A stretch of 64,000 bases of DNA. Source: a virus. Made by a program: the position numbers and the translations under genes. Position 1 is the first letter of the stretch, and every line of letters begins with the position of its first letter. The notes beneath the pieces are model-generated. The model searched no databases and was not told the origin of the DNA. It was given only the letters and a program-made list of their open reading frames with translations. This document shows, in pieces, positions 1 through 64,000 of the stretch. The stretch spans positions 32,001 through 96,000 of IMG/VR virus record IMGVR_UViG_3300018916_000001; one strand, written 5' to 3'.

Positions 1-135
1 ATATATCACGGTAATAGTCCTTTAACACAAATCTATATTCTCTAATTTTTAGTGGCAAAGTTCCTATATACTAGCTAATAAAGTGTTTTAAAGCTAATTG
101 GATAGGAGTAGTCTTACCCTTTTTTATTTCTAAAC

Positions 136-194
136 TGTGGAGTTTTTTTCCAAAATGAACTATAATAAATATAGAAATCAATAAAAATTCCACA
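136..194. repeat. Left copy of inverted repeat flanking the helicase gene (TGTGGA...TTTTCCAAA...TATAGAAAT...TCCACA)
   Basis: Aligns in blocks to the reverse complement of 1958-2006; each copy begins TGTGGA and ends TCCACA. Confidence 0.7.
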
Positions 195-198
195 ACTT

Positions 199-1956
199 AT
201 GAAAAATACAATTGTCACAACTGAAGACCAAAAATACTTATCTGACGTTTTAAACGAACTTCCAATAGGTATTCTTAATAAAACTCAATGTAACGTAGGC
301 GGTTCACACTTAGCCCTTAACTCCCCTGATAATTACCTCATAGTAGTTCCGACTAGGGATTTAATAGATAATAAGTTAGCAAATCCTGCTAATAGCAAAT
401 ACGAACTGTTTGGTATTTATGGAGGAGTAACTAACAAACAATTTAAAGATTATATAAAGAGAAATACTAAACATCACATTTTAGTTACCTATGATTCTTT
501 ACCTAAGCTAATTAAATGGTTAAGTGCTTTAGGTATAAATGCTTACGAGTATAAAGTTCTATTTGACGAATATCATATGCTTCTTACTGAAATGGGGTAT
601 AGATATAAAGCTATTGAGAACTTAGTAAAAGAAGCTAAGAACTTTAAGCACTATACTTTTATGAGTGCTACACCTATTCCAGAGAAGTTCCTTCCAAAGA
701 TACTAGCTGACTTACCTTACACAGAAATAAAATGGACTAATACTAAAACTATCCTCCCTACTAGATTCTGTAGTCCTAATGTATATCAAACAACGGTTAG
801 ATTATTAAAAGAGTTAGAGAATGGATTAGACGGAATAGAGATAAAAGAACGTTTCATTTTTACTAATACGGTTATTGGCATTAAGCAAATATTAGACAGT
901 GCTGAACTTAATCCTGAAGAAGTTAAGGTAGTTTGCTCTAACACTATAAGAAATCAACAAGTCCTAGGTAATTACGAAATATCTACAATGACTGGAGAGA
1001 ATAAGAAATACAACTTCTTTACTTCCAAAGGATTTCAAGGATGTGATTTATTTAGTAAGTCTGGTTTGTGTATTGTAGTAAGCGACTCAAAAAAGAAACA
1101 TACATTAACTGATATTCAAACTACCTTATATCAAATCAGTGGACGTATTAGAGATATTGATAACTTGTTTGCAGATAGAATATTTCATGTCTATTCCACT
1201 GGTTATGTAACTCAGACTAAAGAAGAATATGAAGCAGAGAAACAAGAATTAATAGACGAAGCACTAATGATTCTCGAAACTCAAAATAGTTTATCTGAGA
1301 AATCTAGAATTGCTTATGCTAAAAGACTTAATATAGATAACGACTTTATTATCTTTGATGAAGAAACAAAAACTTATGATTATTCCGAACTAAAAGAGAA
1401 GTTTGCTGATTTCAACTATGAACTTACTCAATATACTTATACCAATGGATTATCTATTAGAAAAGCTTATGAAGATTCTGGTATTAAAGCAGGTAATCAG
1501 ATACAAACATATTTAGCAGATAAAGATACTCAATTAGTTAAACGAGTGACAAAAGTAGGTTTTAAGATTTTATTAGAACAATATATTGAGTTAAGAGAAA
1601 AGAATAGAAAAGAAGATGCTGAGTTAATTAGTAGATACGAACTAGAACATCCAGTATTTAAAGATGCGTATGATAAGCTAGGTACAAAAATTATTAATAG
1701 CTGTAAATTTGTAGAAAAGAATATATTAGAAAAGTTATACTCTACTAGCAATAGTTCTGAAAACGCAATTAAAGAGTTACTAAGAGCTAAATATAAGAAA
1801 GGAGATATAGTACCTGTTAAAGAAGCAAAAGCTGAACTACAAAATATTTATAATACTTTAAAAATCAAATCTAAAGCCAAAGCTACTGAACTAAGTAAAT
1901 ATTTACCCGTAGAAACTGTCAAAGGTAGAAGTCATAACTCAGTAAGGTTTTTATAA
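199..1956 (+). CDS. SF2 (DExH) helicase-like / replication origin-binding-like protein
   Basis: Degenerate Walker A region (LNKTQCNVGGS), IVVPT motif Ia, LVTYDS, FDEYH motif II, MSATP motif III, FQGCD, QISGRIR motif VI. Confidence 0.75.
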   Translation: MKNTIVTTEDQKYLSDVLNELPIGILNKTQCNVGGSHLALNSPDNYLIVVPTRDLIDNKLANPANSKYELFGIYGGVTNKQFKDYIKRNTKHHILVTYDSLPKLIKWLSALGINAYEYKVLFDEYHMLLTEMGYRYKAIENLVKEAKNFKHYTFMSATPIPEKFLPKILADLPYTEIKWTNTKTILPTRFCSPNVYQTTVRLLKELENGLDGIEIKERFIFTNTVIGIKQILDSAELNPEEVKVVCSNTIRNQQVLGNYEISTMTGENKKYNFFTSKGFQGCDLFSKSGLCIVVSDSKKKHTLTDIQTTLYQISGRIRDIDNLFADRIFHVYSTGYVTQTKEEYEAEKQELIDEALMILETQNSLSEKSRIAYAKRLNIDNDFIIFDEETKTYDYSELKEKFADFNYELTQYTYTNGLSIRKAYEDSGIKAGNQIQTYLADKDTQLVKRVTKVGFKILLEQYIELREKNRKEDAELISRYELEHPVFKDAYDKLGTKIINSCKFVEKNILEKLYSTSNSSENAIKELLRAKYKKGDIVPVKEAKAELQNIYNTLKIKSKAKATELSKYLPVETVKGRSHNSVRFL

Positions 1957-1957
1957 G

Positions 1958-2006
1958 TGTGGATTTTCTTTATTTCTATAAGATGAGTTTGGAAAATAAT
2001 TCCACA
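1958..2006. repeat. Right copy of inverted repeat flanking the helicase gene
   Basis: Reverse complement tgtggaattattttccaaa..tatagaaataaagaaaatccaca matches 136-194 in blocks. Confidence 0.7.
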
Positions 2007-2113
2007 TAATCCTAATAACTCTTCCCCAAATAACTAAAATAATATAAAATAGCAAAAAAATACTAGCTATCTTACTATTATGTTATAGTATAGGAAATTA
2101 ACTAAAAAATATT

Positions 2114-2524
2114 ATGGACTTACAAATTTGTTACAAAGGTTACGTATTAAAAGTAGAAATTATACGGATGACTGGTTATAAAGATAAATTTAGGTTAAAA
2201 GGTTTATGTAGAGAAGTCGGGTTTGAGTTTGTTAGTGAGATGGATGAAAATGCTTTAGATAGGTTGAAAGATAGATTTAGAGAACAAGTAGATTATTATT
2301 TGGAAGAGTCTTACGCATTAAAGTTAAGTGAATTAATAAAGCTGCTAGAAACAAATCCCAAATATGTAGAAAGAGTTTTAGAAAGTTTAATTATTAAAGA
2401 AAGAGACAATACATCTCTATTAGAAGTAGCACTATTTTATACAAAAGCTAAAGATATAAGCCCAGAAAATAGTATCATTATTAGTAGAATCGAGAAAAAG
2501 TATACTGCAAATAAAGGAGAATAA
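2114..2524 (+). CDS. HicB-antitoxin-like N-terminal domain protein
   Basis: YKGYVLKVE...LDRLKDRFREQVDYYLE resembles the HicB consensus YKGY...EL...FxEAVDDYLE. Confidence 0.55.
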   Translation: MDLQICYKGYVLKVEIIRMTGYKDKFRLKGLCREVGFEFVSEMDENALDRLKDRFREQVDYYLEESYALKLSELIKLLETNPKYVERVLESLIIKERDNTSLLEVALFYTKAKDISPENSIIISRIEKKYTANKGE

Positions 2525-2529
2525 AAATT

Positions 2530-3186
2530 ATGGCAATTACAACTGAAATGGAAATTCGTCTTTTACACGAAGACATTGCTCGATTACATAAAGCAACTAA
2601 GACTGAAGATAAAAAGAAGAGAATTAAAGCTATCAAAGAAAGAAATGAGTATTTGAATGGTAGAGGTTATAAAGTAATCAACGTAAAAGATATTAATGGA
2701 TATCATATTACTTATGCAATTCACGAGTATTTATTTGATGACTCAGTAATGCAAGGTAGAGAAAAAGATGAAGATAATGAAGAACCTGATTGGGCAATTA
2801 TTGAGTTAGGTGCTTATTACTTCGATGAAGAGAAGCATAATTATGAAGGATTGACAGTTAGCTTAATGGGAATCAAACAAGTAACAGACGAAGAGTTAGA
2901 AAAATTATCTGAGTCAGAACAGTTGTTTATTAAAGAGATACGTGAACCTAACCGAATGATTCCTATTGGAGTTATTCACGGTGACATGATTGAATTGCAA
3001 GGTATAAGCGGTGAAGTAGTTAAAGATTATGAAGAATTTTTAGGGCTTAGTAGTAAACTTTCTAAATTTATATTGTCAGATGAGATGGTAGAAGAATTAT
3101 TCTATCCTGAATATTACACTGTGGATAAGGAAGGGAATTACAAAGAACTAGATAAAGATACAGCCTATTTCTTTGTAGGTCAGTAG
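2530..3186 (+). CDS. Hypothetical acidic protein
   Basis: 218-aa ORF, preceded by AAGGAG, typical codon usage. Confidence 0.7.
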   Translation: MAITTEMEIRLLHEDIARLHKATKTEDKKKRIKAIKERNEYLNGRGYKVINVKDINGYHITYAIHEYLFDDSVMQGREKDEDNEEPDWAIIELGAYYFDEEKHNYEGLTVSLMGIKQVTDEELEKLSESEQLFIKEIREPNRMIPIGVIHGDMIELQGISGEVVKDYEEFLGLSSKLSKFILSDEMVEELFYPEYYTVDKEGNYKELDKDTAYFFVGQ

Positions 3187-3191
3187 TCAAT

Positions 3192-3217
3192 AAAAAAGCT
3201 GGCTCCAAATACCAGCT
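3192..3217 (-). terminator. Intrinsic terminator between convergent genes
   Basis: AGCTGG/CCAGCT stem with A6 run on its left (U-tract on the minus strand). Confidence 0.55.
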
Positions 3218-3305
3218 AATTATAGAAAAAACAAGCACAAACGTCATGAATCAAAAACAACACACAGTCCTAACATCTAAGACCATAAATTTATTATAAC
3301 AGCTT

Positions 3306-3650
3306 TTAACAAAAATAACTAATTAATCCTACTAATATTGTTTTTTTACCGTCTATATAGTAAGTAATATAGGGAACATAATTAGACGGAAGTAAAAGAT
3401 TAATTCTTCTAGTAAGAGTGCTATATTTAATATTACAGATCATTTCACAAATCATAGATCTAATATAGTGTAATAAGTCATATTCTTCACTATTGTCAAT
3501 ACTTAAACTTATTTCTGATTTAGAGATTAAAGCCTCAGCAGGTATAAATGTTTCTTCTATAAAACTAAAATGATGATTTGTATAATTATTTAGTTCTTCT
3601 TTTAAAAGTTCTAGTTGTAGGTCAACAGAAAGTAACATATTAGTTTTCAT
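3306..3650 (-). CDS. Hypothetical protein, paralog family A
   Basis: C-terminus RRINLLLP...ILVGLISYF shared with 3730-4143 and 7517-7894. Confidence 0.7.
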   Translation of the reverse strand: MKTNMLLSVDLQLELLKEELNNYTNHHFSFIEETFIPAEALISKSEISLSIDNSEEYDLLHYIRSMICEMICNIKYSTLTRRINLLLPSNYVPYITYYIDGKKTILVGLISYFC

Positions 3651-3672
3651 AGCTTTATCGTTAAAATTAATA

Positions 3673-3703
3673 AAGAGGTAAGATTGTTTATGTCCTACCT
3701 CTT
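3673..3703. terminator. AAGAGGTA/TACCTCTT hairpin
   Basis: 8-bp inverted repeat in intergenic space; same stem as at 4760 and 38243. Confidence 0.5.
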
Positions 3704-3729
3704 CAGGTATTTATTTAGTTATCAGTTAA

Positions 3730-4143
3730 CTATTGGTCATTAAAGTAAAGACTTACAAAACCAGCTAATATCACTCTATCGTCTTGAATGTAAGTACATA
3801 TATAACGTGTAAAATGTGGAGCTTCAGGTAATAAAACAATAACTTCTTTTGTGTTACGTTTTCTACATTCTTCTATAATACCTTCTACTAAACCATTTAA
3901 TATACGTTCAACATCACTGTTTAAATATGTTTTGTCATTTTCGTAAGCTTGCTCAAATTTATGATTTTCTTCTACATCCCAAGCCATTCCTAGTTTTATA
4001 GTCTTTCGTATATCTGGGACACAATCAGTAAAAATGAATTTATATTCTCCGTTAGTTAATATATCTACTCTTCGTTTTATAAAGAATATTTGATCACTAA
4101 ATTCTGGAAGATTCTTTTCAATGTAAGAAATATCAATAGTCAT
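3730..4143 (-). CDS. Hypothetical protein, paralog family A
   Basis: LNGLVEGIIEECRK...VIVLLP...ILAGFVSLYF. Confidence 0.7.
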   Translation of the reverse strand: MTIDISYIEKNLPEFSDQIFFIKRRVDILTNGEYKFIFTDCVPDIRKTIKLGMAWDVEENHKFEQAYENDKTYLNSDVERILNGLVEGIIEECRKRNTKEVIVLLPEAPHFTRYICTYIQDDRVILAGFVSLYFNDQ

Positions 4144-4311
4144 AAATTTTTATTATTATTGGTAACGTTATTACTTAATTGTAACTCATTTCTATACTAC
4201 TTCTTATCTACTTGTGCTATAATATAAGAAATTTGTAGACGACAATATGCCAAATAGAGAAAATGAAAAAATAAAAATATAGCACTAACCAGAATACTTG
4301 AGACAGTTAAC

Positions 4312-4722
4312 TTGTTAGAAGACAATATAAAAGATGAATTAGTTAACCACCTACTCTCAAATAAAAAACTAAGAGATGTAACTACTGTATACAAATTAAA
4401 TATAGCTACTGAGAAAATGCTAGCTGTTGGTACTGTAGAATATCATATTGGAGAGAAAGATTATGTGCTAACTTTATTTCCAGATCCAACAGAGAAAATG
4501 AAAGGTATTACTTCTCTTAAAGACGCTAAGCCATATTACCCAGATTGGTATATTGAAGATGGCAAGGGAGGATATAAAAAGATTATTCCAATTAACAATC
4601 CTCAGCAAGTATACATAAATAGTGAAAAAGAAATTGTATCTATTGGTATTATCAGTGATTATCTAAGTGTTCAACTATTTAGTAATTATGAGCAGATGGA
4701 TAGAAATAATCGAAGATACTGA
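4312..4722 (+). CDS. Hypothetical protein
   Basis: 136-aa ORF followed by a terminator; start uncertain (TTG). Confidence 0.6.
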   Translation: MLEDNIKDELVNHLLSNKKLRDVTTVYKLNIATEKMLAVGTVEYHIGEKDYVLTLFPDPTEKMKGITSLKDAKPYYPDWYIEDGKGGYKKIIPINNPQQVYINSEKEIVSIGIISDYLSVQLFSNYEQMDRNNRRY

Positions 4723-4759
4723 GATAAACAAGTGGTTAAATAAAATTCAATAAATAATT

Positions 4760-4792
4760 AGAGGTAAGAGAATTATAACTCCTACCTCTTTT
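4760..4792 (+). terminator. Intrinsic terminator
   Basis: AGAGGTA(A)GAG / CTC(C)TACCTCT stem followed by T-run. Confidence 0.65.
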
Positions 4793-4799
4793 AATATTA

Positions 4800-4985
4800 T
4801 TATAAGTTCAATACTCTTCCATCGCTATCGTAACAAGTATAGTAATACTCAGTAGAATTATTAATATACCAGTTAACTCCTTCTCATGTATTAGCTCCAA
4901 CTGTTTTATAGGCTTCTCCTACTTTAACTCTTTGACCGTCACTTACTCTATCTCGATAAACTTCACAATAGATTTTGTTACTCAT
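4800..4985 (-). pseudogene. Small gene (62 codons) with an in-frame TGA at codon 34
   Basis: MSNKIYCEVYRDRVSDGQRVKVGEAYKTVGANT*EGVNWYINNSTEYYYTCYDSDGRVLNL; AAAGG upstream; TGA at 4884-4886. Confidence 0.55.
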
Positions 4986-5050
4986 AATTTTTACCTTTTT
5001 AGTTTAATTTAGTTAGTAGATAAACTAGATATTATTAGGTAGAACTTACC

Positions 5051-5539
5051 CTATCGGATTCCATCAATAACGAAGCCATTTGGATATCTAGCTCCTAACT
5101 TTTTATTTAATATATCGAAACTATCTGATAAATCAAAGTTATTACTAATTAGTTTTAATGGTTCGATAAATCCATCTAATGAGCTAATATCTCTACTAGG
5201 ATAATCTCTAACGTATTTCTTAGCTTTCTCTAGAAAATACAAACTTTGATGTAAAGCTTCATATAATAATTCTGTACCATTAGCTGTAAACTCATACGTA
5301 TTGGAGAAGTTAATATTATCTAGTAGTTCTTCTTTACCTAACATAATACTAAGAGCTACAGTATACCAAACTATATCTGCCAACTCCATCTTAAAGTTTT
5401 CATCTGATACTTCATATTCATCTATTGTTTCTCCTATTTCTCCAACTAATCCCATTGAGTAAATAGCAATAGTAAGTCTGTCGTTAACATCTAGATTGCT
5501 AGCAGTTGTCTTAACTAAATTAATCAATTGGTCTTTCAT
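5051..5539 (-). CDS. MazG-like NTP pyrophosphohydrolase
   Basis: GLVGEIGE...ELADIVWY (ExxE/ExxD) and C-terminal KLGARYPNGF. Confidence 0.85.
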   Translation of the reverse strand: MKDQLINLVKTTASNLDVNDRLTIAIYSMGLVGEIGETIDEYEVSDENFKMELADIVWYTVALSIMLGKEELLDNINFSNTYEFTANGTELLYEALHQSLYFLEKAKKYVRDYPSRDISSLDGFIEPLKLISNNFDLSDSFDILNKKLGARYPNGFVIDGIR

Positions 5540-5576
5540 AGTTTTATCTACTTCCTTCTTAAAATTACAAATCTAT

Positions 5577-6599
5577 CTATTTATTAGAAAATCTCATAAA
5601 GTAAAAAGTCTTAAAACTATCAAATGAAGTTAAATGTAAAATATCTTTAGCTTTCTCATATAGCTTACCTAATTTAATATCTAGTACAAGTGAATAATTA
5701 GAATTATCTTTCAACTTCTCTATATCTTTATTGATTTTGGTTAGAGCATAGATAAAGTCTTCTGCCATAACTAAATCTTCATCTTTCTCTTTATCATTCT
5801 TTAAGCGAGTATCAACAGCTTTCTTAAATTCATTCATTATATGGTCTATTCCTGCTGAACTCATATAGTAGAATCCAGTTTCTTTACATTCAGCGATACA
5901 CATCCGATAATCTATACTGTGTTTTAAATGTAGAATAAATCCTTCATAGTACCATTCTGAAGAATCTCCCATTTTTATAACGTCATTCATATTACTCTTA
6001 TTTTGATTTAGTTGTTTATCTATCCATTGTTGGAATTGCTCTACTAAACTATTTAAACTACTACAAGTACCTATTCTAGGGATGAAGTTTGTGTCACATT
6101 TATATTTACTAACTTGATTAATATAAGGATCGTAGCTATCAATAGTTAAAGTCTGACCTTTATATTCAACTACTAGATTCATTAAATGATTTGAATTAGC
6201 AATATTAAATTTATCTACATGACCTTTATGCCAGTGAAGAACTCTTTCTAGAGATTCATTAGAGATTTTAATTGGACTTGAATATACATCTCCAGTTAAA
6301 ATACATCTGAAGTATTGACTATCATCTTCTTTAGTCTCGGACGAGCATTGACGAGTAATTTCTACTGAATAGCCTTTATAAGTAGAAGTAATTTTCATCA
6401 TAGTTTTATTATCTAACTTTTTATCTACTGCTTTCTTAAACTCAGAAATTATATAATCTATTCTTCCAAATGTCTTGTAGTAAATATCTAGTTCTTTACA
6501 TTCTACAATAACATAGCAGGATGAAGTAGTTTTTAAAGATAAAATAAAACCTTCGTAATGGTACTCTGAAAATTTAACGATTTCTATTAGGTCATTCAT
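5577..6599 (-). CDS. Protein with four tandem HicB-like domains
   Basis: Repeats YEGF..EFKKAVD, YKGY..HKGHVD, YKGQ..FQQWID, YEGF..EFKKAVD. Confidence 0.55.
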   Translation of the reverse strand: MNDLIEIVKFSEYHYEGFILSLKTTSSCYVIVECKELDIYYKTFGRIDYIISEFKKAVDKKLDNKTMMKITSTYKGYSVEITRQCSSETKEDDSQYFRCILTGDVYSSPIKISNESLERVLHWHKGHVDKFNIANSNHLMNLVVEYKGQTLTIDSYDPYINQVSKYKCDTNFIPRIGTCSSLNSLVEQFQQWIDKQLNQNKSNMNDVIKMGDSSEWYYEGFILHLKHSIDYRMCIAECKETGFYYMSSAGIDHIMNEFKKAVDTRLKNDKEKDEDLVMAEDFIYALTKINKDIEKLKDNSNYSLVLDIKLGKLYEKAKDILHLTSFDSFKTFYFMRFSNK

Positions 6600-6602
6600 T
6601 TA

Positions 6603-7217
6603 TTATTTATTTCCTATATTTAAATACTGTTTCTTTACATCTTCAAGAGTCAAACCTAAAGTCTCATGATACTCTTCATATACCTCATTTAATTTAGTCT
6701 GATTATCTCTTTTAATCACCAATAATTGATTAAAGTATTCTCTATTAGATCTTTCTTTCTTCTCTTCTTCTTTTTTAGTTTGGAGATAAGAATAATAATC
6801 AATGAAAGATTCAAATGAGCTACTAGGCATTACTTTATCTCGATATTCGTCATAAACTCTCTTAAGTTTTACGGATAGAACCGTACCGGAATATTCATCT
6901 TCTTCTAGTAAGTTCATTTCTTCAGCTACTTTGTCTAGCTTGGAGATAAATTCCTTAACTAATTCTGCGTCTTTATCCATTGGAGTATTTTTATTTCCTA
7001 TTGGATTATTTAATGGAACCTCCTTTTCTTTTTTAGACTTTTGATAATTTACCTCTCTTTTAAAGCTACTAATTATATTAGTCAAATCAGTTTTATAAAT
7101 ATCTTGCGGAAGATAAGGAAGTTCATTACATTTAGTTTTATAGAGAGTAGTTTTACCTGTGTCATAATCTGTAACTTCTTCAATTTCTAGAACGTAACCT
7201 TCATGTTCAATTTTCAT
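6603..7217 (-). CDS. HicB-like domain protein, paralog of 5577-6599
   Basis: HEGYVLEIE...SFKREVNY; C-terminal LSVKLKRVY..SSFESF matches LDIKLGKLY..TSFDSF in 5577-6599. Confidence 0.55.
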   Translation of the reverse strand: MKIEHEGYVLEIEEVTDYDTGKTTLYKTKCNELPYLPQDIYKTDLTNIISSFKREVNYQKSKKEKEVPLNNPIGNKNTPMDKDAELVKEFISKLDKVAEEMNLLEEDEYSGTVLSVKLKRVYDEYRDKVMPSSSFESFIDYYSYLQTKKEEEKKERSNREYFNQLLVIKRDNQTKLNEVYEEYHETLGLTLEDVKKQYLNIGNK

Positions 7218-7485
7218 AGTTTTTACTCCTTAAAATTACAAATCTATTTTCTATTGGAAACTTAGGGCTATCTTCATCCTCTAAATATCTCTCAGTATAA
7301 AATTGAGTAGGAATCCAGCAACCCGATTCAATCCATCTCTTATGGCTTTCTTTTAATTTCTCTACTTGTTCTTCTGTGAGATTAGAAATATCTATTACTC
7401 CTAACTCCTGATGAGTTAATTCTTTATTATTTGTCAACATATTATCTATTATTGTAGTTATCAATATAATCTGAGAGGTACTCAA
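7207..7485 (-). CDS. Hypothetical protein
   Basis: ORF in a tightly packed minus-strand operon; start uncertain. Confidence 0.55.
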   Translation of the reverse strand: MSTSQIILITTIIDNMLTNNKELTHQELGVIDISNLTEEQVEKLKESHKRWIESGCWIPTQFYTERYLEDEDSPKFPIENRFVILRSKNYEN

Positions 7486-7516
7486 ATCCTTTTATAGTCG
7501 TAGCTTGTATTATCAT

Positions 7517-7894
7517 TTAGTTTTCATCAAAATAAAATTGAATTACACCTTTTAAAGGATTGGTTATAAGATAAGAATTTACAATATTGTAACTAGGAGG
7601 CAAGATATTCACTCTATAAACCTCTTGTCTATTACATTCTTTAATTACTCCATTTATTAATCTCTTAAGTAAAGAATCTGTTATCTCACTTAGATTTTCT
7701 CCTGTTTGGTTTGAGTTGAAAAAGTTATATACTGCTAATTTATATGTGTCACTTTTATTAACTAATAAACCTTCTATATCAGTTTTCCAATTGAAGATAT
7801 ATAGATTCCCATAATTAGTAAATAATATATTTTTTAGTTTTTCTATTTGTTCTTGAGGAGTTGGAAGGTTATCTCGAATATCTAAGAAATTCAT
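7517..7894 (-). CDS. Hypothetical protein, paralog family A
   Basis: LINGVIKECNR..RVNILPP..GVIQFYF. Confidence 0.7.
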   Translation of the reverse strand: MNFLDIRDNLPTPQEQIEKLKNILFTNYGNLYIFNWKTDIEGLLVNKSDTYKLAVYNFFNSNQTGENLSEITDSLLKRLINGVIKECNRQEVYRVNILPPSYNIVNSYLITNPLKGVIQFYFDEN

Positions 7895-8199
7895 ACTTTA
7901 AATACATCACTACAATATTTCCATTTAAGAACTCTAGTATTTATACTATCAAAGCTATGTTTACTTGAATAATAATTCCATTTCTTATCTTGTGTATCAT
8001 AATACAGAATCTCGTACCAAGTAGATGAATTTAAGTCTCCTATAGTAGTGAGTTCAGCTAATACAGGATTTATAGTATCTGGAACAGTATCTTGACTCTT
8101 CATAATCTTAAGTAATTTAAGAGCTTCATTGGTATAATTATTTTTGTAAGAATTAGCTTCTAGATACTTAATAGCTTTATCTAAATAATTATTATCCAT
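7891..8199 (-). CDS. Hypothetical protein
   Basis: Overlaps the next gene by ATGA. Confidence 0.65.
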   Translation of the reverse strand: MDNNYLDKAIKYLEANSYKNNYTNEALKLLKIMKSQDTVPDTINPVLAELTTIGDLNSSTWYEILYYDTQDKKWNYYSSKHSFDSINTRVLKWKYCSDVFKV

Positions 8200-8200
8200 G

Positions 8201-8494
8201 CTAACTCACTGAATAAGTTTTAAATATCATTGCATGATTCGACATATCTTTATAATACCAATTGTTTATATCATTAATATCTAAATCTCTAGAAGTAAAC
8301 CAATTACGTGCTTTTATTTCTGATTCTTCTTCTGTATCTCCTAAGAAAGCTTGGAGAACTATTAGAGGTTCATCTATCCATACACTTCTTAATCTATGGT
8401 CTAATGTAACTTTATCTATATTGAATTGAGCTGGAAGAGTTATATAACCTAAGACATCATCTATATAATAAGTTTTAATCATTATCATCACCAA
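8201..8494 (-). CDS. Hypothetical protein
   Basis: Operon packing. Confidence 0.6.
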   Translation of the reverse strand: MVMIMIKTYYIDDVLGYITLPAQFNIDKVTLDHRLRSVWIDEPLIVLQAFLGDTEEESEIKARNWFTSRDLDINDINNWYYKDMSNHAMIFKTYSVS

Positions 8495-8699
8495 ATACTC
8501 TAGGTAATCCAGTTATCTCTATCACTACTCTCACCCCATCTATATTATTAGGAATATTATGGTCTTCTATAGGTTCTGATATGTGAGCAATTAAGAAATA
8601 CCCATCGTTATCATAAGCTAATCCAATAATAGTAGGAAGATCTTTAACTATAAGAAGTAAAGATTGCTTAGCCTTTCTAGCTTGTTGTAGTGTAATCAA
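8475..8699 (-). CDS. Small protein resembling the N-terminal (pro)domain of Nal1-like serine proteases
   Basis: IIGLAY...IPNNIDGVRVVIEITG pattern. Confidence 0.4.
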   Translation of the reverse strand: MITLQQARKAKQSLLLIVKDLPTIIGLAYDNDGYFLIAHISEPIEDHNIPNNIDGVRVVIEITGLPRVFGDDND

Positions 8700-8702
8700 T
8701 TT

Positions 8703-9002
8703 CTATTCACAGCTTGATACTTCTTTAGTTATTTCTATAATTGCCCAATCAGGAATAGGCTCTAAACCTTCTTCTCTGTTATAGTAATCTCTACCGTGTT
8801 CTATAACTCTATCTATAAAACTTCTATGTACTGCTAAATAAGTTGTCCAATAATAGCAACTCTGTTCAGTAGTAAATGTAAATCCTTGGTCTAATAGAAA
8901 TCTATGATACTCTTTATTAGCTGCTTTAATAATTTCAGTATGCTTCTTAATACCGTCTTTTAATTCTCTCTTTTGTATTTCATTCATAAAGAGTTCTCCC
9001 AA
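8703..9002 (-). CDS. Hypothetical protein
   Basis: Operon packing. Confidence 0.6.
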   Translation of the reverse strand: MGELFMNEIQKRELKDGIKKHTEIIKAANKEYHRFLLDQGFTFTTEQSCYYWTTYLAVHRSFIDRVIEHGRDYYNREEGLEPIPDWAIIEITKEVSSCE

Positions 9003-9178
9003 GTAAATTGTTCTTTGTATTTTTCGTCGTCAGAGAATTTATAACCCCACTCTTGTAAATTATTTACAAAGTTAAGGTCTATTTTCCAGCTTTCTTCAGT
9101 ATCAAATTTAACTACCACTATTGTTCCATAATCAGATTCTATTAATTGTAAAACTTTTTGAACTAGATATTTGTGCAT
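8984..9178 (-). CDS. Hypothetical protein
   Basis: Abuts the ClpP-like gene. Confidence 0.55.
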   Translation of the reverse strand: MHKYLVQKVLQLIESDYGTIVVVKFDTEESWKIDLNFVNNLQEWGYKFSDDEKYKEQFTWENSL

Positions 9179-9688
9179 TTATATAATCTCATCTATAATT
9201 TTCATTTCTAGAGCTTCATCTGCATCTAAATATTTATCTACTACTAACCATTCTCTAGTAATTTCTGGAGTTCGATTATTGTAAATCTCTACAATCTTCG
9301 ATAGTAATTTATCATTAAGTTCGGCATAAGACTTACTATTACTAAATCTTTGATCAGAATACCAACTTACTTCATGAAATCCTAATATTGCGTTTCTATA
9401 CATCACTACTTTATGTCTAGTAGTAAATAAACACATAGTAGCAGCAGACCCTACAAAGCTAGTAATATAGATAGTTACATTTAATCTAGTAGAGTTGAGA
9501 ATGTCATGTAACTTAAGTCCTTCAAATGCACTTCCACCATCTGAACTCAAATAGAAATTAAGAGTAGTGTTGTTCTTATCTTTCTCTAACTTATGAATTT
9601 CTTTTAGTAAATCATTGATAGACTCCGGTGTAATCTCACCTATGAAATATAAATTATTATCTATTCTTTCTGCTTTATTTATACTCAT
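9179..9688 (-). CDS. ClpP-like serine protease subunit
   Basis: LYFIGEI, YLSSDGGSAFEG, GSAAT (catalytic Ser), FHE (His), DKYLDADEALEMKIIDEII. Confidence 0.85.
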   Translation of the reverse strand: MSINKAERIDNNLYFIGEITPESINDLLKEIHKLEKDKNNTTLNFYLSSDGGSAFEGLKLHDILNSTRLNVTIYITSFVGSAATMCLFTTRHKVVMYRNAILGFHEVSWYSDQRFSNSKSYAELNDKLLSKIVEIYNNRTPEITREWLVVDKYLDADEALEMKIIDEII

Positions 9689-9689
9689 A

Positions 9690-9941
9690 TTACTTTCTCA
9701 CTGATTTATTGAATTGATACATAGCTTTGTATTCTTCTATCTTTTCTTTAGTTAGTGGTTCAAATACATCTAACTTATTATTTTTGGTATATAAGATTTT
9801 ATGTGATTCTTGTACATCTTCACCAGATTCTAGTGAATTTACTATTGTACAGTAGTGACTGATAGCTCCATTAGATTCGAGATGTCCTATAACTAACATC
9901 TTTCCAAATTTATCTCTTCTATATATTTCTAAAAACTTCAC
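9690..9941 (-). CDS. Hypothetical protein
   Basis: GTG start overlapping the upstream stop (GTGA). Confidence 0.6.
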   Translation of the reverse strand: MKFLEIYRRDKFGKMLVIGHLESNGAISHYCTIVNSLESGEDVQESHKILYTKNNKLDVFEPLTKEKIEEYKAMYQFNKSVRK

Positions 9942-10030
9942 TTCTTATCTTCTTTACCTTTTAGTAGTTCTTTTATCTTAGTGAATAAAGGATGTTCAGG
10001 TTTTCCTTTCTTATCTTTATCTTGTGTCAT
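9938..10030 (-). CDS. 30-aa basic peptide MTQDKDKKGKPEHPLFTKIKELLKGKEDKK (not in ORF track)
   Basis: GGAGA ribosome-binding site; stop overlaps the next start. Confidence 0.55.
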   Translation of the reverse strand: MTQDKDKKGKPEHPLFTKIKELLKGKEDKK

Positions 10031-10044
10031 AATATCTCCAAATG

Positions 10045-10075
10045 AAAAAAGTAGCTAGCTATTAACTAACTACTT
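10045..10075 (-). terminator. Intrinsic terminator
   Basis: AAGTAGCTAG/CTAACTACTT stem with A6 run on its left. Confidence 0.55.
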
Positions 10076-10109
10076 CAAATGAATTACTCTATATCTATAT
10101 TATAGCTCT

Positions 10110-10491
10110 TTATTCATATCTACTAAAATTACTAAGAAACTTTCCTAACCTACTCATCTTTCTCCCTTCAGATTTCATAACTAAATCATCTAGAGGAGTT
10201 ACAGTATTCTTAATTGCGTTACCAGTAGCTTTTGCACCTTGTTTAGCTCTATAAGCAGTTTCCTTGGGATTCTTAATTAATAATACTCCAATTCGTTTCT
10301 TAGCTTTGTCTAGAAAAGAACGTCTCGGTAATTCAATGTTACCTTTACTTTTTAATAGTCTTGGCTACTTTGTCGTACTCTCTAATATTGGTAAAAGTAT
10401 TCTTAGGTATTTTAGCTACTTGCTTTGGAGCTTCTACCGCTTGTTTCTTTGCTACTGTAAGAGCTGATTGTAAAAATTGTCTACGGTTCAT
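10110..10491 (-). pseudogene. Basic about 126-aa protein with twin-arginine motifs, split by a one-base frameshift at an A5 run (10349-10353)
   Basis: MNRRQFLQSALTVAKK...VAKTIK / SKGNIELPRRSFLDKAKK...GKFLSNFSRYE; span 382 nt = 3n+1; not in ORF track. Confidence 0.65.
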
Positions 10492-10589
10492 TGTTTCTTT
10501 CTCTCATTATCTTTATCCCTTTGTTCTTTAATAGTTTTGTCTAATGTTTCTTTAACTTTTTCTTTTCGTTTATCTGAATCTTCTGACAT
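10488..10589 (-). CDS. 33-aa charged peptide MSEDSDKRKEKVKETLDKTIKEQRDKDNERKKQ
   Basis: ATGA overlap with the downstream gene. Confidence 0.5.
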   Translation of the reverse strand: MSEDSDKRKEKVKETLDKTIKEQRDKDNERKKQ

Positions 10590-10626
10590 AATGTACACCC
10601 TGAGATATTTATGTCTTAATTTTAAC

Positions 10627-11412
10627 TTAGACTTCTACTATTAATTGGTATTGAAACTTATTGTTCTCACCTTCTGTACTAGAACTATTTGGGTAAGTAA
10701 TACAAGTGTTGGGAGTTTTTGGATATCCTCTAGGATTAGATATTGCTCTACATCTATCAGAGAATTGTTGATCTATACTATCATGTGAATGCCCAAATAC
10801 TGCTAAATCAAACTTATCTAAGAACTTTCCTATGTCGTTTAAATAAAAACAATTCATTTCGTTACCTACATATTTAGGTGAGATAAATCTACTATGAGGA
10901 ACGTGATGAGTGATTAATACTTTCTTTGATTCACTATCTTCTATATTTTTTATAAATTTGATAGCTTCTCTTGACCATTTATCTGGGGTAAAGTCTTTTA
11001 TACATCGATAATCATTGAGATTGTATTTTAGTAGATTAGTCTCTATAGTTTCTTCAAACCATAAAGAAGTTCCGTAGAAAGTAATATCTTCTATCTTTTC
11101 TGAATTATTCTCTAATACATATAGATTAGGAATATATTTAATACGTTTCTCTAAGAGATTATGTACCTCTTCATAAGATGTTCCATAATACTCATGATTT
11201 CCTAGTACATATAATATGTTTTCATATCTATCTTGTACAACATCTAAAAAATGTGAAAGATTTCCACTAGATCTTTTATTTAACGCGCAAATATCTCCAG
11301 ACATAATTAGTGTACTAGCTGGAGTTTTATAAGAGATTCTATCTGCTAACTCAATTACTTGTACCGGAATAAGAAACTCTAAATGTAAATCTGAAACCAA
11401 TTGTATTTTCAT
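10627..11412 (-). CDS. Calcineurin-like metallophosphoesterase
   Basis: SDLH, SGD, GNHE, THH, FGHSH motifs. Confidence 0.9.
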   Translation of the reverse strand: MKIQLVSDLHLEFLIPVQVIELADRISYKTPASTLIMSGDICALNKRSSGNLSHFLDVVQDRYENILYVLGNHEYYGTSYEEVHNLLEKRIKYIPNLYVLENNSEKIEDITFYGTSLWFEETIETNLLKYNLNDYRCIKDFTPDKWSREAIKFIKNIEDSESKKVLITHHVPHSRFISPKYVGNEMNCFYLNDIGKFLDKFDLAVFGHSHDSIDQQFSDRCRAISNPRGYPKTPNTCITYPNSSSTEGENNKFQYQLIVEV

Positions 11413-11413
11413 G

Positions 11414-11608
11414 TTAAAAGTCGCATATTAAATAATTAATACTAAAATCTGTAAACTTCACTAATTCAACGTTTAGATATCTACATTCTTTATAATATTT
11501 CTGTTCCCAAATTGCAGTTTCTTTTTCTTTATATACTAAGACTAGATTTGTTTCATCATCTTTTATATATTCGCTATTTAGTAGAAGCACCCAAAGTTTG
11601 TTATCCAT
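11414..11608 (-). CDS. Small protein, paralog family B
   Basis: DDETNLVLVYKEKETA. Confidence 0.65.
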   Translation of the reverse strand: MDNKLWVLLLNSEYIKDDETNLVLVYKEKETAIWEQKYYKECRYLNVELVKFTDFSINYLICDF

Positions 11609-11807
11609 CCATTATTATGTAGTAGTTTTTATCTACGTATCTCATAATATGTGATTCAACTGTAAATGTTCTAGAAGAAGTAGCTAAACTATTGGCTATC
11701 TCTTGAGCTTTATCTTTGTTTAGGAATAGAATCATTTTATTAGTATCTTCATCTCGAACTAAATCTCTTTCTATTGAATCTTCATACCAAATAACGTAAT
11801 AGTTCAT
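11601..11807 (-). CDS. Small protein, paralog family B
   Basis: YYVIWY..DEDTNKMILFLNKDKA. Confidence 0.7.
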   Translation of the reverse strand: MNYYVIWYEDSIERDLVRDEDTNKMILFLNKDKAQEIANSLATSSRTFTVESHIMRYVDKNYYIIMDG

Positions 11808-12019
11808 GACTTATCTATATCTACATAATCTTTATCAAAATCTAAAATCTTATAAGAAATCACTTGTACTAAATAATAAGTATCTCCTACTCCTATTTCA
11901 CAAGCTTTATTTTCTGCTACTGTTTCTTCTGTATAAAGTTGAATTTTGTCATTTAGATTATAAAAACGAGTACCAGAATAATCTGTACATTGAATTGCGT
12001 AATAAGTTGATATCGCCAT
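11804..12019 (-). CDS. Small protein, paralog family B
   Basis: YYAIQC..NDKIQLYTEETVAENKA. Confidence 0.7.
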   Translation of the reverse strand: MAISTYYAIQCTDYSGTRFYNLNDKIQLYTEETVAENKACEIGVGDTYYLVQVISYKILDFDKDYVDIDKS

Positions 12020-12024
12020 AATAA

Positions 12025-12225
12025 TTAATCTCCAATAGTAAAATGTAGATCAAACTCTGTATCTTCTATTAATTCTATAGTTTCTATTTTTGCTGTAGAA
12101 TCTAGTTCTTTAGCTTTATTTCTTGCGTTATCTTTATTGCGATATACTATAACTTTTTGATTTTCTGCTAAAGCTATTTTCTTTTTAGTCTCGTCTATAT
12201 AAGTGAGATAATAAAAAGTTGCCAT
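12025..12225 (-). CDS. Small protein, paralog family B
   Basis: FYYLTY..NQKVIVYRNKDNARNKA. Confidence 0.7.
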   Translation of the reverse strand: MATFYYLTYIDETKKKIALAENQKVIVYRNKDNARNKAKELDSTAKIETIELIEDTEFDLHFTIGD

Positions 12226-12226
12226 A

Positions 12227-12439
12227 TTATTTATTATTTTCTATCTTTGGTTTGTTAGGTGTAATGTAATTACTTGTATAATCTAACTCTACCGGACTTA
12301 TAATTAAAGCTACTATAACTGCAAAAATAAATATAAACCAAGAAAAAGGTGCTTTCTTAGGTTCTACTTTCTTTTTGTTATCTTCTTTATCTTTAGAACT
12401 TACTTCTTTAACTTGTATGGTATATGTCTTATTTTTCAT
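12227..12439 (-). CDS. Small single-pass membrane protein
   Basis: FSWFIFIFAVIVALIISP hydrophobic helix. Confidence 0.65.
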   Translation of the reverse strand: MKNKTYTIQVKEVSSKDKEDNKKKVEPKKAPFSWFIFIFAVIVALIISPVELDYTSNYITPNKPKIENNK

Positions 12440-12441
12440 AG

Positions 12442-12834
12442 TTATTCAGTAAATAAACTTAATTTTTCTATTAATTCATTAGAAATTGATTGGTCTAAGT
12501 TATCATAATCTTCTCCCCAATCTTCTTTATTAATACGATTCATATAAAAGAACTCAATAGCTCCATTACTAAATAGTTCACATTCTAAATAATACTCATT
12601 TTTATCCCAAGCAAACATTATATGAAAATCTCCTTCATTACTTTCACTAGGACAACAATCAGGAATCTCTAGAACTTTATCTTCTTTAGCTAACTTATAG
12701 ATTAAAAGAGTAATTAAATCTTCTGCTAACCATATAACAGATTCATCTCCATTAATTCTTTTAGCTTCATCTTTTAGAGAATTGAGATAACTGTTCATTC
12801 GTCTTCTTCGATTTAGTTGATATTCAGTAACCAT
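12442..12834 (-). CDS. Hypothetical protein, paralog family C
   Basis: FAWDKNEYYLECELFSNGAIEFFYMNRINKEDWGEDY. Confidence 0.75.
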   Translation of the reverse strand: MVTEYQLNRRRRMNSYLNSLKDEAKRINGDESVIWLAEDLITLLIYKLAKEDKVLEIPDCCPSESNEGDFHIMFAWDKNEYYLECELFSNGAIEFFYMNRINKEDWGEDYDNLDQSISNELIEKLSLFTE

Positions 12835-12837
12835 TAT

Positions 12838-13248
12838 TTAATCCTCAGTAAATTTAAATAATAATTCAAATATACCCTCTGGAAAATTATTGTCCTCTGG
12901 ATGATAGTCTTCTCCTAACTCCTCTTTAGTAATCTTATTTCTATATTGAAATTCAAAAGAACCGTCTACTAATAACTCACAACATAACCATTCTGTCTTA
13001 TTTTTCCAATAGAAAGAAATTATAATTCCTAAGTCATCTGTAGGAAAACGTGGATCAAAAATAATATTAGGTATTAGTAATTTTTTACTAACTCCATTTT
13101 TAAATAGATTCCAATGTTCTAGAGCTTTATCTATTATTAAGTCTGTATTTATCAACTTAATACATTCTGGTCTTAAATCGTTTAAACACGTTATCAATTC
13201 TGCTTCTGTACTAATTTCAAATTCGGGACATGAAGAACTATAAGTCAT
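12838..13248 (-). CDS. Hypothetical protein, paralog family C
   Basis: FYWKNKTEWLCCELLVDGSFEFQYRNKITKEELGEDY; ATG at 13248 preferred. Confidence 0.75.
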   Translation of the reverse strand: MTYSSSCPEFEISTEAELITCLNDLRPECIKLINTDLIIDKALEHWNLFKNGVSKKLLIPNIIFDPRFPTDDLGIIISFYWKNKTEWLCCELLVDGSFEFQYRNKITKEELGEDYHPEDNNFPEGIFELLFKFTED

Positions 13249-13322
13249 AATATTTCTCTTATAAATAAATAAAAATCCCCACAATAGAGATTCTTTAATA
13301 GTATAGCTAATACATTGGAGAT

Positions 13323-13586
13323 TTAGTTATTTTGAGTTTGATTGCAAAGAAAGTCTCTTATTTTATCTAACTTTATTACTCCTCTATGATATAAATGTTC
13401 AGCTATTTCAGCAAATTCACTAGCAGTACAAAATAATTCTTGATGTCGTTCATTAGTTAAAGTTAAATGAGCTTCATCTTTAATTGTTTCTCCTTCTACT
13501 ACTTTTACAGTTAAGCAGCAATTAGCAATAGTGGTACAAGCAGTTACTAATTCTTGTCCGTTTACTTTTTTCTTAGTTATTGTCAT
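13323..13586 (-). CDS. Hypothetical protein, divergent from TerL
   Basis: 87-aa ORF with ATG start. Confidence 0.65.
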   Translation of the reverse strand: MTITKKKVNGQELVTACTTIANCCLTVKVVEGETIKDEAHLTLTNERHQELFCTASEFAEIAEHLYHRGVIKLDKIRDFLCNQTQNN

Positions 13587-13628
13587 GTTTTTATACTATT
13601 ATATAGGTACTTCATATTATATATCAAA

Positions 13629-15218
13629 ATGTCAAAGAAAAAGAATGAGCAGTTAAGTAAAATAGACCAAGAAATAGAATTTCTACTTAATCAACAAAAA
13701 TATATCAATGCTTCTAATTCTCTATATGATTTTCTTAAAGTTGGATTTGATCATGTAGAAACTAATGATTTTAGAGATAGTCGTTTAGCAGGAGCTTTAT
13801 GCGAGCATTTAGAAGCAATAATGAATGGACAGATTAAAAGATTAATTATCAATATTAGTCCAAGAACTATGAAGACTCTATTAACCGGAGTTTATTTTCC
13901 TGCTTATTGGTGGTTAAAGAAACCTCATCTTAAGTTTATTTATTGTAGTTATACGGTTGGTATTGCTCGTAAATGCTCTGAACAGTTTAGAAAATTAGTT
14001 CAACATGATTATTACTCTTTAGTTCAAAATACTATGGAGAGTTATATGGATACTCCTATTAGTTTTACTGGTTATAAAAATACACAAGATTTAATCGTAA
14101 ATAACTATGGAGGTGAGAGAGTTACTGTAGGTATCGGAGGTAGTATCACTGGTATTGGAGCAGATGTAATTATCTTAGATGATCCTTTAAAAGCTAAAGA
14201 TGCGTATAGCAAAATACAAAAAGCTCATGTTAACAACTTCATTCAAGGTACATTAATCAATCGTTTAAATAAGACCAGTGAAGAAAAAGTAGTTATATTA
14301 ATTCAGCAAAGATTAGCAGAAGATGATGCTTCAGGGTTTTTAAGAGAACAAGGTAGCTATGATATTTTAGAATTACCACTTTTATTTACTGGTCTTTCTA
14401 ATAGTAAGACTCAACTAGATTTTAGAGATTGGAGAAAGAAACCTGGTGAGATCCTGATCCCAGAACTTATGACTTTGGAAGATGTAGCTAGTCTAGAAAA
14501 TCAGATGGGAGCTATTGAGTTTGAACGTCAATGTCAGCAGAATATTAAAGGTGCAGCGGGAAATATTGTCTCTAGTAAGTATTTCAAAGAATATCAAAAT
14601 GCTCCTCCTTACGAACAATATATCTTGGCAGGTGACTTAGCTGAATCAGTGGAAGACCAAGCTTGTTATACCGGATTAGTAATCTTTGGTGTATATGAAA
14701 ATAAGTATTATGTAGTAGATATAGTAGAGAAAAAATTAGGTTTTGATGATTTAATTATTGAAGTGAAAAATCTACTAAATAAATATCCTTGTGCTTATAA
14801 AATCATAGAGAAGAAAAGTGTCGGCCCTGCTCTTATCAATGTTTTATCTAAAGAAATTCCGGGTTTTATTGCATTAGAGCCTAGAGAATATGGAACAGAT
14901 AAAGAAAGTCGATTGAAAGCTAGTATTCCTGCGTTTATGTCAGGTAAAATATATTTCCCTACTAAAGAGGCTTGTGAGAAAATAGTAACTCTAAAAGATC
15001 AGTTGGTAACTTTTCCATTATGTAGAAATGATGATGTTATGGATGCTTTTTGCTATGGAGTTCTATGGTTAGAAAGAAATAGTAGAGTAGTTAGTAGCTC
15101 AGAAATACTTCAAGTTCCATCTGAATATATAAAACAAAGAAGGAACATCTTTATTGATACTCCTTCTCCTAATCAAATATTTGGTTCTACTAATACTTCT
15201 ACTAGATTTAGATTTTAA
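13629..15218 (+). CDS. terL: Terminase large subunit
   Basis: LIINISPRTMKT Walker A, GGSITGIGADVIILDDP Walker B, IQQRLAEDD, RNase H-like AGD..IEKK..NDDVMDA; ATG at 13629. Confidence 0.93.
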   Translation: MSKKKNEQLSKIDQEIEFLLNQQKYINASNSLYDFLKVGFDHVETNDFRDSRLAGALCEHLEAIMNGQIKRLIINISPRTMKTLLTGVYFPAYWWLKKPHLKFIYCSYTVGIARKCSEQFRKLVQHDYYSLVQNTMESYMDTPISFTGYKNTQDLIVNNYGGERVTVGIGGSITGIGADVIILDDPLKAKDAYSKIQKAHVNNFIQGTLINRLNKTSEEKVVILIQQRLAEDDASGFLREQGSYDILELPLLFTGLSNSKTQLDFRDWRKKPGEILIPELMTLEDVASLENQMGAIEFERQCQQNIKGAAGNIVSSKYFKEYQNAPPYEQYILAGDLAESVEDQACYTGLVIFGVYENKYYVVDIVEKKLGFDDLIIEVKNLLNKYPCAYKIIEKKSVGPALINVLSKEIPGFIALEPREYGTDKESRLKASIPAFMSGKIYFPTKEACEKIVTLKDQLVTFPLCRNDDVMDAFCYGVLWLERNSRVVSSSEILQVPSEYIKQRRNIFIDTPSPNQIFGSTNTSTRFRF

Positions 15219-15460
15219 GGATAAGTCCAGAATTCATCTACTACAGGAGTAAAATTACCTTCTGATTGCTCTAAAGCTTTATGAAACTCTTTTTCAATCT
15301 TAGGTGAACCAGATAGTATAATAGTGGCCTGTAGTCCTTCTATAGTTTCTAGCATATCTTCTATTAGATCTTTTAGTTCATCTATAGTCTTTCTTGGAAA
15401 TACTAGATCTTCTTCAATTTTATTATATAATTCTTCAAATCTTTTTCTAGAATAAATCAT
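15215..15460 (-). CDS. Small protein with YefM/Phd-like C-terminal segment
   Basis: EGLQATIILSGSPKIEKEFHKALEQ resembles the YefM toxin-binding tail (xxETxxLLxxP). Confidence 0.4.
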   Translation of the reverse strand: MIYSRKRFEELYNKIEEDLVFPRKTIDELKDLIEDMLETIEGLQATIILSGSPKIEKEFHKALEQSEGNFTPVVDEFWTYP

Positions 15461-15463
15461 TTA

Positions 15464-15808
15464 CTACTCACCCTTCTTCTCGGGTTCTAAGAATGTATGA
15501 CCTCTTTTAGCAAATCTCTTTCTAATAGTATCGTTTAATGCAAGTTTAGGTCGAAAATAACCTTTTACAATTAAGAAACTATTATTACCAATATCTCTGC
15601 GTCTTGTATCAGGTAAAGTTTTGAGCTTGATAACTCCTAGAGGAGTCGTTACCTCGTTACCTTCTTCTAGATATTGGATGATAGATTCAAAAACAGAATC
15701 AAATACTTTAGATAATAGAACTTGTGATAGAACAGCTTCAGAGCTTTGTTTTATTTTAGATTGAATGCGAAGGATAAGATCTTTCTTCGCTACTTTAGGA
15801 AATGTCAT
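15464..15808 (-). CDS. HU/IHF-family DNA-binding protein
   Basis: KKDLI..VFDSVFESIIQYLEEGNEVTTPLGVIKL..RRRDIG..RPKLALNDTIR. Confidence 0.75.
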   Translation of the reverse strand: MTFPKVAKKDLILRIQSKIKQSSEAVLSQVLLSKVFDSVFESIIQYLEEGNEVTTPLGVIKLKTLPDTRRRDIGNNSFLIVKGYFRPKLALNDTIRKRFAKRGHTFLEPEKKGE

Positions 15809-15858
15809 GTATGTTATATTGAAACAGTATTGCTTCATTATAATGTACACTTCTATTT

Positions 15859-18800
15859 ATGGCAACAGTATTGAAAAAGAAAAAATCTAAGAGTTCTTTA
15901 GATATTAATTATGTAGATAAATTCGTTAATAGCGTAGAGAATAAACTATACAACTTCAATCTAATGTTTTTAACTCCTTATAAGAAAGAGTTAGATAATG
16001 GAGATTCTAGTGTCTTAAACAAAATCTCTAAGAACTTTAATTTACCTACTTTAATTATTAAAAATGCTTTAGATGAGTTATGGAATCATCATTGGATATT
16101 AGGCCAGCAAGATGTATTGAGTAGTGAGAAAAATAAGAGAAGTAATTATTCTATATCGTCTAATGAGCTAATCACATTTGCTATCGACCCAAATCAAAAG
16201 ATTGTAGATTCTAGAGTAGAAAAGCGAATATTAAAAGAACAATCTATAAGAGTTGCTGCCTTACAAAAAGAATTAAATAGAAAGAATCTTAATCAATCTG
16301 ATAAAAATACTATAAAAGCTAACTTAGATTTGATTAGTAATGAACTTCAACAATTCTTAGGTAGTTTAGGTAGTAGAAATGTTACTCAAGATAAAAAGAA
16401 TAAACAATTTGCTTCTGTAGATGTTAGAGTTCGTGATTTACAAGAGACTATAAGAACTATGGAGCTTAAGTTATCAGAATCTAATGCTCCTAATCCCAAT
16501 ACTAATGGAATTGATATATTAAACTCTACTGAATTTGGTACTATCTATCAAAATAAGCGAACTCTACTGTTAGCCCAGAACTACTCTGAAGATTATAAGA
16601 AAAACGTAATTAAAAAGATTCGAGATTATTTCTCTAATAATGAAGGAGTAAGACCAAATAATAGAGAACAAAAATTATTCAATGCTTTAACTACTAGACA
16701 AGAAAATGAAAATCAAGAGTACTATCAGAAGTTATTGAAAGACCCAGATTTAAAAGGAGAAGATAGAACTGCTCTAACTGCTATTGAAGATTTTATAGAT
16801 CAGATTAAAGACAATAAAAGTCTAAACGATAAACAAATACAGAAATTTGCTACTGGAGAAAGTGGTTATGGCAACGATGCTAAAGTTAATCTTGCTACTA
16901 CTCGATTAAAGAATCAGACTGCTAAAAGTGATTTATATAAAGATTTAGCTCAACAATTAATAGATTTAATTCAACCTTATAAAGATAATAAGAAGGTTGC
17001 TAGATATAAAGAAAATATACCAAAAATTAGAAATGCAGGAGATATTAGAAATCTATTAAAAACTATAAAAGAAAGAGAAGTTAAGAATATTTTGATAGAC
17101 GGACAATATAAAGAAGGTGCATTTGATAGTAAATCTGGAAAATATAAACCAATTGAGTCTATAGAAAATACTGCTAGTAATATCTTTGGTATAAGAAGAA
17201 TCAAAAGAATAGCTGAAACAGAAATATCTCTAGCATATAACTTAGGTCGTTTAAAAAAACTAGAAGAACTTGGATATAAAAAAGTTAGAGTAACTAATGA
17301 AGCTGAAAATAGAACGAATAGAGATAGAGTATTAGCTCTACAAGAACTTCAGAAAGTAAAAGAATCTTACCGACTAAATAAAGCATATAGATTACCTAAT
17401 AGTAAGAGTTATATGCCAATTCTTTGTAACCATTGTTTAGGTAGAAAGGGTGATGAGTTTGATATTCAAACAGATAAAGTTTATGAAAGTAATGTAAATA
17501 CTCCATATAACCAAGTAGATAAGAGATATTCTTTATTTCCACCTTTTCATGTATCGTGTTGGTGTTATTTTGAAGGAGTAGAAGATAGTAGGAAAGCTGG
17601 TGTTATTAATACTAAAGTACCTCCAATTAAAGATGGACTTGTACTATCTGGTATAGGATTATTATCTGTAGCTTCTGCTTATATAGCTTTTAATGTATTA
17701 AAGAGAAATCCTGTAGCAAAGAATTTAACTCAAACAGTATTTGATAGAGCAACTGATGTTAGAAATACTTTTAATGACGCACTAAAAAGACCTAAAGTTA
17801 ATCTTCCTCTAAACTTAACACCTAAACAAATAGAAGATAGTAGAAAGATACTAGATGTTACTGATGAAGCTTTTGAACAAATAGAATCGAATACTAGAAA
17901 CTTACTAGGAGTATCAAATGTATCGAAGAAAAGTGGAGATGCTGTCTTAGATGCTATAGATAATAGTTTAGTTGGACGTTCTTATAAAACTCTTAATGAA
18001 AATGCTAAAAGTTTTAATGGAGTTCTAGATGATATTCCAGATTACGTAAGAAATCTAAAACCAGTAATTGACTCTAGAGAAAGATACTATACTCTACGAA
18101 ATATTATATATGATAAATCTGTACCTATAGAAACTAGAAAAAGTATCTATAATCAATATTTAATAGCTAGAAGAGAATACGAGAAACAAATATCTAATCA
18201 TTTAAATAGAACTAGAAATCTAAAAAGTACAGTTAATAATATACAATCTCAATTAACTCTAGATGCTAATAGACAAATATTAGGTAATATAGATAATTTT
18301 CCTCCTAATACAAATCTAGAAGATGCGTTAAATAGTGTAAGAAGTAGAAATGCTTTAACTCTTACTGATACTCAATTAAAATCTATAAGAAATAATCTTG
18401 CTACTGAACGTAAAGGTATACAAGAAAAAATTAATGTAGAGAGTAAAGTTATAGATAATACTTTAGATGGTATAGATACTAAACAAAAAGCTATAGATCT
18501 TAAAGATAGTTATAGAAATATAAGAAATCTTAGTGATTCGTATATCTCTCGAAATAAAGCTCTAGATAAAGTCATTACTAATATAGATTCTATTAAGAAA
18601 GAACTTAATAATACCACTAAACTTGGTAATACTAAAAGAAATTTACTTAACTCTAGACTTAATAGTAGTAATCCTATAGATAGACAGTATTTACTAGATA
18701 ACCAAGAAAAATATATTAAAGACGTAATTAAACAACAACAGTTAATAATTAGTGAGTTAAAGAAATTACCTAAGAATGATAGTGAGCTAGATGATTTTAT

Positions 18801-19107
18801 TAATCTCTATAGATCTGAAATACAGAATAAATATAGTAATAAATACAAATATAGTCAAAATTTATGGAGTGAAAAAGAAATAGCTAGTCTACAAAAGCAA
18901 TATGTGAAAGCTAGTGATATTGTTACAGCTAGAAATACTTATCAATCTTATCTAGAAGAAACAGAAGATATATTAGCTAAGTTAAGCAGCTTCGAGAAGA
19001 GTATAAGTGATTCGACTATTAAATTCTCTTCCTATGAAAATGATAATATAAAAGAAAAACTCTCTAAATTACCAAGTATAAGAAAAATAAAATTCTATGA
19101 GAAGTAG
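15859..19107 (+). CDS. Giant Mu gpF/SPP1 gp7-like head morphogenesis protein
   Basis: RIAETEISLAYNLGR, CNHC, PPFHVSCWC motifs; hydrophobic helix and long coiled-coil extension. Confidence 0.8.
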   Translation: MATVLKKKKSKSSLDINYVDKFVNSVENKLYNFNLMFLTPYKKELDNGDSSVLNKISKNFNLPTLIIKNALDELWNHHWILGQQDVLSSEKNKRSNYSISSNELITFAIDPNQKIVDSRVEKRILKEQSIRVAALQKELNRKNLNQSDKNTIKANLDLISNELQQFLGSLGSRNVTQDKKNKQFASVDVRVRDLQETIRTMELKLSESNAPNPNTNGIDILNSTEFGTIYQNKRTLLLAQNYSEDYKKNVIKKIRDYFSNNEGVRPNNREQKLFNALTTRQENENQEYYQKLLKDPDLKGEDRTALTAIEDFIDQIKDNKSLNDKQIQKFATGESGYGNDAKVNLATTRLKNQTAKSDLYKDLAQQLIDLIQPYKDNKKVARYKENIPKIRNAGDIRNLLKTIKEREVKNILIDGQYKEGAFDSKSGKYKPIESIENTASNIFGIRRIKRIAETEISLAYNLGRLKKLEELGYKKVRVTNEAENRTNRDRVLALQELQKVKESYRLNKAYRLPNSKSYMPILCNHCLGRKGDEFDIQTDKVYESNVNTPYNQVDKRYSLFPPFHVSCWCYFEGVEDSRKAGVINTKVPPIKDGLVLSGIGLLSVASAYIAFNVLKRNPVAKNLTQTVFDRATDVRNTFNDALKRPKVNLPLNLTPKQIEDSRKILDVTDEAFEQIESNTRNLLGVSNVSKKSGDAVLDAIDNSLVGRSYKTLNENAKSFNGVLDDIPDYVRNLKPVIDSRERYYTLRNIIYDKSVPIETRKSIYNQYLIARREYEKQISNHLNRTRNLKSTVNNIQSQLTLDANRQILGNIDNFPPNTNLEDALNSVRSRNALTLTDTQLKSIRNNLATERKGIQEKINVESKVIDNTLDGIDTKQKAIDLKDSYRNIRNLSDSYISRNKALDKVITNIDSIKKELNNTTKLGNTKRNLLNSRLNSSNPIDRQYLLDNQEKYIKDVIKQQQLIISELKKLPKNDSELDDFINLYRSEIQNKYSNKYKYSQNLWSEKEIASLQKQYVKASDIVTARNTYQSYLEETEDILAKLSSFEKSISDSTIKFSSYENDNIKEKLSKLPSIRKIKFYEK

Positions 19108-20179
19108 TCGATATATCACATTTTCAGGAAATCAAAAAGTAAAAAAAGATATTAAAGTTAAAGGTTATGTAAGAAAAGGTAAGTTTGTTAGGTCATTTAA
19201 TAGAGAACAAAATGTAAATCAAATTGCTCTTAAAGTAGCTGGTGTAAGTTTAGCTGTGTTAGGTGGTGCGTTAGGTATTGGTATTACTGGAGCTGCTGTT
19301 ACTAAATTTAGATATAACAAGAATCTAGTTGATTTCGGTAAAAAGATTGCTAATGGTACTGCTGATATTCCATCTATGAAAATTCCTGAAGGTGTTAAAA
19401 AGATAAAACCACCTTATAGAATTGATGCAGACAAAGATGACCTTACTTTTTTTATAGGAGGTATGGGTAGAGCAGAAGATGCTTTAGGAGAAAAGTTAAT
19501 GAAAACTGTTAGAGCTTCATTTAAAGCAAGAGGTAAAGATATAACTAAACGACATGAGTTAGTCCCTCTCTTTCACAATTATCAGGTTAAGAGAGATGTA
19601 AATCTAAAAGTTTTAGGAAAAGATTTAAGTGACACTCCTGTAGCAAAGATGGGTCAAGAGATATATGACGTATTTAATAAAGCTGCTATTAAAGGATATA
19701 ACGAAGACTCACTTATTATGGCGAATGAAATTTATAAATGGCACAAGCTCAATCCTACTAAACCTATCAACTTAATTACTGCTAGTGGAGGAGGTTTTCA
19801 AGGTAAAGATGTTCCTCACTTATTGAATGCTGCTGGAGTAGACCCAAAATTAATGAAAGTATTTTCTACTGCTACACCTGATTACGGTATTGTAGATGAG
19901 ATTGTTCCTACTTTAAAAGTCATGCACACTGATGATATGTATGCAAGAACTATTCCTAAGATTAAACAACTAAATTTACCATCTTTACATAGAGGAACTA
20001 CTTGGGTCGGCCCTGGAGATACACCAGAATATAGAGCAATGCTAAAGAAAGGAAATAAAATGGTTTCAGATTACGAGATGCCTGCTGCTGTTCACTTTGC
20101 TCCTGCATATTTCAATGGAGAAACTCTATCTTCTAAGAAAACTTTAAAGTTGCTTGAGAATTTTATGTTTAATGATTAA
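19097..20179 (+). CDS. Leader + basic motif + Gly-rich TM + alpha/beta-hydrolase-like domain (putative capsid cargo)
   Basis: ITF|S leader, VKGYVRKGKFVRSF, TM, FFIGGMG, INLITASGGG nucleophile elbow, HTDD, AVHF. Confidence 0.6.
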   Translation: MRSSRYITFSGNQKVKKDIKVKGYVRKGKFVRSFNREQNVNQIALKVAGVSLAVLGGALGIGITGAAVTKFRYNKNLVDFGKKIANGTADIPSMKIPEGVKKIKPPYRIDADKDDLTFFIGGMGRAEDALGEKLMKTVRASFKARGKDITKRHELVPLFHNYQVKRDVNLKVLGKDLSDTPVAKMGQEIYDVFNKAAIKGYNEDSLIMANEIYKWHKLNPTKPINLITASGGGFQGKDVPHLLNAAGVDPKLMKVFSTATPDYGIVDEIVPTLKVMHTDDMYARTIPKIKQLNLPSLHRGTTWVGPGDTPEYRAMLKKGNKMVSDYEMPAAVHFAPAYFNGETLSSKKTLKLLENFMFND

Positions 20180-20398
20180 TTTAGTGATAAGTGCTATATA
20201 ACTTCTACATTCATAAATTTCTAAAGATCTTATAATACTGAAATACTGATTAATTGTTATGTCTACTTTTCCATTTTCTATTTTGGATAACTCAGCTTGA
20301 GAATACGAGAGAATCTTACCAAATTCTATTTGACTTAATTTCTTATCTTCTCTGTAATTTCTAAGTTGTCTACCAAAATTAATATTAGTCTCAAACAT
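20144..20398 (-). CDS. XRE-family HTH transcription regulator
   Basis: FGRQLRNYREDKKLSQIEFGKILSYSQAELSKIENG. Confidence 0.9.
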   Translation of the reverse strand: MFETNINFGRQLRNYREDKKLSQIEFGKILSYSQAELSKIENGKVDITINQYFSIIRSLEIYECRSYIALITKLIIKHKILKQL

Positions 20399-20479
20399 TA
20401 TTCTCTAAACGAATCACTATAATATTAGTAATCGTAGCATAGAGATTGGTGCTATAACAAAAATATATAAGAAAGAGTT

Positions 20480-20719
20480 ATGTCAAAAAGTAAATTATTA
20501 TTACAAAAAGCTACTAGAGCTGCTGGAATGGCTGGAGCTGGAGCTGGTGCTGGGTGGGGTGTAGGTTATGCGGTTGGTGGAAATAACACTAAAGTTCCAA
20601 TGCTAGTTAAAGGTAAACTTAAAACTAAGACAAAGAAAGCCCCTACTATTCAAAGAGCTGCTGCTATTGGAGGATTATTGACTGGAGCAAGTGTAGGATT
20701 ATTAAAGAAAAAACTATGA
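20480..20719 (+). CDS. Small basic glycine-zipper protein
   Basis: AAGMAGAGAGAGWGVGYAVGG and AAAIGGLLTGASVGLL with Lys-rich ends. Confidence 0.7.
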   Translation: MSKSKLLLQKATRAAGMAGAGAGAGWGVGYAVGGNNTKVPMLVKGKLKTKTKKAPTIQRAAAIGGLLTGASVGLLKKKL

Positions 20720-21651
20720 CAATTATACATTTTAATACTATACCTACTCCATTAAAAGAAGTAGAAAATGACGACCCTAACTCACTAACTAAAGAAGGAT
20801 TAATATTCTACTCTACTTTAGAAAATACTCCTCATATAGATAGTAGAAAGAAATCACATAACTTTCCACCAGATAAGATTTATCAGTTAGTAGAAAATAC
20901 TAATAAACATTTTGATATGTCTGAAGTTGGTATTCCTGTACTTACTGAACATAAAAAAGATGTAGGAAATGTTGTAGGTTTTATTGAATCTCCTGTAGAA
21001 GCTAAAGTAATAGACGAATCTTATACTAAAGGAAATCCTAAGTTAAAACATTTACTAGGAAGAGTAGGAGTATTCGTTAAAGATGTAGTTATCAAAACTC
21101 CTGAAATTATTGATAGGATGAAGAGAGGTTTAGCTAAAACAGTATCGGCAGGAATTGATTTAGATTCTTTTTCTATTAAAGAACTTTCTCTTGTTGCTTT
21201 ACCTGCTATACCTAATGCTACACTTTATAGTTATCATAAAGATAAATCAACTCCAAACATGAAAAAAATAAAAAATAAAAATCTACTAATTGCTAAAGGT
21301 GTTACTAATGAAAGTAACTATTCATTATCTATAGAAGAAGCACTTAATTCTGCTCAAACTCTAGAAGAACAAAGGGCAGAAGCTCAGAAAGTTTTTGATG
21401 CTTTTCTAGAAGTAATAGAAAATGCAAATGAAATGGACGAAGAAGAAATGGCTTCTATGGGAATTCAAGATCCTTCAGAAATTATTCAATCTGCTGTAGA
21501 AGATTTAGGAATGAGATTAACAGAAATGTTCTTAACTCCTCCTGAACCTGTAGAACCTCAAGCTCCGGTAGCTCCTATGGCAAAACCTGGTATTGGTATG
21601 AAAACTAGAACATATAAATTTTCTCCTGAATTAATTCAATTTACAAAATAA
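20716..21651 (+). CDS. Prohead maturation protease
   Basis: PVLTEH, VVGFI, TVSAG (Ser), ELSLVALPAIPNA; upstream of scaffold and capsid. Confidence 0.8.
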   Translation: MTIIHFNTIPTPLKEVENDDPNSLTKEGLIFYSTLENTPHIDSRKKSHNFPPDKIYQLVENTNKHFDMSEVGIPVLTEHKKDVGNVVGFIESPVEAKVIDESYTKGNPKLKHLLGRVGVFVKDVVIKTPEIIDRMKRGLAKTVSAGIDLDSFSIKELSLVALPAIPNATLYSYHKDKSTPNMKKIKNKNLLIAKGVTNESNYSLSIEEALNSAQTLEEQRAEAQKVFDAFLEVIENANEMDEEEMASMGIQDPSEIIQSAVEDLGMRLTEMFLTPPEPVEPQAPVAPMAKPGIGMKTRTYKFSPELIQFTK

Positions 21652-21652
21652 T

Positions 21653-21970
21653 ATGAAACAAAATAAATTTGCTGATTTCGCACGTATCGATCCTTCTAAA
21701 GGTCAATATGGTTACTTCCCTAATAAAAATAAAAACAAACTAGAAAACTTAGTTAGTGGTGGTAAAAGAAATATAAAAAATCTTGGTAATGCTGTTGGTG
21801 GCGCTCTTAAAAATGCAGGAAATGTTGCAGGTGGAGCGATTGGTAAAGGTGCTGGATTTGTTAAACGGAATCCTGTTAAAGCTGCTGCTGGTTTAGGTGC
21901 TTTAGCTGCTGCTGGTGGATTAGGTATGGCAGGTTATAAAGCAATGAAAGGGAATAGGAAAAAGAAATAA
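21653..21970 (+). CDS. Basic Gly/Ala-rich protein (putative capsid cargo)
   Basis: FADF|A leader; GNAVGGA repeats; AAAGLGALAAAGGLGMAGY. Confidence 0.7.
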   Translation: MKQNKFADFARIDPSKGQYGYFPNKNKNKLENLVSGGKRNIKNLGNAVGGALKNAGNVAGGAIGKGAGFVKRNPVKAAAGLGALAAAGGLGMAGYKAMKGNRKKK

Positions 21971-22980
21971 TGAACAAATCAAAAGAAAGACAAGAGTGTT
22001 TTAAACTTTATAATCAAATTATTGATGGATTAGAAGCTTCTTATTCTAGAGATGAAATTAACGATGCTGAATTTAGTCAACTTAAAACTAAGACACTTAC
22101 AGAATTAGAACAATCCTTAGCAGATTTAACAGATATACAATTCTCACAAAATATGAAAACAAATTACGCAAACTTTAATATGAATACTCGATTTGTTCCT
22201 GCATTAGTAGAACAGATTGAAGAAAATTATGAAACGATTGAAGATGGAATGCTTGATATTCAAGATGCCACTGATATTACAGATGATGAAGTAAAAGGCT
22301 TATTTACTGGAGAGTTAGTACCTACCGCAAAAATGGTAGATATTCTCAATGGTTTATTTGAAGCTACTTCTACTGATAATAATATGGCTTTAGGTATGCA
22401 AGTTCTAGCTGCTCTTGACCGTGGAGATTTAGATGAAGAAGATCTCTATGAAGATGGTAGCGAAGAAGAAATGGAAGAAATAGATGAAGAAGATGAAGAT
22501 AGTGACGATGATGAGGAAGATGAAGTAGAACAACCTTCTATCAAATCTAAGAAAGATTCTCGTGCTGTATATTCCGCTATTGACCCACGACTTCAAGAGT
22601 TAGAATCTAAAATTGCTGATTTTGAACTTAACTCAGAACTTAAGAATCGTCTTTCTGAAATAGCTGAATTTGCACGTCAAGGAATTAATGATGGTTGGTT
22701 ATCTAGAGCTAAACGGGATTTACTTTTAGGTTCTTTTGAACGTGAAGATGATAGAGTCGCAGCTTTCTCTCAAACAGCAGAACAGAATAATGTAGATCTT
22801 TATACTCAGCTTTATGCAGTTCAATTTGCGTTAGAAGCAGATGAAGCTTGTGGAGAACGAGTAATGTTTTCTAGATATGTTAGCGAACCTCAAACTGCTG
22901 CAAAGAAAGATGATGATGATTTAGCTCTCTTACAAATTAAGAAGATGGTAGAAAATCGTCAGTTGTTTAATAAAAATTAA
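21970..22980 (+). CDS. Capsid scaffolding protein
   Basis: Acidic and helical; lies between protease and decoration/capsid genes; many xxF|S/A motifs. Confidence 0.7.
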   Translation: MNKSKERQECFKLYNQIIDGLEASYSRDEINDAEFSQLKTKTLTELEQSLADLTDIQFSQNMKTNYANFNMNTRFVPALVEQIEENYETIEDGMLDIQDATDITDDEVKGLFTGELVPTAKMVDILNGLFEATSTDNNMALGMQVLAALDRGDLDEEDLYEDGSEEEMEEIDEEDEDSDDDEEDEVEQPSIKSKKDSRAVYSAIDPRLQELESKIADFELNSELKNRLSEIAEFARQGINDGWLSRAKRDLLLGSFEREDDRVAAFSQTAEQNNVDLYTQLYAVQFALEADEACGERVMFSRYVSEPQTAAKKDDDDLALLQIKKMVENRQLFNKN

Positions 22981-22994
22981 TAGGTAAATAAATA

Positions 22995-23831
22995 ATGTTT
23001 GTAAGATACGGATCAACAGATTCAGAAAAAGCTATTATTGCTTATCCTCGTAATATTAGAGTTCCTTACCACGTTTATATGACTGGTAAACATATCTCAC
23101 CTAATAAAGAAGGTAGACGTGCATTAGTAGAAGGTCATTTTGTTTCTAAGAAAGATGGAGTTCATAGATTTCTTCCACGTTCTAGAGTAACTACTACTCC
23201 TAGCGGTAATCGATTTAAAGTTAAGAATCCCTATGTATTTGTACCAGGAGATACTCTATATATCATTCAGCCAATAGCAGTATTACCTGTGTCTGGTGTA
23301 GGTGAAGCTGGTATTACCATCAATAAAAATAGAACGTTTAAGTATACTCCGGTTGGTGCAGCTAATACAACTGAAGCAGCTAGTATGATTGCTTCTTATT
23401 TTAATAGTCAACCTGATATTGCAGAATTGTTAGAACTAATTCCTTCTGGAGCTAATATTTCTTTCTATTCTCCAATTAGTCAACCTCTTGTAACTTTTAC
23501 TCCTAGCGGTACTTTAGGTACTACTGAGACTACTACTGCTGTAAATACTACTCCTATCGGTACTATCCAAGCGATTGATATTGAAACTGAAGAATTTATC
23601 TTTGCTTCTAATGTCACTGCTACTTTACCTATAAATGCTGTAGTAGGAGTTCCCCAAGATGAAGTGCTAGGTATTTTTACTCACTCAGTTGATTATACTG
23701 CTGGTGGTATTACTTCTCAACATATTGGAGTAATTGATGAAGCTAAGGTCTATAAGTTAGCATTACCTCACTATGATAATTCTCTTGCTTATGAATGTCC
23801 TCGCCTTCATGTTCGAGAAGTATGGTCTTAG
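22995..23831 (+). CDS. Head decoration/cement protein
   Basis: Beta-rich, immediately upstream of the major capsid gene. Confidence 0.65.
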   Translation: MFVRYGSTDSEKAIIAYPRNIRVPYHVYMTGKHISPNKEGRRALVEGHFVSKKDGVHRFLPRSRVTTTPSGNRFKVKNPYVFVPGDTLYIIQPIAVLPVSGVGEAGITINKNRTFKYTPVGAANTTEAASMIASYFNSQPDIAELLELIPSGANISFYSPISQPLVTFTPSGTLGTTETTTAVNTTPIGTIQAIDIETEEFIFASNVTATLPINAVVGVPQDEVLGIFTHSVDYTAGGITSQHIGVIDEAKVYKLALPHYDNSLAYECPRLHVREVWS

Positions 23832-23886
23832 TAATATAAGAGAAGAAGAGAAATATATACAATTAATAAAAATTAATAAATAAAAT

Positions 23887-25053
23887 ATGTCACACGTTGC
23901 TACATTTTTCAATGAACGGTTTATCTCCAAGCAAGTAATGGCTATGGTAGATGAAACTGAACAAAATTTAATTAAAAGAAGTAAGTTAATCGACCCGTAC
24001 TTCCCTACTCAAATGTTTGATAGTAGAGACTTTGTAGGTCTATTGACTAAACGGGTTGCTCCTGCTGCATCTATCGTTGCGTATGGCGCTGAAATTCCAT
24101 TGGTTAACTTTGGTGGAATTGAACGTATGGCAGCTACATTATTCAAGTTGGGTACTTCACGTCTCTATGATGAAGAAACTCAATGGAAAATGATTGAAGC
24201 TCAAAATATGGCAATTGCTAAAGGTATTAGAGTTCAACGAGTTTATAACCCTGATGGAACCGTAACTCCTGGGGCAGATGCAGACTTGGCACGAGCTTTA
24301 TTTGGAGTAGTTGAAGATTTACTTAAAGGTATTACTGATCGGATGGATCACATGAAGTGGCAGGTAGCTTCTACTGGCGCTATTGATATGAAAGATCCTA
24401 AGACTGGTGCATTAGTACAACTAGATTTTAAAAAGCCAGGTGTAAATTACAATCACTTCCCAGCTCCTTTGACTCAAACTGGTAATACTGTCACTCCTAC
24501 TCAAAACAAATGGACTGATCATGAAAATGCTCGTGGCCTTGAGAATCTTAGTGATGCGGTAGAAACTTATTATGATACTAACGGTTATGCCCCGGATAAG
24601 ATTGTAATGAGTCGTAAGTGTTGGAGAGATTTCTTACATCAGAAGAGTACAAGAGATGCTGCCCGTCAATTGACTACTACTGAATTAGGTTTAGTCTCTG
24701 CTGATATGGGTAAAAAACTATTAGAAGCTCGTGATATTCCTGAAGTAGTCACATTTGAAGAAAAATATCAAGAACAATTACCTGATGGTTCTATAGTAGA
24801 TGTTAACTTCTTAAATAACAATCGAATTGTGTTTCTGAAGAATAATATGGGTATTAGTGCTATCGGCCCAACTATTGAGTCTGTTAAGGAAGTTGTTGGT
24901 GGTGGAGATACTAAGATTGAACCTAAATCAGGTATTTATGTTAGTACCTACGAAGAAAACAAACATCCTGTACATGACGTATCAATGGCGACTGCTACAT
25001 TTGTACCTATTGTAATGAATCCTAAGCAACTATTCTCTTGGCAGGTACGATAA
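23887..25053 (+). CDS. Major capsid protein (lambda gpE-like HK97 fold)
   Basis: 388 aa; APAASIVAYGAEIP, WQVASTGAI, PDKIVMS, ATATFVPIVMNP. Confidence 0.85.
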   Translation: MSHVATFFNERFISKQVMAMVDETEQNLIKRSKLIDPYFPTQMFDSRDFVGLLTKRVAPAASIVAYGAEIPLVNFGGIERMAATLFKLGTSRLYDEETQWKMIEAQNMAIAKGIRVQRVYNPDGTVTPGADADLARALFGVVEDLLKGITDRMDHMKWQVASTGAIDMKDPKTGALVQLDFKKPGVNYNHFPAPLTQTGNTVTPTQNKWTDHENARGLENLSDAVETYYDTNGYAPDKIVMSRKCWRDFLHQKSTRDAARQLTTTELGLVSADMGKKLLEARDIPEVVTFEEKYQEQLPDGSIVDVNFLNNNRIVFLKNNMGISAIGPTIESVKEVVGGGDTKIEPKSGIYVSTYEENKHPVHDVSMATATFVPIVMNPKQLFSWQVR

Positions 25054-25511
25054 TGAAGAAATACTTTCTTTTAAGAAATATCATTACTAAAGATGGAAAC
25101 TTACTTTTTGCTCGAACTGCTCCTTATATGGAAGGTGAGATTCCCAAAGAATTTATTAACCCGTTAAATGTACAAGTAATAGAAGATAGTCAGGCTATTG
25201 TCTATACACAAACCTCTATCGATAATGCTGTTAATCATCTCAACCCACCTAATGATGTAACTAGTTTAACTCCTAAGTTTTATGACCCAGAAAAGTTAAC
25301 TATCGTTCAAAAATTAGATATTAATACTTTGACCTTAGATCAACTTAAAGAACTTAAAGGTATTGGAGAGAAGACGGCAGTGCAATTAGTATCTAGTAGA
25401 CCTTATAAAGATTTAGCTGAATTAACTACTAAAGTTAAACCTCCTACTGGAAAAACTTGGGAAGACTTTAATTTTATGTTTAGTCAACCTCCTACTATCT
25501 CTGAAGTTTAA
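25053..25511 (+). CDS. Helix-hairpin-helix (ComEA-like) domain protein
   Basis: LDINTLTLDQLKELKGIGEKTAVQLVSSRPY; ATG overlaps the capsid stop. Confidence 0.8.
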   Translation: MKKYFLLRNIITKDGNLLFARTAPYMEGEIPKEFINPLNVQVIEDSQAIVYTQTSIDNAVNHLNPPNDVTSLTPKFYDPEKLTIVQKLDINTLTLDQLKELKGIGEKTAVQLVSSRPYKDLAELTTKVKPPTGKTWEDFNFMFSQPPTISEV

Positions 25512-25541
25512 TCATATCTCTAGTACATCTAATTAATCCTA

Positions 25542-25577
25542 AAGTATAGTTTGCTAGAGAGCTATACTTATTTTTTT
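25542..25577 (+). terminator. Intrinsic terminator after the capsid operon
   Basis: AAGTATAG/CTATACTT stem plus T7. Confidence 0.7.
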
Positions 25578-25579
25578 AT

Positions 25580-26005
25580 ATGCTCATTCAATCAAAAATC
25601 ACAAGTCTTCAAGTAGTAAGAGATTGTACTAAAGAAAAACCTCAGATATATTTGAGAAATTCTAAACATTCTATAAGAGATACTATTCCTGTTGTATTAG
25701 ATATAGCGTCTAGTGAACCTATCAAGTTAAATAATATAGGATTAGCATTTAAGTTATATCATCAATTGAGTGGAATATTACTTAAGCAATATGATACTAA
25801 TAGCTTTGTGTTTCCTATAGTAGAAATGAATTCTATTAGAGCTATTCTCTATATAAATGGGATAGATATAAAAACCTTCTATCAAAATAAGAGTTTAGAG
25901 TTTCCTAATAAACTTCAAGGTATTAGCTACTCACTAGATATATCAGTTAAAACTACTCAAAATATTTCAAATTATACAGACTCAGGAGAATTTTATGTCT
26001 ATTAA
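25580..26005 (+). CDS. Hypothetical virion-module protein (beta-sandwich-like)
   Basis: Location; C-terminal DSGEFYVY. Confidence 0.6.
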   Translation: MLIQSKITSLQVVRDCTKEKPQIYLRNSKHSIRDTIPVVLDIASSEPIKLNNIGLAFKLYHQLSGILLKQYDTNSFVFPIVEMNSIRAILYINGIDIKTFYQNKSLEFPNKLQGISYSLDISVKTTQNISNYTDSGEFYVY

Positions 26006-26405
26006 GTTTATAGGGTCTGTTAATACTAGCTACAAAAGAGGTAAAGATAAGACTAAACGTAAAAGTCGAGGTTTACTAACTGCTGCTGGTTTAGGTGTTA
26101 TTGGTACAGTAGCTGGAAGTAGTTTAGCTCAAAGCGGACTAATAGTAGATAAGCTTAAAAAAGTAGGTAGCAAATCCGGCTATAAGTTCAATATACTAGA
26201 TAAGACAATGGCTCATGGTTTTGGACAATATATAGTTAAAAATATGCACGATAACCCAGAAAAATCAAAAGTAATTACGAAACAACTAAAAGTTCTTAAT
26301 AAAGCTAAATTACGTGGAGGAATTAAAGGTGCTGCAATTGGTGCTGGTATAGGTTTAGGAAGTACATATCTAATAAATAAATTAAGAAATAAGGATAAAA
26401 ATTAA
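25995..26405 (+). CDS. Basic glycine-zipper protein (putative capsid cargo)
   Basis: MSIKFIGSVNTSY|KRGKDKTKRKSR; two GxxxG helices. Confidence 0.75.
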   Translation: MSIKFIGSVNTSYKRGKDKTKRKSRGLLTAAGLGVIGTVAGSSLAQSGLIVDKLKKVGSKSGYKFNILDKTMAHGFGQYIVKNMHDNPEKSKVITKQLKVLNKAKLRGGIKGAAIGAGIGLGSTYLINKLRNKDKN

Positions 26406-26806
26406 TGTCTATTAAAACTACTACTTATAGAGAATGGAGAGATAATCGATTAGCAGGTTCAGTAATTCCAAGGTCAGATGATTTACCTTTAGGAGTTAAC
26501 TTAGAATCTATGGACAATCCATCTATTTTAGGAGCTGGAGTATCTATTAGTTTCACAGTATTTACTAATACTTCTACTACTAACTTTGGCGTTGGTAATT
26601 ATGGTACTTATAGTGGGTTATCTCCTATAGTTACAGAACCCAATAAAATTATCTTCAAAGGTTTAGTAGAAAAAGAAACTATTCAATCGAAGTTAGACCC
26701 AAAGCTAGATTCTTCTATTTATTTCGTTACTAAAGCAATGTTTCCAGATACAGCAGAAGTAACTATAGATGAAGGATACTTCACCAGTAAAGTAACTCTT
26801 ATTTAA
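26405..26806 (+). CDS. Hypothetical virion protein
   Basis: Translationally coupled within the structural operon. Confidence 0.6.
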   Translation: MSIKTTTYREWRDNRLAGSVIPRSDDLPLGVNLESMDNPSILGAGVSISFTVFTNTSTTNFGVGNYGTYSGLSPIVTEPNKIIFKGLVEKETIQSKLDPKLDSSIYFVTKAMFPDTAEVTIDEGYFTSKVTLI

Positions 26807-26815
26807 TTTAGATAT

Positions 26816-27298
26816 ATGATTTATTTCGGGATGAATAGTATAAGTCTTAGAGCTGTTACAAAACTATTTAATAAAAAAGATAAAGATAAGGATAAAAACT
26901 TTAAATCTAAAAAAATGTTAATACCCAAAAAAGTTCTCTATAATTTTGACTTTACTAATAATATTGAATTTGGCAGAAATAAAGGTTCTAAAGATAAAAG
27001 AAAGAGAATAGTTAAAAATAATTCTAGTGCAGAAGGTCAAGCACCCTTACTTCCTATAGGTCAAGAACGTACTGGTCATAAATATTATCAGAAACGTAGA
27101 GCATTAGCTTATGTAGGAGGTGCAACTCTTGGCGGAGGAATTATAGGTGGTCTTATTGGTGGAAAATTTAGAACTAATAAAGCTGTTAATACAGGTATTC
27201 TATTAGGTAGCGTTTTAACAGGAGGTAGCGTTTTACTAGATCATGCAAAAAATAAATATAGCCCATTTTATCAAAAAAACTTATTTAAAAAGAAATAA
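26816..27298 (+). CDS. Basic glycine-zipper protein (putative capsid cargo)
   Basis: MIYFG..., NNIEF|GRNKGSKDKRKR, VGGATLGGGIIGGLIGG. Confidence 0.7.
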   Translation: MIYFGMNSISLRAVTKLFNKKDKDKDKNFKSKKMLIPKKVLYNFDFTNNIEFGRNKGSKDKRKRIVKNNSSAEGQAPLLPIGQERTGHKYYQKRRALAYVGGATLGGGIIGGLIGGKFRTNKAVNTGILLGSVLTGGSVLLDHAKNKYSPFYQKNLFKKK

Positions 27299-27300
27299 TT

Positions 27301-28065
27301 ATGACTAAGACTAAACTTAAGATTATTAATAGAACTCCATTAAAAAGTAGAGCTATACCATTTATTGAGTTACAACCACGTTATCTCTATTGGTTAGATA
27401 CTAATACTGAAATTGATGTAGAAATTATACGAGAGAAAGACGCTCATTATGAAGTTAAGCTATATACTAACTTTCCTGATTCACCTGTAGGTATTAGAAC
27501 TTGGTTTATCTATAAGGAACACGTAGAAGTAATAGAAGACAAAAAGAAATCTAGTAAGAATATACTTAAGACTGATTATTATTATCAACTAGACAATAAT
27601 TATCATCCTTATACATCTTGCTTTTTAACTTGTGTAGCAATGCTCTTATCTTTCTATAAGGTGAAGGTAACGCCAGATGAACTATATAATAAATGTCTAG
27701 ATTTAGGATACGACAGGTTTTCTCACCAAGATATTGTAGCTATCCTTAAAATCTATGGAGTTAATTATTATGCTACTACTTCTGGTACTTTTGAAGAGTT
27801 AAAAAAAGTATTACAAACTGCTCCAGTAATTATTGGTACTTATCTCACTGAAGCTAGTCATATTGTATTAGCAGTTGGCTATGATGACTCTGCTTATGAT
27901 GGGCGAGGTGCAATTATAGCTAACGATCCTTATGGAGAATTTACTCATAACGGTTATATACATACTCCTACAGCAGGGAAAGGTACTTTATACTCTTATT
28001 CTCTAATGGCTCAGGTAGCTGCACCAGAAGGTAATGGAAATTATTGGTTACATTTACCGGAATAA
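27301..28065 (+). CDS. C39-like cysteine peptidase with cyanobacterial-type N-terminal SH3-like domain; probable endolysin
   Basis: YYQLDN..SCFLTCVAM (Cys), SHIVLAVGYD (His), NDPYG (Asp); N-terminal LKIINRTPLK..HYEV..WFIYKEHVEV. Confidence 0.75.
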   Translation: MTKTKLKIINRTPLKSRAIPFIELQPRYLYWLDTNTEIDVEIIREKDAHYEVKLYTNFPDSPVGIRTWFIYKEHVEVIEDKKKSSKNILKTDYYYQLDNNYHPYTSCFLTCVAMLLSFYKVKVTPDELYNKCLDLGYDRFSHQDIVAILKIYGVNYYATTSGTFEELKKVLQTAPVIIGTYLTEASHIVLAVGYDDSAYDGRGAIIANDPYGEFTHNGYIHTPTAGKGTLYSYSLMAQVAAPEGNGNYWLHLPE

Positions 28066-28069
28066 AACA

Positions 28070-28357
28070 ATGAAACACAAAATGAAGCGTTCTCTATATT
28101 TCACTAAAACATTTTTATTTTCTCTTTTACTTTATTTATCTGTTATCTATACTCCATTAATTAACTTCGCTTATGAACATAAATTGAGTAGAGGAGATTT
28201 AGAAGCTATAGTTATAGGTACTTTTAGTTTCTTAGGAGTTAGTAATGGTAGGTTGAGAGTTAACGAAGATATTAGAAAAAGTGCTGAAACGGGAGAACCT
28301 GTAGGATTACTTACAACTAAAGTAGTTCCTAGTAAGAGAAAAGAAGAAGAGGTATAA
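28070..28357 (+). CDS. Holin-like two-TM membrane protein
   Basis: Two hydrophobic helices and charged tail, directly after the peptidase; ATG at 28070 preferred. Confidence 0.55.
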   Translation: MKHKMKRSLYFTKTFLFSLLLYLSVIYTPLINFAYEHKLSRGDLEAIVIGTFSFLGVSNGRLRVNEDIRKSAETGEPVGLLTTKVVPSKRKEEEV

Positions 28358-28361
28358 GTTA

Positions 28362-29906
28362 ATGGTTATATTTAGTCTATTACTTGAAAAAGTTGAAGAT
28401 GATTATTACTATCGATATATTAGCGACAACATTACTTATTACATACCTTCATACAAAACTGATAGACTGAATAAACCTATTAGCGAATTTGAGTCTTTTG
28501 AAGATTATACAAGCATCTCTGAATTTTTAAATAGAGTATATAACGAAAATGAGTATAGCGAAGATTATGTAGTAAAAGAAGCTAAAGATACAAAAGAAAT
28601 ATCTATAACAATAATGGGGTATAAATATAAAAACTTCATTGTTCTTATAGGAAGTCAAAAATCAGATATTTTACTAGAAGAAACTTTATTTAAAGAAGAC
28701 TATATATTTCTAGTTAGATGGGTAGGTAATAAAGAAGATTTAATAGATGATATATCAGATAATGTAGTTAATCTTTTAGGATATAGCAAACAAGAAATAC
28801 TATCTAAACCTTATATAGATTTTTTACATCCTGATGATATTGACTTATTTAATCAAGAGTTAACTGAACATATAAAAGAAAATACTGCTTCTTTCTATCA
28901 AAGATATAGATTATTAGCTAAATCTGGAAAAGCTATCACTATTCTCGATCATTCATGTCAGATCTTTAAAGGAAATACTAAGACTATCATTGGTTATCTA
29001 AGAGATATCACTGTAGAAACTCAAATCTCTACTCAATTGAAAGAACTTATTAACTTAGATGAAGAAGATTTTAATAGTAGTCTTCTAATTAAGATTGAAT
29101 GGGATTCTGAATATCGAATAGTTCGTTGGAATACTGAAGCTCAAGATTTAATTGGTTGGGGTCACGAAATTCTTGGTAAAAGTATTAGAGAACTCAACTT
29201 ATTTTCTGATGCAGATTCTATTAAGATGCAAGGTCAATTTAAAAGATTATTTGCAAGAGAAGTAGATAACGTAATTAGTAGTTTTAGAATTCAAAAGAAA
29301 GAAGGAGGATTTATAGATACTAAATGGTCTAATCGTTTAATTACTAGAGAAGGTAAATTGAGAGTTGTATCTTCCGTCATAGATAAAAGTCAAGAAACTC
29401 TATTAACTACTCGCTTAGATGAGATGGAAGGTCGTTCTGACTTACTTCTAAAAACTCTAGAAAATACTCATTTATCTAATGATGTCTTTACTAAATTAAT
29501 GCACAATCCTCTCACTGGAAATCCTGAAGGACTTATTAAAGCTGAGATTATCATTAGAAAATTAGAAGAAGAGATTACTAGATTGAATAATACGATTTTC
29601 TACAATAACGATAATAATTTGATGAGTGACATTGCTTTCTTAAAGAATGAGGAACGTGTACTAAAAGATAAAATTAATAAAGTAGAAGAAAGTAATAAAA
29701 AGTTATCTGAACAGTTAGATGATTTATTAAACGTAAATATATTAACTCTATTTAAGAATTTAGATTTTAAAAAAGTTGTAGCAATAATTATATCGGGTTA
29801 TTTAATATTCGGTCAGTTTGTACCTGCTCTATATCCAAGATTAGTTAAACCTTTATTCCAAGAATATAATCGAGAAATGAAAGAGATTGAAGGTGATAAA
29901 AAATAA
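28362..29906 (+). CDS. PAS-PAS-coiled-coil-TM protein without an output domain
   Basis: ISDNVVNLLGYS..FLHPDD..YRLLAKSG..RDIT; IEWDSEYRIVRWN..IGW..LGK..KWSN; C-terminal VVAIIISGYLIFGQFVPALY. Confidence 0.85.
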   Translation: MVIFSLLLEKVEDDYYYRYISDNITYYIPSYKTDRLNKPISEFESFEDYTSISEFLNRVYNENEYSEDYVVKEAKDTKEISITIMGYKYKNFIVLIGSQKSDILLEETLFKEDYIFLVRWVGNKEDLIDDISDNVVNLLGYSKQEILSKPYIDFLHPDDIDLFNQELTEHIKENTASFYQRYRLLAKSGKAITILDHSCQIFKGNTKTIIGYLRDITVETQISTQLKELINLDEEDFNSSLLIKIEWDSEYRIVRWNTEAQDLIGWGHEILGKSIRELNLFSDADSIKMQGQFKRLFAREVDNVISSFRIQKKEGGFIDTKWSNRLITREGKLRVVSSVIDKSQETLLTTRLDEMEGRSDLLLKTLENTHLSNDVFTKLMHNPLTGNPEGLIKAEIIIRKLEEEITRLNNTIFYNNDNNLMSDIAFLKNEERVLKDKINKVEESNKKLSEQLDDLLNVNILTLFKNLDFKKVVAIIISGYLIFGQFVPALYPRLVKPLFQEYNREMKEIEGDKK

Positions 29907-30121
29907 TGCAACTTAAATTTTTAGGTAATATAGAATTTAGTAAAACTAATGCTGAAGGTAGAAAACGTTATAAAAGAAAATCTAAAGTCAATAATCCAAA
30001 TAATGAACTTCTAATACGTAAAGATAGAAGAGATGGTTTCAAAACTAAAATTAAAACTGTAGAAGAAGGTAGAAAATGGATAAATACTTTCCTAAATTTA
30101 AAGAGATATTTTAATAATTAA
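29906..30121 (+). CDS. Small basic protein with the shared leader
   Basis: MQLKFLGNIEF|SK. Confidence 0.7.
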   Translation: MQLKFLGNIEFSKTNAEGRKRYKRKSKVNNPNNELLIRKDRRDGFKTKIKTVEEGRKWINTFLNLKRYFNN

Positions 30122-30708
30122 TGTATAAATATATAACAATTGAGAAAATTCAGAGAAGTTTAGGTAGGAGAGCTAATGTATTTAGTAGTGATTTAATTCC
30201 TAGTGATAATGTATCTGTCATATCTAGCAATATAGATGTTGAATTAATACATGATTTAATAGTTAGAAATGAAACTCTTATAGATACGTATTTTGGAATG
30301 ATTTATGTTCTTCCTATAGATATTAGAGATATTCCACTTATCGAACCTATATTAGAAGGTTTTGTTATTAATGATTTAATGATGAGAGTTTATGACCAAG
30401 GAATGATTGCTTCTCTAGGTGGAGATGGAGGATTTGGTTCTACTATATATCAAAAAGCTAAAGAATTACTTAAAGGATATTTTATTGGTACGGGCATTTA
30501 TATACCAGGAATATCAGCACCAGAAGATAATGGATATGGAAAAGAAGCTTATCCTTTACTTCTACCTTATACACCTCAATTAACTAATAGAAGAGATAAT
30601 ATTACTAGGAACTATACAGTAATAGGAACTTATCAAAATAATAGAAGAAATATGGAATTTGATTTTCAAGATAATAGAAGATATTTAGGAGTTGAAAGAC
30701 CATTTTAA
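30121..30708 (+). CDS. Head-to-tail adaptor (Mu gp36/DUF1320-like)
   Basis: MYKYITIE..LIDTYFGMIYVLPI..YQKAKELL pattern and position. Confidence 0.6.
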   Translation: MYKYITIEKIQRSLGRRANVFSSDLIPSDNVSVISSNIDVELIHDLIVRNETLIDTYFGMIYVLPIDIRDIPLIEPILEGFVINDLMMRVYDQGMIASLGGDGGFGSTIYQKAKELLKGYFIGTGIYIPGISAPEDNGYGKEAYPLLLPYTPQLTNRRDNITRNYTVIGTYQNNRRNMEFDFQDNRRYLGVERPF

Positions 30709-30733
30709 TTTACTCATTTAAATAATATAAACT

Positions 30734-31042
30734 ATGAAATTTTTAGGTCAAATAGAATTTAGTAAAAAAGTAAAGAAAAGTCAAATGTGGAGTCCTGAAG
30801 TAGCTAAGACTAATCTAGCTATTACTACAGGTTTAGGTGGAGGTATTGGGTATCTAGAAGGAATGAAATCAAATTCTAGAAAAGGAATGCTAACTAATAA
30901 TCCCGTTAGAGCTATTAGTGGTAAAGGTTGGAAACGTAAACTTGTAGGAGCAACATTAGGTGCAGGATTATCTGCTGGAGTGGGTTATGCAATTTATAAA
31001 AACAACCCGTATAGTCCTATAGGTAAAAAGAAAAATAAGTAA
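30734..31042 (+). CDS. Basic glycine-zipper protein (putative capsid cargo)
   Basis: MKFLGQIEF|SK; GLGGGIGYLEG; VGATLGAGLSAGVGY. Confidence 0.75.
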   Translation: MKFLGQIEFSKKVKKSQMWSPEVAKTNLAITTGLGGGIGYLEGMKSNSRKGMLTNNPVRAISGKGWKRKLVGATLGAGLSAGVGYAIYKNNPYSPIGKKKNK

Positions 31043-31377
31043 TGATACGATTTCTAGGTCAATACACGGAATTTTCAAACTCTTTTACTAAGAATATGAT
31101 TAGAGAAAATGACAGATCTCTAACAAATGTTAATGGTAAGAAAGTAAATCTAAGTCACTTAGGTCTAATGAGTGCGTTAGGTGCTTATGGTGGATATGAG
31201 TCTGGCAAACTAGGTAATATGTTAAAAACCAAAAAGAATATAGCTGGTAAAGGTCTTAAAGCTAAGGTAATAGGTACTGCTCTAGGAACTGGATTAACTG
31301 GTGGGCTTAGCTATTATTTACAAACTAGAGATAGAGATGGACGTTCAGATAAAGGTAAAAAGAGGATTAATAAATGA
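31042..31377 (+). CDS. Basic glycine-zipper protein (putative capsid cargo)
   Basis: MIRFLGQYTEF|SN; paralog of 30734 (IAGKGLKAKVIGTALG vs ISGKGWKRKLVGATLG). Confidence 0.75.
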   Translation: MIRFLGQYTEFSNSFTKNMIRENDRSLTNVNGKKVNLSHLGLMSALGAYGGYESGKLGNMLKTKKNIAGKGLKAKVIGTALGTGLTGGLSYYLQTRDRDGRSDKGKKRINK

Positions 31378-31865
31378 GTAGTATATATTTTGTTGGCTCT
31401 ACTAATACTGAATATGGTAGAGGAAAAGATAAAACTAAACGTAAAAGCCGTATTGGAAAGATTACTGGTGCTGCGGGTGGCCTAGCTACAGGTTTATTAG
31501 CTGGAAAAACCTTAACCAGTGGAGCAGTAGGAGCTTTAGCTGGTGCAGGAGCAGGAATGTTAGTAGATAAAGACATAGACAGAGAGAAGAAAAGATTTGA
31601 AAAAACAAAACGACCTCTTAGTTTGAATGGGAAAGTTAATAATGACTTTATTAGTGGAACAAAAGCTTTAGGTACTACTGGAGTGGGTTTAGGTGGATTA
31701 GGTGGTGGACTTATAGGTAAAGGTCTAAAAAATAAAGCTAAGTTAGCATTGATGGGGGCCGCTCTTGGAGGTGTTGGAGGAGCTGGAATTGGTGGATTAG
31801 GAGGAATAGCGAGTGGAGCAATCAGAGCTAAACTACAACCCAATAGTAAGAAAAAGAAAAAATAA
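31374..31865 (+). CDS. Basic glycine-zipper protein (putative capsid cargo)
   Basis: MSSIYFVGSTNTEY|GRGKDKTKRKSR; four Gly-zipper segments. Confidence 0.75.
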   Translation: MSSIYFVGSTNTEYGRGKDKTKRKSRIGKITGAAGGLATGLLAGKTLTSGAVGALAGAGAGMLVDKDIDREKKRFEKTKRPLSLNGKVNNDFISGTKALGTTGVGLGGLGGGLIGKGLKNKAKLALMGAALGGVGGAGIGGLGGIASGAIRAKLQPNSKKKKK

Positions 31866-32239
31866 TGAATATAGGTCGTGGTAAAGACAAGAAGAAAAGA
31901 AAAAGTAGATTACTACAACTAGGTACTAAAGCTTTAGCTGTTATAACTGCGGGAAATCCTATAGACCGAGAAACTGTTAGATATAATAAGCAAGGCCCTA
32001 GAACTAGATTAGGTAAGATTGGTCATGACGCTGTAATTGGTGCAAATACTTTAGGTACTGGTAGCGCGTTTAGCGGATTAGTAGAAGGATTTACTAGAGG
32101 TAAGAATATCAAAAGTAAGTTATATCTAGGACTTTCTAAAGGAGCTAAAGAAGGTATTAGAGGAACGCTTTCTGGTGCAGGTATTGGAAGTACAATAGGA
32201 ATTACTAGAGGATTATTTCAACCTAATAAAAAGAAATGA
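31865..32239 (+). CDS. Basic glycine-zipper protein
   Basis: MNIGRGKDKKKRKSR; GTLSGAGIGSTIG. Confidence 0.7.
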   Translation: MNIGRGKDKKKRKSRLLQLGTKALAVITAGNPIDRETVRYNKQGPRTRLGKIGHDAVIGANTLGTGSAFSGLVEGFTRGKNIKSKLYLGLSKGAKEGIRGTLSGAGIGSTIGITRGLFQPNKKK

Positions 32240-32571
32240 GTAAACCTAAATGTAAATATAGAACAAGATTTAATACTTGGAAAAGAAGTAGAGAAGCTTC
32301 TGAAGTTAGTAGAAGTCTTATAAGAAAAGCACTTTATCTATGTCCTATTTGTAGAAATCCATTATCTCTAGGAGAAGGTCACTTATTCCACATAATACCT
32401 ATTAAACTACTATCTCAAAATAATTGTATGAGTTTAGTATCTAGCGAATATAATCTACTATATTCTTGTAAAAAGTGCAATTTAAAGCAGAGAAGTGAGA
32501 TATATACTGAATGTCTAGAAGATAATTTATTGAATATATGGAAAAAGATAACTAATGAAGTTTCTAGCTGA
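32236..32571 (+). CDS. HNH endonuclease-like protein
   Basis: CPIC..HLFHIIP..NLLYSCKKCN. Confidence 0.75.
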   Translation: MSKPKCKYRTRFNTWKRSREASEVSRSLIRKALYLCPICRNPLSLGEGHLFHIIPIKLLSQNNCMSLVSSEYNLLYSCKKCNLKQRSEIYTECLEDNLLNIWKKITNEVSS

Positions 32572-33556
32572 ATTTAAAAAAACTAAAGAAGAAAAGAAGA
32601 GAAATCTCACTAAAGGTATTGTTTATTTGGGTAGTGCGGGTTATACAGGTCAACAAACTATTAGATCAGGTATTCCTCGTTTATTAGGAGTACGATTAGA
32701 ATCTCATAGTACAAGTAATAAAAATGCAAAAGAAATACTAAAAAATGGTGGAATATTAGATCCAAATAAAAGTGGTTCAGGAGCTATTAGAGCATTGGAA
32801 GCTAATGAAGGGTCTTTAGCGGGATTTAAACCTTCAGATGCAAAAGGTAAAATTTATATTACTGGTATTCATCAAAATGCAAACTCTAGAACATTAAATG
32901 GAGTAAAAGTTGATCCTAAAAATGAAGATGTTTTAACTCAAGTTCTAAATAGAAAAGATCAGAGAATGGGTTATCGTGGACAATCTAGTATTAATTGGAA
33001 TGAAGTAAATAAAGATAGAGATAAAATAGCTCAACTAATAAAAGATTTTGATAACTCTACTGATTTAGATGAAAAGCTTGTCAAGAGCAAAGAAATAGGA
33101 AAATTAAAACAAGAAACATCTCTAAGAACTACTCAAGCTAGAGGAAAAGCTGCTATTAAAGCTCTTTTACCTACTACTGGTCGAAGTCTTTATATTGGTG
33201 GTAGTGACGAATATTTTAATAAGAACTTTAAACCTGATTTTGATGATGTTCGTGCTATGTACTCTGAAAATAAAATTAAAGTACATGGGAACAGAGCAGC
33301 AGCTACATTAGACGCACTTAAAAGAGAAGGTAATGGAAGTAGATTAAAAGGTGTTGCTAAATTAATTCAAGCTAATCCTAAAAGAGCATTGGCAGGACTA
33401 GCTATATTAGGTATTGGAGGAGGTCTTACAGCTAACTCAGCTAAAGTTGCTTATGAAAATCTAGCTCCAAGTGACGGTAAAGTAAAAAGTCATACTAGAA
33501 AAAATAAATCTGGTAAATGGTCAAATGTCAAATCTTTTGTAAGAGATAAAAAATGA
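32555..33556 (+). CDS. Leader + ADP-ribosyltransferase-like domain + Gly-rich TM + basic motif (putative capsid cargo)
   Basis: MKFLAEF|K; HSTSNKNAKEILKNGGILDP...GKIYIT; ALAGLAILGIGGGL; VKSHTRKNKSGKWSNVKSFVR. Confidence 0.55.
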   Translation: MKFLAEFKKTKEEKKRNLTKGIVYLGSAGYTGQQTIRSGIPRLLGVRLESHSTSNKNAKEILKNGGILDPNKSGSGAIRALEANEGSLAGFKPSDAKGKIYITGIHQNANSRTLNGVKVDPKNEDVLTQVLNRKDQRMGYRGQSSINWNEVNKDRDKIAQLIKDFDNSTDLDEKLVKSKEIGKLKQETSLRTTQARGKAAIKALLPTTGRSLYIGGSDEYFNKNFKPDFDDVRAMYSENKIKVHGNRAAATLDALKREGNGSRLKGVAKLIQANPKRALAGLAILGIGGGLTANSAKVAYENLAPSDGKVKSHTRKNKSGKWSNVKSFVRDKK

Positions 33557-34062
33557 ATAATGCACTTAAAGTAGACAAAATATTTAATTGGCAATCAAAC
33601 TATCAAAACTCTGTAAGAAATAATAATTGTCACATACAAATCTATTCTCCTCTATATGATTTTGATGTAACTGCAAAACGTATAAAAGAAAATCGTAGAT
33701 ATCTAAATCCTAAAGAATATGAATTAGTTATAGCTAGTGATTTTGATGATCATAGTAATGGATCTATTACTACTGAGATTTATTCTCTAGCATCTAAAGT
33801 TATATTAGAAAATACTTTATTAGTTCCACATACTATATGGATTAATAAATATGAACAACATCAAGAAGGTCTATTCAATTTCGACTATAAGATTTCTTTA
33901 GTAGAAATAAACGTTAACTATATAGGAAATGAAAGTTTTACTTATTATCCTATATGGCAAGATGAATTAGATTATTTAATCACTGGAGATCCTGTATATT
34001 TTAGAGAAGTCTGTTCTAGTGGATGGAGTCAGTTATATGAAAGATGGAAGAGTAGAATTTAG
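33553..34062 (+). CDS. Hypothetical protein
   Basis: 169-aa ORF with ATGA overlap. Confidence 0.7.
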   Translation: MNNALKVDKIFNWQSNYQNSVRNNNCHIQIYSPLYDFDVTAKRIKENRRYLNPKEYELVIASDFDDHSNGSITTEIYSLASKVILENTLLVPHTIWINKYEQHQEGLFNFDYKISLVEINVNYIGNESFTYYPIWQDELDYLITGDPVYFREVCSSGWSQLYERWKSRI

Positions 34063-34150
34063 ATCTCTTAGACATTCTTAAATCGAATAATAGAAATTAG
34101 TTCTCGTTAGATAATTTAGTATAAAAATAAAGTTAAAAATTAAAAATAAT

Positions 34151-34978
34151 ATGGCAGATAATAAAAGTCCCGCTCAAGCTACAAATTTACTGAACTTCTT
34201 AAAAGGTTTAGTCGTTACATCTCCGATTAATAATAACGTTTTCATTGGTTTATCTACTACTCTTCCAACTGCGGAAGGTGGTAATTTTACTGAACCTGCT
34301 GGATCTACGGGTTATGCAAAAGTTCAATATGCAACTGGTGTATCAAACTTCTCAGAACCTAATAAGCGCTCATGTTTCAATCAACAAGAAGTGAAGTTTA
34401 ATGTTGCTCTTACCCAATATCCTACTGTAGTTGCTGTAGGTATATTTGATGAGACTAGCGATACCGTTCCTCTTTATTTCGGTTCTATTGATTTAGGTCG
34501 AAGTATTGAAACTGGTGATAGAGTATATTTCCCACCTCAAGGAATCATCATTCATGAAGTTCAACCGACGTTTACTAAATCTGATTATTTAGCAAATGCA
34601 CAATTGAAACTCTTACGTAATGAGACATTTGAAACTCCGTCTGAGATTTATTTGGCTCTTGGTACAATGACTCCTACGATGACTGGAGATATTGGTGAAT
34701 TGACTAATACTAACTCCCCTGGCTATGTCCGAATTCCTATTCCTTGTAATGCAGCGAATTGGCAAGTTACTGGACGAACTGCGACTAATCTTATGGAATT
34801 AGTATTTCCAATGGCAACTGCACCTTGGGAGAATATTAAATCCTTCGCTCTACATAGAAGTGCTACTGGTAATACAGATATGCTCTATTGTGGAAGTTTT
34901 GGAGAGAACAACACTAAAGTTATTTACCTCAAAGATAAATTACGGATTCCAGTAGGCGCAATTACAGTTTCAGAATAA
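34151..34978 (+). CDS. Virion structural protein with two tandem repeated domains (minor tail/fibre-type)
   Basis: FIGLST..EPAGSTGYA..F..A..VGIFD repeated as YLALGT..ELT..PGYVR..F..A..FALH. Confidence 0.7.
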   Translation: MADNKSPAQATNLLNFLKGLVVTSPINNNVFIGLSTTLPTAEGGNFTEPAGSTGYAKVQYATGVSNFSEPNKRSCFNQQEVKFNVALTQYPTVVAVGIFDETSDTVPLYFGSIDLGRSIETGDRVYFPPQGIIIHEVQPTFTKSDYLANAQLKLLRNETFETPSEIYLALGTMTPTMTGDIGELTNTNSPGYVRIPIPCNAANWQVTGRTATNLMELVFPMATAPWENIKSFALHRSATGNTDMLYCGSFGENNTKVIYLKDKLRIPVGAITVSE

Positions 34979-34988
34979 GAGGTATATT

Positions 34989-35891
34989 ATGACGGATTAC
35001 GCACTCCAAGCAAATATATATACTGATTCTTCTAGTCTAAATATCTCAAATGTAGATTATGATAGAGCATTTATGGCAACTATAAAGCCAGATAGTAGTT
35101 CTATGAAAATATCTAAAGTTGAGTATGACAGAGCATTGATAGCTAATATCTATACTGATAAAAGTAAGATTGCAGCATTAATGTTTAAATATACAGCTTA
35201 TTTAGCTAATATCTATACTGATAAATCTAAAGTAAAGGTAGATGCAAAACGTGATTTAGCTATTTCATCTAAGATTCAAGTTCAACCTGCTAAGACAAAT
35301 ATATTTCTAGGGGCGGATAGATCTCTTACAGCAAAATTAAATAAAGATAATAGCTCAATTAGTATTGTTCCTAAAGTAGATAGAGCGTTACAAGCAACTA
35401 TTGAAACAGATTCTTCTAAATTTAGTATTAGTAAAATTGAACGAGATATTCTAACTGAAGCACCAACCGGACAAACCTACGTAATTATTAAAGGAGTAGA
35501 TGTAAGTCTTAATGGTTATTCACTAGCTAGAAACTCAGTTCATGCTATTAATATTTTGATTTATGGAGATAGATTATCTGAGAAAGGCACAAATATAGAA
35601 TTTATAGTAAAACGTAATATTTCTGATCCGGATGATTCTGCTGTAATCTATAACTCTACTAATGGTAAAGGTATTAAGTTTATCCAAGTAAAAGATATTC
35701 CTGAAACTGAACTTAAAGAATATAAAGCACAAATCCAATTGAAAGAATCTGATTTCTATTTAATCACTAACCAACGACCTACCAAACTCTATTATGAAGT
35801 GAGAGTAATAGATTCGTTAGATGGTAGATATCCTCCAGTAGAAGCGGGATATTTCAATTTAAGTACAACTCTTATCGATACAAGATTTTAA
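34989..35891 (+). CDS. Virion structural protein with N-terminal short repeats
   Basis: YDRALxANIYTDxS repeats of about 20-23 aa; C-terminal beta domain. Confidence 0.65.
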   Translation: MTDYALQANIYTDSSSLNISNVDYDRAFMATIKPDSSSMKISKVEYDRALIANIYTDKSKIAALMFKYTAYLANIYTDKSKVKVDAKRDLAISSKIQVQPAKTNIFLGADRSLTAKLNKDNSSISIVPKVDRALQATIETDSSKFSISKIERDILTEAPTGQTYVIIKGVDVSLNGYSLARNSVHAINILIYGDRLSEKGTNIEFIVKRNISDPDDSAVIYNSTNGKGIKFIQVKDIPETELKEYKAQIQLKESDFYLITNQRPTKLYYEVRVIDSLDGRYPPVEAGYFNLSTTLIDTRF

Positions 35892-35892
35892 A

Positions 35893-36477
35893 ATGGTAAC
35901 TCTTTCAGCAGATTTTAGTGGATTAGAAGGATTGAGTAAGAAATTTGAGAATGCTTTAAAGCGTAAGAAAGATTTAACTCAGTTAGAAGCTGGTATTAAA
36001 GAAGTATTAGTAGAAGATGTAAAGTTACGTTTTGCTACTGCTCCACTAACTAATAAAGGTGGAATGGCTCATGGTAACGTATTTTGGTCTGCAATGACTC
36101 CTAATTGGTTAGCTACTCATCCCGATAGAATGGGTAAACCACTACTTAAAGATACTGGTAAGTTACTTAACTCTCTAATTGTTGGTAATGATGACTCAGT
36201 ATTTAGTATGACAAGAGAAGGTTTTCAATTTGGCACTAAAGTTGCTTATGCCAAAGATCATCAACCAGATTCTATCGGTACAACTATTCCACTAAATCTA
36301 CTTCAAGATGAAAGAATTACTGATATGTTTAGGAGTCAAGGTAAACTTGCTCCTAGACCATTCCTCTTTATTCACGAAACTCTTAATAATGAGATCGTAG
36401 ACGTAATATCTGAGTTTATTCTTACTGGAGAAACTAGAATCAGAACCAAAGATAATATAAAGGAATTAAAAGAATGA
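35893..36477 (+). CDS. Mu gpG-like virion morphogenesis / tail completion protein
   Basis: PLLKDTGKLLNSL, FGTKVAYAKDHQ, APRPFL. Confidence 0.8.
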   Translation: MVTLSADFSGLEGLSKKFENALKRKKDLTQLEAGIKEVLVEDVKLRFATAPLTNKGGMAHGNVFWSAMTPNWLATHPDRMGKPLLKDTGKLLNSLIVGNDDSVFSMTREGFQFGTKVAYAKDHQPDSIGTTIPLNLLQDERITDMFRSQGKLAPRPFLFIHETLNNEIVDVISEFILTGETRIRTKDNIKELKE

Positions 36478-37007
36478 ATCCTCATACCTTAAATAAACTA
36501 ATATCTAAACAAAATCTAGGTTCTACTCAGAAGTTCTCTAGTAATATAATCATCAATCCTTTAGTAGATGAAACAGTAGATTATATAGCTAAATATCTAT
36601 ATGAGTATATTAATAAAGACTACTCAAATTATGTAGAAGCTAATCCGGGAGTACAGAAAGCGTTAGGAGATGTAGCAATTAGAACTTATAGAACTTGTGA
36701 TACTTATCAAGTCTCTACTCCTGAGTTTCCACTATTAAAGGTCTATAGAACTAACGATAATTGGAGAGATGATAAATTACTTAGAACTTCTAACATCTCA
36801 ATTACTTATTCTCTATTAGTTCCACAACAGGAGAGATTAATGCCTTTATTAAATTGGGTTAGCTATGAAATTCAGAAGCTTCTATTAACTCCAAGCTGTA
36901 AAGTAAAAATTGATGGAGGAGTAAGAACTCAGTATAGAACAATGATTAGTGAAATAGGACAAAATATGTTTTCTTTCTTACGAGCAGATATATCAATAAC
37001 AGATTAG
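36474..37007 (+). CDS. Putative tail terminator
   Basis: Position between completion protein and tail tube; EFPLLKVYR. Confidence 0.5.
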   Translation: MNPHTLNKLISKQNLGSTQKFSSNIIINPLVDETVDYIAKYLYEYINKDYSNYVEANPGVQKALGDVAIRTYRTCDTYQVSTPEFPLLKVYRTNDNWRDDKLLRTSNISITYSLLVPQQERLMPLLNWVSYEIQKLLLTPSCKVKIDGGVRTQYRTMISEIGQNMFSFLRADISITD

Positions 37008-37050
37008 CTCAATTACTTTCACTTAAGAAAAAAATAAATAAAAAAATAAT

Positions 37051-37410
37051 ATGGCAATTAGTATAAATTTCAATAGACCAAAATTACAAACTACGTTAGA
37101 AGAAGTAGTACCGATTACTGCAACTCTAGTAGAAAACACTACCGATAAACTTTATGTGATAGATGCTAAATACACTGTTACTAAAGACGATGCAAGTACA
37201 GTTACTAAAGTTATTAAACGCTTTAAGATTATCCCTGTAATTGTTGGTACTACCATTCGATTTGATATCACTGAGATTACTTTTCCTCCTACAGCACCGG
37301 ATAATCCTACTGATAATCAAGGAACAATTAGCGCTCCTATTCGTGGAGCTAGCTTAGTAGATTTAGATACATTTCTAACTGCGGTTGGTGATGTAAGAAA
37401 GAATTCCTAA
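37051..37410 (+). CDS. Virion structural protein
   Basis: Thr-rich beta protein upstream of the tail tube. Confidence 0.6.
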   Translation: MAISINFNRPKLQTTLEEVVPITATLVENTTDKLYVIDAKYTVTKDDASTVTKVIKRFKIIPVIVGTTIRFDITEITFPPTAPDNPTDNQGTISAPIRGASLVDLDTFLTAVGDVRKNS

Positions 37411-37440
37411 TATATAAGAACAAAATATAAATAAAAATAT

Positions 37441-38202
37441 ATGACAATTGAAAAACTTCAGTCAACCTTTATTGGTGTTACTGAACTTAAAATGAGGAGA
37501 TTTAAGGATAACTTAGTTTATCACTTACCTACTCCAATGAATATGGTCGTTGAACCAGGTAAAAATGAACGAGTATTAATGGGTCGAAATAAGCTTGGTC
37601 GTAGAGTTGAAGTGGCCAGCTTTATTGATGCAGAAAACCCAGTATTAAATATCTCTTATGGTATTGTTCAACCAGAATTACTTCAATTTAGATTGGGTAA
37701 TTACTTTGAGAACATGACTAAAGACTTAATGATTCCTACTACTTTCGATTTAGGTCAAGGTGGTACATTCCCAGCAGTTCAAGCTCCTTCGTTAGGTCAC
37801 GCTATTATTGCAGGTGCAGATGCTACAGCTTCTATTAAACGTCCTGATGGAACTTCTCTTGCCCTTGTTGAAGGTACTGATTTTACTATTGGTGCTGGTG
37901 GAATGGTAACTTTTAGTGCAGCTCTTGTTGCAGCGAAAGAGACTGTATCAATGTTAATTCCTTATACTGTAACTGGTCTAGGTATTGGTAGTGAATTAAT
38001 TGGTAGACACGAGGTAGTAGCAACAATTGTGGATAGTGAGGGTTATGTGTGGTTCTTCCATGCTCCTAACGCTAAACCTTCTGCTGCTGGTGGTTCTATT
38101 GATTTTTCCGCTGAATCATTTGATCTTCAACTTAAATTATATAATTCTGGCGGATGTCAACCTTTCACTTTAATTAAGAGTTCAGATAGAGTTTCTTGTT
38201 AA
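37441..38202 (+). CDS. Major tail tube protein
   Basis: 253 aa, beta-rich, followed by terminator, chaperones and tape measure. Confidence 0.7.
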   Translation: MTIEKLQSTFIGVTELKMRRFKDNLVYHLPTPMNMVVEPGKNERVLMGRNKLGRRVEVASFIDAENPVLNISYGIVQPELLQFRLGNYFENMTKDLMIPTTFDLGQGGTFPAVQAPSLGHAIIAGADATASIKRPDGTSLALVEGTDFTIGAGGMVTFSAALVAAKETVSMLIPYTVTGLGIGSELIGRHEVVATIVDSEGYVWFFHAPNAKPSAAGGSIDFSAESFDLQLKLYNSGGCQPFTLIKSSDRVSC

Positions 38203-38242
38203 GAATTAAGAACACTATATAATTTCTAATACTATAAAAATT

Positions 38243-38278
38243 AAGAGGTCTACTTATTCGTTAGGTAAACCTCTTTTT
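38243..38278 (+). terminator. Intrinsic terminator after the tail tube gene
   Basis: AAGAGGT/ACCTCTT stem plus T-run. Confidence 0.65.
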
Positions 38279-38282
38279 ATCT

Positions 38283-38465
38283 TTATTTATCTTCTTTTTC
38301 TATGTGTTCTCTTGCTTTGTCTAGAGATTTTTGTATTTTCTCTTTTACTATATTGGTTCCATTTTCTCTATCACTTCTTATATCATCTTTCATTTCTTCT
38401 ATAGCTTCTTTATCTTCTTTACTTAAAAAACCATCAGGATTAGTAGGATGCACCATAGTATACAA
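38283..38465 (-). CDS. Small charged protein
   Basis: Antisense island; abuts the next ORF. Confidence 0.5.
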   Translation of the reverse strand: MYTMVHPTNPDGFLSKEDKEAIEEMKDDIRSDRENGTNIVKEKIQKSLDKAREHIEKEDK

Positions 38466-38915
38466 CTAGACTCCTAACTTAAGGCTTGCTATAAGAGAAA
38501 CTACTCCACAAGACCAAGAAAATAGAGCAAAGTCAACTACTTGCATTAAGTCTAGATGAAGAGTATTGAAATCCAAAATAAATAGGAGATATACAATATA
38601 ACCTCCCCAACATCCCTTACAAAATGAACAAGAATTTAATTGATAGACAATATTATATAATCTCTCCCATATAGAGCAGTAATTATTTATCTCTATATCT
38701 TCTTTGTTATTAGGTAAGTAAATATATAAGTTATCTTTCTTTATAGTCTTTTTATTAGAAATTTTATTTAGTTCTACAGCTAACTCTTTCTTCTCTCTTA
38801 GTTTATTTAATAGAAGATTCCAAAAATATCTTGGAACTTTATAATCAAATAAGACTATTCTTAAAGTTACAGCATATATATAAAGTAATGCTATATTAGT
38901 TACATAATCATTCAT
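38466..38915 (-). CDS. Three-TM membrane protein with CxxCxGxW (DUF1360-like)
   Basis: LNSCSFCKGCWGGY between hydrophobic helices. Confidence 0.6.
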   Translation of the reverse strand: MNDYVTNIALLYIYAVTLRIVLFDYKVPRYFWNLLLNKLREKKELAVELNKISNKKTIKKDNLYIYLPNNKEDIEINNYCSIWERLYNIVYQLNSCSFCKGCWGGYIVYLLFILDFNTLHLDLMQVVDFALFSWSCGVVSLIASLKLGV

Positions 38916-38929
38916 ACAAATTAAACTCC

Positions 38930-39391
38930 ATGAAGAATTTCAAAGTCAAAGTACAATCATATAATAGCGAAAAAGATACATATGAAGTAGAGAAAGTATA
39001 TATCATACAAAGAGTTGTTAGATCTGAGTTAGATACATTAATTGAATTACATAAACAAATACTAATTCGTTTCTTAGATACTGATGCAAATATGGGAGAG
39101 TTTATTAGAGATAACGAATCTTGGGAATTAATGAGAACGTTAGCTAAAAATCTAAATGTCTTAGGTCAAAAAGATAAAGGATTTGATATAGAAGAAATAG
39201 CTGATGATTTAGAACAACTCTGCCAAATCTTTATTAGTCAAAGTATGAGTGATTCTGGTGAATTAGATTTAGAAGAAGGATGGAAACCTTCATTATTATC
39301 TAGTCTACATAAACTAGATTTTCCTATGTACATGAGAGAAGCAATAAAAAAGTATCAGGAGAAGAGAGAGAGTCAGATAGAAAAAAGTTAA
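38930..39391 (+). CDS. Tail assembly chaperone (G-like)
   Basis: Upstream of the tape measure; ends GAA AAA AGT TAA. Confidence 0.7.
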   Translation: MKNFKVKVQSYNSEKDTYEVEKVYIIQRVVRSELDTLIELHKQILIRFLDTDANMGEFIRDNESWELMRTLAKNLNVLGQKDKGFDIEEIADDLEQLCQIFISQSMSDSGELDLEEGWKPSLLSSLHKLDFPMYMREAIKKYQEKRESQIEKS

Positions 39392-39702
39392 TAGCTCCAA
39401 TTCCTAGTAGTGGAGATTCTTCTATCGACCAACTAGCATTCTTACTAGAGATGTATAAAGACTATCCTATAAATCCTGTAACGGACTTATGGGAAAAATT
39501 AGATAATATATCTCTAGATTTACTTATTAACCAAACATTAGAACATCACAAACCTCAAGAAGAACGAGATAAAGAATTAGCACAAGAACTTTATAACAAG
39601 CTTAAAGAAGAGAAAGATTTAACTTCTAATTTACCTATTAATGGAAAAGTTATATCTGCTAAAGACTTTATGATGTTTAAACACGACTCAATACCTGAAT
39701 AA
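39382..39702 (+). CDS. -1 frameshift extension of the tail chaperone (GT-like)
   Basis: The -1 frame is open from the A6 run (AAA AAG TTA ATA GCT CCA...) into the 39451-39702 ORF. Confidence 0.7.
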   Translation, partial: KKLIAPIPSSGDSSIDQLAFLLEMYKDYPINPVTDLWEKLDNISLDLLINQTLEHHKPQEERDKELAQELYNKLKEEKDLTSNLPINGKVISAKDFMMFKHDSIPE

Positions 39703-39703
39703 T

Positions 39704-42700
39704 ATGGATACTGCTAGCAATATTAAATTTAATGTTGAGGGAGATGATAAGTTCTCTCAATTTCTAGAGAAAACTCAAAAATCATTTAAAGAACTTAATG
39801 AGAAATCACTTAGGCTATTTAATACTGGTCTTAGAGAAGGTTCTAGAGGTTTAAAAGATATAACAAAAGAAATTAGAACTAAGTCTAGTGTAGTAGAGAA
39901 GTTAATAGCGGATTATGGTAAAGCTACTAACTCTACTAATACTTGGACAGCTTCTCTTGGTAAATTAGCTAAAACTGCTACATTGCTAGGTGGAGCTATG
40001 ACAGCTTTAAATATTGCTAGCATTGGTGGTGGTATCGCAAGTATTGTAGGTACTGGTATTAATGGTGTAATAGACTCACTTACTAAAGTTAATACTGGTA
40101 TAGATGTTATGGCTGCTAGTGGATTTGACGGGACTCCACTAATGAATTCATTTCAAGAGATAACTGCTGTATTAACCGGAAATCAAGCTGCTATTGATGC
40201 TTTCACTTCTAGATCAACTGCTGCATTTAACTCGTTTGAGCAGAAATTAAATGAAGTTAACATTGTATTTGGCTTATCAAAAGAAAGATTAGCTGAATAT
40301 GGCGATGCTCTACAAAATGGTTTAGAAAAGAATTTAAAGAATAGTGTCTCTTCTCTTACTGCTTTAAATGCTGCGTATCAAGCTGCTTCTGCTGGATTTA
40401 CAGAATTTCAACAAAACCAAGATGTAGTTAATCTAGCAATCAAAGCGAATAAAGCTGCTCCGGGAAGTGACTTATTCCAGATTGGTGGAGCTATTGGTAA
40501 AGGTGCAGGTATCCTAGAAACTAAGGACATTGCAGAATTAGAAGAAGTTACTGCTAAATGGTTAGCTACGGAACAACAAGGTCTAACTACTGTAGGAGAA
40601 ATGACTGAGTATATTAGCGATATGTACTCATCTCTTAAAAACGCAGGTATTGGTACTAAAAATCTAGTTAATGAAACTCAAGGTTTAGTAGTAGCTTTTA
40701 CTAAGTTAGGTGGTAAAGTTACTGATATCTCTACTGAAATGCAAGCGTTCTCTAGAAATACTATTGGTAAAACTCCTGAAGCAACGAAAGCTTTAGAAGG
40801 ATTGGTAGACGCACAAGGAAAAGCTATTACTCTTAATCAAGAATATTTTGGTAAGAAAGGTGTAGTTCAAGGTATTGTAGATTTTGCTGAAGCCGTAGGA
40901 TATAACACTGAGAAGATTAAGGAAGTATATAACGAGACTAATGCTTTCAACTTTGTAATGAAGGTATTAGCTCAAAATGGTAATCTTGCTAAAAAATCTA
41001 TTGAAGATATTAGTAAAGTTACGTCTGAAAATTTAACTGAAGCTTTTGATTCTGCTACTTCTTCATCTCAAGCAAAAATGGAGCAAATTACTAATGCTTA
41101 TGATGAAATAATGATCTCTTTCGGTAAAGTATTCCAAGAAAGAAGTAGAGAAGGTGTTAAATCTATTGAGTGGTATAAAGAAGCTTTAGTAACTTTTAAA
41201 GAGCCATTAGTAGAAATAGCAGGAAGAATGGTAACTTTTTTTGATAATGTAGGAAAATTTACTGGAGTTCTTAGTTCAGTTGCTAAAATGCTCACTGGTA
41301 TAGCAGGAACTATTATTAGCTATAGAGCTTTTGACTTAATTTTTAAAGGACTAACTGATGGATTTAAAGATGTAAAAAAAGAAGGTTCTGTAATTAAAGA
41401 GCTTTATACATCTAATCAAGGTTTATTTGCTATAGGAAAGCAGTTATTAGGATTGGATCAACAGAAACTATTAAGTCAAAATAGAATCAATGAAGCAATT
41501 AAAAAGTCTAGTGAATTAGAACAAGGACTAACTAACTCTATAGGAAAAACTAATAGTGAAAGATTAACTTCTATTGCTACAGTTAAAAATGAGATAGACG
41601 CAATAGTTTCTAGAGATGAGTCTATAATTAAAGGTCAGCAAAAAGTAACTAAAGCTGAAGAACTACTAAATAAGAAAGTAGATAGTAGAAATACAGTACA
41701 ATCCGAAGTAAACTCTACTCAAAAAGGTTTAGCTAATCTAAAAACTCTTAAAGCTGATATTGACAATACTTTTAAAAATAATGTAGAGAATATTGAGCGT
41801 TCCAAAAAACTTAGTGAAATCGCTGCTCAAGAAGCTTTAATTAAACAAGGAAATATTGGAAAACAAGAAAGACAACAATTAAAAGAGCTTAACGCAGAAA
41901 AACTAAGACTTCAAAATACTTATAACACAACTACATTAGACCAATTAGCTTCATTAGAAAAACAAAAAGATATTCTAAGAAATAAAGCTAAGAAATCTGA
42001 TAGAGATTATGCTGCCTTAGACAATATATATAAGAGAGAAGATCAGTTATTAGATAGAGAAAGAACAAAAGATCGTACTCCTCTAACTAAAGAACAAAGA
42101 ACTGAGCTTAACAATACTCGTAAAGATATTGCTACTAAGATACAGCAAGAAGAATTAATTCTCTTAACTCAAAGACAAAAGTTACAAGAAGCTAATAATG
42201 TAGTAGATAAAGAAACTCAAAAACTAAATCAAGTTAGAGCTGACCAACAAGAAAAACTTAATCGAGTTACTAAAGCTACTACTGAATTAGCAGTTCTACA
42301 ACAAGATTTAAATACTAAAAAAACTAATCTAGATAAAATTGATTTAGCTGTTACAGGACAACGTGATAAGCTATACTCAATTCAAAATAATCTAAGAAAA
42401 GAACAAGCTACTTTAGATAAAATTCGTAATAAGGATAGCGCAGAATATCAACAGCAATTAAAAAAAGTTGTATCTTTACAAGAACAAGAAGCTACTCAAC
42501 AAACCGTATTTCAAAAAGCTAGAACTACCCAACTTACTGCACAACAAGCTGTTAACAAAGCAGAAATAGAAAGTAAAACTAAACTTAGACAATTAACTAG
42601 AGAACAAGGTTTAGCGGAAGGCTCGCTTATTGAATTAAGAACTCGTTCAGGTTCAGTAGCTCTTAAAAATACAGCTTTTAATAGAGATTTAGTGAGTTCT

Positions 42701-45700
42701 TATAATGCTTTTGGTACTGCAATAGAAAACGCTAAGAAACCAGTACAAACCTTTAATAATGCTCAAACAAGTCTAAGAAATGGTTTAGTAGATTTGAGAA
42801 GTAATTTAGGTCAAGTTGGAGTTACTGCTGGTAGAAACTTTACTACTATGGCTGCGTCTGCTAAAGCTAGTCTTGCTGCTATTGGAACTTCCGCTGTTAT
42901 AGCTGGAGAAACTATTAAAGCTGCGTTTATATCTACAGGAATAGGTTTACTTATATCGGCTGTTGTAGGGTTAGGAGTCAAATTATTTCAAGTAGGACAA
43001 GAATCAGCTAAGTTAGATCGTACTTATAAAGATTTTAATAAGACTTTAGAAGAATCTGCTACTAAATTTGATAGAGCTAATATATCTTTTGACCAAGGAA
43101 CTCAAGGACTTAACAAATTTAATGATAGAGTAGAAGCTTCTAAAAAATTGTTTGGTGATATTGAAACTACTGCTTTTGATGAGATTGGTGAAGGTATTAA
43201 AAATGCAACGGTTAATATAGTTGACTTTATAACTACTGTTACTGGATTAAAACTGCTAGACCCAATATTTAAAAAAGTAGGAGAAGGCTTTTCAGCGGTT
43301 TGGAATAGTTTTTCAGATGCAGAGTTTATTAAACGTTCTGCTAAAATGACTCAAATATCTGAGTTTATCCAGACTTATGAGTTAGCTTTACGTGGACAAA
43401 ATAAAGAATTAGAGAAAGGCAATCTATTAACTGAGACTTCTAATCAGAAGATAAAAAATAGAATGATTCTTACTGGTGAAGATTTAGAGCGGGAGAAAGC
43501 TGCTAATAGCACTAGAATTGAGTCATTCCAGTCTATGACTGATATTCAGAAGAAAGAATTAGAAGAACTTAAAAGTAAAGGAGATAAGTTAACTGATAGA
43601 GATAAAGCTCAAATTAGCATTCTAGAAGCTGAAATCTCAAGAAGAGAGAAAGTAATAGAAGTTAGTAAGAAACAATTTGATGAGCAACTTAAATATTATG
43701 AAGCTCGTAATCTTCTACTAGATAGAGAGAACAAATTTAGTAATGAGCAAGTTTCTTTAGAAGAACTTAAAGGATTACAAGACCAAGTAAACAATTCTCA
43801 GACTACTCTAAACAAGAATATAAGTGAAGGATTAGATATATATTCTTCTTCTATTAAAGATTCTTCTGTTAAATCTAGACAATTTTTAACTGATTTGAAA
43901 GATGGAAGTTTAAGTGTAAAAGCTTCTATTAAAAGTCTTGGTGGAGAAATCTATAAAGTAGGAGAAGATGGAAAAGCTGTTAGTAAATTGCCAGATACAG
44001 TTCTAAAATCTATTCAAGATGCTATTAAAGGTAATGAAGTAGATGGTAAGAAATATTCTTTAGAGCAAGTTCTAAATCTTAAAGAAACTAGAGATGCTTT
44101 AACTACTGCTGGAGTAGAAATACCTAAAGATCTCAAAGTCTTAGCAGATAAGATGAAGAAAGGCTATGAAGCTTCAGAAGGCGAACTCCAGTTAATCAAT
44201 CTAAAAGAGCTAGAAAAAGATTTAGCTAGTTTCTCTACTTTATCTGATAAATACCAAGAGAAAAGAAGACAGTTTTTATCTACTACTAAAGATGATATTG
44301 GAGCTACCACATTTTCTACTTCACTTAAGAAATCTTTAAGATTAGCTGAAACAGATTTACAAAACTTTAATAACGCTTTAGATGCGTCTTCTAAAGGTGC
44401 AAATAAGTTTGTGACTGGAGCTACTCAAAAGTTCACTACACAAGCCTTAGAAGGAACGTTAGACCTTACTGAAGGGTTAAAAGAGTTAGGTAAAGTAGAA
44501 AGTGAAATTGAACCTAAACAATTAGAAAAACTTAAAAACTCAATTACTGGTAAAAATAAAGATGAGATTTTAACAGCTCTTAAAGAAATTGGAATAGTTA
44601 CAGAACAAACTCTAACTGCCGATGCAATTGATTTTAATAAATTTGAGGCGGGAATAGGAGCTTTTGTAGAATCACTAAACGCGGTAGCAGAATCAGGAGA
44701 ACAAACCAGTGAAGAAATAGCTAAGAAATTTGAGTCTTTCTATGACCAAATGAAAGGCAAGGTAACTCCTGCTGCTTATAAAGACCTAACTGAAACACTT
44801 ATTGGTTATGAGAAAGCTGCTAGTGAACAAAGAATAAATAATATAACTCTTGAAACTAATGCTTTAGAACAGCAGAAGAAATATGGTTTAGTGTTAGAAG
44901 CTAATTATATCAAAGAGATTAACGCTCTTAACATTCAAACTACTGAAGAAAATATAAATAACAAGCAAATAGAACTTAAAAGATTACTTTCACTATATAA
45001 AGAATCTGCTCCTCAAGTAATAAAAGCTAAAGCTGAATTGGAATCACTAGAATTAGACCTTAAAGCTAAGAAATCTAATAGTCCAATAGAAATTGCCCAA
45101 GCGGAAAGTAAAGCTAGATTTGACATTCTTAAAAAAGATTTAGAGTTAGGTAAAGTAACTAGAAGACAATATATAGAAGAAGAACTTAAAGACTCTCAAC
45201 TTCTATATCAAACTCAATTAAGTGAAAAACAAAAAACTTTATTGGAGTTAATGAAAGATGAGGTTAAAAACGCTAAAGCTATAAAAGCTCTTAGAAAATC
45301 AATGGAGTCTGATGAAAAAGATTTCAATCTAAATGTCTTAGAGATTAATAGAAGAAGAATAGAAGAACAATTTAAAATTCAAACTAATGCTTTAAGTAGA
45401 CGAGAACTAGAAGCTAGAGAAAACGCTATTAATGGTACTACTAAAGATGAATTAGAGTCAGTTAGAAAATTAGAAACTGATAAGATTAATCTCAATATCA
45501 AAACTTTAGAGTCTAGATTAGCAGTAGAAAAGCAAGGAAGTGAAAAGTTCCTAGAAATAGAGAAGCAATTATTAGAAGCTCAGTTATCTCTTAGAGAAAC
45601 TCAAGTTAAACAATCTAAAAATAGAACTAATGAGGAAATCGAGAGAAAGAGAAATGAGTTATCTACTATTGCAGCTCTAGAAGAAAGAAATAATATTCGT

Positions 45701-48700
45701 GGGTCTAATACAAAGGACTTAGAGAGAACTAGACAACTAAAAGAGAAAGAAATCCAATTATCTATTGATTCTATCAACTCTCAAATTGCTTTGACTGAAA
45801 AAGGTAGTAAGGAACGATTAGCTTTAGAACAACAGTTAATTCTAGAAGTTAATAAGTTACAAAAAACTCAGCTAGATAATCAAAAAGAAAGATTAGAACA
45901 ATCTCTAGAAGAAAGAAGAAAGAAGTTAGAAGCTAGACAAATTGATTTAGAAAAGACTTCTATTAGAGGAACTACTGAACAAGATATTGAAGCTACTAGA
46001 AAACTAAAAGAAGAAGAGATTACTTCTACTATTGAATCTCTCAAACAAAGGTCTTCCTTATATAAAGAAGGTAGTAAAGAAAGAATTGCTCTTGAACAAG
46101 AGATAGCTAAAGAAACTCTTAAGTTAGATAAACAAGTCTATGAAAATCAAAAGTCTCGATTACAAACTCAAATAGACAATAAGAAGAAAGCTTTTAGAGA
46201 TACACAACTACAATTAGAGAAGTTAATGGTGCTTGGAACTTCTACTGAAGATTCTAAAAAAGTTCGTGCATCTAAGGAAGAAGAAATTCAAATTACTATT
46301 GAAAGTATCAAGAAAGAAATTAAATTAACTAAAGAAGGAAGCACTCAAAGAAAAGATTTAGAACGTTCATTGAGAGAAGAACTCTTGAAGTTAGATAAAC
46401 AAAGAGTAGCTAATAAAAGAGAATTGATAGATGAAGAAATATCTCTAGAAAAAACTAAGATTACTAAAATTCAGTCTTTATTGGAACGTTCAACTATTGG
46501 AGGAACTTTTGAAAAAGATTTAGAGAAGATTCGTGAGTTAAAAGTAAAAGAAACTCAAATAGTAATTCAATCTATACAAAAACAGTTAGCTACTTATAAG
46601 TTAGGTAGTAAAGAAAGATTATCTCTAGAAGCTCAGTTAACTCAAGAGATTACTAAATTACAAAAGATTCAGTTTGGTAATAAAGAAGAGAAACTAAAAT
46701 CTCAGTTGGAAGACGCCAAGAATAAGTTAGATAAGCAAATTGCATTGAAAGAGTCTAGCTTAATTGATGGTGCAACAGAACGAGAACTGAAAATAGTAGA
46801 AGAAGCAAAGATAAAAGAAACTCAACTTACTATTGATTCTATCAAGAAACAAATAAATCTCTATAAGGTAGGAAGCAAAGAACGTCTTGCTCTAGAAGCT
46901 AATCTACAGAGAGAAATCAATAATCTAAGAAAACAAACTTTAGATAAAGAGAAAAACTTAATTCAGAATGCTCTAGAGTTTAAGAAAACTAAGATTGATA
47001 TTACGAATATTGACTTAGAAAAGAAACTTCTTAGAGGAGATATTGATAGAGAAAGTTTTGAAGATAAGTTAACTGCTTCATCTCAAAAAGTTAATCTCTT
47101 ACAACAAGACGCATTTACCAAGCAACTTAAACTATATCAAAAAGGTAGTAAAGAATATTTAGAGATACTTAAAAATCTATCTCAATTACAAGTTGACTAT
47201 CAAAAATCTGTAGTAGATAAAGCTATTAGAGATATTGATAGAATTACTAAATCTCAGAATAATTCGATAGAAGCACAAAAAATCTCTATTACTAATCAAT
47301 TAAGTTCTAGTGATTCACTTACTAAAGAACTTCAAGAGCAAATTAAACTTGAAGATTCTAGAAGTTCTGTGATTAAAGCTACCTCAGATTATCAAGTAGG
47401 ACTATTAGAATTAACTAAAAGATCTACAGGAGATATAGAGAAGAGAGCAAAGATTGACGTACAAATTGCTGAACTAAAACAGAAAGCTCTATTAGAAAGT
47501 CAAGAGATTGAGATTAATAGTATAAAGAACAATACGTTAATAAATGAAGCTGCGTTAGAAAGAGAGAAAATTCAAATATCTCTTAATAGATTGGAGTTAG
47601 ACAGGAATAAAATTCAAACTGAAGCAGAACTAAGAAAAGCTAGATTAAATAAGTTAGATCAAGCCTCTATTAATGCACTTCAGTTACAGTTAGATTCTAT
47701 TAATAATCAATATGACGCTCTTGGTAGAAGTGAAAACTCAATCTTTACTCAAATTGCTAATCAAGCTGAGATTAGTAGAAATCAGTTAGAAGTGATTAGA
47801 CAACAACAAGATTTAGCTCAAAAGAATTCTGTGTTAGACGTTGAACAAGCTAAGCAAAACGTTATTATTGCAGGTTACGAAAAGCAGCTATCTCAACTAA
47901 AAGCTAAAGGTGATTTAATACAAGCTAATGCAAATAAAGAAAAAGTTATAGGAGATTTATTAACTAAAGCTTATGACACTCAAATTGCTTTACTAAATAG
48001 TAGAAAAGAATTGATGGACTCAACTTTAAGTTCTATTGATTCTCTATATAATATTGAACAATCAATGGCAAAGTCTGACTTAACTAAAGATAAATTAGCT
48101 AAAGAACAAGCTAAAGATAAATTGAGTTATCTAGAATTCCAACAAAGAGTTGAGAATGAAAGTTTTAATTTAGAAAAAGCTAAGAATCGGATAGTTAGAG
48201 AAAGACAGAAAGTTGAGTTAACAATCGCTGAGTTAAATGCTAAACAAGCTCTTGCAATGTCTAAAGCTGAAGAAGCTAGAACTAAGGCCCGTAAAGATGC
48301 TACTAATGAAGAGAAGTTAGCAGCTAAATTAGCGGTAGAAGCAGCAGAACAGGGTATTATTGCAGCTAAAGCTAATAGAGATATTAATCTAGAACTTATA
48401 AAAATAGAAGAACAATCAGAAAAGAATAAAGAAATAATCAATGCTCGTAATCAAAGGAACCAAAGACTACAAGCTGAACAATCTCTTGCATCTTTAACTT
48501 CTAATACTACTGATGATAGAGAAGTGAGAGGAAAAGCACAAAAATATAGAGAACTAGATGAAAGGACTATTAGTAGTACATTAAAGTCTACTTCTAATTT
48601 AAACATAGAGAATATACTTAAAGAGTTCACTAATGATATGAAGAACAGAAAACCTATAGAAAATAGTATTAATAAAGTTAATAACACTGATACACCTAAA

Positions 48701-49366
48701 ACTTCTCCTATATCTTCTGTTCTTAGTATTCCTGGTATTAGTAGAGGAAACGTTAACTCTAGAGAAAATAAGAATGACGATAAAGGTAAGAGAGATAATA
48801 AGGATAATGTCTTTACTTCTATCACTAACTTAAGTAAATCTATAGATAAAGCAGAAAAGTCTATTACTAAGAAGTTAGGATTAGATACTCAATCACTTAT
48901 CAAAACATCTAATATAAATAGTAAAACTCTTAATAAACTTATAGAAGTTAGTGTAAAGAGTATAAGTAAGAGTATAACTTCTGCTACTAATAGTATTACT
49001 GGTACAACTCTTAAAGATAGTAAAGTAGTAAAACCTCCTAAGCCAAAGAAAGGAGAAATTGTACCTGACTCACTTAGAACTATTAGAGAAGCTGTTACTA
49101 ACTTCAAATTATCTGTAGATAAATCTAACGTAGAGAAGAAAAAAGAAGCTGATATTAGATATAAAGAAGAACAGAAAGATAATGATAGATTACAAAAATC
49201 TATTGAACTTCTAATAGAGAAGATTGAGGAACATATAGAGAAAGGTGGAAATACTACTATTCACTCTCCTATTAATGTAACTGGTGGAGGAGATAAAAAT
49301 GTAGGTTTAGAATTTAATAAGCAGCTATATAATATATTGGATAAAACTCATAGGAGACAGAAATAA
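39704..49366 (+). CDS. Tape measure protein (3220 aa)
   Basis: Very long helical protein after the chaperones; hydrophobic stretches; FEQKLNEVN core; 89-aa repeats. Confidence 0.9.
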   Translation: MDTASNIKFNVEGDDKFSQFLEKTQKSFKELNEKSLRLFNTGLREGSRGLKDITKEIRTKSSVVEKLIADYGKATNSTNTWTASLGKLAKTATLLGGAMTALNIASIGGGIASIVGTGINGVIDSLTKVNTGIDVMAASGFDGTPLMNSFQEITAVLTGNQAAIDAFTSRSTAAFNSFEQKLNEVNIVFGLSKERLAEYGDALQNGLEKNLKNSVSSLTALNAAYQAASAGFTEFQQNQDVVNLAIKANKAAPGSDLFQIGGAIGKGAGILETKDIAELEEVTAKWLATEQQGLTTVGEMTEYISDMYSSLKNAGIGTKNLVNETQGLVVAFTKLGGKVTDISTEMQAFSRNTIGKTPEATKALEGLVDAQGKAITLNQEYFGKKGVVQGIVDFAEAVGYNTEKIKEVYNETNAFNFVMKVLAQNGNLAKKSIEDISKVTSENLTEAFDSATSSSQAKMEQITNAYDEIMISFGKVFQERSREGVKSIEWYKEALVTFKEPLVEIAGRMVTFFDNVGKFTGVLSSVAKMLTGIAGTIISYRAFDLIFKGLTDGFKDVKKEGSVIKELYTSNQGLFAIGKQLLGLDQQKLLSQNRINEAIKKSSELEQGLTNSIGKTNSERLTSIATVKNEIDAIVSRDESIIKGQQKVTKAEELLNKKVDSRNTVQSEVNSTQKGLANLKTLKADIDNTFKNNVENIERSKKLSEIAAQEALIKQGNIGKQERQQLKELNAEKLRLQNTYNTTTLDQLASLEKQKDILRNKAKKSDRDYAALDNIYKREDQLLDRERTKDRTPLTKEQRTELNNTRKDIATKIQQEELILLTQRQKLQEANNVVDKETQKLNQVRADQQEKLNRVTKATTELAVLQQDLNTKKTNLDKIDLAVTGQRDKLYSIQNNLRKEQATLDKIRNKDSAEYQQQLKKVVSLQEQEATQQTVFQKARTTQLTAQQAVNKAEIESKTKLRQLTREQGLAEGSLIELRTRSGSVALKNTAFNRDLVSSYNAFGTAIENAKKPVQTFNNAQTSLRNGLVDLRSNLGQVGVTAGRNFTTMAASAKASLAAIGTSAVIAGETIKAAFISTGIGLLISAVVGLGVKLFQVGQESAKLDRTYKDFNKTLEESATKFDRANISFDQGTQGLNKFNDRVEASKKLFGDIETTAFDEIGEGIKNATVNIVDFITTVTGLKLLDPIFKKVGEGFSAVWNSFSDAEFIKRSAKMTQISEFIQTYELALRGQNKELEKGNLLTETSNQKIKNRMILTGEDLEREKAANSTRIESFQSMTDIQKKELEELKSKGDKLTDRDKAQISILEAEISRREKVIEVSKKQFDEQLKYYEARNLLLDRENKFSNEQVSLEELKGLQDQVNNSQTTLNKNISEGLDIYSSSIKDSSVKSRQFLTDLKDGSLSVKASIKSLGGEIYKVGEDGKAVSKLPDTVLKSIQDAIKGNEVDGKKYSLEQVLNLKETRDALTTAGVEIPKDLKVLADKMKKGYEASEGELQLINLKELEKDLASFSTLSDKYQEKRRQFLSTTKDDIGATTFSTSLKKSLRLAETDLQNFNNALDASSKGANKFVTGATQKFTTQALEGTLDLTEGLKELGKVESEIEPKQLEKLKNSITGKNKDEILTALKEIGIVTEQTLTADAIDFNKFEAGIGAFVESLNAVAESGEQTSEEIAKKFESFYDQMKGKVTPAAYKDLTETLIGYEKAASEQRINNITLETNALEQQKKYGLVLEANYIKEINALNIQTTEENINNKQIELKRLLSLYKESAPQVIKAKAELESLELDLKAKKSNSPIEIAQAESKARFDILKKDLELGKVTRRQYIEEELKDSQLLYQTQLSEKQKTLLELMKDEVKNAKAIKALRKSMESDEKDFNLNVLEINRRRIEEQFKIQTNALSRRELEARENAINGTTKDELESVRKLETDKINLNIKTLESRLAVEKQGSEKFLEIEKQLLEAQLSLRETQVKQSKNRTNEEIERKRNELSTIAALEERNNIRGSNTKDLERTRQLKEKEIQLSIDSINSQIALTEKGSKERLALEQQLILEVNKLQKTQLDNQKERLEQSLEERRKKLEARQIDLEKTSIRGTTEQDIEATRKLKEEEITSTIESLKQRSSLYKEGSKERIALEQEIAKETLKLDKQVYENQKSRLQTQIDNKKKAFRDTQLQLEKLMVLGTSTEDSKKVRASKEEEIQITIESIKKEIKLTKEGSTQRKDLERSLREELLKLDKQRVANKRELIDEEISLEKTKITKIQSLLERSTIGGTFEKDLEKIRELKVKETQIVIQSIQKQLATYKLGSKERLSLEAQLTQEITKLQKIQFGNKEEKLKSQLEDAKNKLDKQIALKESSLIDGATERELKIVEEAKIKETQLTIDSIKKQINLYKVGSKERLALEANLQREINNLRKQTLDKEKNLIQNALEFKKTKIDITNIDLEKKLLRGDIDRESFEDKLTASSQKVNLLQQDAFTKQLKLYQKGSKEYLEILKNLSQLQVDYQKSVVDKAIRDIDRITKSQNNSIEAQKISITNQLSSSDSLTKELQEQIKLEDSRSSVIKATSDYQVGLLELTKRSTGDIEKRAKIDVQIAELKQKALLESQEIEINSIKNNTLINEAALEREKIQISLNRLELDRNKIQTEAELRKARLNKLDQASINALQLQLDSINNQYDALGRSENSIFTQIANQAEISRNQLEVIRQQQDLAQKNSVLDVEQAKQNVIIAGYEKQLSQLKAKGDLIQANANKEKVIGDLLTKAYDTQIALLNSRKELMDSTLSSIDSLYNIEQSMAKSDLTKDKLAKEQAKDKLSYLEFQQRVENESFNLEKAKNRIVRERQKVELTIAELNAKQALAMSKAEEARTKARKDATNEEKLAAKLAVEAAEQGIIAAKANRDINLELIKIEEQSEKNKEIINARNQRNQRLQAEQSLASLTSNTTDDREVRGKAQKYRELDERTISSTLKSTSNLNIENILKEFTNDMKNRKPIENSINKVNNTDTPKTSPISSVLSIPGISRGNVNSRENKNDDKGKRDNKDNVFTSITNLSKSIDKAEKSITKKLGLDTQSLIKTSNINSKTLNKLIEVSVKSISKSITSATNSITGTTLKDSKVVKPPKPKKGEIVPDSLRTIREAVTNFKLSVDKSNVEKKKEADIRYKEEQKDNDRLQKSIELLIEKIEEHIEKGGNTTIHSPINVTGGGDKNVGLEFNKQLYNILDKTHRRQK
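45420..47170 (+). repeat. About 6.5 tandem 89-aa (267-nt) repeats in the tape measure
   Basis: Recurring IxGT..D.E..R.LKE.EI...I.SI...(Y)KxGSKERLALE. Confidence 0.8.
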
Positions 49367-49368
49367 TT

Positions 49369-49971
49369 ATGGCAGTATTTCAAGATATAGATAATCCAGT
49401 AATTTTAGGACATCATGGTAGAGAAGATGATTTGACTAAATGTTTTCCTTTTCACCGTAAACTCTGCTTCTTAAATGAAAAAAACCTCTTAGCTAATACG
49501 GATATAGGGAAAGAAGTTTTATATCAAATAAATGGAAAATCTTATATTTGTTTATACGTAGAATCTAATGCTTATCAAGTAACTATTGAAGGGGAAGCTA
49601 CTAGAATGGCATCTACTGGTTCCGGTACTTATGTTAAATATTCTCTAATACGAAAGGGATTTACCGCTCAGTTCGATTATATAACTACTGACATCTTAGT
49701 ATCTCTAGATAAGATTGCTAAAGATGCTATACGAGAAAAGAAGTTTGTAGAAGTAATAGATTACGTAAGACCTGAGACAGAAGATTATGATAAGGGATAC
49801 ACAATTAGAAAAGGATTAATTTATCTTCCACTCGCTTACTCAGGACTTATGAGTGGTCAAAAAGAAGGAATTTATAATGGAAATAATATAACTAAACCTA
49901 CTACTCGACCAATTATTGCTCCAGAAGGATTCTCTTTAACATTTACTGAAAACTCGTACAGGATGGGGTAA
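49369..49971 (+). CDS. Putative distal tail protein
   Basis: Directly after the tape measure; C-terminal FSLTFTE. Confidence 0.55.
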   Translation: MAVFQDIDNPVILGHHGREDDLTKCFPFHRKLCFLNEKNLLANTDIGKEVLYQINGKSYICLYVESNAYQVTIEGEATRMASTGSGTYVKYSLIRKGFTAQFDYITTDILVSLDKIAKDAIREKKFVEVIDYVRPETEDYDKGYTIRKGLIYLPLAYSGLMSGQKEGIYNGNNITKPTTRPIIAPEGFSLTFTENSYRMG

Positions 49972-50263
49972 TAAGAACTACTTTAACAGGTGAAGCGTAC
50001 CAACCATATTCGTCGTCTATTAACCGGAATTTACTTTCGCAATTAGAGCAAGTAATAGTTTCTTGTCTATAAAAACCTCTATCTGGGTTACTAGGAGTAT
50101 ATTGATAGTTTAAATCTCTAAACTCCTCTAGTTCCGTATTTTTAGTTTTACACTCTGGACACTCTTCTAAATAATTAAATGTTACGGACTCACACCACTC
50201 ATTAGCACTATCATGGTTTAATTTAATATCTAAAACATTCTTTGCTACCCATTTATTACTCAT
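49943..50263 (-). CDS. Zinc-ribbon protein
   Basis: CPECK..CSNC. Confidence 0.6.
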   Translation of the reverse strand: MSNKWVAKNVLDIKLNHDSANEWCESVTFNYLEECPECKTKNTELEEFRDLNYQYTPSNPDRGFYRQETITCSNCESKFRLIDDEYGWYASPVKVVLITPSCTSFQ

Positions 50264-50466
50264 TTCTTTTTCTTACTTCTTTTTATTCGAGTGTTCTCAC
50301 AAGCATCTCTAAATATCTTTAATCCCTTAAGTAATTTAGGAAATACTTCTTCTGCTATCTCTTGATTTTCAAATATAATTTCACTAAACACAGCATCACA
50401 ATCTTCTATTAAATCGTCTTTCTCATCTCTACTTAGTTTTTTTGGGATGTCTTCGTTTTCTGTCAT
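50260..50466 (-). CDS. Hypothetical protein
   Basis: Antisense island. Confidence 0.55.
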   Translation of the reverse strand: MTENEDIPKKLSRDEKDDLIEDCDAVFSEIIFENQEIAEEVFPKLLKGLKIFRDACENTRIKRSKKKK

Positions 50467-50653
50467 TGTTAATTATTTCTATCTCGTTTTGTAACTTATC
50501 TACTTCTTCTAATATCTGTAAACTTCTTTCTATAGAAACTGGATAAGATATATTAGCAGAATCTAATACTTCATGATAAACTTCTTTTCCATATAAAGTC
50601 TGAGATATCTCATCTGGATTAGTATCTTCTTTCATACTTCTAGTCTCCTTCAT
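50429..50653 (-). CDS. Hypothetical protein
   Basis: Antisense island. Confidence 0.5.
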   Translation of the reverse strand: MKETRSMKEDTNPDEISQTLYGKEVYHEVLDSANISYPVSIERSLQILEEVDKLQNEIEIINNDRKRRHPKKTK

Positions 50654-50811
50654 ATATTACATATTCCTTATCTATACTTCTCTTTGTCTTATAGTAATTT
50701 AAGAGCTTTTGTAGTTCTTCTATAACTATATCCATTGCTTCAGGATATTCTATATAACAAAATAGTTCACTACATAAAGTCCAAGCTTTATATAACTTCT
50801 CACTTCTTTCT

Positions 50812-51045
50812 TTACTCATCTTCTAAAATATATTTACTAGGTTTTTTACGTCCTTTATATTGAGCTTTTACAGCTAAAGTAATAGAAGTTTTAGGAGGTA
50901 CAGAATTCCACTCTTCTACTTCCGATAACAAATGATCTACTCCAAATAGTTCAGCTAATCCTGAAGTTTTAAGAAATTTTTGTCTCTCACTATGAGTCAT
51001 TACTACTTTTGTTCCTGCTAAGCACTCATTAATTTCTTTATTCAT
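50812..51045 (-). CDS. Hypothetical protein
   Basis: Antisense island. Confidence 0.6.
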   Translation of the reverse strand: MNKEINECLAGTKVVMTHSERQKFLKTSGLAELFGVDHLLSEVEEWNSVPPKTSITLAVKAQYKGRKKPSKYILEDE

Positions 51046-51262
51046 GTTTTTTAAACTTCTGTGTATATAAAAGAGTTTTTTGTTTTCTCTCTTCTTTTTC
51101 TTCTAGAGATTCATTTTCTATGTGACAATATAAATCTTCTACTCTTTTTATATCTTTAAGAGCATGGAGAACATCTATTAGTGAGTCAGGACATTCTTTA
51201 GCTATTTCTTGTAGCAATAACTGACAATCAAATAGGATCTGATGTGGTAAATATTCATCCAT
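51038..51262 (-). CDS. Hypothetical protein
   Basis: First gene of the antisense island; GAGG upstream. Confidence 0.6.
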   Translation of the reverse strand: MDEYLPHQILFDCQLLLQEIAKECPDSLIDVLHALKDIKRVEDLYCHIENESLEEKEERKQKTLLYTQKFKKHE

Positions 51263-51310
51263 TTATTTTTCCTCTATACTATAAATACATACATTCATCA
51301 TATCTTATAT

Positions 51311-51667
51311 ATGTTTCAAATCATAAGTTCTAATACTATATCAAATAATACTTTAGAAATAGAACCTACAAAGATAAATGTTCCTTGCTTCTATCTTACT
51401 AATGGTACAATATCTAATAACTTTACACCAATGTTTACTCTTAATTCTGTAGATGAAGAAATACTAGACATAGATACTCTTAACTTCAATACTTCTTCTA
51501 TACCTTCTCTATATACAATGGTTGAAATAGATATAGATAGTCTTGAACCTCTAGAAGATATCTCTACTCTATATTTAAACGGTAGTAAGTATCAAAATCT
51601 CTTAGAGATAGATGAACTAATACTATATAATGAACCAGAAATTATAGAAGAAAGAGAAAGCACTTAA
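51311..51667 (+). CDS. Acidic hypothetical protein in the tail module
   Basis: 118-aa ORF. Confidence 0.55.
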   Translation: MFQIISSNTISNNTLEIEPTKINVPCFYLTNGTISNNFTPMFTLNSVDEEILDIDTLNFNTSSIPSLYTMVEIDIDSLEPLEDISTLYLNGSKYQNLLEIDELILYNEPEIIEEREST

Positions 51668-51713
51668 ATATTCAGTAATATTAAATAAGTATAATTAGTT
51701 TCTTTTCTTCCAT

Positions 51714-54398
51714 ATGAAATCTAAACTCCCCCTTAATAATATAGTTAATTTAAATAACGAGCTATCTCTAGAACAAATTAATAAACTTAGTAATAGTCCT
51801 GGTACATTTCTTTTTAATCCTATAACTAAGAAAGTTCTTTTATGTTGTAAGGTAAACACTAAGATTACTAATGATCCTCTACCGCTAAAAATATTAGGAG
51901 ATAAAGAGATATTTATTAGTAACCAGATTGAGCTACCACCTTTTATAGTAAAGCATAAGTTAGTTGGAGGGTTTACTCTTACAAGAAGTTTTGAGAATCA
52001 TCCTTCTATTGGATTTAATCTTATATGTGATAGAGAAGAAATTGATGATGTAAGAGCAAAGTTTAGAGATAGAGAACAGAAATATATCTTCTATAATATT
52101 CCTTTCCGTTTAGTTAATTATTCAGAAAATATAGCTCATAGGTCTATTAATCCATTAGGTAAATACGAAATTAATCTTTCTTTTGAAGGTTGGTACTCAA
52201 AGCTAATTAATACTCCACTATTCGTGAAAAAGAGAGGAGATAGCTTAGTTAATAGTAAAAACTTTGAAGCTCCAGAATGTAGAATAGATGGAAATAAAAA
52301 TACTAATACTGAATTAGCTAACTCTCTTACTAAACCAAATGAATTAGTTATTCCTTTAACTTCTTTTGCTAATAGATTAGGTTTTAATTATTTAGGATAT
52401 AACTTCTTGTGTAATTATCAGAAACCTATATCTCCTGATTTAACTACTACATTTGCTAGTGAGTTAGATAGTAGAAAGAGAACTAAAGGGTTATATACAC
52501 TATTCTCTTCAGATGAAGGTGTCAAAACTATTAAATGGGCTAGACCTGCAACTTATAAGATAAAAGAGAATAAAACAATTAGTGATCTTAGCTATTCTGA
52601 TAATTTAAGTGAGTTGGGTTATAAACCTAGTGAATTAACTTGGAATAAGACAGATGAAGAACCTTTAGATAATGCACAAGAAGATACATTTCAAAATACT
52701 ATTCCTTCTTGGTTACAACTCAATATAAGAGTTACTGAAACTATTAGTGACCCGGATAACGCAACTACCCCTCCAAATGATGAAGGTCTTATCCGTACAA
52801 TGGATCTTAATTATGATGCTTCTGGTAAAGTAAAAATTAAGACTTTTACTAAAAGGGAAGGTACAACCGTCATCTGGGAGAAAGTAGAAACTTGGGGATT
52901 TATGTACGTCTCCAAAGATATTGTAATAGATAGGAATGGAGAAAAAGTAATTGAAGCGTCTCCTAGTAATTATTGGGGATTAACCGAATCTCAAGAAACT
53001 ACTCATTTATATGATTCAACTACTGGTTACTATTTAGGAAATAAGATTAATGGATGGAAAATGTGTCGTTTCAAGCAAGAATCTTCAACTGAAACAGCTA
53101 AATTAGAAATAGAAAAAGCTGGATTAAGCGACCCATTATCTAAGTTATATGAGTCAGATGAAGTAGTTAGAGGAGAGAAAATATATGAATTAAATCAAAT
53201 AATGGATTGTTATAGATTTAGAACTGTTCCAATTATTGGTGGTACTCAATATATACTTAGACAATTTAGAGACTACTATCAAGACGCTAATGCTTCTACT
53301 CCTAACATTCCCTATCAAGTATGTACTTCCAACGGTCAACTAATAACTAAATATGTAAGAGATCCAACTTGGGTAGAACCAATGTTCATTGGAGAAGAAT
53401 ACACTTATTACTCTTGCTATACTCGCACTGAAGATCCTTCTAATCTAGCTTTAAGAAGAGAGTTTAGAGATTCTCCACCTGAAACTCCAACTGATAATCC
53501 TGTATATAACCCCCCATTATCTACGGGTAGAGAAACTGAAATATATAAGAAAGTATTAATACACAGAAGTAAATCTACTATACAAGAAGAAGGATTAGGA
53601 TTTACGTCTACCGGAAGCTCAGTTAAAGATAATTTTATTGGAGATGATAAGGAAGGTTTAGAAGATAGATATGAAACACATATTACTGAAAGATCAGCTC
53701 AAGATAGTAATTTCAGAAATGCTTCTACCATTATCCGAATAGAAGAAAGCTCGGGTAGACCAGGAGAACCAGGAAGAAAACAATTGCCTTTTGTACCTAA
53801 AACTGAAGAGAGTATAAGAGATAACTCTGACTTCTATTACCAAATGATAGAAACTAAAAGAGAAGATAAGATTAAACAACCTAAAGATAACTATAAATAT
53901 CTTTTAGTTACTCAAGGTTATAACGTTAATGACCCAATTCAAGGATCAGTTTCTTACAATACAAAGCACAAATCTGAAGCGTTTTTAGGTGCTTGTACTG
54001 ATTTAGAAATTGATGATATGAATAGTAATTGTTCTATCTCTTTCACTACTTTATTTAGACCAGAGATTATAGAAGGAAGCAAACTCAATTTTAGTTATTC
54101 TTGGGATTCTTGGAAAACTAGAGTGATTAGTAATAGTTCAACTGTAACAATAATAGGAAACGTAGAGTTTGATGATGGTTCAGTACGGATAGAAGTTACT
54201 GGTTCTACTACTCTTAGCTTAGGGATAGATAGTAGTTTAGGTAGCTTAACGTCTTTACAGAAAATCAAACTACCCAAAGAAACTGTCCCAACTACTAATA
54301 CTCAAAATCCTAGTGAGTCTAGCGTATTTAATATGTACACTAGAGGAAAAGAACTTGGAAAAATTACCTATGGCTTTGGAAGTAGATATAGTGGATAG
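51714..54398 (+). CDS. Tail tip / baseplate hub-like protein
   Basis: 894 aa, beta-rich; C-terminal SISFTTLFRPEIIEG..TTLSLG typical of hub proteins. Confidence 0.6.
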   Translation: MKSKLPLNNIVNLNNELSLEQINKLSNSPGTFLFNPITKKVLLCCKVNTKITNDPLPLKILGDKEIFISNQIELPPFIVKHKLVGGFTLTRSFENHPSIGFNLICDREEIDDVRAKFRDREQKYIFYNIPFRLVNYSENIAHRSINPLGKYEINLSFEGWYSKLINTPLFVKKRGDSLVNSKNFEAPECRIDGNKNTNTELANSLTKPNELVIPLTSFANRLGFNYLGYNFLCNYQKPISPDLTTTFASELDSRKRTKGLYTLFSSDEGVKTIKWARPATYKIKENKTISDLSYSDNLSELGYKPSELTWNKTDEEPLDNAQEDTFQNTIPSWLQLNIRVTETISDPDNATTPPNDEGLIRTMDLNYDASGKVKIKTFTKREGTTVIWEKVETWGFMYVSKDIVIDRNGEKVIEASPSNYWGLTESQETTHLYDSTTGYYLGNKINGWKMCRFKQESSTETAKLEIEKAGLSDPLSKLYESDEVVRGEKIYELNQIMDCYRFRTVPIIGGTQYILRQFRDYYQDANASTPNIPYQVCTSNGQLITKYVRDPTWVEPMFIGEEYTYYSCYTRTEDPSNLALRREFRDSPPETPTDNPVYNPPLSTGRETEIYKKVLIHRSKSTIQEEGLGFTSTGSSVKDNFIGDDKEGLEDRYETHITERSAQDSNFRNASTIIRIEESSGRPGEPGRKQLPFVPKTEESIRDNSDFYYQMIETKREDKIKQPKDNYKYLLVTQGYNVNDPIQGSVSYNTKHKSEAFLGACTDLEIDDMNSNCSISFTTLFRPEIIEGSKLNFSYSWDSWKTRVISNSSTVTIIGNVEFDDGSVRIEVTGSTTLSLGIDSSLGSLTSLQKIKLPKETVPTTNTQNPSESSVFNMYTRGKELGKITYGFGSRYSG

Positions 54399-54399
54399 A

Positions 54400-54798
54400 C
54401 TAAACTTCTACTATAATGCCATTACAATCATTAGCTTCATAAAACACTCTACCATATTGCTTCATTGCTTTACAAATATTTAATACAATTTCTTCTGCTA
54501 ATCCCCAATAGTTAACACTCCATATAATTTTAGAGTCACCATACTCACTATAATCAGAATCGCAACCAAAGTGGACACTTAGCATTCTAAACTCATCGTT
54601 GACTTTAAAACAGATATAAAAACACTTACTCCTAGGGACGTACTCTAATTCGGGAAGTTTACTTGTACTATCTCGAAAGATATGTTGATCTTTAGCATAT
54701 TTTCTAACTAACTCAGCTAGAGTATCTTCAATTGTAGTTAATACAGCAAAAACATCTTTATTCTCAGTTAATACAAATCCTGTTGTTGAAATCCCCAT
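54400..54798 (-). CDS. Hypothetical protein
   Basis: 132-aa ORF, GAGG upstream. Confidence 0.7.
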   Translation of the reverse strand: MGISTTGFVLTENKDVFAVLTTIEDTLAELVRKYAKDQHIFRDSTSKLPELEYVPRSKCFYICFKVNDEFRMLSVHFGCDSDYSEYGDSKIIWSVNYWGLAEEIVLNICKAMKQYGRVFYEANDCNGIIVEV

Positions 54799-54809
54799 CT
54801 ACTTAACCT

Positions 54810-55064
54810 CTACTCTACTATTAAAAACTCACTTAATCTCTCCTCATCTACAGACCATTTCATAGGAATAAGTTCAAAAGTTCTAGTTAAAGTATTTAAT
54901 TCTTTGATAGTCTCTTTTGCTTTTTCTTTAGTACGAAATATTATTGGTTTACCAGATTCCTTATCAGTATATTCTTGTAGTGTTTCATGTACAGGTTTCC
55001 CTTCATCAGTCCAGTCTTGATATTCAATAAAGTAAAAAGATAAGTACATAATAATTAATAGCAA
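54810..55064 (-). CDS. Small protein, dispersed member of paralog family B
   Basis: FYFIEY..DKESGKPIIFRTKEKAKE..TRTF. Confidence 0.65.
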   Translation of the reverse strand: MLLIIMYLSFYFIEYQDWTDEGKPVHETLQEYTDKESGKPIIFRTKEKAKETIKELNTLTRTFELIPMKWSVDEERLSEFLIVE

Positions 55065-55591
55065 AACATAGTAGAAACTTCATCACTCCACTTATTGATT
55101 AAATCAACTTTTTCATCCTTAGTATAAAGCACAAAACTATTTGCTAAGTGAAAATTATTAAACATCATTTCAAGATTACTGTAACTTTCAATCCATAGAT
55201 TAGTAATATATCCATTAGTTTTAGTAACTTTTCTAGGATTTGAATATATATCTAACATATAAGAGACTGACATCCAACCCCAGTCAGGATTACTTTCACT
55301 TACAAGACGATCTGTTTTAAAATCTAATCGAAATAGACTTTCACCAATCCAACTTTCAGTGTCCCAAATTGTTCTACCATCTTCTTTATCGTATAGAGAT
55401 ATTCCTTTATCTTTGAAACCATTACGAATTCTATCAGCTTCTAAATAGTTCTTATTTTTTCTGGCGTCTTTTCGCTGTTCAATAAGCGACTCGATCTCTT
55501 CTTTAGTTAAGATAGATTCAATTATCTTAGATTCATATCTAAATGGTAGAAGAAATCTAATCTTTTTATTGTCTCTAGTTAATTCAATCAT
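55055..55591 (-). CDS. Protein containing a cysteinyl-tRNA synthetase C-terminal (anticodon-binding) domain
   Basis: EEIESLIEQRKDARKNKNYLEADRIRNGFKDKGISLYDKEDGRTIW. Confidence 0.75.
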   Translation of the reverse strand: MIELTRDNKKIRFLLPFRYESKIIESILTKEEIESLIEQRKDARKNKNYLEADRIRNGFKDKGISLYDKEDGRTIWDTESWIGESLFRLDFKTDRLVSESNPDWGWMSVSYMLDIYSNPRKVTKTNGYITNLWIESYSNLEMMFNNFHLANSFVLYTKDEKVDLINKWSDEVSTMFCY

Positions 55592-57287
55592 TATAGTAAT
55601 CCATTAGCTTTCATTAATAACCTCATGAGATATTGAGCTTTTCTATCAGTAATACCAGCTCGATTAAGTCCTGCTGTTACTTCTGTAGGTGCGCCAAGAA
55701 ATGTATCATAGATGTCTTTTCCATCAGTAGCAAAATCTTTAGCCTTCTTAGTAATGTCTTGAATCTCAGGTTCCATTACTTTATTTATTCGTTTAGCTAA
55801 CTCTCTTCTAGATAAAGTTCTATAATCTACTCCTTCTCCTTTAGTCATTAATTCATCGAAATTATCGTGAACTCTTTTAAGTCTTTCACTATAACTCTTA
55901 GGATTATTAGGTTTAAAATTACCAGACCTAACTTCATCTAGCAATCTCTTTATAATTTTAGGTTTAACTACACGAGCATAGATAGCAGATTCAGTACCTT
56001 TAGCTAATCCCCTGCCAGTAGCTTTAATCGCTCCTCTCCTACCTGATATTGCTTGAAGTGCTTTTTCCCATTCCTCAGCTTTTACTTCAATGCCAAGTTT
56101 CTCTGCTTCAGGGTCTTTAGCTAATTTATTTATTCGTGCAATAGCTAATCCCATCGGACTTTTACGTTCGGCTATTGAAGAAATAGCTAAGTCTTTAATC
56201 TTATCTTTTTCACTTACTACTTCTTTTACTTTATCGATACCAGTTATTTTTCTCCTAGATGCGTTAGGTACAATGTCATCTAGTAAAATATCACTTTCTC
56301 TTTTGAGTCGAGTTTTAACTTTACGAACTGCTTTATCTACTGGTTTATTTAATACAGCTTCAAAAGATGTTTTTTCTGGAGGTCTACCTAAACCACTTCT
56401 GCGAGTAGGATTTCTTAAAGCTTTCTCAATTTGAAGATTAACTTTCATCCCTAATGGGAGAGGCTCATATATATTCTTGTAATCACGTAAACCTTGTTGA
56501 GCTGGTGTTGTCTCTATTACTGGAATATTTACTCCTGCTTTAGAATTCGACTTAGGATTTTTAACTACGTCTTCTAATAAATAGTTATCTTGTGGTCTTT
56601 TTATTGTTTTTTTTTAGCAGGTGCAAGCAATTTGATTATTTTCTCTTCAGCTTTAGGTACTACCATATCTGGATTATTTATCTTAGTCTTAATAGGAGTA
56701 GTCCAGGGATCAGGAATATTATCTTTTCTACGAATTCTGTTTTGAGTTACTGGTTTTTTTACTGTCATCTTAGAACCTCTCACTCCTGATTTACTAGGAA
56801 TTGGAGTAGTCCAAGGATCTGGTAAAGGGTCAAAATTTTTCTTTATTTCTGTTGGTTTTTCAACTACTTTAGAAACTTCTGCTACAGGTTTAGTGTTTTC
56901 TACTACCACATCTTTAGGTTTTGTCGAAGTTGGAGTAGAAGCGGTTTTAGATTTTGGTGCAGAAGGAACTTTAAATTTTTCTAATGCTTCCTTATTAAAA
57001 GGATTTCCATCTCCAGGGCGAGGTGTAAGGTTTAGATTATCTACATCATCTACCTTAACCACCATACTCTTCTTTTTCTTAATTACCGATTTAAGATTAA
57101 TACCTTTCTTCTTTAAGAGTATTGCCGCTCCTAAACCAATGACCGCAGTAGTCCCTAACCCAATACCTATATTCCTATTTCGATCTTCATTTTTTTTCCT
57201 AAAGAAATCTTTAATTACAGTGACTTGAAATCCTTTTTTACCTTTAACTAATCTGTTGTGTCCTTTTACCTTATCTTTATTAAACAT
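55591..57287 (-). CDS. About 565-aa basic protein split at an A9 run (56607-56615): VKGH motif, Gly-rich TM, Pro-rich linker, RR-motif C-domain
   Basis: ORF 56601-57287 stops right after A9; the -1 frame is open from A9 into ORF 55591-56448. Confidence 0.7.
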
Positions 57288-57327
57288 ATTGAGATATTAT
57301 AGATATACATACCTATAATAGCAATAA

Positions 57328-57483
57328 ATGAAAGAAGAAGATTTAATTAAGAAACTCTTAGAGATATTAAAAAAAGAACCAATAACTATAAAAGGTAACG
57401 TTCTCTCTATAGGTAATCAAAAAATAAAAATATCTAATAGAGGAAACAGTATTACTAACATAAGACCTATACAAATTCGTTAA
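57328..57483 (+). CDS. 51-aa protein MKEEDLIKKLLEIL... (not in ORF track)
   Basis: ATG to TAA just upstream of 57488; N-terminus resembles the 63600 ORF. Confidence 0.55.
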   Translation: MKEEDLIKKLLEILKKEPITIKGNVLSIGNQKIKISNRGNSITNIRPIQIR

Positions 57484-57487
57484 ATCA

Positions 57488-59968
57488 ATGGCCGTTACTT
57501 ACGCAAATAGCAGAATTATTTTACCTAGTAGTTGTTGGAATGTTACTTCTTCTACTGGAGGTCAATTATCATCTCAAAATTTATACTTCTCATTACAAGC
57601 AGAAAATAGAGTAGGTAGAAATTTATTACTTATCTCTTCTTTAATTTCTATACCTACATCGGGAAAAGTTACTTTCACTATTAATTCACAAGCTAAACTA
57701 CCTACTGAAGAAATATTTAATTATGTAATTGGTGCTTCTACCACTTCTAATCCAACTACTTTTAGTCAGTTATTCAAAATCCCAATTGATTCATCTACTA
57801 TATTTCCAATCACTTTAACTATTAGTAGAGATATTTTTCTTAAGAGAGGTTATATAACTTCTGACGATATTTCTAGTATCCCTTCTAGTGATTTACTTCA
57901 TGGAATGCTAATTGGATATAACGGAACAGGTTTAATTTATGAGTATGACTCTTTAGATTCTACTACTCCAATAGATAATGAACTAACACTTTTAGCTGGG
58001 TCTAATAAGCGATTTAAAGCTAGAGGAACCTTTTCAACTTATATATCTTCGGTTTATGATGTTGATGGCTCTAGACTCGATTTAAGAGAAGAAAATGATA
58101 TTAGACCAATACTAAGAGATTATAATCCTAATGGTAGTGATTCTTCTTCTATTCGGTTATGGATAGATAATCCTAGTGGTTCTGTAGCGGTTGGTACTAG
58201 AATTACTTTAATAGTAAAATTAAATGAAAATATAAAGACTAACCTATTCGATAAGAAGATCCGTTACGTATTTGAAGGAATAGTAGATTTAAATACTTGT
58301 GTTCTTAGAACTACTAAGAGGGATGGAATTACACCTTTCGAGAAATTAGGAATCCCTTTAGTTTTTAATACTAACTCTCCAAACTTTGCATTAGAAGAAG
58401 ATTTACTTATAGGAGAAGCTTTATCTTTTAGTTTCTACTTAAACTTTTTAGGAGCTGAAATAAACGATTTCATACCAGAGAAATCTATAATATCTATTTA
58501 CCCTTCTTTCGTTTCTAATGTTGGAAATTATGTTGCAGGTTCAGAAGTTATAGGAGATTGTATATTTGCAGAAGAAGGTAGACGAAGAATATTACCTTCT
58601 ACTACTATTAGCGGATTAGAAGTTCTTTCTGGTAGTGGATTGATTAAGAACTATACATTTCCTTTATTACCTAAAACTACTATCTTAGGATTGATATCTA
58701 ATCTAGATAATCAAAAAGTTTTTATTAGTAACTTAGGAAGCTGTTATCTTGCTCCTACTAACGTACCTAATAATTCAGCTATAAGAGCCTTTGTATCTAC
58801 TTTAAGTGGACAGACGAGTTCTAGTGCTTGGAGTAGCTATATCTCTATTACTCAAAATAGTAATTTTACTCTTAAACTTACTTTACCTACTTCTATTAGA
58901 TCTACTTATCCAGATGTAATTGCTAATACTACTTCTACTTTCTCTATAGCTAAATTTGTCATTTATGTACAAAGACAATCTAACTCTGAAATACGTAAAT
59001 TTGAAATTAACTATACTACAAATCTATCTACTATCACTTTATCTGATTGGAATGCTGGTACTATAGTTTCTTCTATACCAACTAATAGTAATAGTAGTTT
59101 CAATCTATACAACTTACCTTACTTCATAGTAGAGAACGGATTGGGAAGTGGATTTGTTATAGGTAATTATAGATTCTGTATTGCTTATTCATATGATGGA
59201 AATCAAGTAACATCAATAATACATGACGTAGCTAAAGGATGTATAGTAGAATTAGATATGCCACTTTCACAAGCTCTAAACAATATGAAATATTTAGGAG
59301 AACCTTTATTTAAGGAGCAATTAGTTTCACTAGATACTACTTATATCCCAGATGGACATAGAAGATCTCTTAAAGGAACTGATAGTAGTTACTTAGATTT
59401 AGTGTTCTATAAATATCAGACAGGTGCAGGTAATAATATAACTAGCTTTAAACCAGGTACTTTACCTTCTAGTTCTCCGGGTATTTGGAAAGAAAAAGAG
59501 TCAGGACTTAACTTAGACCAAGTAAGTGCTTATGTGTATTCTACTATATTTCCTAATTTATCTACTCTCAATGATTTAATTAGATCAGTAGATGATAGCA
59601 TGATTCCTTTGATACTAGCTTTAGGTGGTGGAGAAAGTTCTAGTAACGGTACTACTACATCTAGTTCTCCTACTTCATCTTCTCAATTACCTGTAGTGGT
59701 AAATGGGTCGTCTATTACTCCTAATCTAACTGAAGGAAACACTTATTTATTTAATAGTACGGGAACTCTTAGTCAAATAAACAATCCTTTGAATATAGTC
59801 GATGGTCAGAGGTTTGATATACAAGTAAACAATACAGGAACTTATAATTTTAGTAATCAATATCAGTTACCAGAAAGCTATACTTCTGTGTTTTTAGATT
59901 CTAGAAGTACAATAAGAGCAGTAGACCGTGGTACATTAGTAGATATTATGATTTTTAGCGTGTGGTAA
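57488..59968 (+). CDS. Tail tip / fibre-associated structural protein
   Basis: 826 aa, Ser/Thr-rich beta protein in the tail module. Confidence 0.65.
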   Translation: MAVTYANSRIILPSSCWNVTSSTGGQLSSQNLYFSLQAENRVGRNLLLISSLISIPTSGKVTFTINSQAKLPTEEIFNYVIGASTTSNPTTFSQLFKIPIDSSTIFPITLTISRDIFLKRGYITSDDISSIPSSDLLHGMLIGYNGTGLIYEYDSLDSTTPIDNELTLLAGSNKRFKARGTFSTYISSVYDVDGSRLDLREENDIRPILRDYNPNGSDSSSIRLWIDNPSGSVAVGTRITLIVKLNENIKTNLFDKKIRYVFEGIVDLNTCVLRTTKRDGITPFEKLGIPLVFNTNSPNFALEEDLLIGEALSFSFYLNFLGAEINDFIPEKSIISIYPSFVSNVGNYVAGSEVIGDCIFAEEGRRRILPSTTISGLEVLSGSGLIKNYTFPLLPKTTILGLISNLDNQKVFISNLGSCYLAPTNVPNNSAIRAFVSTLSGQTSSSAWSSYISITQNSNFTLKLTLPTSIRSTYPDVIANTTSTFSIAKFVIYVQRQSNSEIRKFEINYTTNLSTITLSDWNAGTIVSSIPTNSNSSFNLYNLPYFIVENGLGSGFVIGNYRFCIAYSYDGNQVTSIIHDVAKGCIVELDMPLSQALNNMKYLGEPLFKEQLVSLDTTYIPDGHRRSLKGTDSSYLDLVFYKYQTGAGNNITSFKPGTLPSSSPGIWKEKESGLNLDQVSAYVYSTIFPNLSTLNDLIRSVDDSMIPLILALGGGESSSNGTTTSSSPTSSSQLPVVVNGSSITPNLTEGNTYLFNSTGTLSQINNPLNIVDGQRFDIQVNNTGTYNFSNQYQLPESYTSVFLDSRSTIRAVDRGTLVDIMIFSVW

Positions 59969-60162
59969 TCAATATGCAAATAGAACAATCTACTTATCAA
60001 CAGACTCTAATAGAACACTATTACCAGCTTTGTGGGAAACAGTTAAACGATATTATATCTTTACAAGCTCAAGTGGACTTATTGATAAAAGAAATAGAGA
60101 TAAGAGATAAGAAAATAGCCGAATTAGAGGTATTAGATGTCAACACGAATACTGATACTTAA
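59962..60162 (+). CDS. Small coiled-coil protein (possible fibre chaperone)
   Basis: ISLQAQVDLLIKEIEIRDKKIAEL. Confidence 0.55.
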   Translation: MVINMQIEQSTYQQTLIEHYYQLCGKQLNDIISLQAQVDLLIKEIEIRDKKIAELEVLDVNTNTDT

Positions 60163-61546
60163 AGATGGAGTTATTAAACCGGGTACTTCTTCTGATATAT
60201 CTCTAGTAGATTTAACAAGCAATCAGACTATAGGAGGTAATAAAACTTTTACAGGCACTATATCGGGGATAACACCTTTGATGGTAGGACTTGGAAATGT
60301 AAATAATACTTCTGACATTAATAAACCTGTTTCTACAGCTACTCAATCAGCTCTTAACCTAAAAGCTAATTTAAGCTCTCCCAACTTTACTGATATACCA
60401 ACTGTTCCTACAGCGAGTAACGGAACGAATACTACTCAGATAGCAAATACAGCTTTTGTATCTACTGCTATTGCCAATCTAGTAGCTTCTTCTCCTTCTA
60501 CTCTAGATACTTTAAACGAGCTAGCTACTGCATTAGGTAACGACCCTAATTTTGCTACTACTATTAGTACGTTATTAGGGTTAAAAGCAAATATAGCATC
60601 TCCTACTTTTACTGGGAATGTTGGTTTTAGTGGAACTTTAAGTTTACCTACTACTACAGGTACTACAATTGGAACTATTTGGCGTAACGGAAGCAATCTA
60701 GAATTTAAAGATACTTCTAACGTTACTCAGATAATTTTAAATAGTGCAGGTAACTTAAGCAACTTATCAGATAAACAACTATCTCTCAATAACTTAGTAG
60801 GAGCAGTTACATCAGGTAGTTATTTACGAGGTAATGGTACTAATGTTGTACTATCTGCTATTCAAGCTAGTGATGTTCCTACTTTAAATCAAAATACTAC
60901 GGGAACTGCTAGTAACATTACAGGTATTACTACTATAGCTAATGGTGGAACAGGAAGTAATACTAAGAATTTTGTAGATTTAACTACTAATCAAACTATT
61001 GCAGGGATAAAAACCTTTAGTGATACTACGGAATCTACTAGCACAACTACAGGAAGTAATATTTACCTAGGAGGAGTGGCAATAACTAAAAACTTAGCAG
61101 TTGGAGGCAGAATAATACAATCTATTAACTATACTTTTAAAGGTGCTGCATCTGTATTACAAGCTATTCCAAATGCTGTTTTTACTAAAGTCACGTTAAA
61201 TTCTGAGATAAATGATACTAACAATCAGTACAACCCAACTTTATCTAGATTGACGGCTGTTACTTCTGAGGTATGGCAACTGAGTTTGTATATTACTTTG
61301 AGACTAACAGCATCTACTAGAATATTACTATCGGTCTTTAAAAACGGAACTGAGGTAGGAGGAATCTCTAGAATATTAGACACTGTTGCAAACACAGGAG
61401 ACTTTGGTATTAATCTCTATATACCTGAATTTTCTTTAGTAGTTAACGACTATTTAGAAGTTTACTGTTATGCTACTCCTAGTATAAATGTTTTTGGAGA
61501 TTCTAGTTTGAATACTGTCTTTTGGAGCGGAAAGCGAATTAATTAA
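60137..61546 (+). CDS. Tail fibre with C1q/TNF-like C-terminal head
   Basis: VGLGNVNNTSD.KPVSTA, TVPTA..TNTTQIA.TAFV, PSTLDTLNELATALGNDPNFATT, VDLT.NQTI.G.KTF twice, LVVNDYLEVY. Confidence 0.85.
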   Translation: MSTRILILKDGVIKPGTSSDISLVDLTSNQTIGGNKTFTGTISGITPLMVGLGNVNNTSDINKPVSTATQSALNLKANLSSPNFTDIPTVPTASNGTNTTQIANTAFVSTAIANLVASSPSTLDTLNELATALGNDPNFATTISTLLGLKANIASPTFTGNVGFSGTLSLPTTTGTTIGTIWRNGSNLEFKDTSNVTQIILNSAGNLSNLSDKQLSLNNLVGAVTSGSYLRGNGTNVVLSAIQASDVPTLNQNTTGTASNITGITTIANGGTGSNTKNFVDLTTNQTIAGIKTFSDTTESTSTTTGSNIYLGGVAITKNLAVGGRIIQSINYTFKGAASVLQAIPNAVFTKVTLNSEINDTNNQYNPTLSRLTAVTSEVWQLSLYITLRLTASTRILLSVFKNGTEVGGISRILDTVANTGDFGINLYIPEFSLVVNDYLEVYCYATPSINVFGDSSLNTVFWSGKRIN

Positions 61547-61548
61547 TT

Positions 61549-61872
61549 ATGCCTATCATTATCACTGATTCAGATAATATCTCTACTATTAATACTGCTT
61601 CTAGATTACAAATTAATTTAGAGGTTGCTAACGAAATAGTAGAAGATATGGAAATAGAAGTCTTTTTTACTGTAGAAACCCAACTATCAAACGGCAGACC
61701 TATCGGACAACCTTATTGGGATTCCGAACCTTTAAAACTTAACTGTAGAGGAAATCCTAAGCTTACGGAAGCAATGAGAGTTATTCAAGAAGCTATTGGT
61801 TATTATAGATATTTACAGCTTACAACTCCCAAAGAAGTAAGTATTACTCCTAAAAAACCTATACCTGAATAA
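61549..61872 (+). CDS. Putative tail fibre assembly protein
   Basis: Directly downstream of the fibre. Confidence 0.5.
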   Translation: MPIIITDSDNISTINTASRLQINLEVANEIVEDMEIEVFFTVETQLSNGRPIGQPYWDSEPLKLNCRGNPKLTEAMRVIQEAIGYYRYLQLTTPKEVSITPKKPIPE

Positions 61873-61874
61873 CT

Positions 61875-62258
61875 ATGCCAACAACTCTTCCACTAACAGA
61901 AACTATAAATCTTAATGTAGCCCCAACTACTCTATTTCAAGCTTCCACCTCGACTACTTATTTTATTGCTAAAGTATCTCTAAAAAATGAAAAATCTGAA
62001 GCTGCTAAAGTAACCGTCAGACTAAATAATTTAGAGATTGTCAAAGATTTGATTTTACCTATATTCAATCAAGAGCCATTAGAAATTAACTCTCTCTCGA
62101 AATTAATACTTAGAGGAACTGACAAATTAGAAATTACTGTCATACCTAACAGTTCAACTGGAGCTAGTGGAGGTACAGTAGGGGGGTTTCCTTGGTATAC
62201 CAACGTAGAATCAAATGCAGCTACAATAATAATGACTTATGTTAAACAAACTAATTAA
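61875..62258 (+). CDS. Virion structural protein (beta-sandwich)
   Basis: KLILRGTDKLEI pattern. Confidence 0.55.
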   Translation: MPTTLPLTETINLNVAPTTLFQASTSTTYFIAKVSLKNEKSEAAKVTVRLNNLEIVKDLILPIFNQEPLEINSLSKLILRGTDKLEITVIPNSSTGASGGTVGGFPWYTNVESNAATIIMTYVKQTN

Positions 62259-62270
62259 TAAATAAAAATT

Positions 62271-62837
62271 ATGCCATCTTATCAAGTTACTCCTGGTTCT
62301 GGTCTACGTATTGCTTGCGAAACATATTTAGAAGGTTCTGATACTGTTAATATCCCTATTATCACTAATAAAACAATTTCAGTTTCCAGTACAAATACAG
62401 GTGTTACAGCTACAGCTTATGCAGCAAACCAATTAATAGGAACTTCTGCATTTACGTTCTCTAATATCTCTCTAAAAGCTGGATTGGGAGGAGTAATACA
62501 AAATGCTTCTTTATTTTGTGATGTACCTTCTACTGGTCAGTATTTATTAAGGCTGTTCGATAAACCTATTACTACTGCTTTCACTGATAAACTTCTTTAT
62601 TCTTCTTATGCTCTAACAGACCTTGAAGCTCAAAACTTTATAGGAGATATTGAATTTTCTTTCGGTTTAGCTAGCTCCCTCAACACTCTTTATGGTGTCA
62701 ACGGAGTATCAATGGCTTTTACTACAGATTCTGCTGGTTCTCCTCATATTTACGGACTTCTACTAGCTAGAAATGCGCATACTATGACGGGAGTTAGTAC
62801 CTCAGGTCTTCGAGTTACTTTAGAAGCATTGCTATAA
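62271..62837 (+). CDS. Virion structural protein
   Basis: TAYAANQLIG..GGVIQNA..LRLFD..IYGLLLAR. Confidence 0.6.
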   Translation: MPSYQVTPGSGLRIACETYLEGSDTVNIPIITNKTISVSSTNTGVTATAYAANQLIGTSAFTFSNISLKAGLGGVIQNASLFCDVPSTGQYLLRLFDKPITTAFTDKLLYSSYALTDLEAQNFIGDIEFSFGLASSLNTLYGVNGVSMAFTTDSAGSPHIYGLLLARNAHTMTGVSTSGLRVTLEALL

Positions 62838-62838
62838 A

Positions 62839-63321
62839 ATGAAAAGTCAGAATATAGCTAAGATAAATCCAATAATAGATATTACTTCTCCTGTACTTCT
62901 TCAATGTAAGAGTGGAGAATGCGGTAGTTGTCCTAACAATACTGGTAAAATGCTTTGGATACTAGGAGAGATAAGCAACATTGCTTTTAACTTTAGATAT
63001 AATTTCTTTGACAAAAGTGCAGAAAGTACAAGTAGTATTAGATATAACTTAGCTACTGGAACTATAAATGGTTCTAGCGTTAGTTACTCTAATAGACCGG
63101 ATAAAGCTTGGGCAATAGCTAATACAACGATAACTTCTAGTCCAAATCTTACCCCATCTTCTATGTCTGGGTATTCTACTTTATCTCATTCCTTTGCTGT
63201 TCCTAGCAGTGGAGGATGGTTATTCTTCAGACAACCTAATCCAGCTATTAGTAACATTCATGACGCTTTATGTTTTGAATATAACCATGAAAGACGATTG
63301 ATTACTTTTCGTTCGTTTTAA
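62839..63321 (+). CDS. Hypothetical tail-module protein with CxxxxCxxC
   Basis: CKSGECGSCP. Confidence 0.55.
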   Translation: MKSQNIAKINPIIDITSPVLLQCKSGECGSCPNNTGKMLWILGEISNIAFNFRYNFFDKSAESTSSIRYNLATGTINGSSVSYSNRPDKAWAIANTTITSSPNLTPSSMSGYSTLSHSFAVPSSGGWLFFRQPNPAISNIHDALCFEYNHERRLITFRSF

Positions 63322-63560
63322 CTACCATGTAAACTGTCCCAAATATCTACTTTTCTTTGTAGATTTAATAGGAGCTGAGTAGAAACTCCTAATCTAAGGT
63401 CAACCTCTACAGCTAAAAGATAAGTTATAGGTCTTGTACCTAGTAATACCTCTCTAAGTTTTAGGTTACTTTTACTAACCTCATTTATACTAATTCCTCT
63501 ATCTTCTAGAATATCTACTAAAATAGAACCAGGATGTAGAGGTTTTACTTTTCTCTGCAT
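63318..63560 (-). CDS. higA: HigA-family antitoxin-like HTH protein (orphan)
   Basis: PLHPGSIL..L..RGIS..GTRPIT..LA..L.LGVSTQLLLNLQ..VDIW; ATG at 63560 preferred. Confidence 0.75.
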   Translation of the reverse strand: MQRKVKPLHPGSILVDILEDRGISINEVSKSNLKLREVLLGTRPITYLLAVEVDLRLGVSTQLLLNLQRKVDIWDSLHGS

Positions 63561-63599
63561 TATGTTAGTTACAAAATTCACACACATAAATAATTTCCT

Positions 63600-64000
63600 A
63601 TGAATGACGACTTAATAGTTCAAAAGATTCTTAAGCTATTAGAGAACAACGCTGCTTTTATTGGTTATGCCCTTAACGGTGGAATTGGAACTAAGATAAA
63701 CGTCAGAAATACTGAGACAGGAAAAACTATTCAAGCTCTTAGTATTAATGTAGATTCTAGCGGGGAAGTTTTAGTTGTTAAAGATTCCGATGACGGTCAG
63801 TATAAAGCAGTTACATTCAAAGCAGCAGAACAAGTAACTGAAAGAATCATTCAGGTAAGAAAGACTAAGCCTGTGGATGACAAAAAAGTTATTGAATATA
63901 CAGATTCAGATATTGAAGTGTTTTATCTCTTTATCAAATTAATAGATACTGGTAGTCCTGTTTCTACTCAACTAACTTCTACTTGGATTAGAAAAGGTAG
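63600..64000 (+). CDS. Structural-module protein, truncated by the window end
   Basis: MNDDLIVQKILKLLENN... open to position 64000. Confidence 0.65.
   Translation, partial: MNDDLIVQKILKLLENNAAFIGYALNGGIGTKINVRNTETGKTIQALSINVDSSGEVLVVKDSDDGQYKAVTFKAAEQVTERIIQVRKTKPVDDKKVIEYTDSDIEVFYLFIKLIDTGSPVSTQLTSTWIRKG

Follow-up and report, generated by a model that had tools for sequence, protein, structure and literature searches.

A predicted membrane-anchored alpha/beta hydrolase encoded in the head-gene block of an uncultured phage and its probable delivery by the virion

Introduction

Phages are known to bring wall-cutting enzymes into the cell envelope, and several of these enzymes are domains carried on tape-measure or ejection proteins (the lytic transglycosylase of T7 gp16, T5 Pb2 and Tmp of mycobacteriophage TM4). 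Serine esterases and lipases as phage entry cargo are, to our knowledge, barely documented: a literature search for a head-module or ejection lipase in phages yielded only the tail-associated lipase/esterase domains of staphylococcal phages and mycobacteriophage LysB, which completes lysis. Among the enzymes themselves, fungal cutinases are stabilized by disulfides, and Candida antarctica lipase B (CalB) is an active lipase with Thr at the first position of its nucleophile elbow, TWSQG (PMC4405274). Short N-terminal sequences are also an established feature of phage head proteins: the internal proteins and Alt of T4 have capsid-targeting sequences, and the capsid and scaffold leaders of phage 80alpha are cut by the protease Prp after Phe (PMC5744158, PMC9405229). 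Closest to the present locus is cyanophage vB_AphaS-CL131 (MG209611), whose ORF048 and ORF047, both annotated as hypothetical with no function assigned, were detected in CsCl-purified virions by LC-MS/MS (105 and 14 unique peptides, respectively; PMC6293099 SI Table 5).

Here we describe a 360-aa protein whose gene stands with those for the head in an uncultured phage with a 151-kb genome, of which a window of 64,000 nucleotides was analyzed; cyanobacteria are its probable host group. The reading that we favor, with a probability of roughly 0.55, is that the protein is an active, membrane-tethered serine esterase, lipase or phospholipase that is packaged with the head, ejected, and cuts esters of the host membrane or envelope.

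Results and Discussion

The gene and its family

The hydrolase ORF opens with an ATG; its first 11 nt are shared with the end of the upstream 1082-aa ORF, stop included (Table 1). By an HMM search of all six frames the gene is single-copy in the 151-kb genome, and the module turned up nowhere else in it, the 3220-aa protein included. Dozens of large uncultured phages have members of the family; it is found in giant tape-measure proteins too, and CL131 virion proteins contain four of its modules. Because the protein matched nothing in Pfam (cut-off E<=0.1), PHROGs, NCBIfam or the PDB sequences, we call the family unnamed and, judged by sequence, the hydrolase appears to be a member of a new one; tblastn against 50,697 phage records likewise gave no match. 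Relatives were also absent from the bacterial genome contigs scanned with the family alignment A1, and there is therefore no prophage-based clue to the host.

The relatives score weakly on Lipase_3, Cutinase, DUF676, PGAP1, Palm_thioest and Tle3, and their matches to PF01764, DUF676, PGAP1, Palm_thioest and Tle3 span only 30-90 residues around the elbow. A single distant relative (P0052) passes the gathering cut-off of Cutinase PF01083 (34.8 vs 25.9 bits); the protein described here falls below the cut-off for that family as well as for PF01764, DUF676, PGAP1, Palm_thioest and Tle3.

Table 1. Features of the hydrolase gene and its two neighbors (window positions; res, residues of the 360-aa protein)
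Feature	Coordinates	Strand	Basis or remark
Predicted membrane-anchored alpha/beta hydrolase gene, stop codon included	19097..20179	+	360 aa; ORF list and 44 homologues
Leader MRSSRYITF, res 1-9, ending in conserved I-T-F	19097..19123	+	I7, F9 invariant in 27 homologues
Basic motif, res 17-38, K-x-I-K-V-K-G-Y-V-R-K-G-K-F-V-R-S-F-x-R-x-Q	19145..19210	+	Conserved residues
Gly/Ala-rich hydrophobic helix, res 43-69, predicted single membrane anchor	19223..19303	+	Kyte-Doolittle; modeled helix
Conserved juxtamembrane helix K-F-R-Y-N-K-N-L...G-K, res 70-86	19304..19354	+	Clade and wide alignments; pLDDT 72-91
Predicted catalytic alpha/beta-hydrolase domain, res 110-360	19424..20176	+	pLDDT mostly 80-97; structural matches
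FFIGGM, strand and Gly-Gly loop, res 118-123, candidate oxyanion-hole loop	19448..19465	+	Conservation; after modeled strand 115-120
Candidate nucleophile elbow T-A-S-G-G with Ser230	19778..19792	+	Modeled strand 224-229, then helix 230-245
Asp280, candidate catalytic acid	19934..19936	+	After strand 272-276; invariant in both alignments
Clade-specific insertion between acid and His, res 284-330, P-S-L-H-R conserved	19946..20086	+	Variable length
His333, candidate catalytic base	20093..20095	+	Invariant in both alignments; last triad residue, before C-terminal helices
1082-aa gene: C-x-x-C...P-P-F-H-V-S-C-W-C motif, then hydrophobic helix, long helical tail	15859..19107	+	ORF list
Convergent XRE-type HTH gene, 84 aa	20144..20398	-	HTH_31 2.4e-8, HTH_3 4.5e-8; 36-nt overlap with hydrolase 3' end

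A preliminary description of this DNA had read a series of motifs in the protein (leader, basic motif, TM, FFIGGMG, PINLITASGGG, VFSTATP, HTDD and AVHF..YF), and all of them are there in the order claimed. The set exceeds chance, since the protein has 44 homologues (E 1e-41 to 1e-157) in which key residues are invariant.

Fold and active site

Membership of the alpha/beta-hydrolase superfamily, also claimed in that description, is supported by the AlphaFold model of the 360-aa protein (pLDDT 77.6, pTM 0.78), which matches only alpha/beta hydrolases; the absence of this fold, which the description had named as a ground for rejecting its own reading, was thus not what the model showed. When the model was compared with 48,161 chains by VIA-align, the top 50 were all alpha/beta hydrolases (Z 10.3-12.4; 335 chains at Z of at least 8), the best match having Z 12.4 and rmsd 3.2 over 182 aa; a Foldseek check against the PDB returned only hydrolases as well (best E 2e-3). 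The top structural neighbors are minimal lipases, esterases and thioesterases (PE8 5dwd, Lip_vut1 6nkc, B. subtilis LipA and APT1/2; Z 11-12.4, rmsd ~3 A over 160-185 residues), which share only 10-14% identity with the phage protein and have neither its anchor and basic motif nor a phage context. By sequence, the family profile finds a cutinase as its best PDB match (4psc from T. reesei, E 0.02), and the likeness to the cutinase/CE5 family (PF01083) lies in the small alpha/beta-hydrolase core. In contrast to cutinases, however, the phage protein has an N-terminal anchor, a stretch of 47 aa inserted between the Asp and the His, and no cysteine in its 360 aa, and hence none of the classical cutinase disulfides. 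Fold and sequence together thus place it with the small esterases, lipases, thioesterases and cutinases, a placement that leaves its specificity unfixed.

The Ser-Asp-His order that had been proposed holds, with Ser230 in PINLITASGGG, Asp280 in HTDD and His333 in AAVHF..YF all invariant. The clade alignment (27 sequences) shows no variation at T228, S230, G232, D280, H333, I7 and F9; in the wide alignment, whose 22 sequences extend to 20% identity, invariance is limited to V21, R26, G122, S230, G232, D280 and H333. The family profile pairs Ser230 with catalytic Ser164 and Asp280 with catalytic Asp216 of 4psc. Asp267, which is conserved within the clade only, was ruled out as the catalytic acid. 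In the candidate oxyanion-hole loop, F118 is invariant in the clade, and G122 is invariant and G121 nearly so in the wide alignment. Between acid and base, small relatives have a short spacing (~19 aa); the insertion seen here shows large indels in alignment A1, is absent from relatives of 270-300 aa and is modeled with low pLDDT at 287-295. It might, as a guess, serve as a lid or a membrane contact.

The elbow had been called atypical, and this stands for its first position (Thr for Gly) while the other positions are ordinary. Most clade members have T-H-S-A-G-G and the wider family has G-[HYF]-S-[AG]-G-G, so that T-A-S-G-G reads, from the alignments, as a clade-specific variant of the G-H-S-A-G-G of the wider relatives. 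The missing first Gly of the classical elbow could be taken to mean that the protein has lost catalysis and serves in structure or scaffolding, with no more than the fold of a hydrolase left. We regard this as very improbable: Ser230, Asp280, His333 and the oxyanion Gly122 do not vary even among relatives at 20% identity, and a T-x-S-x-G elbow is functional in CalB (PMC4405274), which also matches the model structurally (Z 10.8), although CalB is a secreted fungal enzyme from an unrelated family. The 360-aa protein is, from these sequence features, probably an active esterase or lipase.

What such an enzyme would cut is a separate question. A galactolipid or phospholipid substrate is a guess, and the rival possibility is that the hydrolase is delivered by the virion but acts on something other than lipid. 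It might remove O-acetyl groups from peptidoglycan or surface polysaccharide, hydrolyze a thioester or acyl-protein, or cleave a peptide bond (for instance as the protease trimming the F-ending leaders described below). Nothing in the hydrolase sequence fixes specificity, acetyl-xylan/carbohydrate esterases, thioesterases and acyl-protein thioesterases match the model at about the same Z as lipases, and in giant relatives the module accompanies wall-degrading domains. Yet the anchor and juxtamembrane helices belong to the module even within large proteins, and their retention there favors action at the membrane surface; moreover, no peptidase occurs among the top 50 VIA-align matches, and a leader and anchor of its own would be surprising in a maturation protease. 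On balance, a non-lipid substrate seems rather unlikely to us.

Relatives in tape-measure proteins and in the CL131 virion

The favored reading, in which a tethered esterase or lipase is carried by the particle, draws on where the module occurs in other phages. All four giant relatives tested have Pfam TMP_3 downstream of the module, and two of them add Phage_lysozyme2 or Glyco_hydro_19. In CL131, ORF048 (1811 aa) has three modules (HMM E 9e-45, 3.5e-45 and 9e-24) and ORF047 (330 aa) has one (E 8e-28), and hhalign aligns the hydrolase family with the CL131 module at 99.7% probability (E 7.8e-27). The best viral structural matches of the model are BFVD entries of 905+906 aa and 330 aa; from these protein lengths, we infer that they are CL131 ORF048 and ORF047.

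The CL131 modules share the hydrophobic helix, the juxtamembrane helix and a hydrolase with conserved Ser, Asp and His. They differ from the single-module, stand-alone protein described here in lying directly upstream of the tape-measure gene, in their canonical G-H-S-A-G-G elbow, and in having neither leader nor basic motif. The module in CL131 and in the giant proteins stands in a tail (tape-measure) context without the basic motif, whereas our hydrolase is encoded among head genes, a difference that counts against reading it as packaged with the head. Nevertheless, since its relatives were found by mass spectrometry in particles of a cultured cyanophage, the hydrolase probably enters the host envelope with the infecting virion; by homology to these virion-detected modules, it would be an esterase or lipase that the virion itself probably delivers. 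T7 gp16, T5 Pb2 and TM4 Tmp offer an analogy, each being an envelope-degrading enzyme that is carried in the particle and acts at entry, but those enzymes cut peptidoglycan, whereas the present protein would act by serine ester hydrolysis and is stand-alone, helix-anchored and encoded among head genes.

The N-terminal region

Ahead of the catalytic domain lie a leader, a basic motif and two helices. Positions beside I7 and F9 of the leader vary among the 27 homologues. Like the T4 internal proteins and Alt and the 80alpha leaders, it is a short N-terminal leader on a protein of the head block, here ending in Phe, after which come Ser or Ala and a Lys-rich stretch, and it would presumably be cut after F9. 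The 80alpha leaders, however, are cut by Prp, and no Prp protease gene was found in this phage genome; cyanobacteria are not among the phyla reported to have a long L27.

The basic motif (KDIKVKGYVRKGKFVRSFNREQ) occurs once in the 151-kb genome and is modeled, with low confidence, as two short strands (25-26 and 29-30). K17, K22, R26, G28, R36 and Q38 are invariant in the 27-sequence alignment, and V21 and R26 remain invariant down to 20% identity (22 sequences). The hydrophobic helix that follows (Kyte-Doolittle mean 1.98 over 19 aa, 46% Gly+Ala) is the sole such segment in the protein and, in multi-module relatives, aligns along with the hydrolase domain. In the juxtamembrane helix, which is also aligned in CL131 ORF048, the clade keeps K70, Y73, N74 and G81 without exception, and R72 and Y73 are nearly invariant in the wide alignment.

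The N-terminal 43 aa carry a net charge of +10. Such a charge is also compatible with a signal anchor that enters the membrane from the cytoplasmic side and places the enzyme in the periplasm, and to that extent it counts against packaging. On this alternative, the protein would be a lysis-phase envelope esterase, unpackaged, with its N-terminus inside, that attacks outer-membrane lipids or lipid-wall links late in infection in the manner of LysB. The charge together with the following helix, whose Gly and Ala content resembles that of signal-anchor-release domains, speaks for it, as does the cutinase that best matches the catalytic core by PDB sequence, cutinases being the fold class of LysB; so too does a second phage clade in which the hydrolase gene lies on the other strand from the head genes. 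LysB itself is a weak structural match to the model (rank 36, E 0.06) and has a different genomic role. Against a lysis-phase role stand the homologous modules inside tape-measure proteins and in two virion-detected proteins, as well as the N-terminal tag (basic motif and Gly-rich helix), which is common to several other head-block proteins whose C-terminal parts are unrelated, and we hold such a role to be unlikely.

Gene neighborhood

The hydrolase is encoded inside the structural gene block, at a position conserved in two phage clades. The gene order (TerL, the 1082-aa gene, hydrolase, HTH gene, and on to MCP) is kept in six IMG/VR loci. In the second clade, whose MCP is only 34-38% identical, the hydrolase again belongs to this block, there on the opposite strand, and follows an HTH regulator gene; it may therefore be transcribed separately there; a Pfam search of its neighbors in that clade gave no matches.

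Both the 1082-aa gene and the XRE-type HTH gene adjoin the hydrolase in both clades. The 1082-aa protein might be read as MuF-like from its Cys/His motif, recognized by eye, and from a weak atlas lead (score 0.87), although an HMM match to PF04233 (Phage_Mu_F) was obtained neither from the protein nor from the phage genome, even with the threshold relaxed to E 10. Its first 600 aa found no match by tblastn against phages, it has no similarity to CL131 gp035, and its AlphaFold model, built from a 9-sequence alignment, was too poor for a structure search (pLDDT 53). A 311-aa candidate "protease" downstream had no PDB sequence, Pfam or NCBIfam match.

Proposed role and the shared N-terminal tag

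Combining these observations, the enzyme would be a serine carboxyl-ester hydrolase of minimal alpha/beta-hydrolase fold, with Ser230-Asp280-His333 as its triad and Gly121-Gly122 in its oxyanion loop, tethered by the Gly/Ala-rich and juxtamembrane helices. It would be made late, together with the head genes, loaded into the particle by means of the leader and basic motif and, at infection, expelled through the tail in the way of ejection proteins or the tape measure. The anchor helix would then insert into the host membrane and hold the catalytic domain at its surface, where the enzyme could cleave esters in membrane lipids or in an acylated component of the envelope; the outcome may be easier genome entry or an altered envelope. 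If the enzyme does attack membrane lipids, this would add a lipid-cutting step to the passage of the genome across the cyanobacterial envelope, which is thick and multilayered, and would also assign a function to ORF047 and ORF048 of CL131, a phage of a bloom-forming cyanobacterium.

The basic motif and Gly-rich helix together appear, on sequence comparison, to be a portable tag. It is possible, if doubtful, that K-V-K-S-Y-x-R-K-G-K-x-V-x-x-Y-x-R together with a Gly-rich helix, in many cases preceded by a short Phe-ending leader, is a general address tag in a group of large cyanophage-related siphoviruses, one that loads unrelated enzymes or other payloads into the particle and plants them in the host membrane on ejection. 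The hydrolase would then be one payload of a modular, membrane-directed delivery, with its catalytic module alternatively built into the tape measure, and the shared tag provides a testable handle on how phages direct proteins first into the particle and later to the host membrane. Among distant relatives, some have a similar F-ending leader ahead of the basic motif and others lack it, and in the second phage clade the basic motif heads 4-5 unrelated proteins per locus.

The hydrolase family and its conserved residues

The virus record that holds the window is 151,199 bp long, with direct terminal repeats and a G+C content of ~30%, and the start of the hydrolase gene (ATG) shares 11 nt with the end of the 1082-aa ORF that precedes it, stop codon included. 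Its 360-aa product has no match in Pfam, PHROGs, NCBIfam, PDB sequences or 50,697 phage records; a large protein collection yielded 44 full-length homologues (32-67% identity), all unnamed and carried on contigs of up to ~150 kb. The gene is real and conserved, and it belongs to an unnamed family. Inspection of the translation recovered every motif that the preliminary description had listed, in the order proposed there.

Features of the window and of related loci (window nucleotides unless residues or a locus are given)
Feature	Position	Strand	Remarks
Large terminase	13554-15218		ORF
1082-aa protein	15859-19107		C-x-x-C...P-P-F-H-V-S-C-W-C motif, hydrophobic helix, long helical tail
Hydrolase gene	19097..20179	+	ORF, 360 aa
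Leader MRSSRYITF	residues 1-9		
Basic motif	residues 17-38		
Single hydrophobic helix	residues 43-69		Kyte-Doolittle mean 1.98; Gly+Ala 46%
FFIGGM	residues 118-123		Gly-Gly loop after strand 115-120
T-A-S-G-G elbow			contains Ser230
VFSTATP			between Ser230 elbow and HTDD
HTDD			contains Asp280
AAVHF			contains His333
47-aa insertion	19946-20086		
XRE-type HTH gene	20144-20398	-	converges on hydrolase gene; 36-nt overlap
Major capsid protein	23887-25053		ORF; Phage_cap_E match
N-termini with Phe-ending leaders	29906, 30734, 31042, 25995, 31374, 32555		
PF23140 match	34151-34978		
3220-aa protein	39704-49366		no Pfam match
Tagged-protein loci, second clade (L011-L021)	e.g. L012:7914-14042, L014:9001-13312, L020:306-4925		

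Among 27 aligned homologues there is no variation at T228, S230, G232, D267, D280, H333, I7 and F9, nor at most positions of the basic motif. Distant relatives were added by an exhaustive HMMER search, and when 22 sequences with identities down to 20% are aligned, just V21, R26, G122, S230, G232, D280 and H333 stay unchanged, a pattern that points to a candidate Ser230-Asp280-His333 triad with a Gly-Gly oxyanion loop. Because this triad is invariant, it is highly improbable that the protein is catalytically dead. Asp267 was rejected as the catalytic acid, since it is not invariant in the wide alignment.

The elbow had been described as atypical, which holds for its first position, an unusual Thr, but not for the others, which are as in the wider family: the consensus is T-[AH]-S-[AG]-G-G within the clade of the hydrolase (T-H-S-A-G-G in most members) and G-[HYF]-S-[AG]-G-G across the wider family. 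The TWSQG elbow of CalB is a working precedent for Thr at this position (PMC4405274). Some relatives, in the set P0051, P0057, P0065 and P0085, string together 3-4 hydrolase modules whose elbows alternate in type (G-H-S-A-G-G, G-Q-S-G-G-T and A-H-S-A-G-G); another, P0058, also has a DnaJ domain. A clade-specific 47-aa insertion between the candidate catalytic Asp and His, with a conserved P-S-L-H-R, is missing from relatives of 270-300 aa and could be a lid.

Predicted fold

The AlphaFold model, built from the family alignment (pLDDT 77.6, pTM 0.78), is mostly well defined in the catalytic domain (residues 110-360, pLDDT 80-97) and poorly defined over residues 1-47. Here the Gly-Gly loop comes after strand 115-120, Ser230 lies between strand 224-229 and helix 230-245, strand 272-276 precedes Asp280, and C-terminal helices come after His333. 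Foldseek against the PDB returned alpha/beta hydrolases only (best E 2e-3); VIA-align against 48,161 chains gave Z>=8 for 335 chains, and all of the top 50 were alpha/beta hydrolases, led by the esterase PE8 (5dwd_B, Z 12.4, rmsd 3.2, 182 residues) and followed by a DDHD phospholipase domain, the small lipase Lip_vut1, thioesterases, monoacylglycerol lipase, acyl-protein thioesterases and cutinases. With only alpha/beta hydrolases among the Foldseek and top-50 VIA-align matches, nothing in these comparisons speaks against the fold first proposed, and the model bears it out. The best PDB sequence match of the family profile, Trichoderma reesei cutinase 4psc (E 0.02), aligns the family Ser with Ser164 and the invariant Asp with Asp216, both of which are catalytic in that enzyme (PMC12148953).

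Links to the tape measure and the virion

The unit of helix plus hydrolase also occurs within proteins of 600-4900 aa, often in 2-4 copies; in all four giant relatives tested, the Pfam tape-measure domain TMP_3 lies downstream of the modules, and two of the four also contain Phage_lysozyme2 or Glyco_hydro_19. Relative P0084 matches one cultured phage, Aphanizomenon phage vB_AphaS-CL131, with three modules in ORF048 (1811 aa; E 9e-45, 3.5e-45 and 9e-24) and a single one in ORF047 (330 aa; E 8e-28); both genes immediately precede the one annotated as tape measure. Alignment of the family profile with ORF048 by hhalign (probability 99.7%, E 7.8e-27) spans the hydrophobic and juxtamembrane helices as well as the Ser/Asp/His positions. 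Against viral structures, the model scores best with BFVD entries of 905+906 aa and 330 aa (E 7e-11 to 3e-9), taken from their lengths to be ORF048 and ORF047; fifth place goes to a "tape measure domain protein". LC-MS/MS of CsCl-purified CL131 particles detected both ORF048 (105 unique peptides, 54.6% coverage) and ORF047 (14 unique peptides, 38% coverage) (PMC6293099, SI Table 5). Thus, proteins built from this module are, on experimental evidence, virion components in CL131, and homology would extend this link to the hydrolase of the window.

In the phage of the window the module is single-copy and missing from the 3220-aa protein, which is probably the tape measure, given its weak similarity to the annotated tape measure of Pseudanabaena phage PA-SR01 (23% over 373 aa, pairwise E 5e-8); the stand-alone, self-anchored version may therefore substitute for a tape-measure-borne one. 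The Pfam match to PF23140, the fiber I protein (gp80) of podophage GP4, is strong (4.6e-35); in other respects the phage of the window is related to siphoviral cyanophages.

The most likely reading, to which we assign a probability of roughly 0.55, is that the gene product is a catalytically active esterase or lipase of the serine type, borne in the particle and expelled at infection. The hydrophobic helix would anchor the enzyme in a host membrane and the conserved juxtamembrane helix would keep its active site at the membrane surface, with lipid or acyl-ester bonds there as its target. That the virion enzyme acts on a non-lipid substrate (e.g., O-acetyl groups, thioesters or peptides) is an unlikely, though sizeable, alternative. 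The alpha/beta-hydrolase fold and entry enzymes carried in virions are already known; new are the unnamed family, its combination of a leader and basic motif with a Gly-rich helix and a minimal hydrolase, and its position among head genes.

Gene neighborhood

From terminase to capsid, six IMG/VR loci keep the same order: terminase, small reverse gene, 1082-aa protein, hydrolase, reverse XRE-type HTH gene, small Gly-rich protein (in most loci), 311-aa, acidic 336-aa and 278-aa proteins, and capsid protein. Across these loci the hydrolase (36-59% identity) evolves faster than the terminase (~70%). The nearest cultured relatives of the capsid protein are those of Pseudanabaena phages Pam2 and PA-SR01 (31% identity). 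Between the terminase and capsid genes, nothing could be recognised as a portal gene. The putative "MuF" label of the 1082-aa protein stems from its C-x-x-C...P-P-F-H-V-S-C-W-C motif, spotted visually; neither HMM and BLAST searches nor structure prediction supported a MuF or portal identity, and the atlas did not confirm the MuF label.

A second clade (capsid protein 34-38% identical, G+C ~33%) carries a 278-282-aa hydrolase homologue in the same block, flanked on one side by the counterpart of the 1082-aa protein and on the other by those of the 311-aa, scaffold-like and capsid proteins. The hydrolase homologue is encoded on the opposite strand, where either the HTH gene or one further tagged gene immediately precedes it; the HTH gene is a conserved neighbor of the hydrolase in both clades, co-oriented and upstream in the second. 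In CL131, a reverse regulator gene lies just ahead of the DUF2213 head gene.

The N-terminal tag and leaders

The basic motif occurs once in the genome of the window's phage. In the second clade it is found on 4-5 proteins per locus, whose C-terminal parts (226-524 aa) are unrelated, always adjoining a Gly-rich helix, with the consensus K-V-K-S-Y-x-R-K-G-K-x-V-x-x-Y-x-R plus helix and an optional F-ending leader; some tagged proteins have short Phe-ending leaders (e.g., MFFLSDVKSVEF and MFLMSDTVNF), others begin at the motif, and in two small ORFs the motif is C-terminal to the helix. Since the same tag is found on unrelated proteins, and since in the distant relative P0046 the complete unit (basic motif, helix, hydrolase) is duplicated in tandem, the tag is portable; it might address proteins to the particle, bind DNA, or both.

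A LysB-type lysis esterase held by a signal anchor would suit the charge pattern of the N-terminus (net +10 over the 43 residues before the hydrophobic helix) and the opposite strand of the second-clade gene, but a tag common to other proteins and the tape-measure and virion links of the module argue against lysis, which we consider improbable.

Leaders in the window (MKFLGQIEF|SKK, MQLKFLGNIEF|SK, MRSSRYITF|SG) resemble those that the protease Prp cuts from long ribosomal protein L27 and from phage 80alpha capsid and scaffold proteins, with the consensus MLxx(D/N)LQ(F/L)F|A(S/H)KK (PMC9405229, PMC5744158). The phage genome contains no Prp gene, and cyanobacteria are not among the phyla reported to have long L27; the L27-like leaders may bear on host assignment. 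The R-G-K-D-K-x-K-R-K-S-R stretch that follows some of the window leaders bears a vague resemblance to the mature L27 N-terminus.

Follow-up and report, generated by a model that had tools for sequence, protein, structure and literature searches.

A three-gene candidate lysis cassette with a tail-anchored PAS protein in an uncultured 151-kb phage

The genome of an uncultured 151-kb phage carries, within the window analysed here (a stretch of 64 kb), three consecutive genes that encode a C39_2 peptidase, a small protein with two transmembrane (TM) segments and a 514-aa protein in which PAS domains are followed by a C-terminal membrane anchor. These genes may form a lysis cassette composed of an endolysin, a holin and a PAS protein that modulates the holin, an explanation that is possible as a whole and is put forward tentatively. 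A role in lysis has good support in the case of the peptidase and the two-TM protein, and the PAS protein is linked to it only by adjacency. The features of the locus are as follows (coordinates are those of the window).

27301..28065, + strand: 254-aa candidate endolysin (Pfam PF13529, phrog_10051, catalytic triad, AF2 model and fused relatives)
28070..28357, + strand: 95-aa holin-like protein (hydropathy, alignment and dual-start motif)
28362..29906, + strand: 514-aa tail-anchored PAS protein, whole gene (ortholog clusters, AF2 and Foldseek matches to tandem PAS)
28362..28661, + strand: its N-terminal domain, residues 1-100, Tyr-rich and PAS-like (five-stranded sheet and one helix in the AF2 model)
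28707..29009, + strand: PAS-A, residues 116-216, of the PAS_3 type (Pfam and alignment)
29082..29384, + strand: PAS-B, residues 241-341 (AF2 with pLDDT 83-91, Foldseek and a weak Pfam match)
29493..29621, + strand: best-conserved segment, residues 378-420, a presumed effector or interaction helix (KLxHNPLTxNPEGLIKAEIIIRKLEEEITRLNNTIFYNN)
29622..29741, + strand: coiled-coil-like helix, residues 421-460 (AF2 helix 420-456)
29772..29837, + strand: single C-terminal TM helix, residues 471-492 (hydropathy; AF2 helix 469-511), then a 22-aa charged tail
29906..30121, + strand: 71-aa very basic protein, given as context (ATG overlapping the PAS stop codon; MQLKFLGNIEFS leader of the glycine-zipper paralogs)

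Genomic setting and distribution of the locus

The three co-oriented open reading frames described in an earlier note on this DNA were recovered with the same boundaries, as were the gaps of 4 nt between them (28066-28069 and 28358-28361), and the stop codon of the PAS gene shares bases with the ATG that follows (TAATG at 29904-29908). This ATG opens the 71-aa basic ORF, which is found in about half of the related loci. The locus lies within the head/neck module, with the capsid gene on one side and the neck genes on the other, and is interleaved with glycine-zipper paralogs whose N-terminal leader is absent from all three proteins. At 20716-21651 lies a candidate prohead protease, a homolog of the PA-SR01 ORF noted as 'Mu-like prophage I protein'. 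The holin-like gene is directly followed by the PAS gene in 14 of 14 loci, over which capsid identity falls to 55%; this adjacency is inherited synteny within one phage clade and shows no independent recurrence. In one locus (L002) a putative head-cargo gene is placed between the peptidase and the holin-like gene. PA-SR01 possesses the flanking capsid and p195 homologs without any of the three cassette genes, indicating that the three-gene block is accessory rather than core structure. Promoter and terminator scans gave counts not above those of shuffled sequence. The arrangement is consistent with a late lysis cassette that would have been inserted into the head/neck module of a long-tailed phage with a tape-measure gene.

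The host of this phage is probably cyanobacterial. A photosynthetic host had been suggested before and appears plausible: each of the 40 phage records in which a peptidase relative was found belongs to a cyanophage, and the closest capsid proteins are those of Pseudanabaena phages. Contigs related to this phage derive from several metagenomes of freshwater type. Because psbA is absent from the genome, a photosynthetic host is deduced from homolog distribution only.

The candidate endolysin and the holin-like protein

The peptidase comprises an N-terminal all-beta domain (residues ~1-80) and a papain-like cysteine peptidase domain of the C39_2 type (~90-250). The latter matches Peptidase_C39_2 (PF13529) with 55.8 bits (E 1e-14, profile positions 2-143 of 143), well over the gathering cut-off of 24 bits, and phrog_10051 ('endolysin') with an E-value of 5e-19; a profile search of the genome recovered the same gene at 57.6 bits. 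The residues C107, H187 and D209 are invariant among 17 orthologs and align with the TNTC, SGH and NDP motifs of the nearest outside relative (P0067), a protein that consists of a GH24 lysozyme, a PG_binding_1 and a C39_2 domain. Other relatives are also fused to glycosidases (C39_2 with GH19 in A-HIS1 ORF088, glucosaminidase with C39_2 in PSS2 gp098). Among isolate phage records the relatives are confined to cyanophages (n = 40) of quite different types, and several of them are annotated as endolysin. The AF2 model shows a papain-like fold that matches C39 structures; a PDB sequence search with the peptidase gave no match. An SH3b label for the N-terminal domain was dropped, the Foldseek SH3 match being weak (E 0.07) and Pfam giving no SH3 match. 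Peptidase_C39_2 has been counted among the catalogued endolysin domains (PMC5017753). Twelve other wall-hydrolase Pfam families had no match in the 151-kb genome in the same search that found the C39_2 gene, which leaves this peptidase as the main or sole wall hydrolase found, with a holin-like gene 4 nt downstream. The lysis role proposed earlier for the C39-like peptidase is thus strengthened by its Pfam family, its endolysin PHROG and its glycosidase-fused relatives. Neither a signal peptide nor a TM segment was detected, and the 254-aa protein is very probably a cytoplasmic, signal-less endolysin whose Cys-His-Asp peptidase would cut the peptide stems or cross-links of peptidoglycan.

The 95-aa protein has a strong hydrophobic segment at ~13-34, a second one at ~44-60 that is short and weakly hydrophobic, and a charged tail (13 of 35 residues) that is unusually well conserved. 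Its N-terminus is Lys-rich and contains two ATGs, at 28070 and 28082; the dual-start motif M-K-x-K-M-K-R is present in 10 of the 13 related loci, and the longer form with its extra lysines would act in the manner of an intrinsic antiholin. The protein has no Pfam or PHROG family, even at E 5-10. Its small size, two TM segments and charged tail are those of a class II holin, with an N-in/C-in topology predicted from the positive-inside rule, and the holin-like size, layout and position 4 nt after the peptidase gene bear out the earlier reading of a two-TM protein beside the peptidase. In the Microcoleus phage My-WqHQDG a peptidase of 37% identity is likewise directly followed by a 106-aa two-TM ORF (P0069), which aligned with the 95-aa protein at an hhalign probability of 23%, over the first TM segment only. 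A class II-type holin, with its N-terminus inside, two TM segments and a charged C-terminal tail, is a reasonably likely identity for the 95-aa protein, which would then form the membrane holes.

Domain organization and conservation of the PAS protein

Two PAS domains were expected from the letters of the DNA, and both were found. PAS-A matches PAS_3 with 60.8 bits (E 1.5e-16, residues 130-206), and PAS-B, for which the Pfam match is weak (PAS_4, E 0.008), is clear in the AF2 model, where strands and helices form a PAS fold at 116-215 and 243-341. Foldseek aligned the model with the tandem PAS of FixL (E 2e-14, TM-score 0.72). A possible third PAS domain at the N-terminus gained no support: the N-terminal domain has no Pfam match, and comparison with the triple PAS of PpsR aligned 383 columns with an rmsd of ~25 and a TM-score of 0.19-0.25. 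PAS-A carries an invariant D196-H197-x-C199 and also invariant Y179 and Q180, polar residues in the sheet; its nearest solved sequences are the PAS domains of ARNT, PER and HIF. The coiled coil and single C-terminal TM helix of the earlier note were seen again as long helices (342-456) and a Kyte-Doolittle maximum of ~2.07-2.08 (19-residue window, residue 472); the coiled-coil region gave only generic coiled-coil Pfam matches. Pfam searches detected no kinase, GGDEF or HTH domain, and the LOV motif GxNCRFLQ with its adduct Cys is absent from the whole 26-sequence alignment, both as previously stated. On the other hand, no support was obtained for a cofactor or for redox sensing, the latter proposed in the same note: no flavin, haem or LOV signature was found, and PAS-A is nearest to the cofactor-less ARNT/PER type.

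Orthologs of the PAS protein form 33 protein clusters, the window's own included, which are 52-100% identical and all 513-520 aa long. Their best-conserved part is the juxtamembrane helix and not the PAS domains: mean pairwise column identity is 0.83 in residues 378-420, rising to 0.96 at residues 389-404, but 0.60 across the PAS domains. Beyond the clade, the helix/coiled-coil/TM module was found only in two metagenomic proteins (P0070 and P0071; profile search of 1.84 billion representatives), which have the NxPLT motif and the helix in common with the window protein and contain one and two PAS domains. The number of PAS-type domains differs over the three branches of the family (1, 2, 3) and the C-terminal module stays constant. 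No Pfam or PHROG family covers this module; a word-based search with a widened alignment gave no further members, scans of IMG/VR with P0070 and P0071 and of JGI metagenomes with P0071 found nothing, and the ESM Atlas yielded no usable match. No relative of the PAS protein was found in 185,579 bacterial and archaeal species, nor any tblastn match among phage isolates; judged from these searches, the family is phage-only. A new conserved C-terminal module without family assignment is thereby defined, which stands even if the PAS part is unrelated to lysis.

A possible role of the PAS protein in lysis

Lysis timing decides phage fitness and is for the most part attributed to clocks intrinsic to the holin. 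Few regulators couple lysis to signals, T4 lysis inhibition being the classic one, and we know of no phage-encoded sensor acting on lysis; cyanophage infection is strongly dependent on light and host energy. In the proposed mechanism, the PAS protein would be tail-anchored in the cytoplasmic membrane, with its PAS-like, PAS-A and PAS-B domains facing the cytoplasm, and would probably dimerise via the coiled coil. As neither an enzymatic nor a DNA-binding output is present, any output must go via protein or membrane contacts. The nearly invariant juxtamembrane helix and the TM helix would modulate the trigger time of the holin, an activity that the PAS domains would set according to their state (ligand, redox or partner binding). 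Such signal-gated lysis is conceivable but falls short of probable, and it is rather doubtful that the protein senses how the host stands in energy, redox or ligand terms and holds back or releases the holin, e.g., by day versus night. If true, no earlier lysis clock would have had a cytoplasmic sensor domain of its own, and a PAS(n)-NxPLT-helix-TM family would have its founding member here. A PAS-coupled regulator would provide a concrete and testable mechanism and also a compact natural switch made of sensor, helix and membrane anchor, free of enzymatic output. Whatever the role of the PAS protein, a likely endolysin and holin are identified for a widespread uncultured clade of 140-150-kb phages.

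The late-operon position of the PAS gene precedes lysis and counts for a lysis role. The expected company of lysis genes in other phages held for the 14 loci of one clade but did not extend to My-WqHQDG, the one more distant phage with the peptidase/two-TM pair, in which no PAS gene follows, and the contigs of P0070 and P0071 (1.9 and 2.9 kb) show no visible lysis gene. The direct tie to holin function that had been suggested found no support beyond adjacency. The distance matrices of the PAS and holin-like proteins correlate with r 0.71, which is not above other genes and indicates no specific co-variation; complex prediction with the C-terminal module and the 95-aa protein scored 0.00 in a run without controls, which speaks neither for nor against binding. 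No paper linking PAS domains to phage lysis or to cyanophages was found in the literature.

It is unlikely that the PAS protein is unrelated to lysis and acts late on host physiology as a membrane-tethered sensor or decoy that happens to lie beside the lysis genes; possible actions are the retention of a host protein at the membrane and mixed dimerisation with PAS kinases of the host. PAS domains commonly heterodimerise (Foldseek matches include HIF-ARNT, CLOCK-BMAL1 and PpsR), the invariant helix could bind any partner, P0070 and P0071 were not seen near lysis genes, and phage genomes often put accessory genes between modules. However, host-takeover genes are usually early and not inside a late structural operon, in each locus the PAS gene starts 4 nt behind the holin-like gene, a translationally tight arrangement, and the lack of bacterial or archaeal relatives argues against a recently captured host sensor. 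Quite unlikely as well is a lysis accessory without sensing (an antiholin, holin chaperone, raft organiser or XhlA-like helper), in which the PAS domains serve only for dimerisation or as a scaffold. The kinship of PAS-A with ARNT, PER and HIF, whose PAS domains act mainly in protein-protein contacts, would fit such a protein, as would the missing cofactor motif, the lower conservation of the PAS domains than of the juxtamembrane helix and their varying number beside a constant C-terminal module. Against it, ~340 residues of folded PAS domains are kept under purifying selection in every ortholog, which is costly for a spacer, and the five invariant polar residues lie within the PAS-A sheet.

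The position of the locus raises the very unlikely alternative that the three proteins are virion cargo, carried inside the head and delivered on infection as the neighbouring glycine-zipper proteins would be, the peptidase opening the wall and the membrane proteins aiding DNA passage. The genes are located between capsid and neck genes among leader-tagged paralogs, in Arthronema virus TR020 and cyanophage PSS2 the capsid gene is likewise closely followed by a C39_2 gene, and no other wall hydrolase is present for entry. Nevertheless, the shared leader is missing from all three proteins, in A-HIS1 a virion annotation is given to the neighbours ORF089 and ORF093 but not to the C39_2 protein itself, and the C39_2 'lysozyme' of the T4-like S-CREM1 adjoins ribonucleotide reductase genes. 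Lysis genes inside structural operons are known, e.g., in P2, and we know of no PAS domains in ejected proteins. Highly improbable is a maturation protease that, by analogy with C39 bacteriocin leader cleavage, removes the leaders of the glycine-zipper paralogs and is no lysin. Structural matches include the double-glycine peptidases PCAT1 and ComA, Pfam Peptidase_C39 scores 25.6 bits and the gene lies among leader-tagged small glycine-rich proteins; yet a double-glycine site is missing from these leaders, the phage encodes a separate prohead protease candidate (20716-21651), and the relatives have three different glycosidases and a peptidoglycan-binding domain as fusion partners and occur in cyanophages of quite different types.

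Comparison with known systems

The cyanophage C39_2 lysins (A-HIS1 ORF088, PSS2 gp098 and S-CREM1 gp9 'lysozyme'; phrog_10051) have the same domain as the candidate endolysin, are 25-37% identical to it and share its catalytic residues. The window peptidase differs from them by the absence of a glycosidase domain and by its all-beta N-terminal domain, which it has in common with My-WqHQDG. Bacteriocin-processing C39 peptidases (PF03412, PCAT/ComA type) were rejected as a class: there is no ABC domain, the neighbouring leaders have no GG site and PF03412 gives only the 25.6 bits mentioned above. For the 95-aa protein, the comparators are S68/S71 of the lambdoid phage 21 and, for the motif, S105/S107 of lambda. 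Like class II dual-start holins, it is small, with an N-in two-TM layout, a charged C-terminal tail, an adjoining endolysin gene and two close Met codons with lysines between them; unlike them, it has no sequence-family match, a weak second TM segment, an endolysin-to-holin gene order and an unusually conserved tail.

The tandem-PAS modules of FixL, DosP, MmoS and PpsR resemble the PAS protein in fold and in PAS-helix-PAS order (Foldseek E 1e-11 to 2e-14), whereas the window protein has no kinase, phosphodiesterase or HTH output and no haem or FAD signature, is tail-anchored and is phage-encoded only. A spanin reading was discarded, as the TM helix is C-terminal and there is no N-terminal signal; a regex scan of the genome, a weak negative, found no spanin-like lipobox ORF. 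In XhlA of the Bacillus prophage PBSX, too, a coiled coil in the cytoplasm leads into one C-terminal TM helix, and its gene adjoins holin and lysin genes, a layout with which the PAS protein had been likened. Kinship did not follow: the window protein has no match to PF10779 at E 10, and its ortholog P0023 reaches 11.1 bits (E 0.46), far under the cut-off of 34.7 bits. The PAS protein is also ~6x larger than XhlA, with three PAS-type domains and a host that is probably of the Gram-negative type. Sub-threshold matches to XhlA-type 'hemolysin' families were obtained for the C-terminal module of P0023 (PF10779, E 0.46), for P0001 (phrog_1193, E 0.48) and for P0071 (phrog_937, E 0.44), and apart from these the module had no lysis-category PHROG match at E 5. 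The antiholins T4 RI and RIII and P1 LydB are accessory proteins that set the trigger time of a holin, and through T4 RI lysis responds to superinfection, a signal from outside the cell. No homology joins the PAS protein to them (no PHROG family at E 0.01 with the whole protein) and, to our knowledge, no described antiholin has PAS domains; in the window protein the sensor would be formed by cytoplasmic PAS domains.

Genomic context of the gene trio

The source IMG/VR virus record comprises 151,199 bp with a GC content of 31%, the window being its bases 32001-96000, and its first 127 bases recur at its end; the assembly is thus terminally redundant or circular, and contigs of the clade measure 140–151 kb, in keeping with a full genome length near 151 kb. 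The locus is found close to one end of two JGI contigs (308 and 325 kb) as well. The three ORFs described in the earlier note are real, with the spacing reported there, and sit within a long + strand series of late genes.

Genes of the late region
13554-15218, +, large terminase (phrog_38, E 9e-75)
+, portal-sized ORF of 1082 aa in the late-gene series
20716-21651, +, homolog of the PA-SR01 ORF noted 'Mu-like prophage I protein' (39% identity over 137 residues, E 3e-22)
23887-25053, +, major capsid protein (phrog_29, E 3e-28)
27301-28065, +, peptidase, 254 aa
28070-28357, +, holin-like protein, 95 aa
28362-29906, +, PAS protein, 514 aa
25995-26405, 26816-27298, 29906-30121, 30734-32239 and 32555-33556, glycine-zipper paralogs
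32236-32571, Cys-rich 'HNH-like' ORF, 111 aa (Pfam HNH, E 0.002)
34151-34978, +, Gp80 fibre-domain protein, 275 aa (PF23140 'Podophage GP4 fiber I protein gp80', E 4.6e-35)
+, Neck1/tail-completion protein beyond the capsid gene (phrog_26)
+, 3220-aa ORF weakly similar to the annotated tape measure protein of Pseudanabaena phage PA-SR01 (22% identity over ~360 residues, E 3.5e-6)

The ORF at 20716-21651, which had no Pfam match in this analysis, is a candidate prohead protease; its relatives are longer (403–422 aa), so its true start may lie further upstream in the window. Judged by its capsid protein, the phage is closest among isolates to the Pseudanabaena phages PA-SR01 and Pam2 (31% identity). 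The Gp80-type protein, which also matches phrog_240 'head protein', has the glycine-zipper block on one side and the neck genes on the other, in a phage whose genome includes the 3220-aa tape-measure-like ORF.

Gene order is fixed in 14 loci (capsid, HHH protein, p141, p133, peptidase, holin-like gene, PAS gene, p195), and in every one of them the PAS gene directly follows the holin-like gene. PA-SR01 possesses homologs of capsid and p195 with merely two small genes between them, which indicates that, compared with that phage, the peptidase/holin-like/PAS block has been inserted. In phage P2, lysis genes are likewise located between head and tail genes. A location inside the structural operon is in itself no objection to a lysis cassette. 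The glycine-zipper paralogs are basic and have a common short N-terminal leader (MKFLGQIEFS and similar), with a Gly-zipper_Omp match for 31374-31865 (E 4.5e-4). Their number and position around the block vary among related phages, and in the related locus L002 one (L002:9016-9714) lies between the peptidase and holin-like genes. The HNH-like ORF keeps its position in 11 of the 14 related loci, at 69–91% identity, and counts as a conserved component of the module, not as a free homing endonuclease.

The peptidase as candidate endolysin

The first gene product matches Peptidase_C39_2 (55.8 bits), as the C39-like assignment of the earlier note had proposed. Cys107, His187 and Asp209 are invariant among the 17 orthologs compared, and no hydrophobic segment was found in the protein. 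All 40 phage records with a relative, among 50,697 searched, are cyanophages, and several of these relatives are annotated as endolysin or C39 peptidase. In relatives, the C39_2 domain has three different fusion partners, all wall hydrolases of glycosidase type and unrelated to one another: P0067 (the nearest outside relative) carries GH24 plus PG_binding_1, ORF088 of Acaryochloris phage A-HIS1 carries GH19, and gp098 of cyanophage PSS2 carries glucosaminidase. Peptidase_C39_2 is among the catalogued endolysin catalytic domains (PMC5017753). The whole genome has no match to twelve other wall-hydrolase Pfam families by a procedure that recovered the C39_2 gene; the sole trace was an insignificant SLT fragment (12.5 bits) containing a stop. 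The 254-aa peptidase is very probably the phage endolysin.

A C39_2 gene also lies just downstream of the major capsid gene in two unrelated cyanophages, Arthronema virus TR020 and PSS2. The peptidase is 82–86% identical to loci whose capsid is 55–58% identical, yet 70–74% identical to loci whose capsid reaches 78–79% (L002, L003, L019, L021 and L023 versus L015, L017, L018 and L022), a discordance suggestive of mosaic exchange in the vicinity of p133 and the peptidase gene.

The holin-like protein

The 95-aa protein, described earlier as having two TM segments, contains one strong and one weak hydrophobic segment, a Lys-rich N-terminus and a conserved charged tail, which are the features of a class II holin. 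At the start of its gene (window 28070-28093), a second ATG follows the first in frame at a distance of four to five codons, and lysines lie between them, as in the dual-start motif of lambda and phage 21. The motif M-K-x-K-M-K-R-S was found in 10 of 13 related loci as MKHKMKRS, MKNKMKRS or MKSKMKRS (the window and, at the same place, L005, L013-L017, L019, L021 and L022), and Ile takes the place of the second Met in L018 and L002. Microcoleus phage My-WqHQDG has a peptidase of 37% identity with the same N-terminal domain, and directly after it comes a 106-aa two-TM ORF, whose similarity to the 95-aa protein is too weak for kinship to be called (hhalign probability 23%). The small protein is probably a holin.

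The PAS protein and its C-terminal module

The third protein has a clear PAS_3 domain, and a second PAS domain is seen by AF2 (mean pLDDT 69; 83–91 over PAS-B, residues 241-341) and Foldseek, the matches being FixL tandem PAS (E 2e-14, TM 0.72), DosP and MmoS. The two PAS domains of the earlier note are thus borne out; at the N-terminus, where it suspected a degenerate third, there is a sheet that is PAS-like. Beyond the PAS domains come long helices and one C-terminal TM. As had been noted, the protein lacks both an output domain and the LOV motif; no cofactor signature was found either. The proposed likeness to XhlA extends to layout but not to family, XhlA being matched only far below threshold.

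The family comprises 33 protein clusters including the window's own, 52–100% identical and all of 513–520 aa, on contigs up to 151 kb, with 11 loci in IMG/VR. No relative was found in 185,579 prokaryote species or among phage isolates, and the family is phage-only. Conservation peaks outside the PAS domains, in helix 378-420 (mean column identity 0.83, peak 0.96, versus 0.60 in the PAS domains). In PAS-A (residues 116-216), whose nearest counterparts are the ARNT, PER and HIF PAS domains, D196-H197-x-C199 (window 28947-28958) is invariant in a beta strand alongside an invariant S177-F-Y-Q-x-Y stretch; no known cofactor motif matches, and a site for a ligand or a metal may lie here.

Searching 1.84 billion representative proteins with a profile built from the last 175 residues retrieved two outside relatives only. 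P0070 (391 aa, two PAS domains) lies on a 1859-b ENA contig (L011) and is followed by a multi-TM ORF (P0073), and P0071 (257 aa, one PAS domain) on a 2927-b JGI contig (L012), adjoining a PDDEXK nuclease gene on the opposite strand; no lysis genes are visible on these very short contigs. Both retain the NxPLT motif, helix, coiled coil and C-terminal TM, so that the helix/coiled-coil/TM module is the constant unit and PAS domain number the variable one. The module has no Pfam or PHROG family.

Possible roles of the PAS protein

The earlier note placed a PAS sensor in a lysis cassette with possible signal-gated lysis. The peptidase evidence for such a cassette is good and the small protein has holin features; what ties the PAS protein to the holin is adjacency within one clade, nothing else, and distance-matrix correlations revealed no special co-variation of the two. 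Of the readings of the PAS protein, that of a lysis-timing regulator is the likeliest single one, tentative as it is, and a response to a signal is less likely and rather doubtful. From the homolog distribution alone, the host would be a cyanobacterium; psbA is absent from the genome.

The PAS protein could be a lysis helper without any sensing, or a late membrane-tethered sensor or decoy directed at a host partner. All three proteins could also be head cargo, as their glycine-zipper neighbours; however, the leader common to those paralogs is missing from all three, and the A-HIS1 relative has no virion-protein annotation whereas its neighbours have one. Least likely is that the peptidase is a leader-processing protease, because its relatives are fused to wall hydrolases and a separate prohead-protease candidate exists.

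A search of the open literature turned up no account of a phage lysis cassette that includes a PAS protein. If the PAS protein does regulate lysis timing, it would add a new variant to a class of lysis regulators already known, and its C-terminal module would form a new family.

Follow-up and report, generated by a model that had tools for sequence, protein, structure and literature searches.

In its virion-gene block, a 151-kb uncultured phage encodes a protein of 333 residues. What does this protein do, and where does it act? Its open reading frame (32555-33556, + strand, ATG start), the target of this analysis, lies in a window of 64,000 nucleotides, the whole stretch of DNA that was analysed. 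Our best explanation, which taken in full has about an even chance of being correct, is a modular virion-block protein, directed by a leader, whose core acts on NAD+ in the host; the core, judged from its predicted model, would represent a very divergent family of the ADP-ribosyltransferase (ART) fold that was undescribed before. Because an ART fold is predicted and the leader is common to neighbouring small basic proteins, the phage head probably carries the protein as an enzyme for delivery into the host, by analogy with T4 Alt.

Domain organization

Along the predicted protein, a leader of seven residues and a Lys-rich linker precede a helix, an ART-like core with a hairpin insert, a Gly/Ala-rich helix and a basic tail (Table 1). 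In the model, residues 1-11 have pLDDT values below 50 and the block 11-20 averages 71. The first half of the N-terminal helix is Gly-rich, and the second half, which carries the conserved motif G-Q-Q-x-x-R-S-G-x-P-R-x-L-G, is part of the core; the helix is too little hydrophobic for a transmembrane segment (family median KD19 0.57). The strand K97-G104 is the third strand element of the model and the second of the ART core. Short homologues, P0058 and P0053 among them, lack the insert. Basic residues prevail in the protein as a whole (64 K+R versus 34 D+E) and in the 30 residues of its tail (10 versus 2). Residues 275-303 had been described as a membrane anchor, which their hydropathy does not bear out, as they reach a 19-residue Kyte-Doolittle maximum of just 1.38, below the usual threshold. 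The corresponding maxima have a family median of 1.44 and are at least 1.6 in 36 of 103 members. This segment is a borderline-hydrophobic Gly/Ala-rich helix and no clear transmembrane segment.

Table 1. Coordinates of the target protein's elements and of associated genes in the window
Feature	Position	Strand	Basis or remark
Alpha/beta-hydrolase-like protein ("payload 1")	19097..20179	+	matches both hydrolase-like domains of P0093
Co-encoded small basic/Gly-rich proteins (ORFs 29906, 30734, 31042, 31374, 31865)	29906..32239	+	leader in four (31865 starts at the basic motif); K-rich tails
HNH endonuclease-like gene	32236..32571	+	weak Pfam/PHROG HNH matches; overlaps target start by 17 nt
N-terminal leader M-K-F-L-A-E-F, residues 1-7	32555..32575	+	ends in conserved Phe
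Lys/Glu-rich linker, residues 8-18	32576..32608	+	sequence; disordered in model
N-terminal helix, residues 18-44	32606..32686	+	helix 18-43 in model
ART-like core domain, residues 45-262	32687..33340	+	homologue core model and structural neighbours
Strand 1 motif R47-L-E49-S-H51-S-T53	32693..32713	+	putative NAD adenosine-ribose contact
Second ART core strand K97-G-K-I-Y101-I-T103-G104	32843..32866	+	putative nicotinamide-stacking aromatic
Variable helical-hairpin insert, residues 145-207	32987..33175	+	helices 148-203 in full-length model
Strand G209-R-S-L-Y213-I-G-G216-S-D218	33179..33208	+	strand 209-216 in model
Loop P227-D228-F-D230-D231	33233..33247	+	candidate third (acidic) catalytic position
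Gly/Ala-rich hydrophobic helix ("anchor"), residues 275-303	33377..33463	+	helix 275-303 in model
Basic C-terminal tail, residues 304-333, and stop codon	33464..33556	+	K+R excess

Conserved residues of the family

Metagenomic phage contigs are the sole known source of this conserved family (61 and 104 matches). The family is widespread among a clade of large uncultured phages and has no cultured members. The 104 members compared here are representatives of 50%-identity clusters, on contigs of up to about 150 kb. Both strings quoted in the preliminary description, H51-S-T-S-N-K-N-A-K-E-I-L-K-N-G-G-I-L-D-P70 and G98-K-I-Y-I-T103, are exact. Of the window's 84 open frames, one contains the generic pattern H.T.{30,70}G.Y, as do 33 of 2000 shuffled versions of the target protein. 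By itself the motif is uncommon and undecisive; it goes beyond chance because it is conserved across the 104 members.

In strand 1, H51 is kept in 103 of 103 members and T53 in 100 of 104, and the preceding R47 and E49 in 98 and 102. The second core strand follows the pattern [SA]-K-[GN]-[YKF]-V-[HYF]-I-T-G, in which T103 (100/104, Ser in the other 4) and the invariant G104 (104/104) follow a variable aromatic position: residue 101 is His in 51 members, Tyr in 36 and Phe in 17, so that the Tyr of G-K-I-Y cannot stand as the signature residue for which it had been taken. Further along the core, Y213 (90/104), G216 (94/104) and D218 (90/104, Glu in a further 9) are followed by the acidic cluster D228 (101/104), D230 (86/104) and D231 (85/104). 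Also conserved are G39 (95/104), R42 (97/104) and G45 (103/104) near the start of the core, and R277 (103/104) and G281 (99/104) in the Gly/Ala-rich helix.

Fold and putative active site

Sequence comparison detected no ART family and assigned the protein to no other. Pfam gave none for the target protein (E <= 0.1) and none among the listed matches of 41 members (E <= 1), nor did NCBIfam, PADLOC and PHROGs; PDB sequences searched by phmmer and by the family profile gave no ART match. Nothing usable came from tblastn against 50,697 phage records or from a language-model atlas. A scan of 185,579 species genomes gave no relatives, so prophages offer no clue to the host. The ART-PolyVal profile PF18760 was absent among the listed Pfam matches of the 41 members (E <= 1) and gave no match in the phage genome, where its control was also silent. 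Alignment of the family with 27 KptA sequences by hhalign was not significant (probability 0.35%). An hhalign comparison with the single E. coli KptA was not significant either and set another segment, K-V-Y-G-N-R, against the HGT region of KptA; it was given no weight. hhalign also sets the K97-G104 strand on Tpt1 S-R-H-Y-V-H-L-S, without significance.

The fold was recognised through predicted structure. Searches with the full-length model (pLDDT 84.6) returned helical hairpins and coiled coils only, as the insert dominated them, and because the insert spoiled these searches the core of a short homologue (P0058, residues 22-208) was modelled anew (pLDDT 91.8, pTM 0.86). In fold searches, the neighbours of this core model are almost exclusively ART-superfamily proteins, which supports the ART fold proposed in the preliminary description, and an unbiased search of 48,161 chains gave a single superfamily in its first 20 rows. 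Structure comparison recognises the split beta-sheet core of the ARTs (strand 1 - helix - strand 2 ... strand 5/6), with weak similarity to the individual proteins matched. The nearest structures are Tpt1/KptA and Arr, with DarT also among the nearest, and two RES-type toxins, ParT and VPA0770, were also matched. A 2H phosphoesterase, which the two H-x-T motifs (H-S-T, and H-I-T in half of the family) might bring to mind, was rejected: the second His is Tyr or Phe in half of the members, and no 2H structure is among the fold matches.

End-anchored offsets place H51 and T53 on His101 and Thr103 of C. thermocellum Tpt1 (6e3a), and H51 on H21 of diphtheria toxin, H460 of cholix and H440 of exotoxin A. 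By these offsets, the invariant H51-x-T53 coincides with the HGT motif found in Tpt1 and in diphtheria toxin, for whose role we follow PMC6333775. The catalytic glutamates of five enzymes (E148 of diphtheria toxin, E581 of cholix, E553 of exotoxin A, E988 of PARP1 and E1138 of tankyrase-2) fall on model residues 146-148, equivalent to D228-D231 of the window protein, by offsets that are approximate and are not a residue-level alignment. The third catalytic residue, which the preliminary description had found unassignable by eye, is by this structural mapping probably within P-D228-x-D-D. The same description had placed the domain in the HYD/HYE clade; this is only a candidate assignment, because of the nearest structures and a position 2 that is His in half of the family.

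Leader and genomic setting

Comparison bears out the leader, M1-F7, both through its conserved placement and through its co-variation across phages. Most full-length members begin M-x-[FY]-[IL]...x-F, after which come K/S/A and a stretch rich in Lys, with the leader about 40 aa ahead of R-x-E-x-H-x-T. Short members begin directly at the Lys-rich part, and in fused proteins the leader motif is found at the module junction. In five phages (that of the window, L003, L004, L005 and L006), the leader co-varies with those of the co-encoded Gly-rich basic proteins. Comparison identifies it as a lineage-specific signal common to the target and these proteins. Among the five small ORFs of the window, 29906, 30734, 31042 and 31374 carry the leader type (M-K-F-L-G-Q-I-E-F, M-I-R-F-L-G-Q-Y-T-E-F and others), and 31865 begins directly at the motif G-R-G-K-D-K-K-K-R-K. 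All have Gly-rich helices except the 71-aa ORF 29906, and all end in K-rich tails that resemble that of the target. The series is interrupted by an unrelated 195-aa ORF (30121-30708).

In several phages the target gene lies between capsid and tail genes. Also in the block are a gene for a C39-like peptidase/endolysin-like protein and one for a PAS protein that is hydrophobic in a segment near its C-terminus. The C39-like peptidase has no support as leader protease: the leaders have no Gly-Gly site, and its PHROGs label is endolysin-like. A search for a prohead protease detected neither a gp21-like (S77) nor an HK97-like (S78) protein; a ClpP-like gene is present at 9179-9688 on the - strand. 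The ART-like domain is also found fused with Lipase_3-like, DnaJ and KTSC domains, and the 1674-aa protein P0093 carries it besides two hydrolase-like domains, which the hydrolase-like protein encoded in the target's own block matches with E values of 1e-6 and 5e-5. The HNH-like gene is outside the system, and its placement varies between related phages: it is upstream of the target in L003 but downstream by two genes in L005. The 169-aa gene that follows the target in the window (33553-34062) was dismissed as an immunity or chaperone partner, being non-adjacent in L005 and missing beside the target in L003 and L004. One Macro-domain gene is present in this phage. As an obligatory partner a Macro-domain gene was rejected, since only three of nine related records contain such a gene, and the three with a completeness of at least 90% all lack it.

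Proposed mechanism and alternatives

[quoted passage not shown] The basic tail and the Gly-rich helix would hold the protein with the packaged DNA and may allow it, once ejected, to associate with the membrane of the host. Inside the host cell, the core of predicted fold would bind NAD+ through H51, T53 and the aromatic residue 101, and ADP-ribose transfer would use an acidic residue in P-D228-x-D-D. With Tpt1/KptA, Arr and DarT as the nearest structures, a strongly basic protein and several conserved Arg residues, a phosphate-bearing or nucleic-acid target and a protein target seem about equally likely. A more specific version, which we regard as a long shot, is that the enzyme is packaged along with the DNA by means of its basic tail and acts, like Tpt1/KptA, on nucleic-acid phosphate ends near the membrane. 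On entry it might, for example, cap with ADP-ribose the 5'-phosphate ends of the terminally redundant phage genome itself, or RNA/DNA ends of the host. If so, it would be an ADP-ribosyltransferase for nucleic acids that is borne by the virion and belongs to a new ART family.

The core might instead keep the ART fold and be no transferase, serving, like inactive PARP-like domains, for structure or binding within an internal protein of the head or an ejection protein, with its conserved residues binding a ligand or partner. We consider this unlikely. It would account for the unfixed canonical second position (H/Y/F), the lack of a catalytic Glu and the approximate mapping of the acidic position, the flanks common to small proteins without an enzymatic domain, and the weak structural similarity. 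However, H51, T53, G104 and D228 are near-universal in 104 diverged members, which suits an active site better than a scaffold, and active ART clades exist with H, Y or F as the second residue and with D as the third (PMC9503650, PMC5512222). Use of NAD+ without ADP-ribosylation of macromolecules, by a Tpt1-like phosphotransferase or a RES-like NAD+ hydrolase/phosphorylase delivered early for RNA repair or for disturbing NAD-derived defence signalling, is distinctly unlikely in our judgement. The Tpt1/KptA NAD lobes are the closest structures, S/A-K-x-x-V-H-I-T-G resembles the Tpt1 strand named above, ParT and VPA0770 are matched, and the H-H-h clade targets RNA, small molecules and soluble ADPr derivatives (PMC9503650). 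Against this reading stand a match to the NAD lobe alone, the RNA lobe and the Arg-His-Arg-Arg tetrad being missing (PMC6333775), the failure of PF01885 to match in the phage genome, where positive controls were detected, and the nearly invariant Asp near the catalytic-acid position, which is hydrophobic in the H-H-h clade.

That the protein is an unpackaged late membrane-associated enzyme of the producing cell, involved for instance in lysis timing or superinfection exclusion, with a shared N-terminus that is a translation or localisation signal and no capsid-targeting propeptide, appears quite improbable. The peptidase/endolysin-like and PAS genes of the block are compatible with it, and the Gly-rich hydrophobic helices could enter the producer's membrane, but the position between capsid and tail genes, the leader motif at junctions inside fused multi-module proteins, which suits processing sites, and the occurrence of the domain in large multidomain proteins of a predicted virion-delivered kind all argue against it. 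A coincidental resemblance to ARTs, in an unrelated alpha/beta fold of another activity, is very improbable: the unbiased search found one superfamily, and the invariant His and Thr meet the HGT motif in several independent alignments.

Comparison with known systems

Head-packaged ARTs are known from T4 Alt and are widely predicted from domain fusions. On the strength of the model, the present family is probably a new, very divergent ART-fold family in this known role of a head-delivered effector, delivery being the proposed part. Every sequence profile tried missed it and the predicted fold alone revealed it; profile-based surveys of phage NAD/ADP-ribose systems are expected to overlook it. 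Should the leader prove to be a targeting or processing signal, the whole delivered-protein set of these phages would become predictable, and the leader could be a tag for loading foreign proteins into capsids.

Tpt1/KptA (PF01885; 6e3a, 9ld4) is matched over its NAD+ lobe alone (chain residues about 92-182). It has an N-terminal winged-helix RNA lobe, which bears Arg-His-Arg of the tetrad (PMC6333775), whereas the N-terminus of the target is a leader and a helix; it has a hydrophobic residue in place of the conserved Asp cluster, and the leader, Gly-rich helix and basic tail of the target are not found in it. Arr rifampin ADP-ribosyltransferase (PF12120; 2hw2, 9iaf) is a structural neighbour with no sequence-profile relationship found, and is, unlike the target, a small cytoplasmic antibiotic-modifying enzyme without flanking modules. 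In Tox-ART-HYD2/ART-PolyVal (PF18760), the active site has H in strand 1, Y in strand 2 and D in strand 5 (PMC5512222), close to, and compatible with, the H / [HYF] / candidate D of the target family. Each domain is present in large phage proteins of several domains and near virion genes; that of the target is mostly a separate protein that has a leader and flanking helices of its own.

T4 Alt is an ART that is made late, enters the prohead, is trimmed by the prohead protease and is injected with the DNA (PMC5512222, PMC9026906). The working principle proposed here is the same; packaging and processing are proven for Alt and would apply to the target by analogy. The target has no Pfam match to this family, and no sequence or closest-structure relationship between the two was found. 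Alt/VIP2 belongs to the R-S-E clade, with Arg in strand 1, S-T-S in strand 2 and E-x-E in strand 5, whereas the target family has an invariant His in strand 1 and no conserved E-x-E. The T4 capsid-targeting sequence is a short N-terminal peptide common to unrelated head-internal proteins with diverse payloads (PMC3012670, PMC9026906). In the same manner, one leader type is found here on an ART-like protein and on several small basic proteins, mostly Gly-rich. The T4 sequence ends in L/I-x-E and is cut by gp21, while the leader of the target ends in a conserved Phe/Tyr, beside which it may be cleaved.

Family and genome setting

The ORF at positions 32555-33556 (+) is genuine, with an ATG start and 333 codons' worth of protein, and a single copy is present in the phage, whose whole record has 151,199 bp with direct terminal repeats (the window being bases 32001-96000, with a G+C content of about 30%). 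Its sequence relatives mark the product as a real, conserved protein. A word-indexed search retrieved 61 homologues with 34-89% identity, and an exhaustive search gave 104 representatives of 50%-identity clusters, with 26 IMG/VR loci. The members are metagenomic, many of them on contigs of 80-150 kb, and their names are uninformative throughout, with a few labelled 'hypothetical protein'. No member was found among 50,697 deposited phage records, and no relative among 185,579 species genomes. One IMG/VR contig of 81,218 bp is reported to have two diverged paralogues of the family, P0006 (366 aa) and P0017 (396 aa).

Conservation over the family is sharp. H51 is present in 103 of 103 members, and G104 in 104 of 104. 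The other conserved residues, counted among 104 members, are G45 (103), R47 (98), E49 (102), T53 (100), A58 (99), I61 (101), D69 (95), P70 (99), G74 (100), T103 (100, with Ser in 4), Y140 (102), Y213 (90), G216 (94), D218 (90, with Glu in 9), F225 (101), D228 (101), D230 (86), D231 (85), R247 (83, with Lys in 20), G266 (102), R277 (103) and G281 (99). The two strings quoted in the preliminary description as an ADP-ribosyltransferase (ART) signature occur exactly, at H51...P70 and G98...T103. The Tyr of G-K-I-Y, at position 101, is not conserved as such: 51 members have His here, 36 have Tyr and 17 have Phe, and since only these three occur the residue is always aromatic.

The gene is located inside a long virion block of co-oriented genes. 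In the related locus L005, the order capsid, HhH, C39-like, PAS, Gly-rich proteins, target, Gp80-like is kept, and in L003 and L006 the homologue also lies within virion blocks. The HNH gene overlaps the start codon region of the target by 17 nt; a copy 35% identical lies upstream of the target homologue in L003, and another homologue lies two genes downstream of it in L005. In its behaviour this gene resembles a mobile insertion in the block of cargo genes. The 3220-aa ORF, which follows the tail genes, is consistent with a tape-measure protein of great length, because the ORF in the corresponding place in L003 (at least 2794 aa) contains PF10145 PhageMin_Tail.

Features of the phage genome considered here
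Feature	Position	Strand	Remark
ClpP-family gene	9179-9688	-	PF00574, E 1.8e-14; about 4 kb upstream of terminase
Large terminase	13554-15218	+	virion block, first listed gene
1082-aa protein			virion block, between large terminase and major capsid protein
Payload 1	19097-20179	+	alpha/beta-hydrolase-like; leader-like start M-R-S-S-R-Y-I-T-F, Gly-rich helix
Major capsid protein	23887-25053	+	virion block
Small basic protein(s)	25995-26405	+	leader compared
C39-like peptidase	27301-28065	+	virion block; endolysin-like by PHROGs
PAS-domain protein	28362-29906	+	virion block; 514 aa
Conserved trio	27301-29906	+	C39-like peptidase, small hydrophobic protein, PAS-domain protein; same order at L005 4925-7537
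Small basic proteins, several	29906-32239	+	virion block; mostly Gly-rich; leaders compared
HNH endonuclease-like gene	32236-32571	+	virion block, directly before target
Gp80-like head/fibre protein	34151-34978	+	virion block, after target
Tail-completion-like protein	35893-36477	+	virion block
3220-aa protein	39704-49366	+	virion block, last listed gene
Macro-domain gene	G000:C1:144277-144645	-	locus L007, outside window; PF01661, E 4.6e-10, above cut-off

Predicted fold

The protein has no credible match in Pfam, PHROGs, NCBIfam, PADLOC or PDB sequences, nor has the family profile against the PDB, nor any of 41 members scanned with Pfam; the language-model atlas is uninformative. The AF2 model of the full-length protein is of good quality (pLDDT 84.6, pTM 0.74), but a helical hairpin of 60 residues (145-207), missing from many homologues, dominates its fold searches. 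The core of a short homologue without this insert was therefore modelled (P0058 residues 22-208, 42% identical) from a 104-sequence alignment, with pLDDT 91.8 and pTM 0.86. At a threshold of E <= 1e-3, Foldseek gives this core no match; Arr, TreTu, CC0527, KptA/Tpt1 and cholera toxin A1 are among its weak rows. The ESM Atlas matches are DarT, DUF3990, RNA 2′-phosphotransferase, Arr-ms and PARP clusters (TM 0.38-0.45), and the weak BFVD rows include a phage 'RNA 2′-phosphotransferase', a mycobacteriophage ART and ParB-type large proteins. The ART domain of the preliminary description is thus backed by the predicted fold class but not by any sequence profile, and the core very probably has an ART-like fold.

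Putative active site

Residues were placed by offset from the ends of the alignment ranges, which is an approximation and not a superposition. With core-model residues 18-162 on residues 96-182 of the 6e3a chain, the invariant His coincides with His101 and the invariant Thr with Thr103, in the HGT motif. In Tpt1, as in diphtheria toxin (DT), the His and Thr of this motif form hydrogen bonds to the adenosine 2′-OH of NAD+ (PMC6333775). Range offsets also place the invariant His within one residue of H21 in DT, H460 in cholix and H440 in ExoA, and offsets from the C-terminal range end bring the catalytic Glu of DT (E148), cholix (E581), ExoA (E553), PARP1 (E988) and tankyrase-2 (E1138) to model residues 146-148, equivalent to D228-D231 of the target, in a P-D-x-D-D loop directly before a strand. 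As approximated from these ranges, a triad of H51, His/Tyr/Phe101 and D228 is plausible, with D228 as a candidate for the third catalytic residue, which could not be assigned by eye.

The second core strand has the family pattern [SA]-K-[GN]-[YKF]-V-[HYF]-I-T-G, reminiscent in sequence of S-R-H-Y-V-H-L-S in Tpt1, with which hhalign pairs it at a probability of only 0.35%. By these residues the family lies between two patterns by which ARTs are classified, H-H-h and H-Y-[EDQ] (PMC9503650). The H/Y/D configuration is that described for phage polyvalent protein ARTs (PMC5512222); their PF18760 profile does not match the family.

Leader, helix and tail

The leader is the best-supported element, on comparative grounds, of the architecture proposed earlier, borne out both by its position and by its co-variation with neighbouring leaders. 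Most full-length members begin M-x-[FY]-[IL]...x-F, followed by K/S/A and a stretch rich in Lys, some 40 residues upstream of R-x-E-x-H-x-T, while short members start at that stretch itself. In the fused proteins P0043, P0047, P0061, P0062, P0085, P0086 and P0088, a motif of the L-I-E-F-K or L-V-E-F-K type has the same spacing and lies where a Gly-rich module upstream is joined on. The leader co-varies by phage with those of the adjacent Gly-rich basic proteins: M-K-F-L... in the window, M-R-x-I-I-F... in L005, M-Y-L-L... in L003, M-Y-Y-L... in L004, and in L006 M-F-L-I for the homologue with M-Y-Y-L and M-L-L-S for its neighbours. The small-protein leaders (window and L003-L006), often followed by G-R-G-K-D-K-K-K-R-K-S-R, are alike within each phage and unlike between phages. 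Such leaders look like a lineage-specific targeting or processing code, and co-variation of this kind would be expected if one shared partner reads the signal and evolves along with it. In T4, otherwise unrelated internal proteins likewise have the capsid-targeting sequence in common, which the prohead protease removes (PMC3012670, PMC9026906); cleavage here is putative. No S78 prohead protease was found and no S77 one, though the S77 control gave no match either. The sole protease match, the ClpP-like gene on the opposite strand, is possibly, though not necessarily, the maturation protease. A ClpP-like gene also directly follows the target homologue in L006.

The proposed membrane anchor is a Gly/Ala-rich helix with conserved N274, R277 and G281; its hydropathy is borderline, with a maximum of 1.38 (family median 1.44) and values of at least 1.6 in 36 of 103 members. 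Such values would suit a helix that enters the membrane after ejection as well as one that packs against other helices. For the N-terminal helix the family median is 0.57, which is not hydrophobic. The C-terminal tail has 10 Lys and Arg among 30 residues, and the net charge of the protein is about +30.

Fusions and other putative cargo

The ART-like domain also occurs within large multidomain proteins: P0093 (1674 aa) has two Lipase_3-like hydrolase domains, P0098 (836 aa) a DnaJ domain at its end, and P0139 (1179 aa), from an 85-kb phage contig and encoded near a terminase, a KTSC domain. The payload 1 ORF is similar to each of the two hydrolase-like domains of P0093 (E 1e-6 and 5e-5); two payloads that this phage encodes separately thus make up one polypeptide elsewhere, which supports the idea that they form one delivered set. 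P0098 and P0093 repeat a short Cys-containing motif between modules (G-D-K-K-C-G...G-I-P-D-N..C or D-K-G-K-P-C-G..Y-I-A..E-C-R-I-G), possibly a small zinc-binding linker.

The phage also has a Macro-domain gene, the Macro domain being an ADP-ribose binding or hydrolase fold. As a partner of the ART-like gene it is not obligatory: among nine related IMG/VR records only three have a Macro-domain gene, and the three records with a completeness of at least 90% all lack it.

Proposed mechanism and comparison with known systems

For the best explanation, taken as an entire chain, we see about even chances. The protein would be produced late and directed by its leader into the prohead, after which the leader would be removed beside the conserved Phe. 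The basic tail would keep the protein associated with the DNA until it is ejected into a new host. There, NAD+ would be bound by the core via H51, T53 and the aromatic residue 101, and ADP-ribose transferred with the Asp loop assisting. The analysis shows the ORF, its conservation, the class of fold that is predicted, how the leader behaves between phages, the fusions and the synteny; packaging, cleavage and ejection are inferred, as are NAD+ use, the target and any association with the membrane. The protein is probably an active NAD+-using enzyme, and virion packaging with leader processing is predicted with similar, somewhat better than even, confidence. A nucleic-acid or phosphate substrate is as likely as a protein, because the nearest structures are Tpt1/KptA, Arr and DarT, the protein is basic and several Arg are conserved.

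The protein resembles the NAD lobe of Tpt1, but it has neither the RNA lobe nor the catalytic tetrad. The family is similar to ART-PolyVal in active-site pattern and fusions, although that profile does not recognize it. We rate it as an ART-fold family not described before, extremely divergent and with a leader/helix/tail architecture of its own. T4 Alt is an ART that is packaged in the head, processed and injected. The present protein lies outside the Alt/VIP2 R-S-E clade, as the preliminary description had held, but it would be packaged, processed and injected in the same way; what is new is the ART-fold family and its architecture, while the strategy employed is already known.
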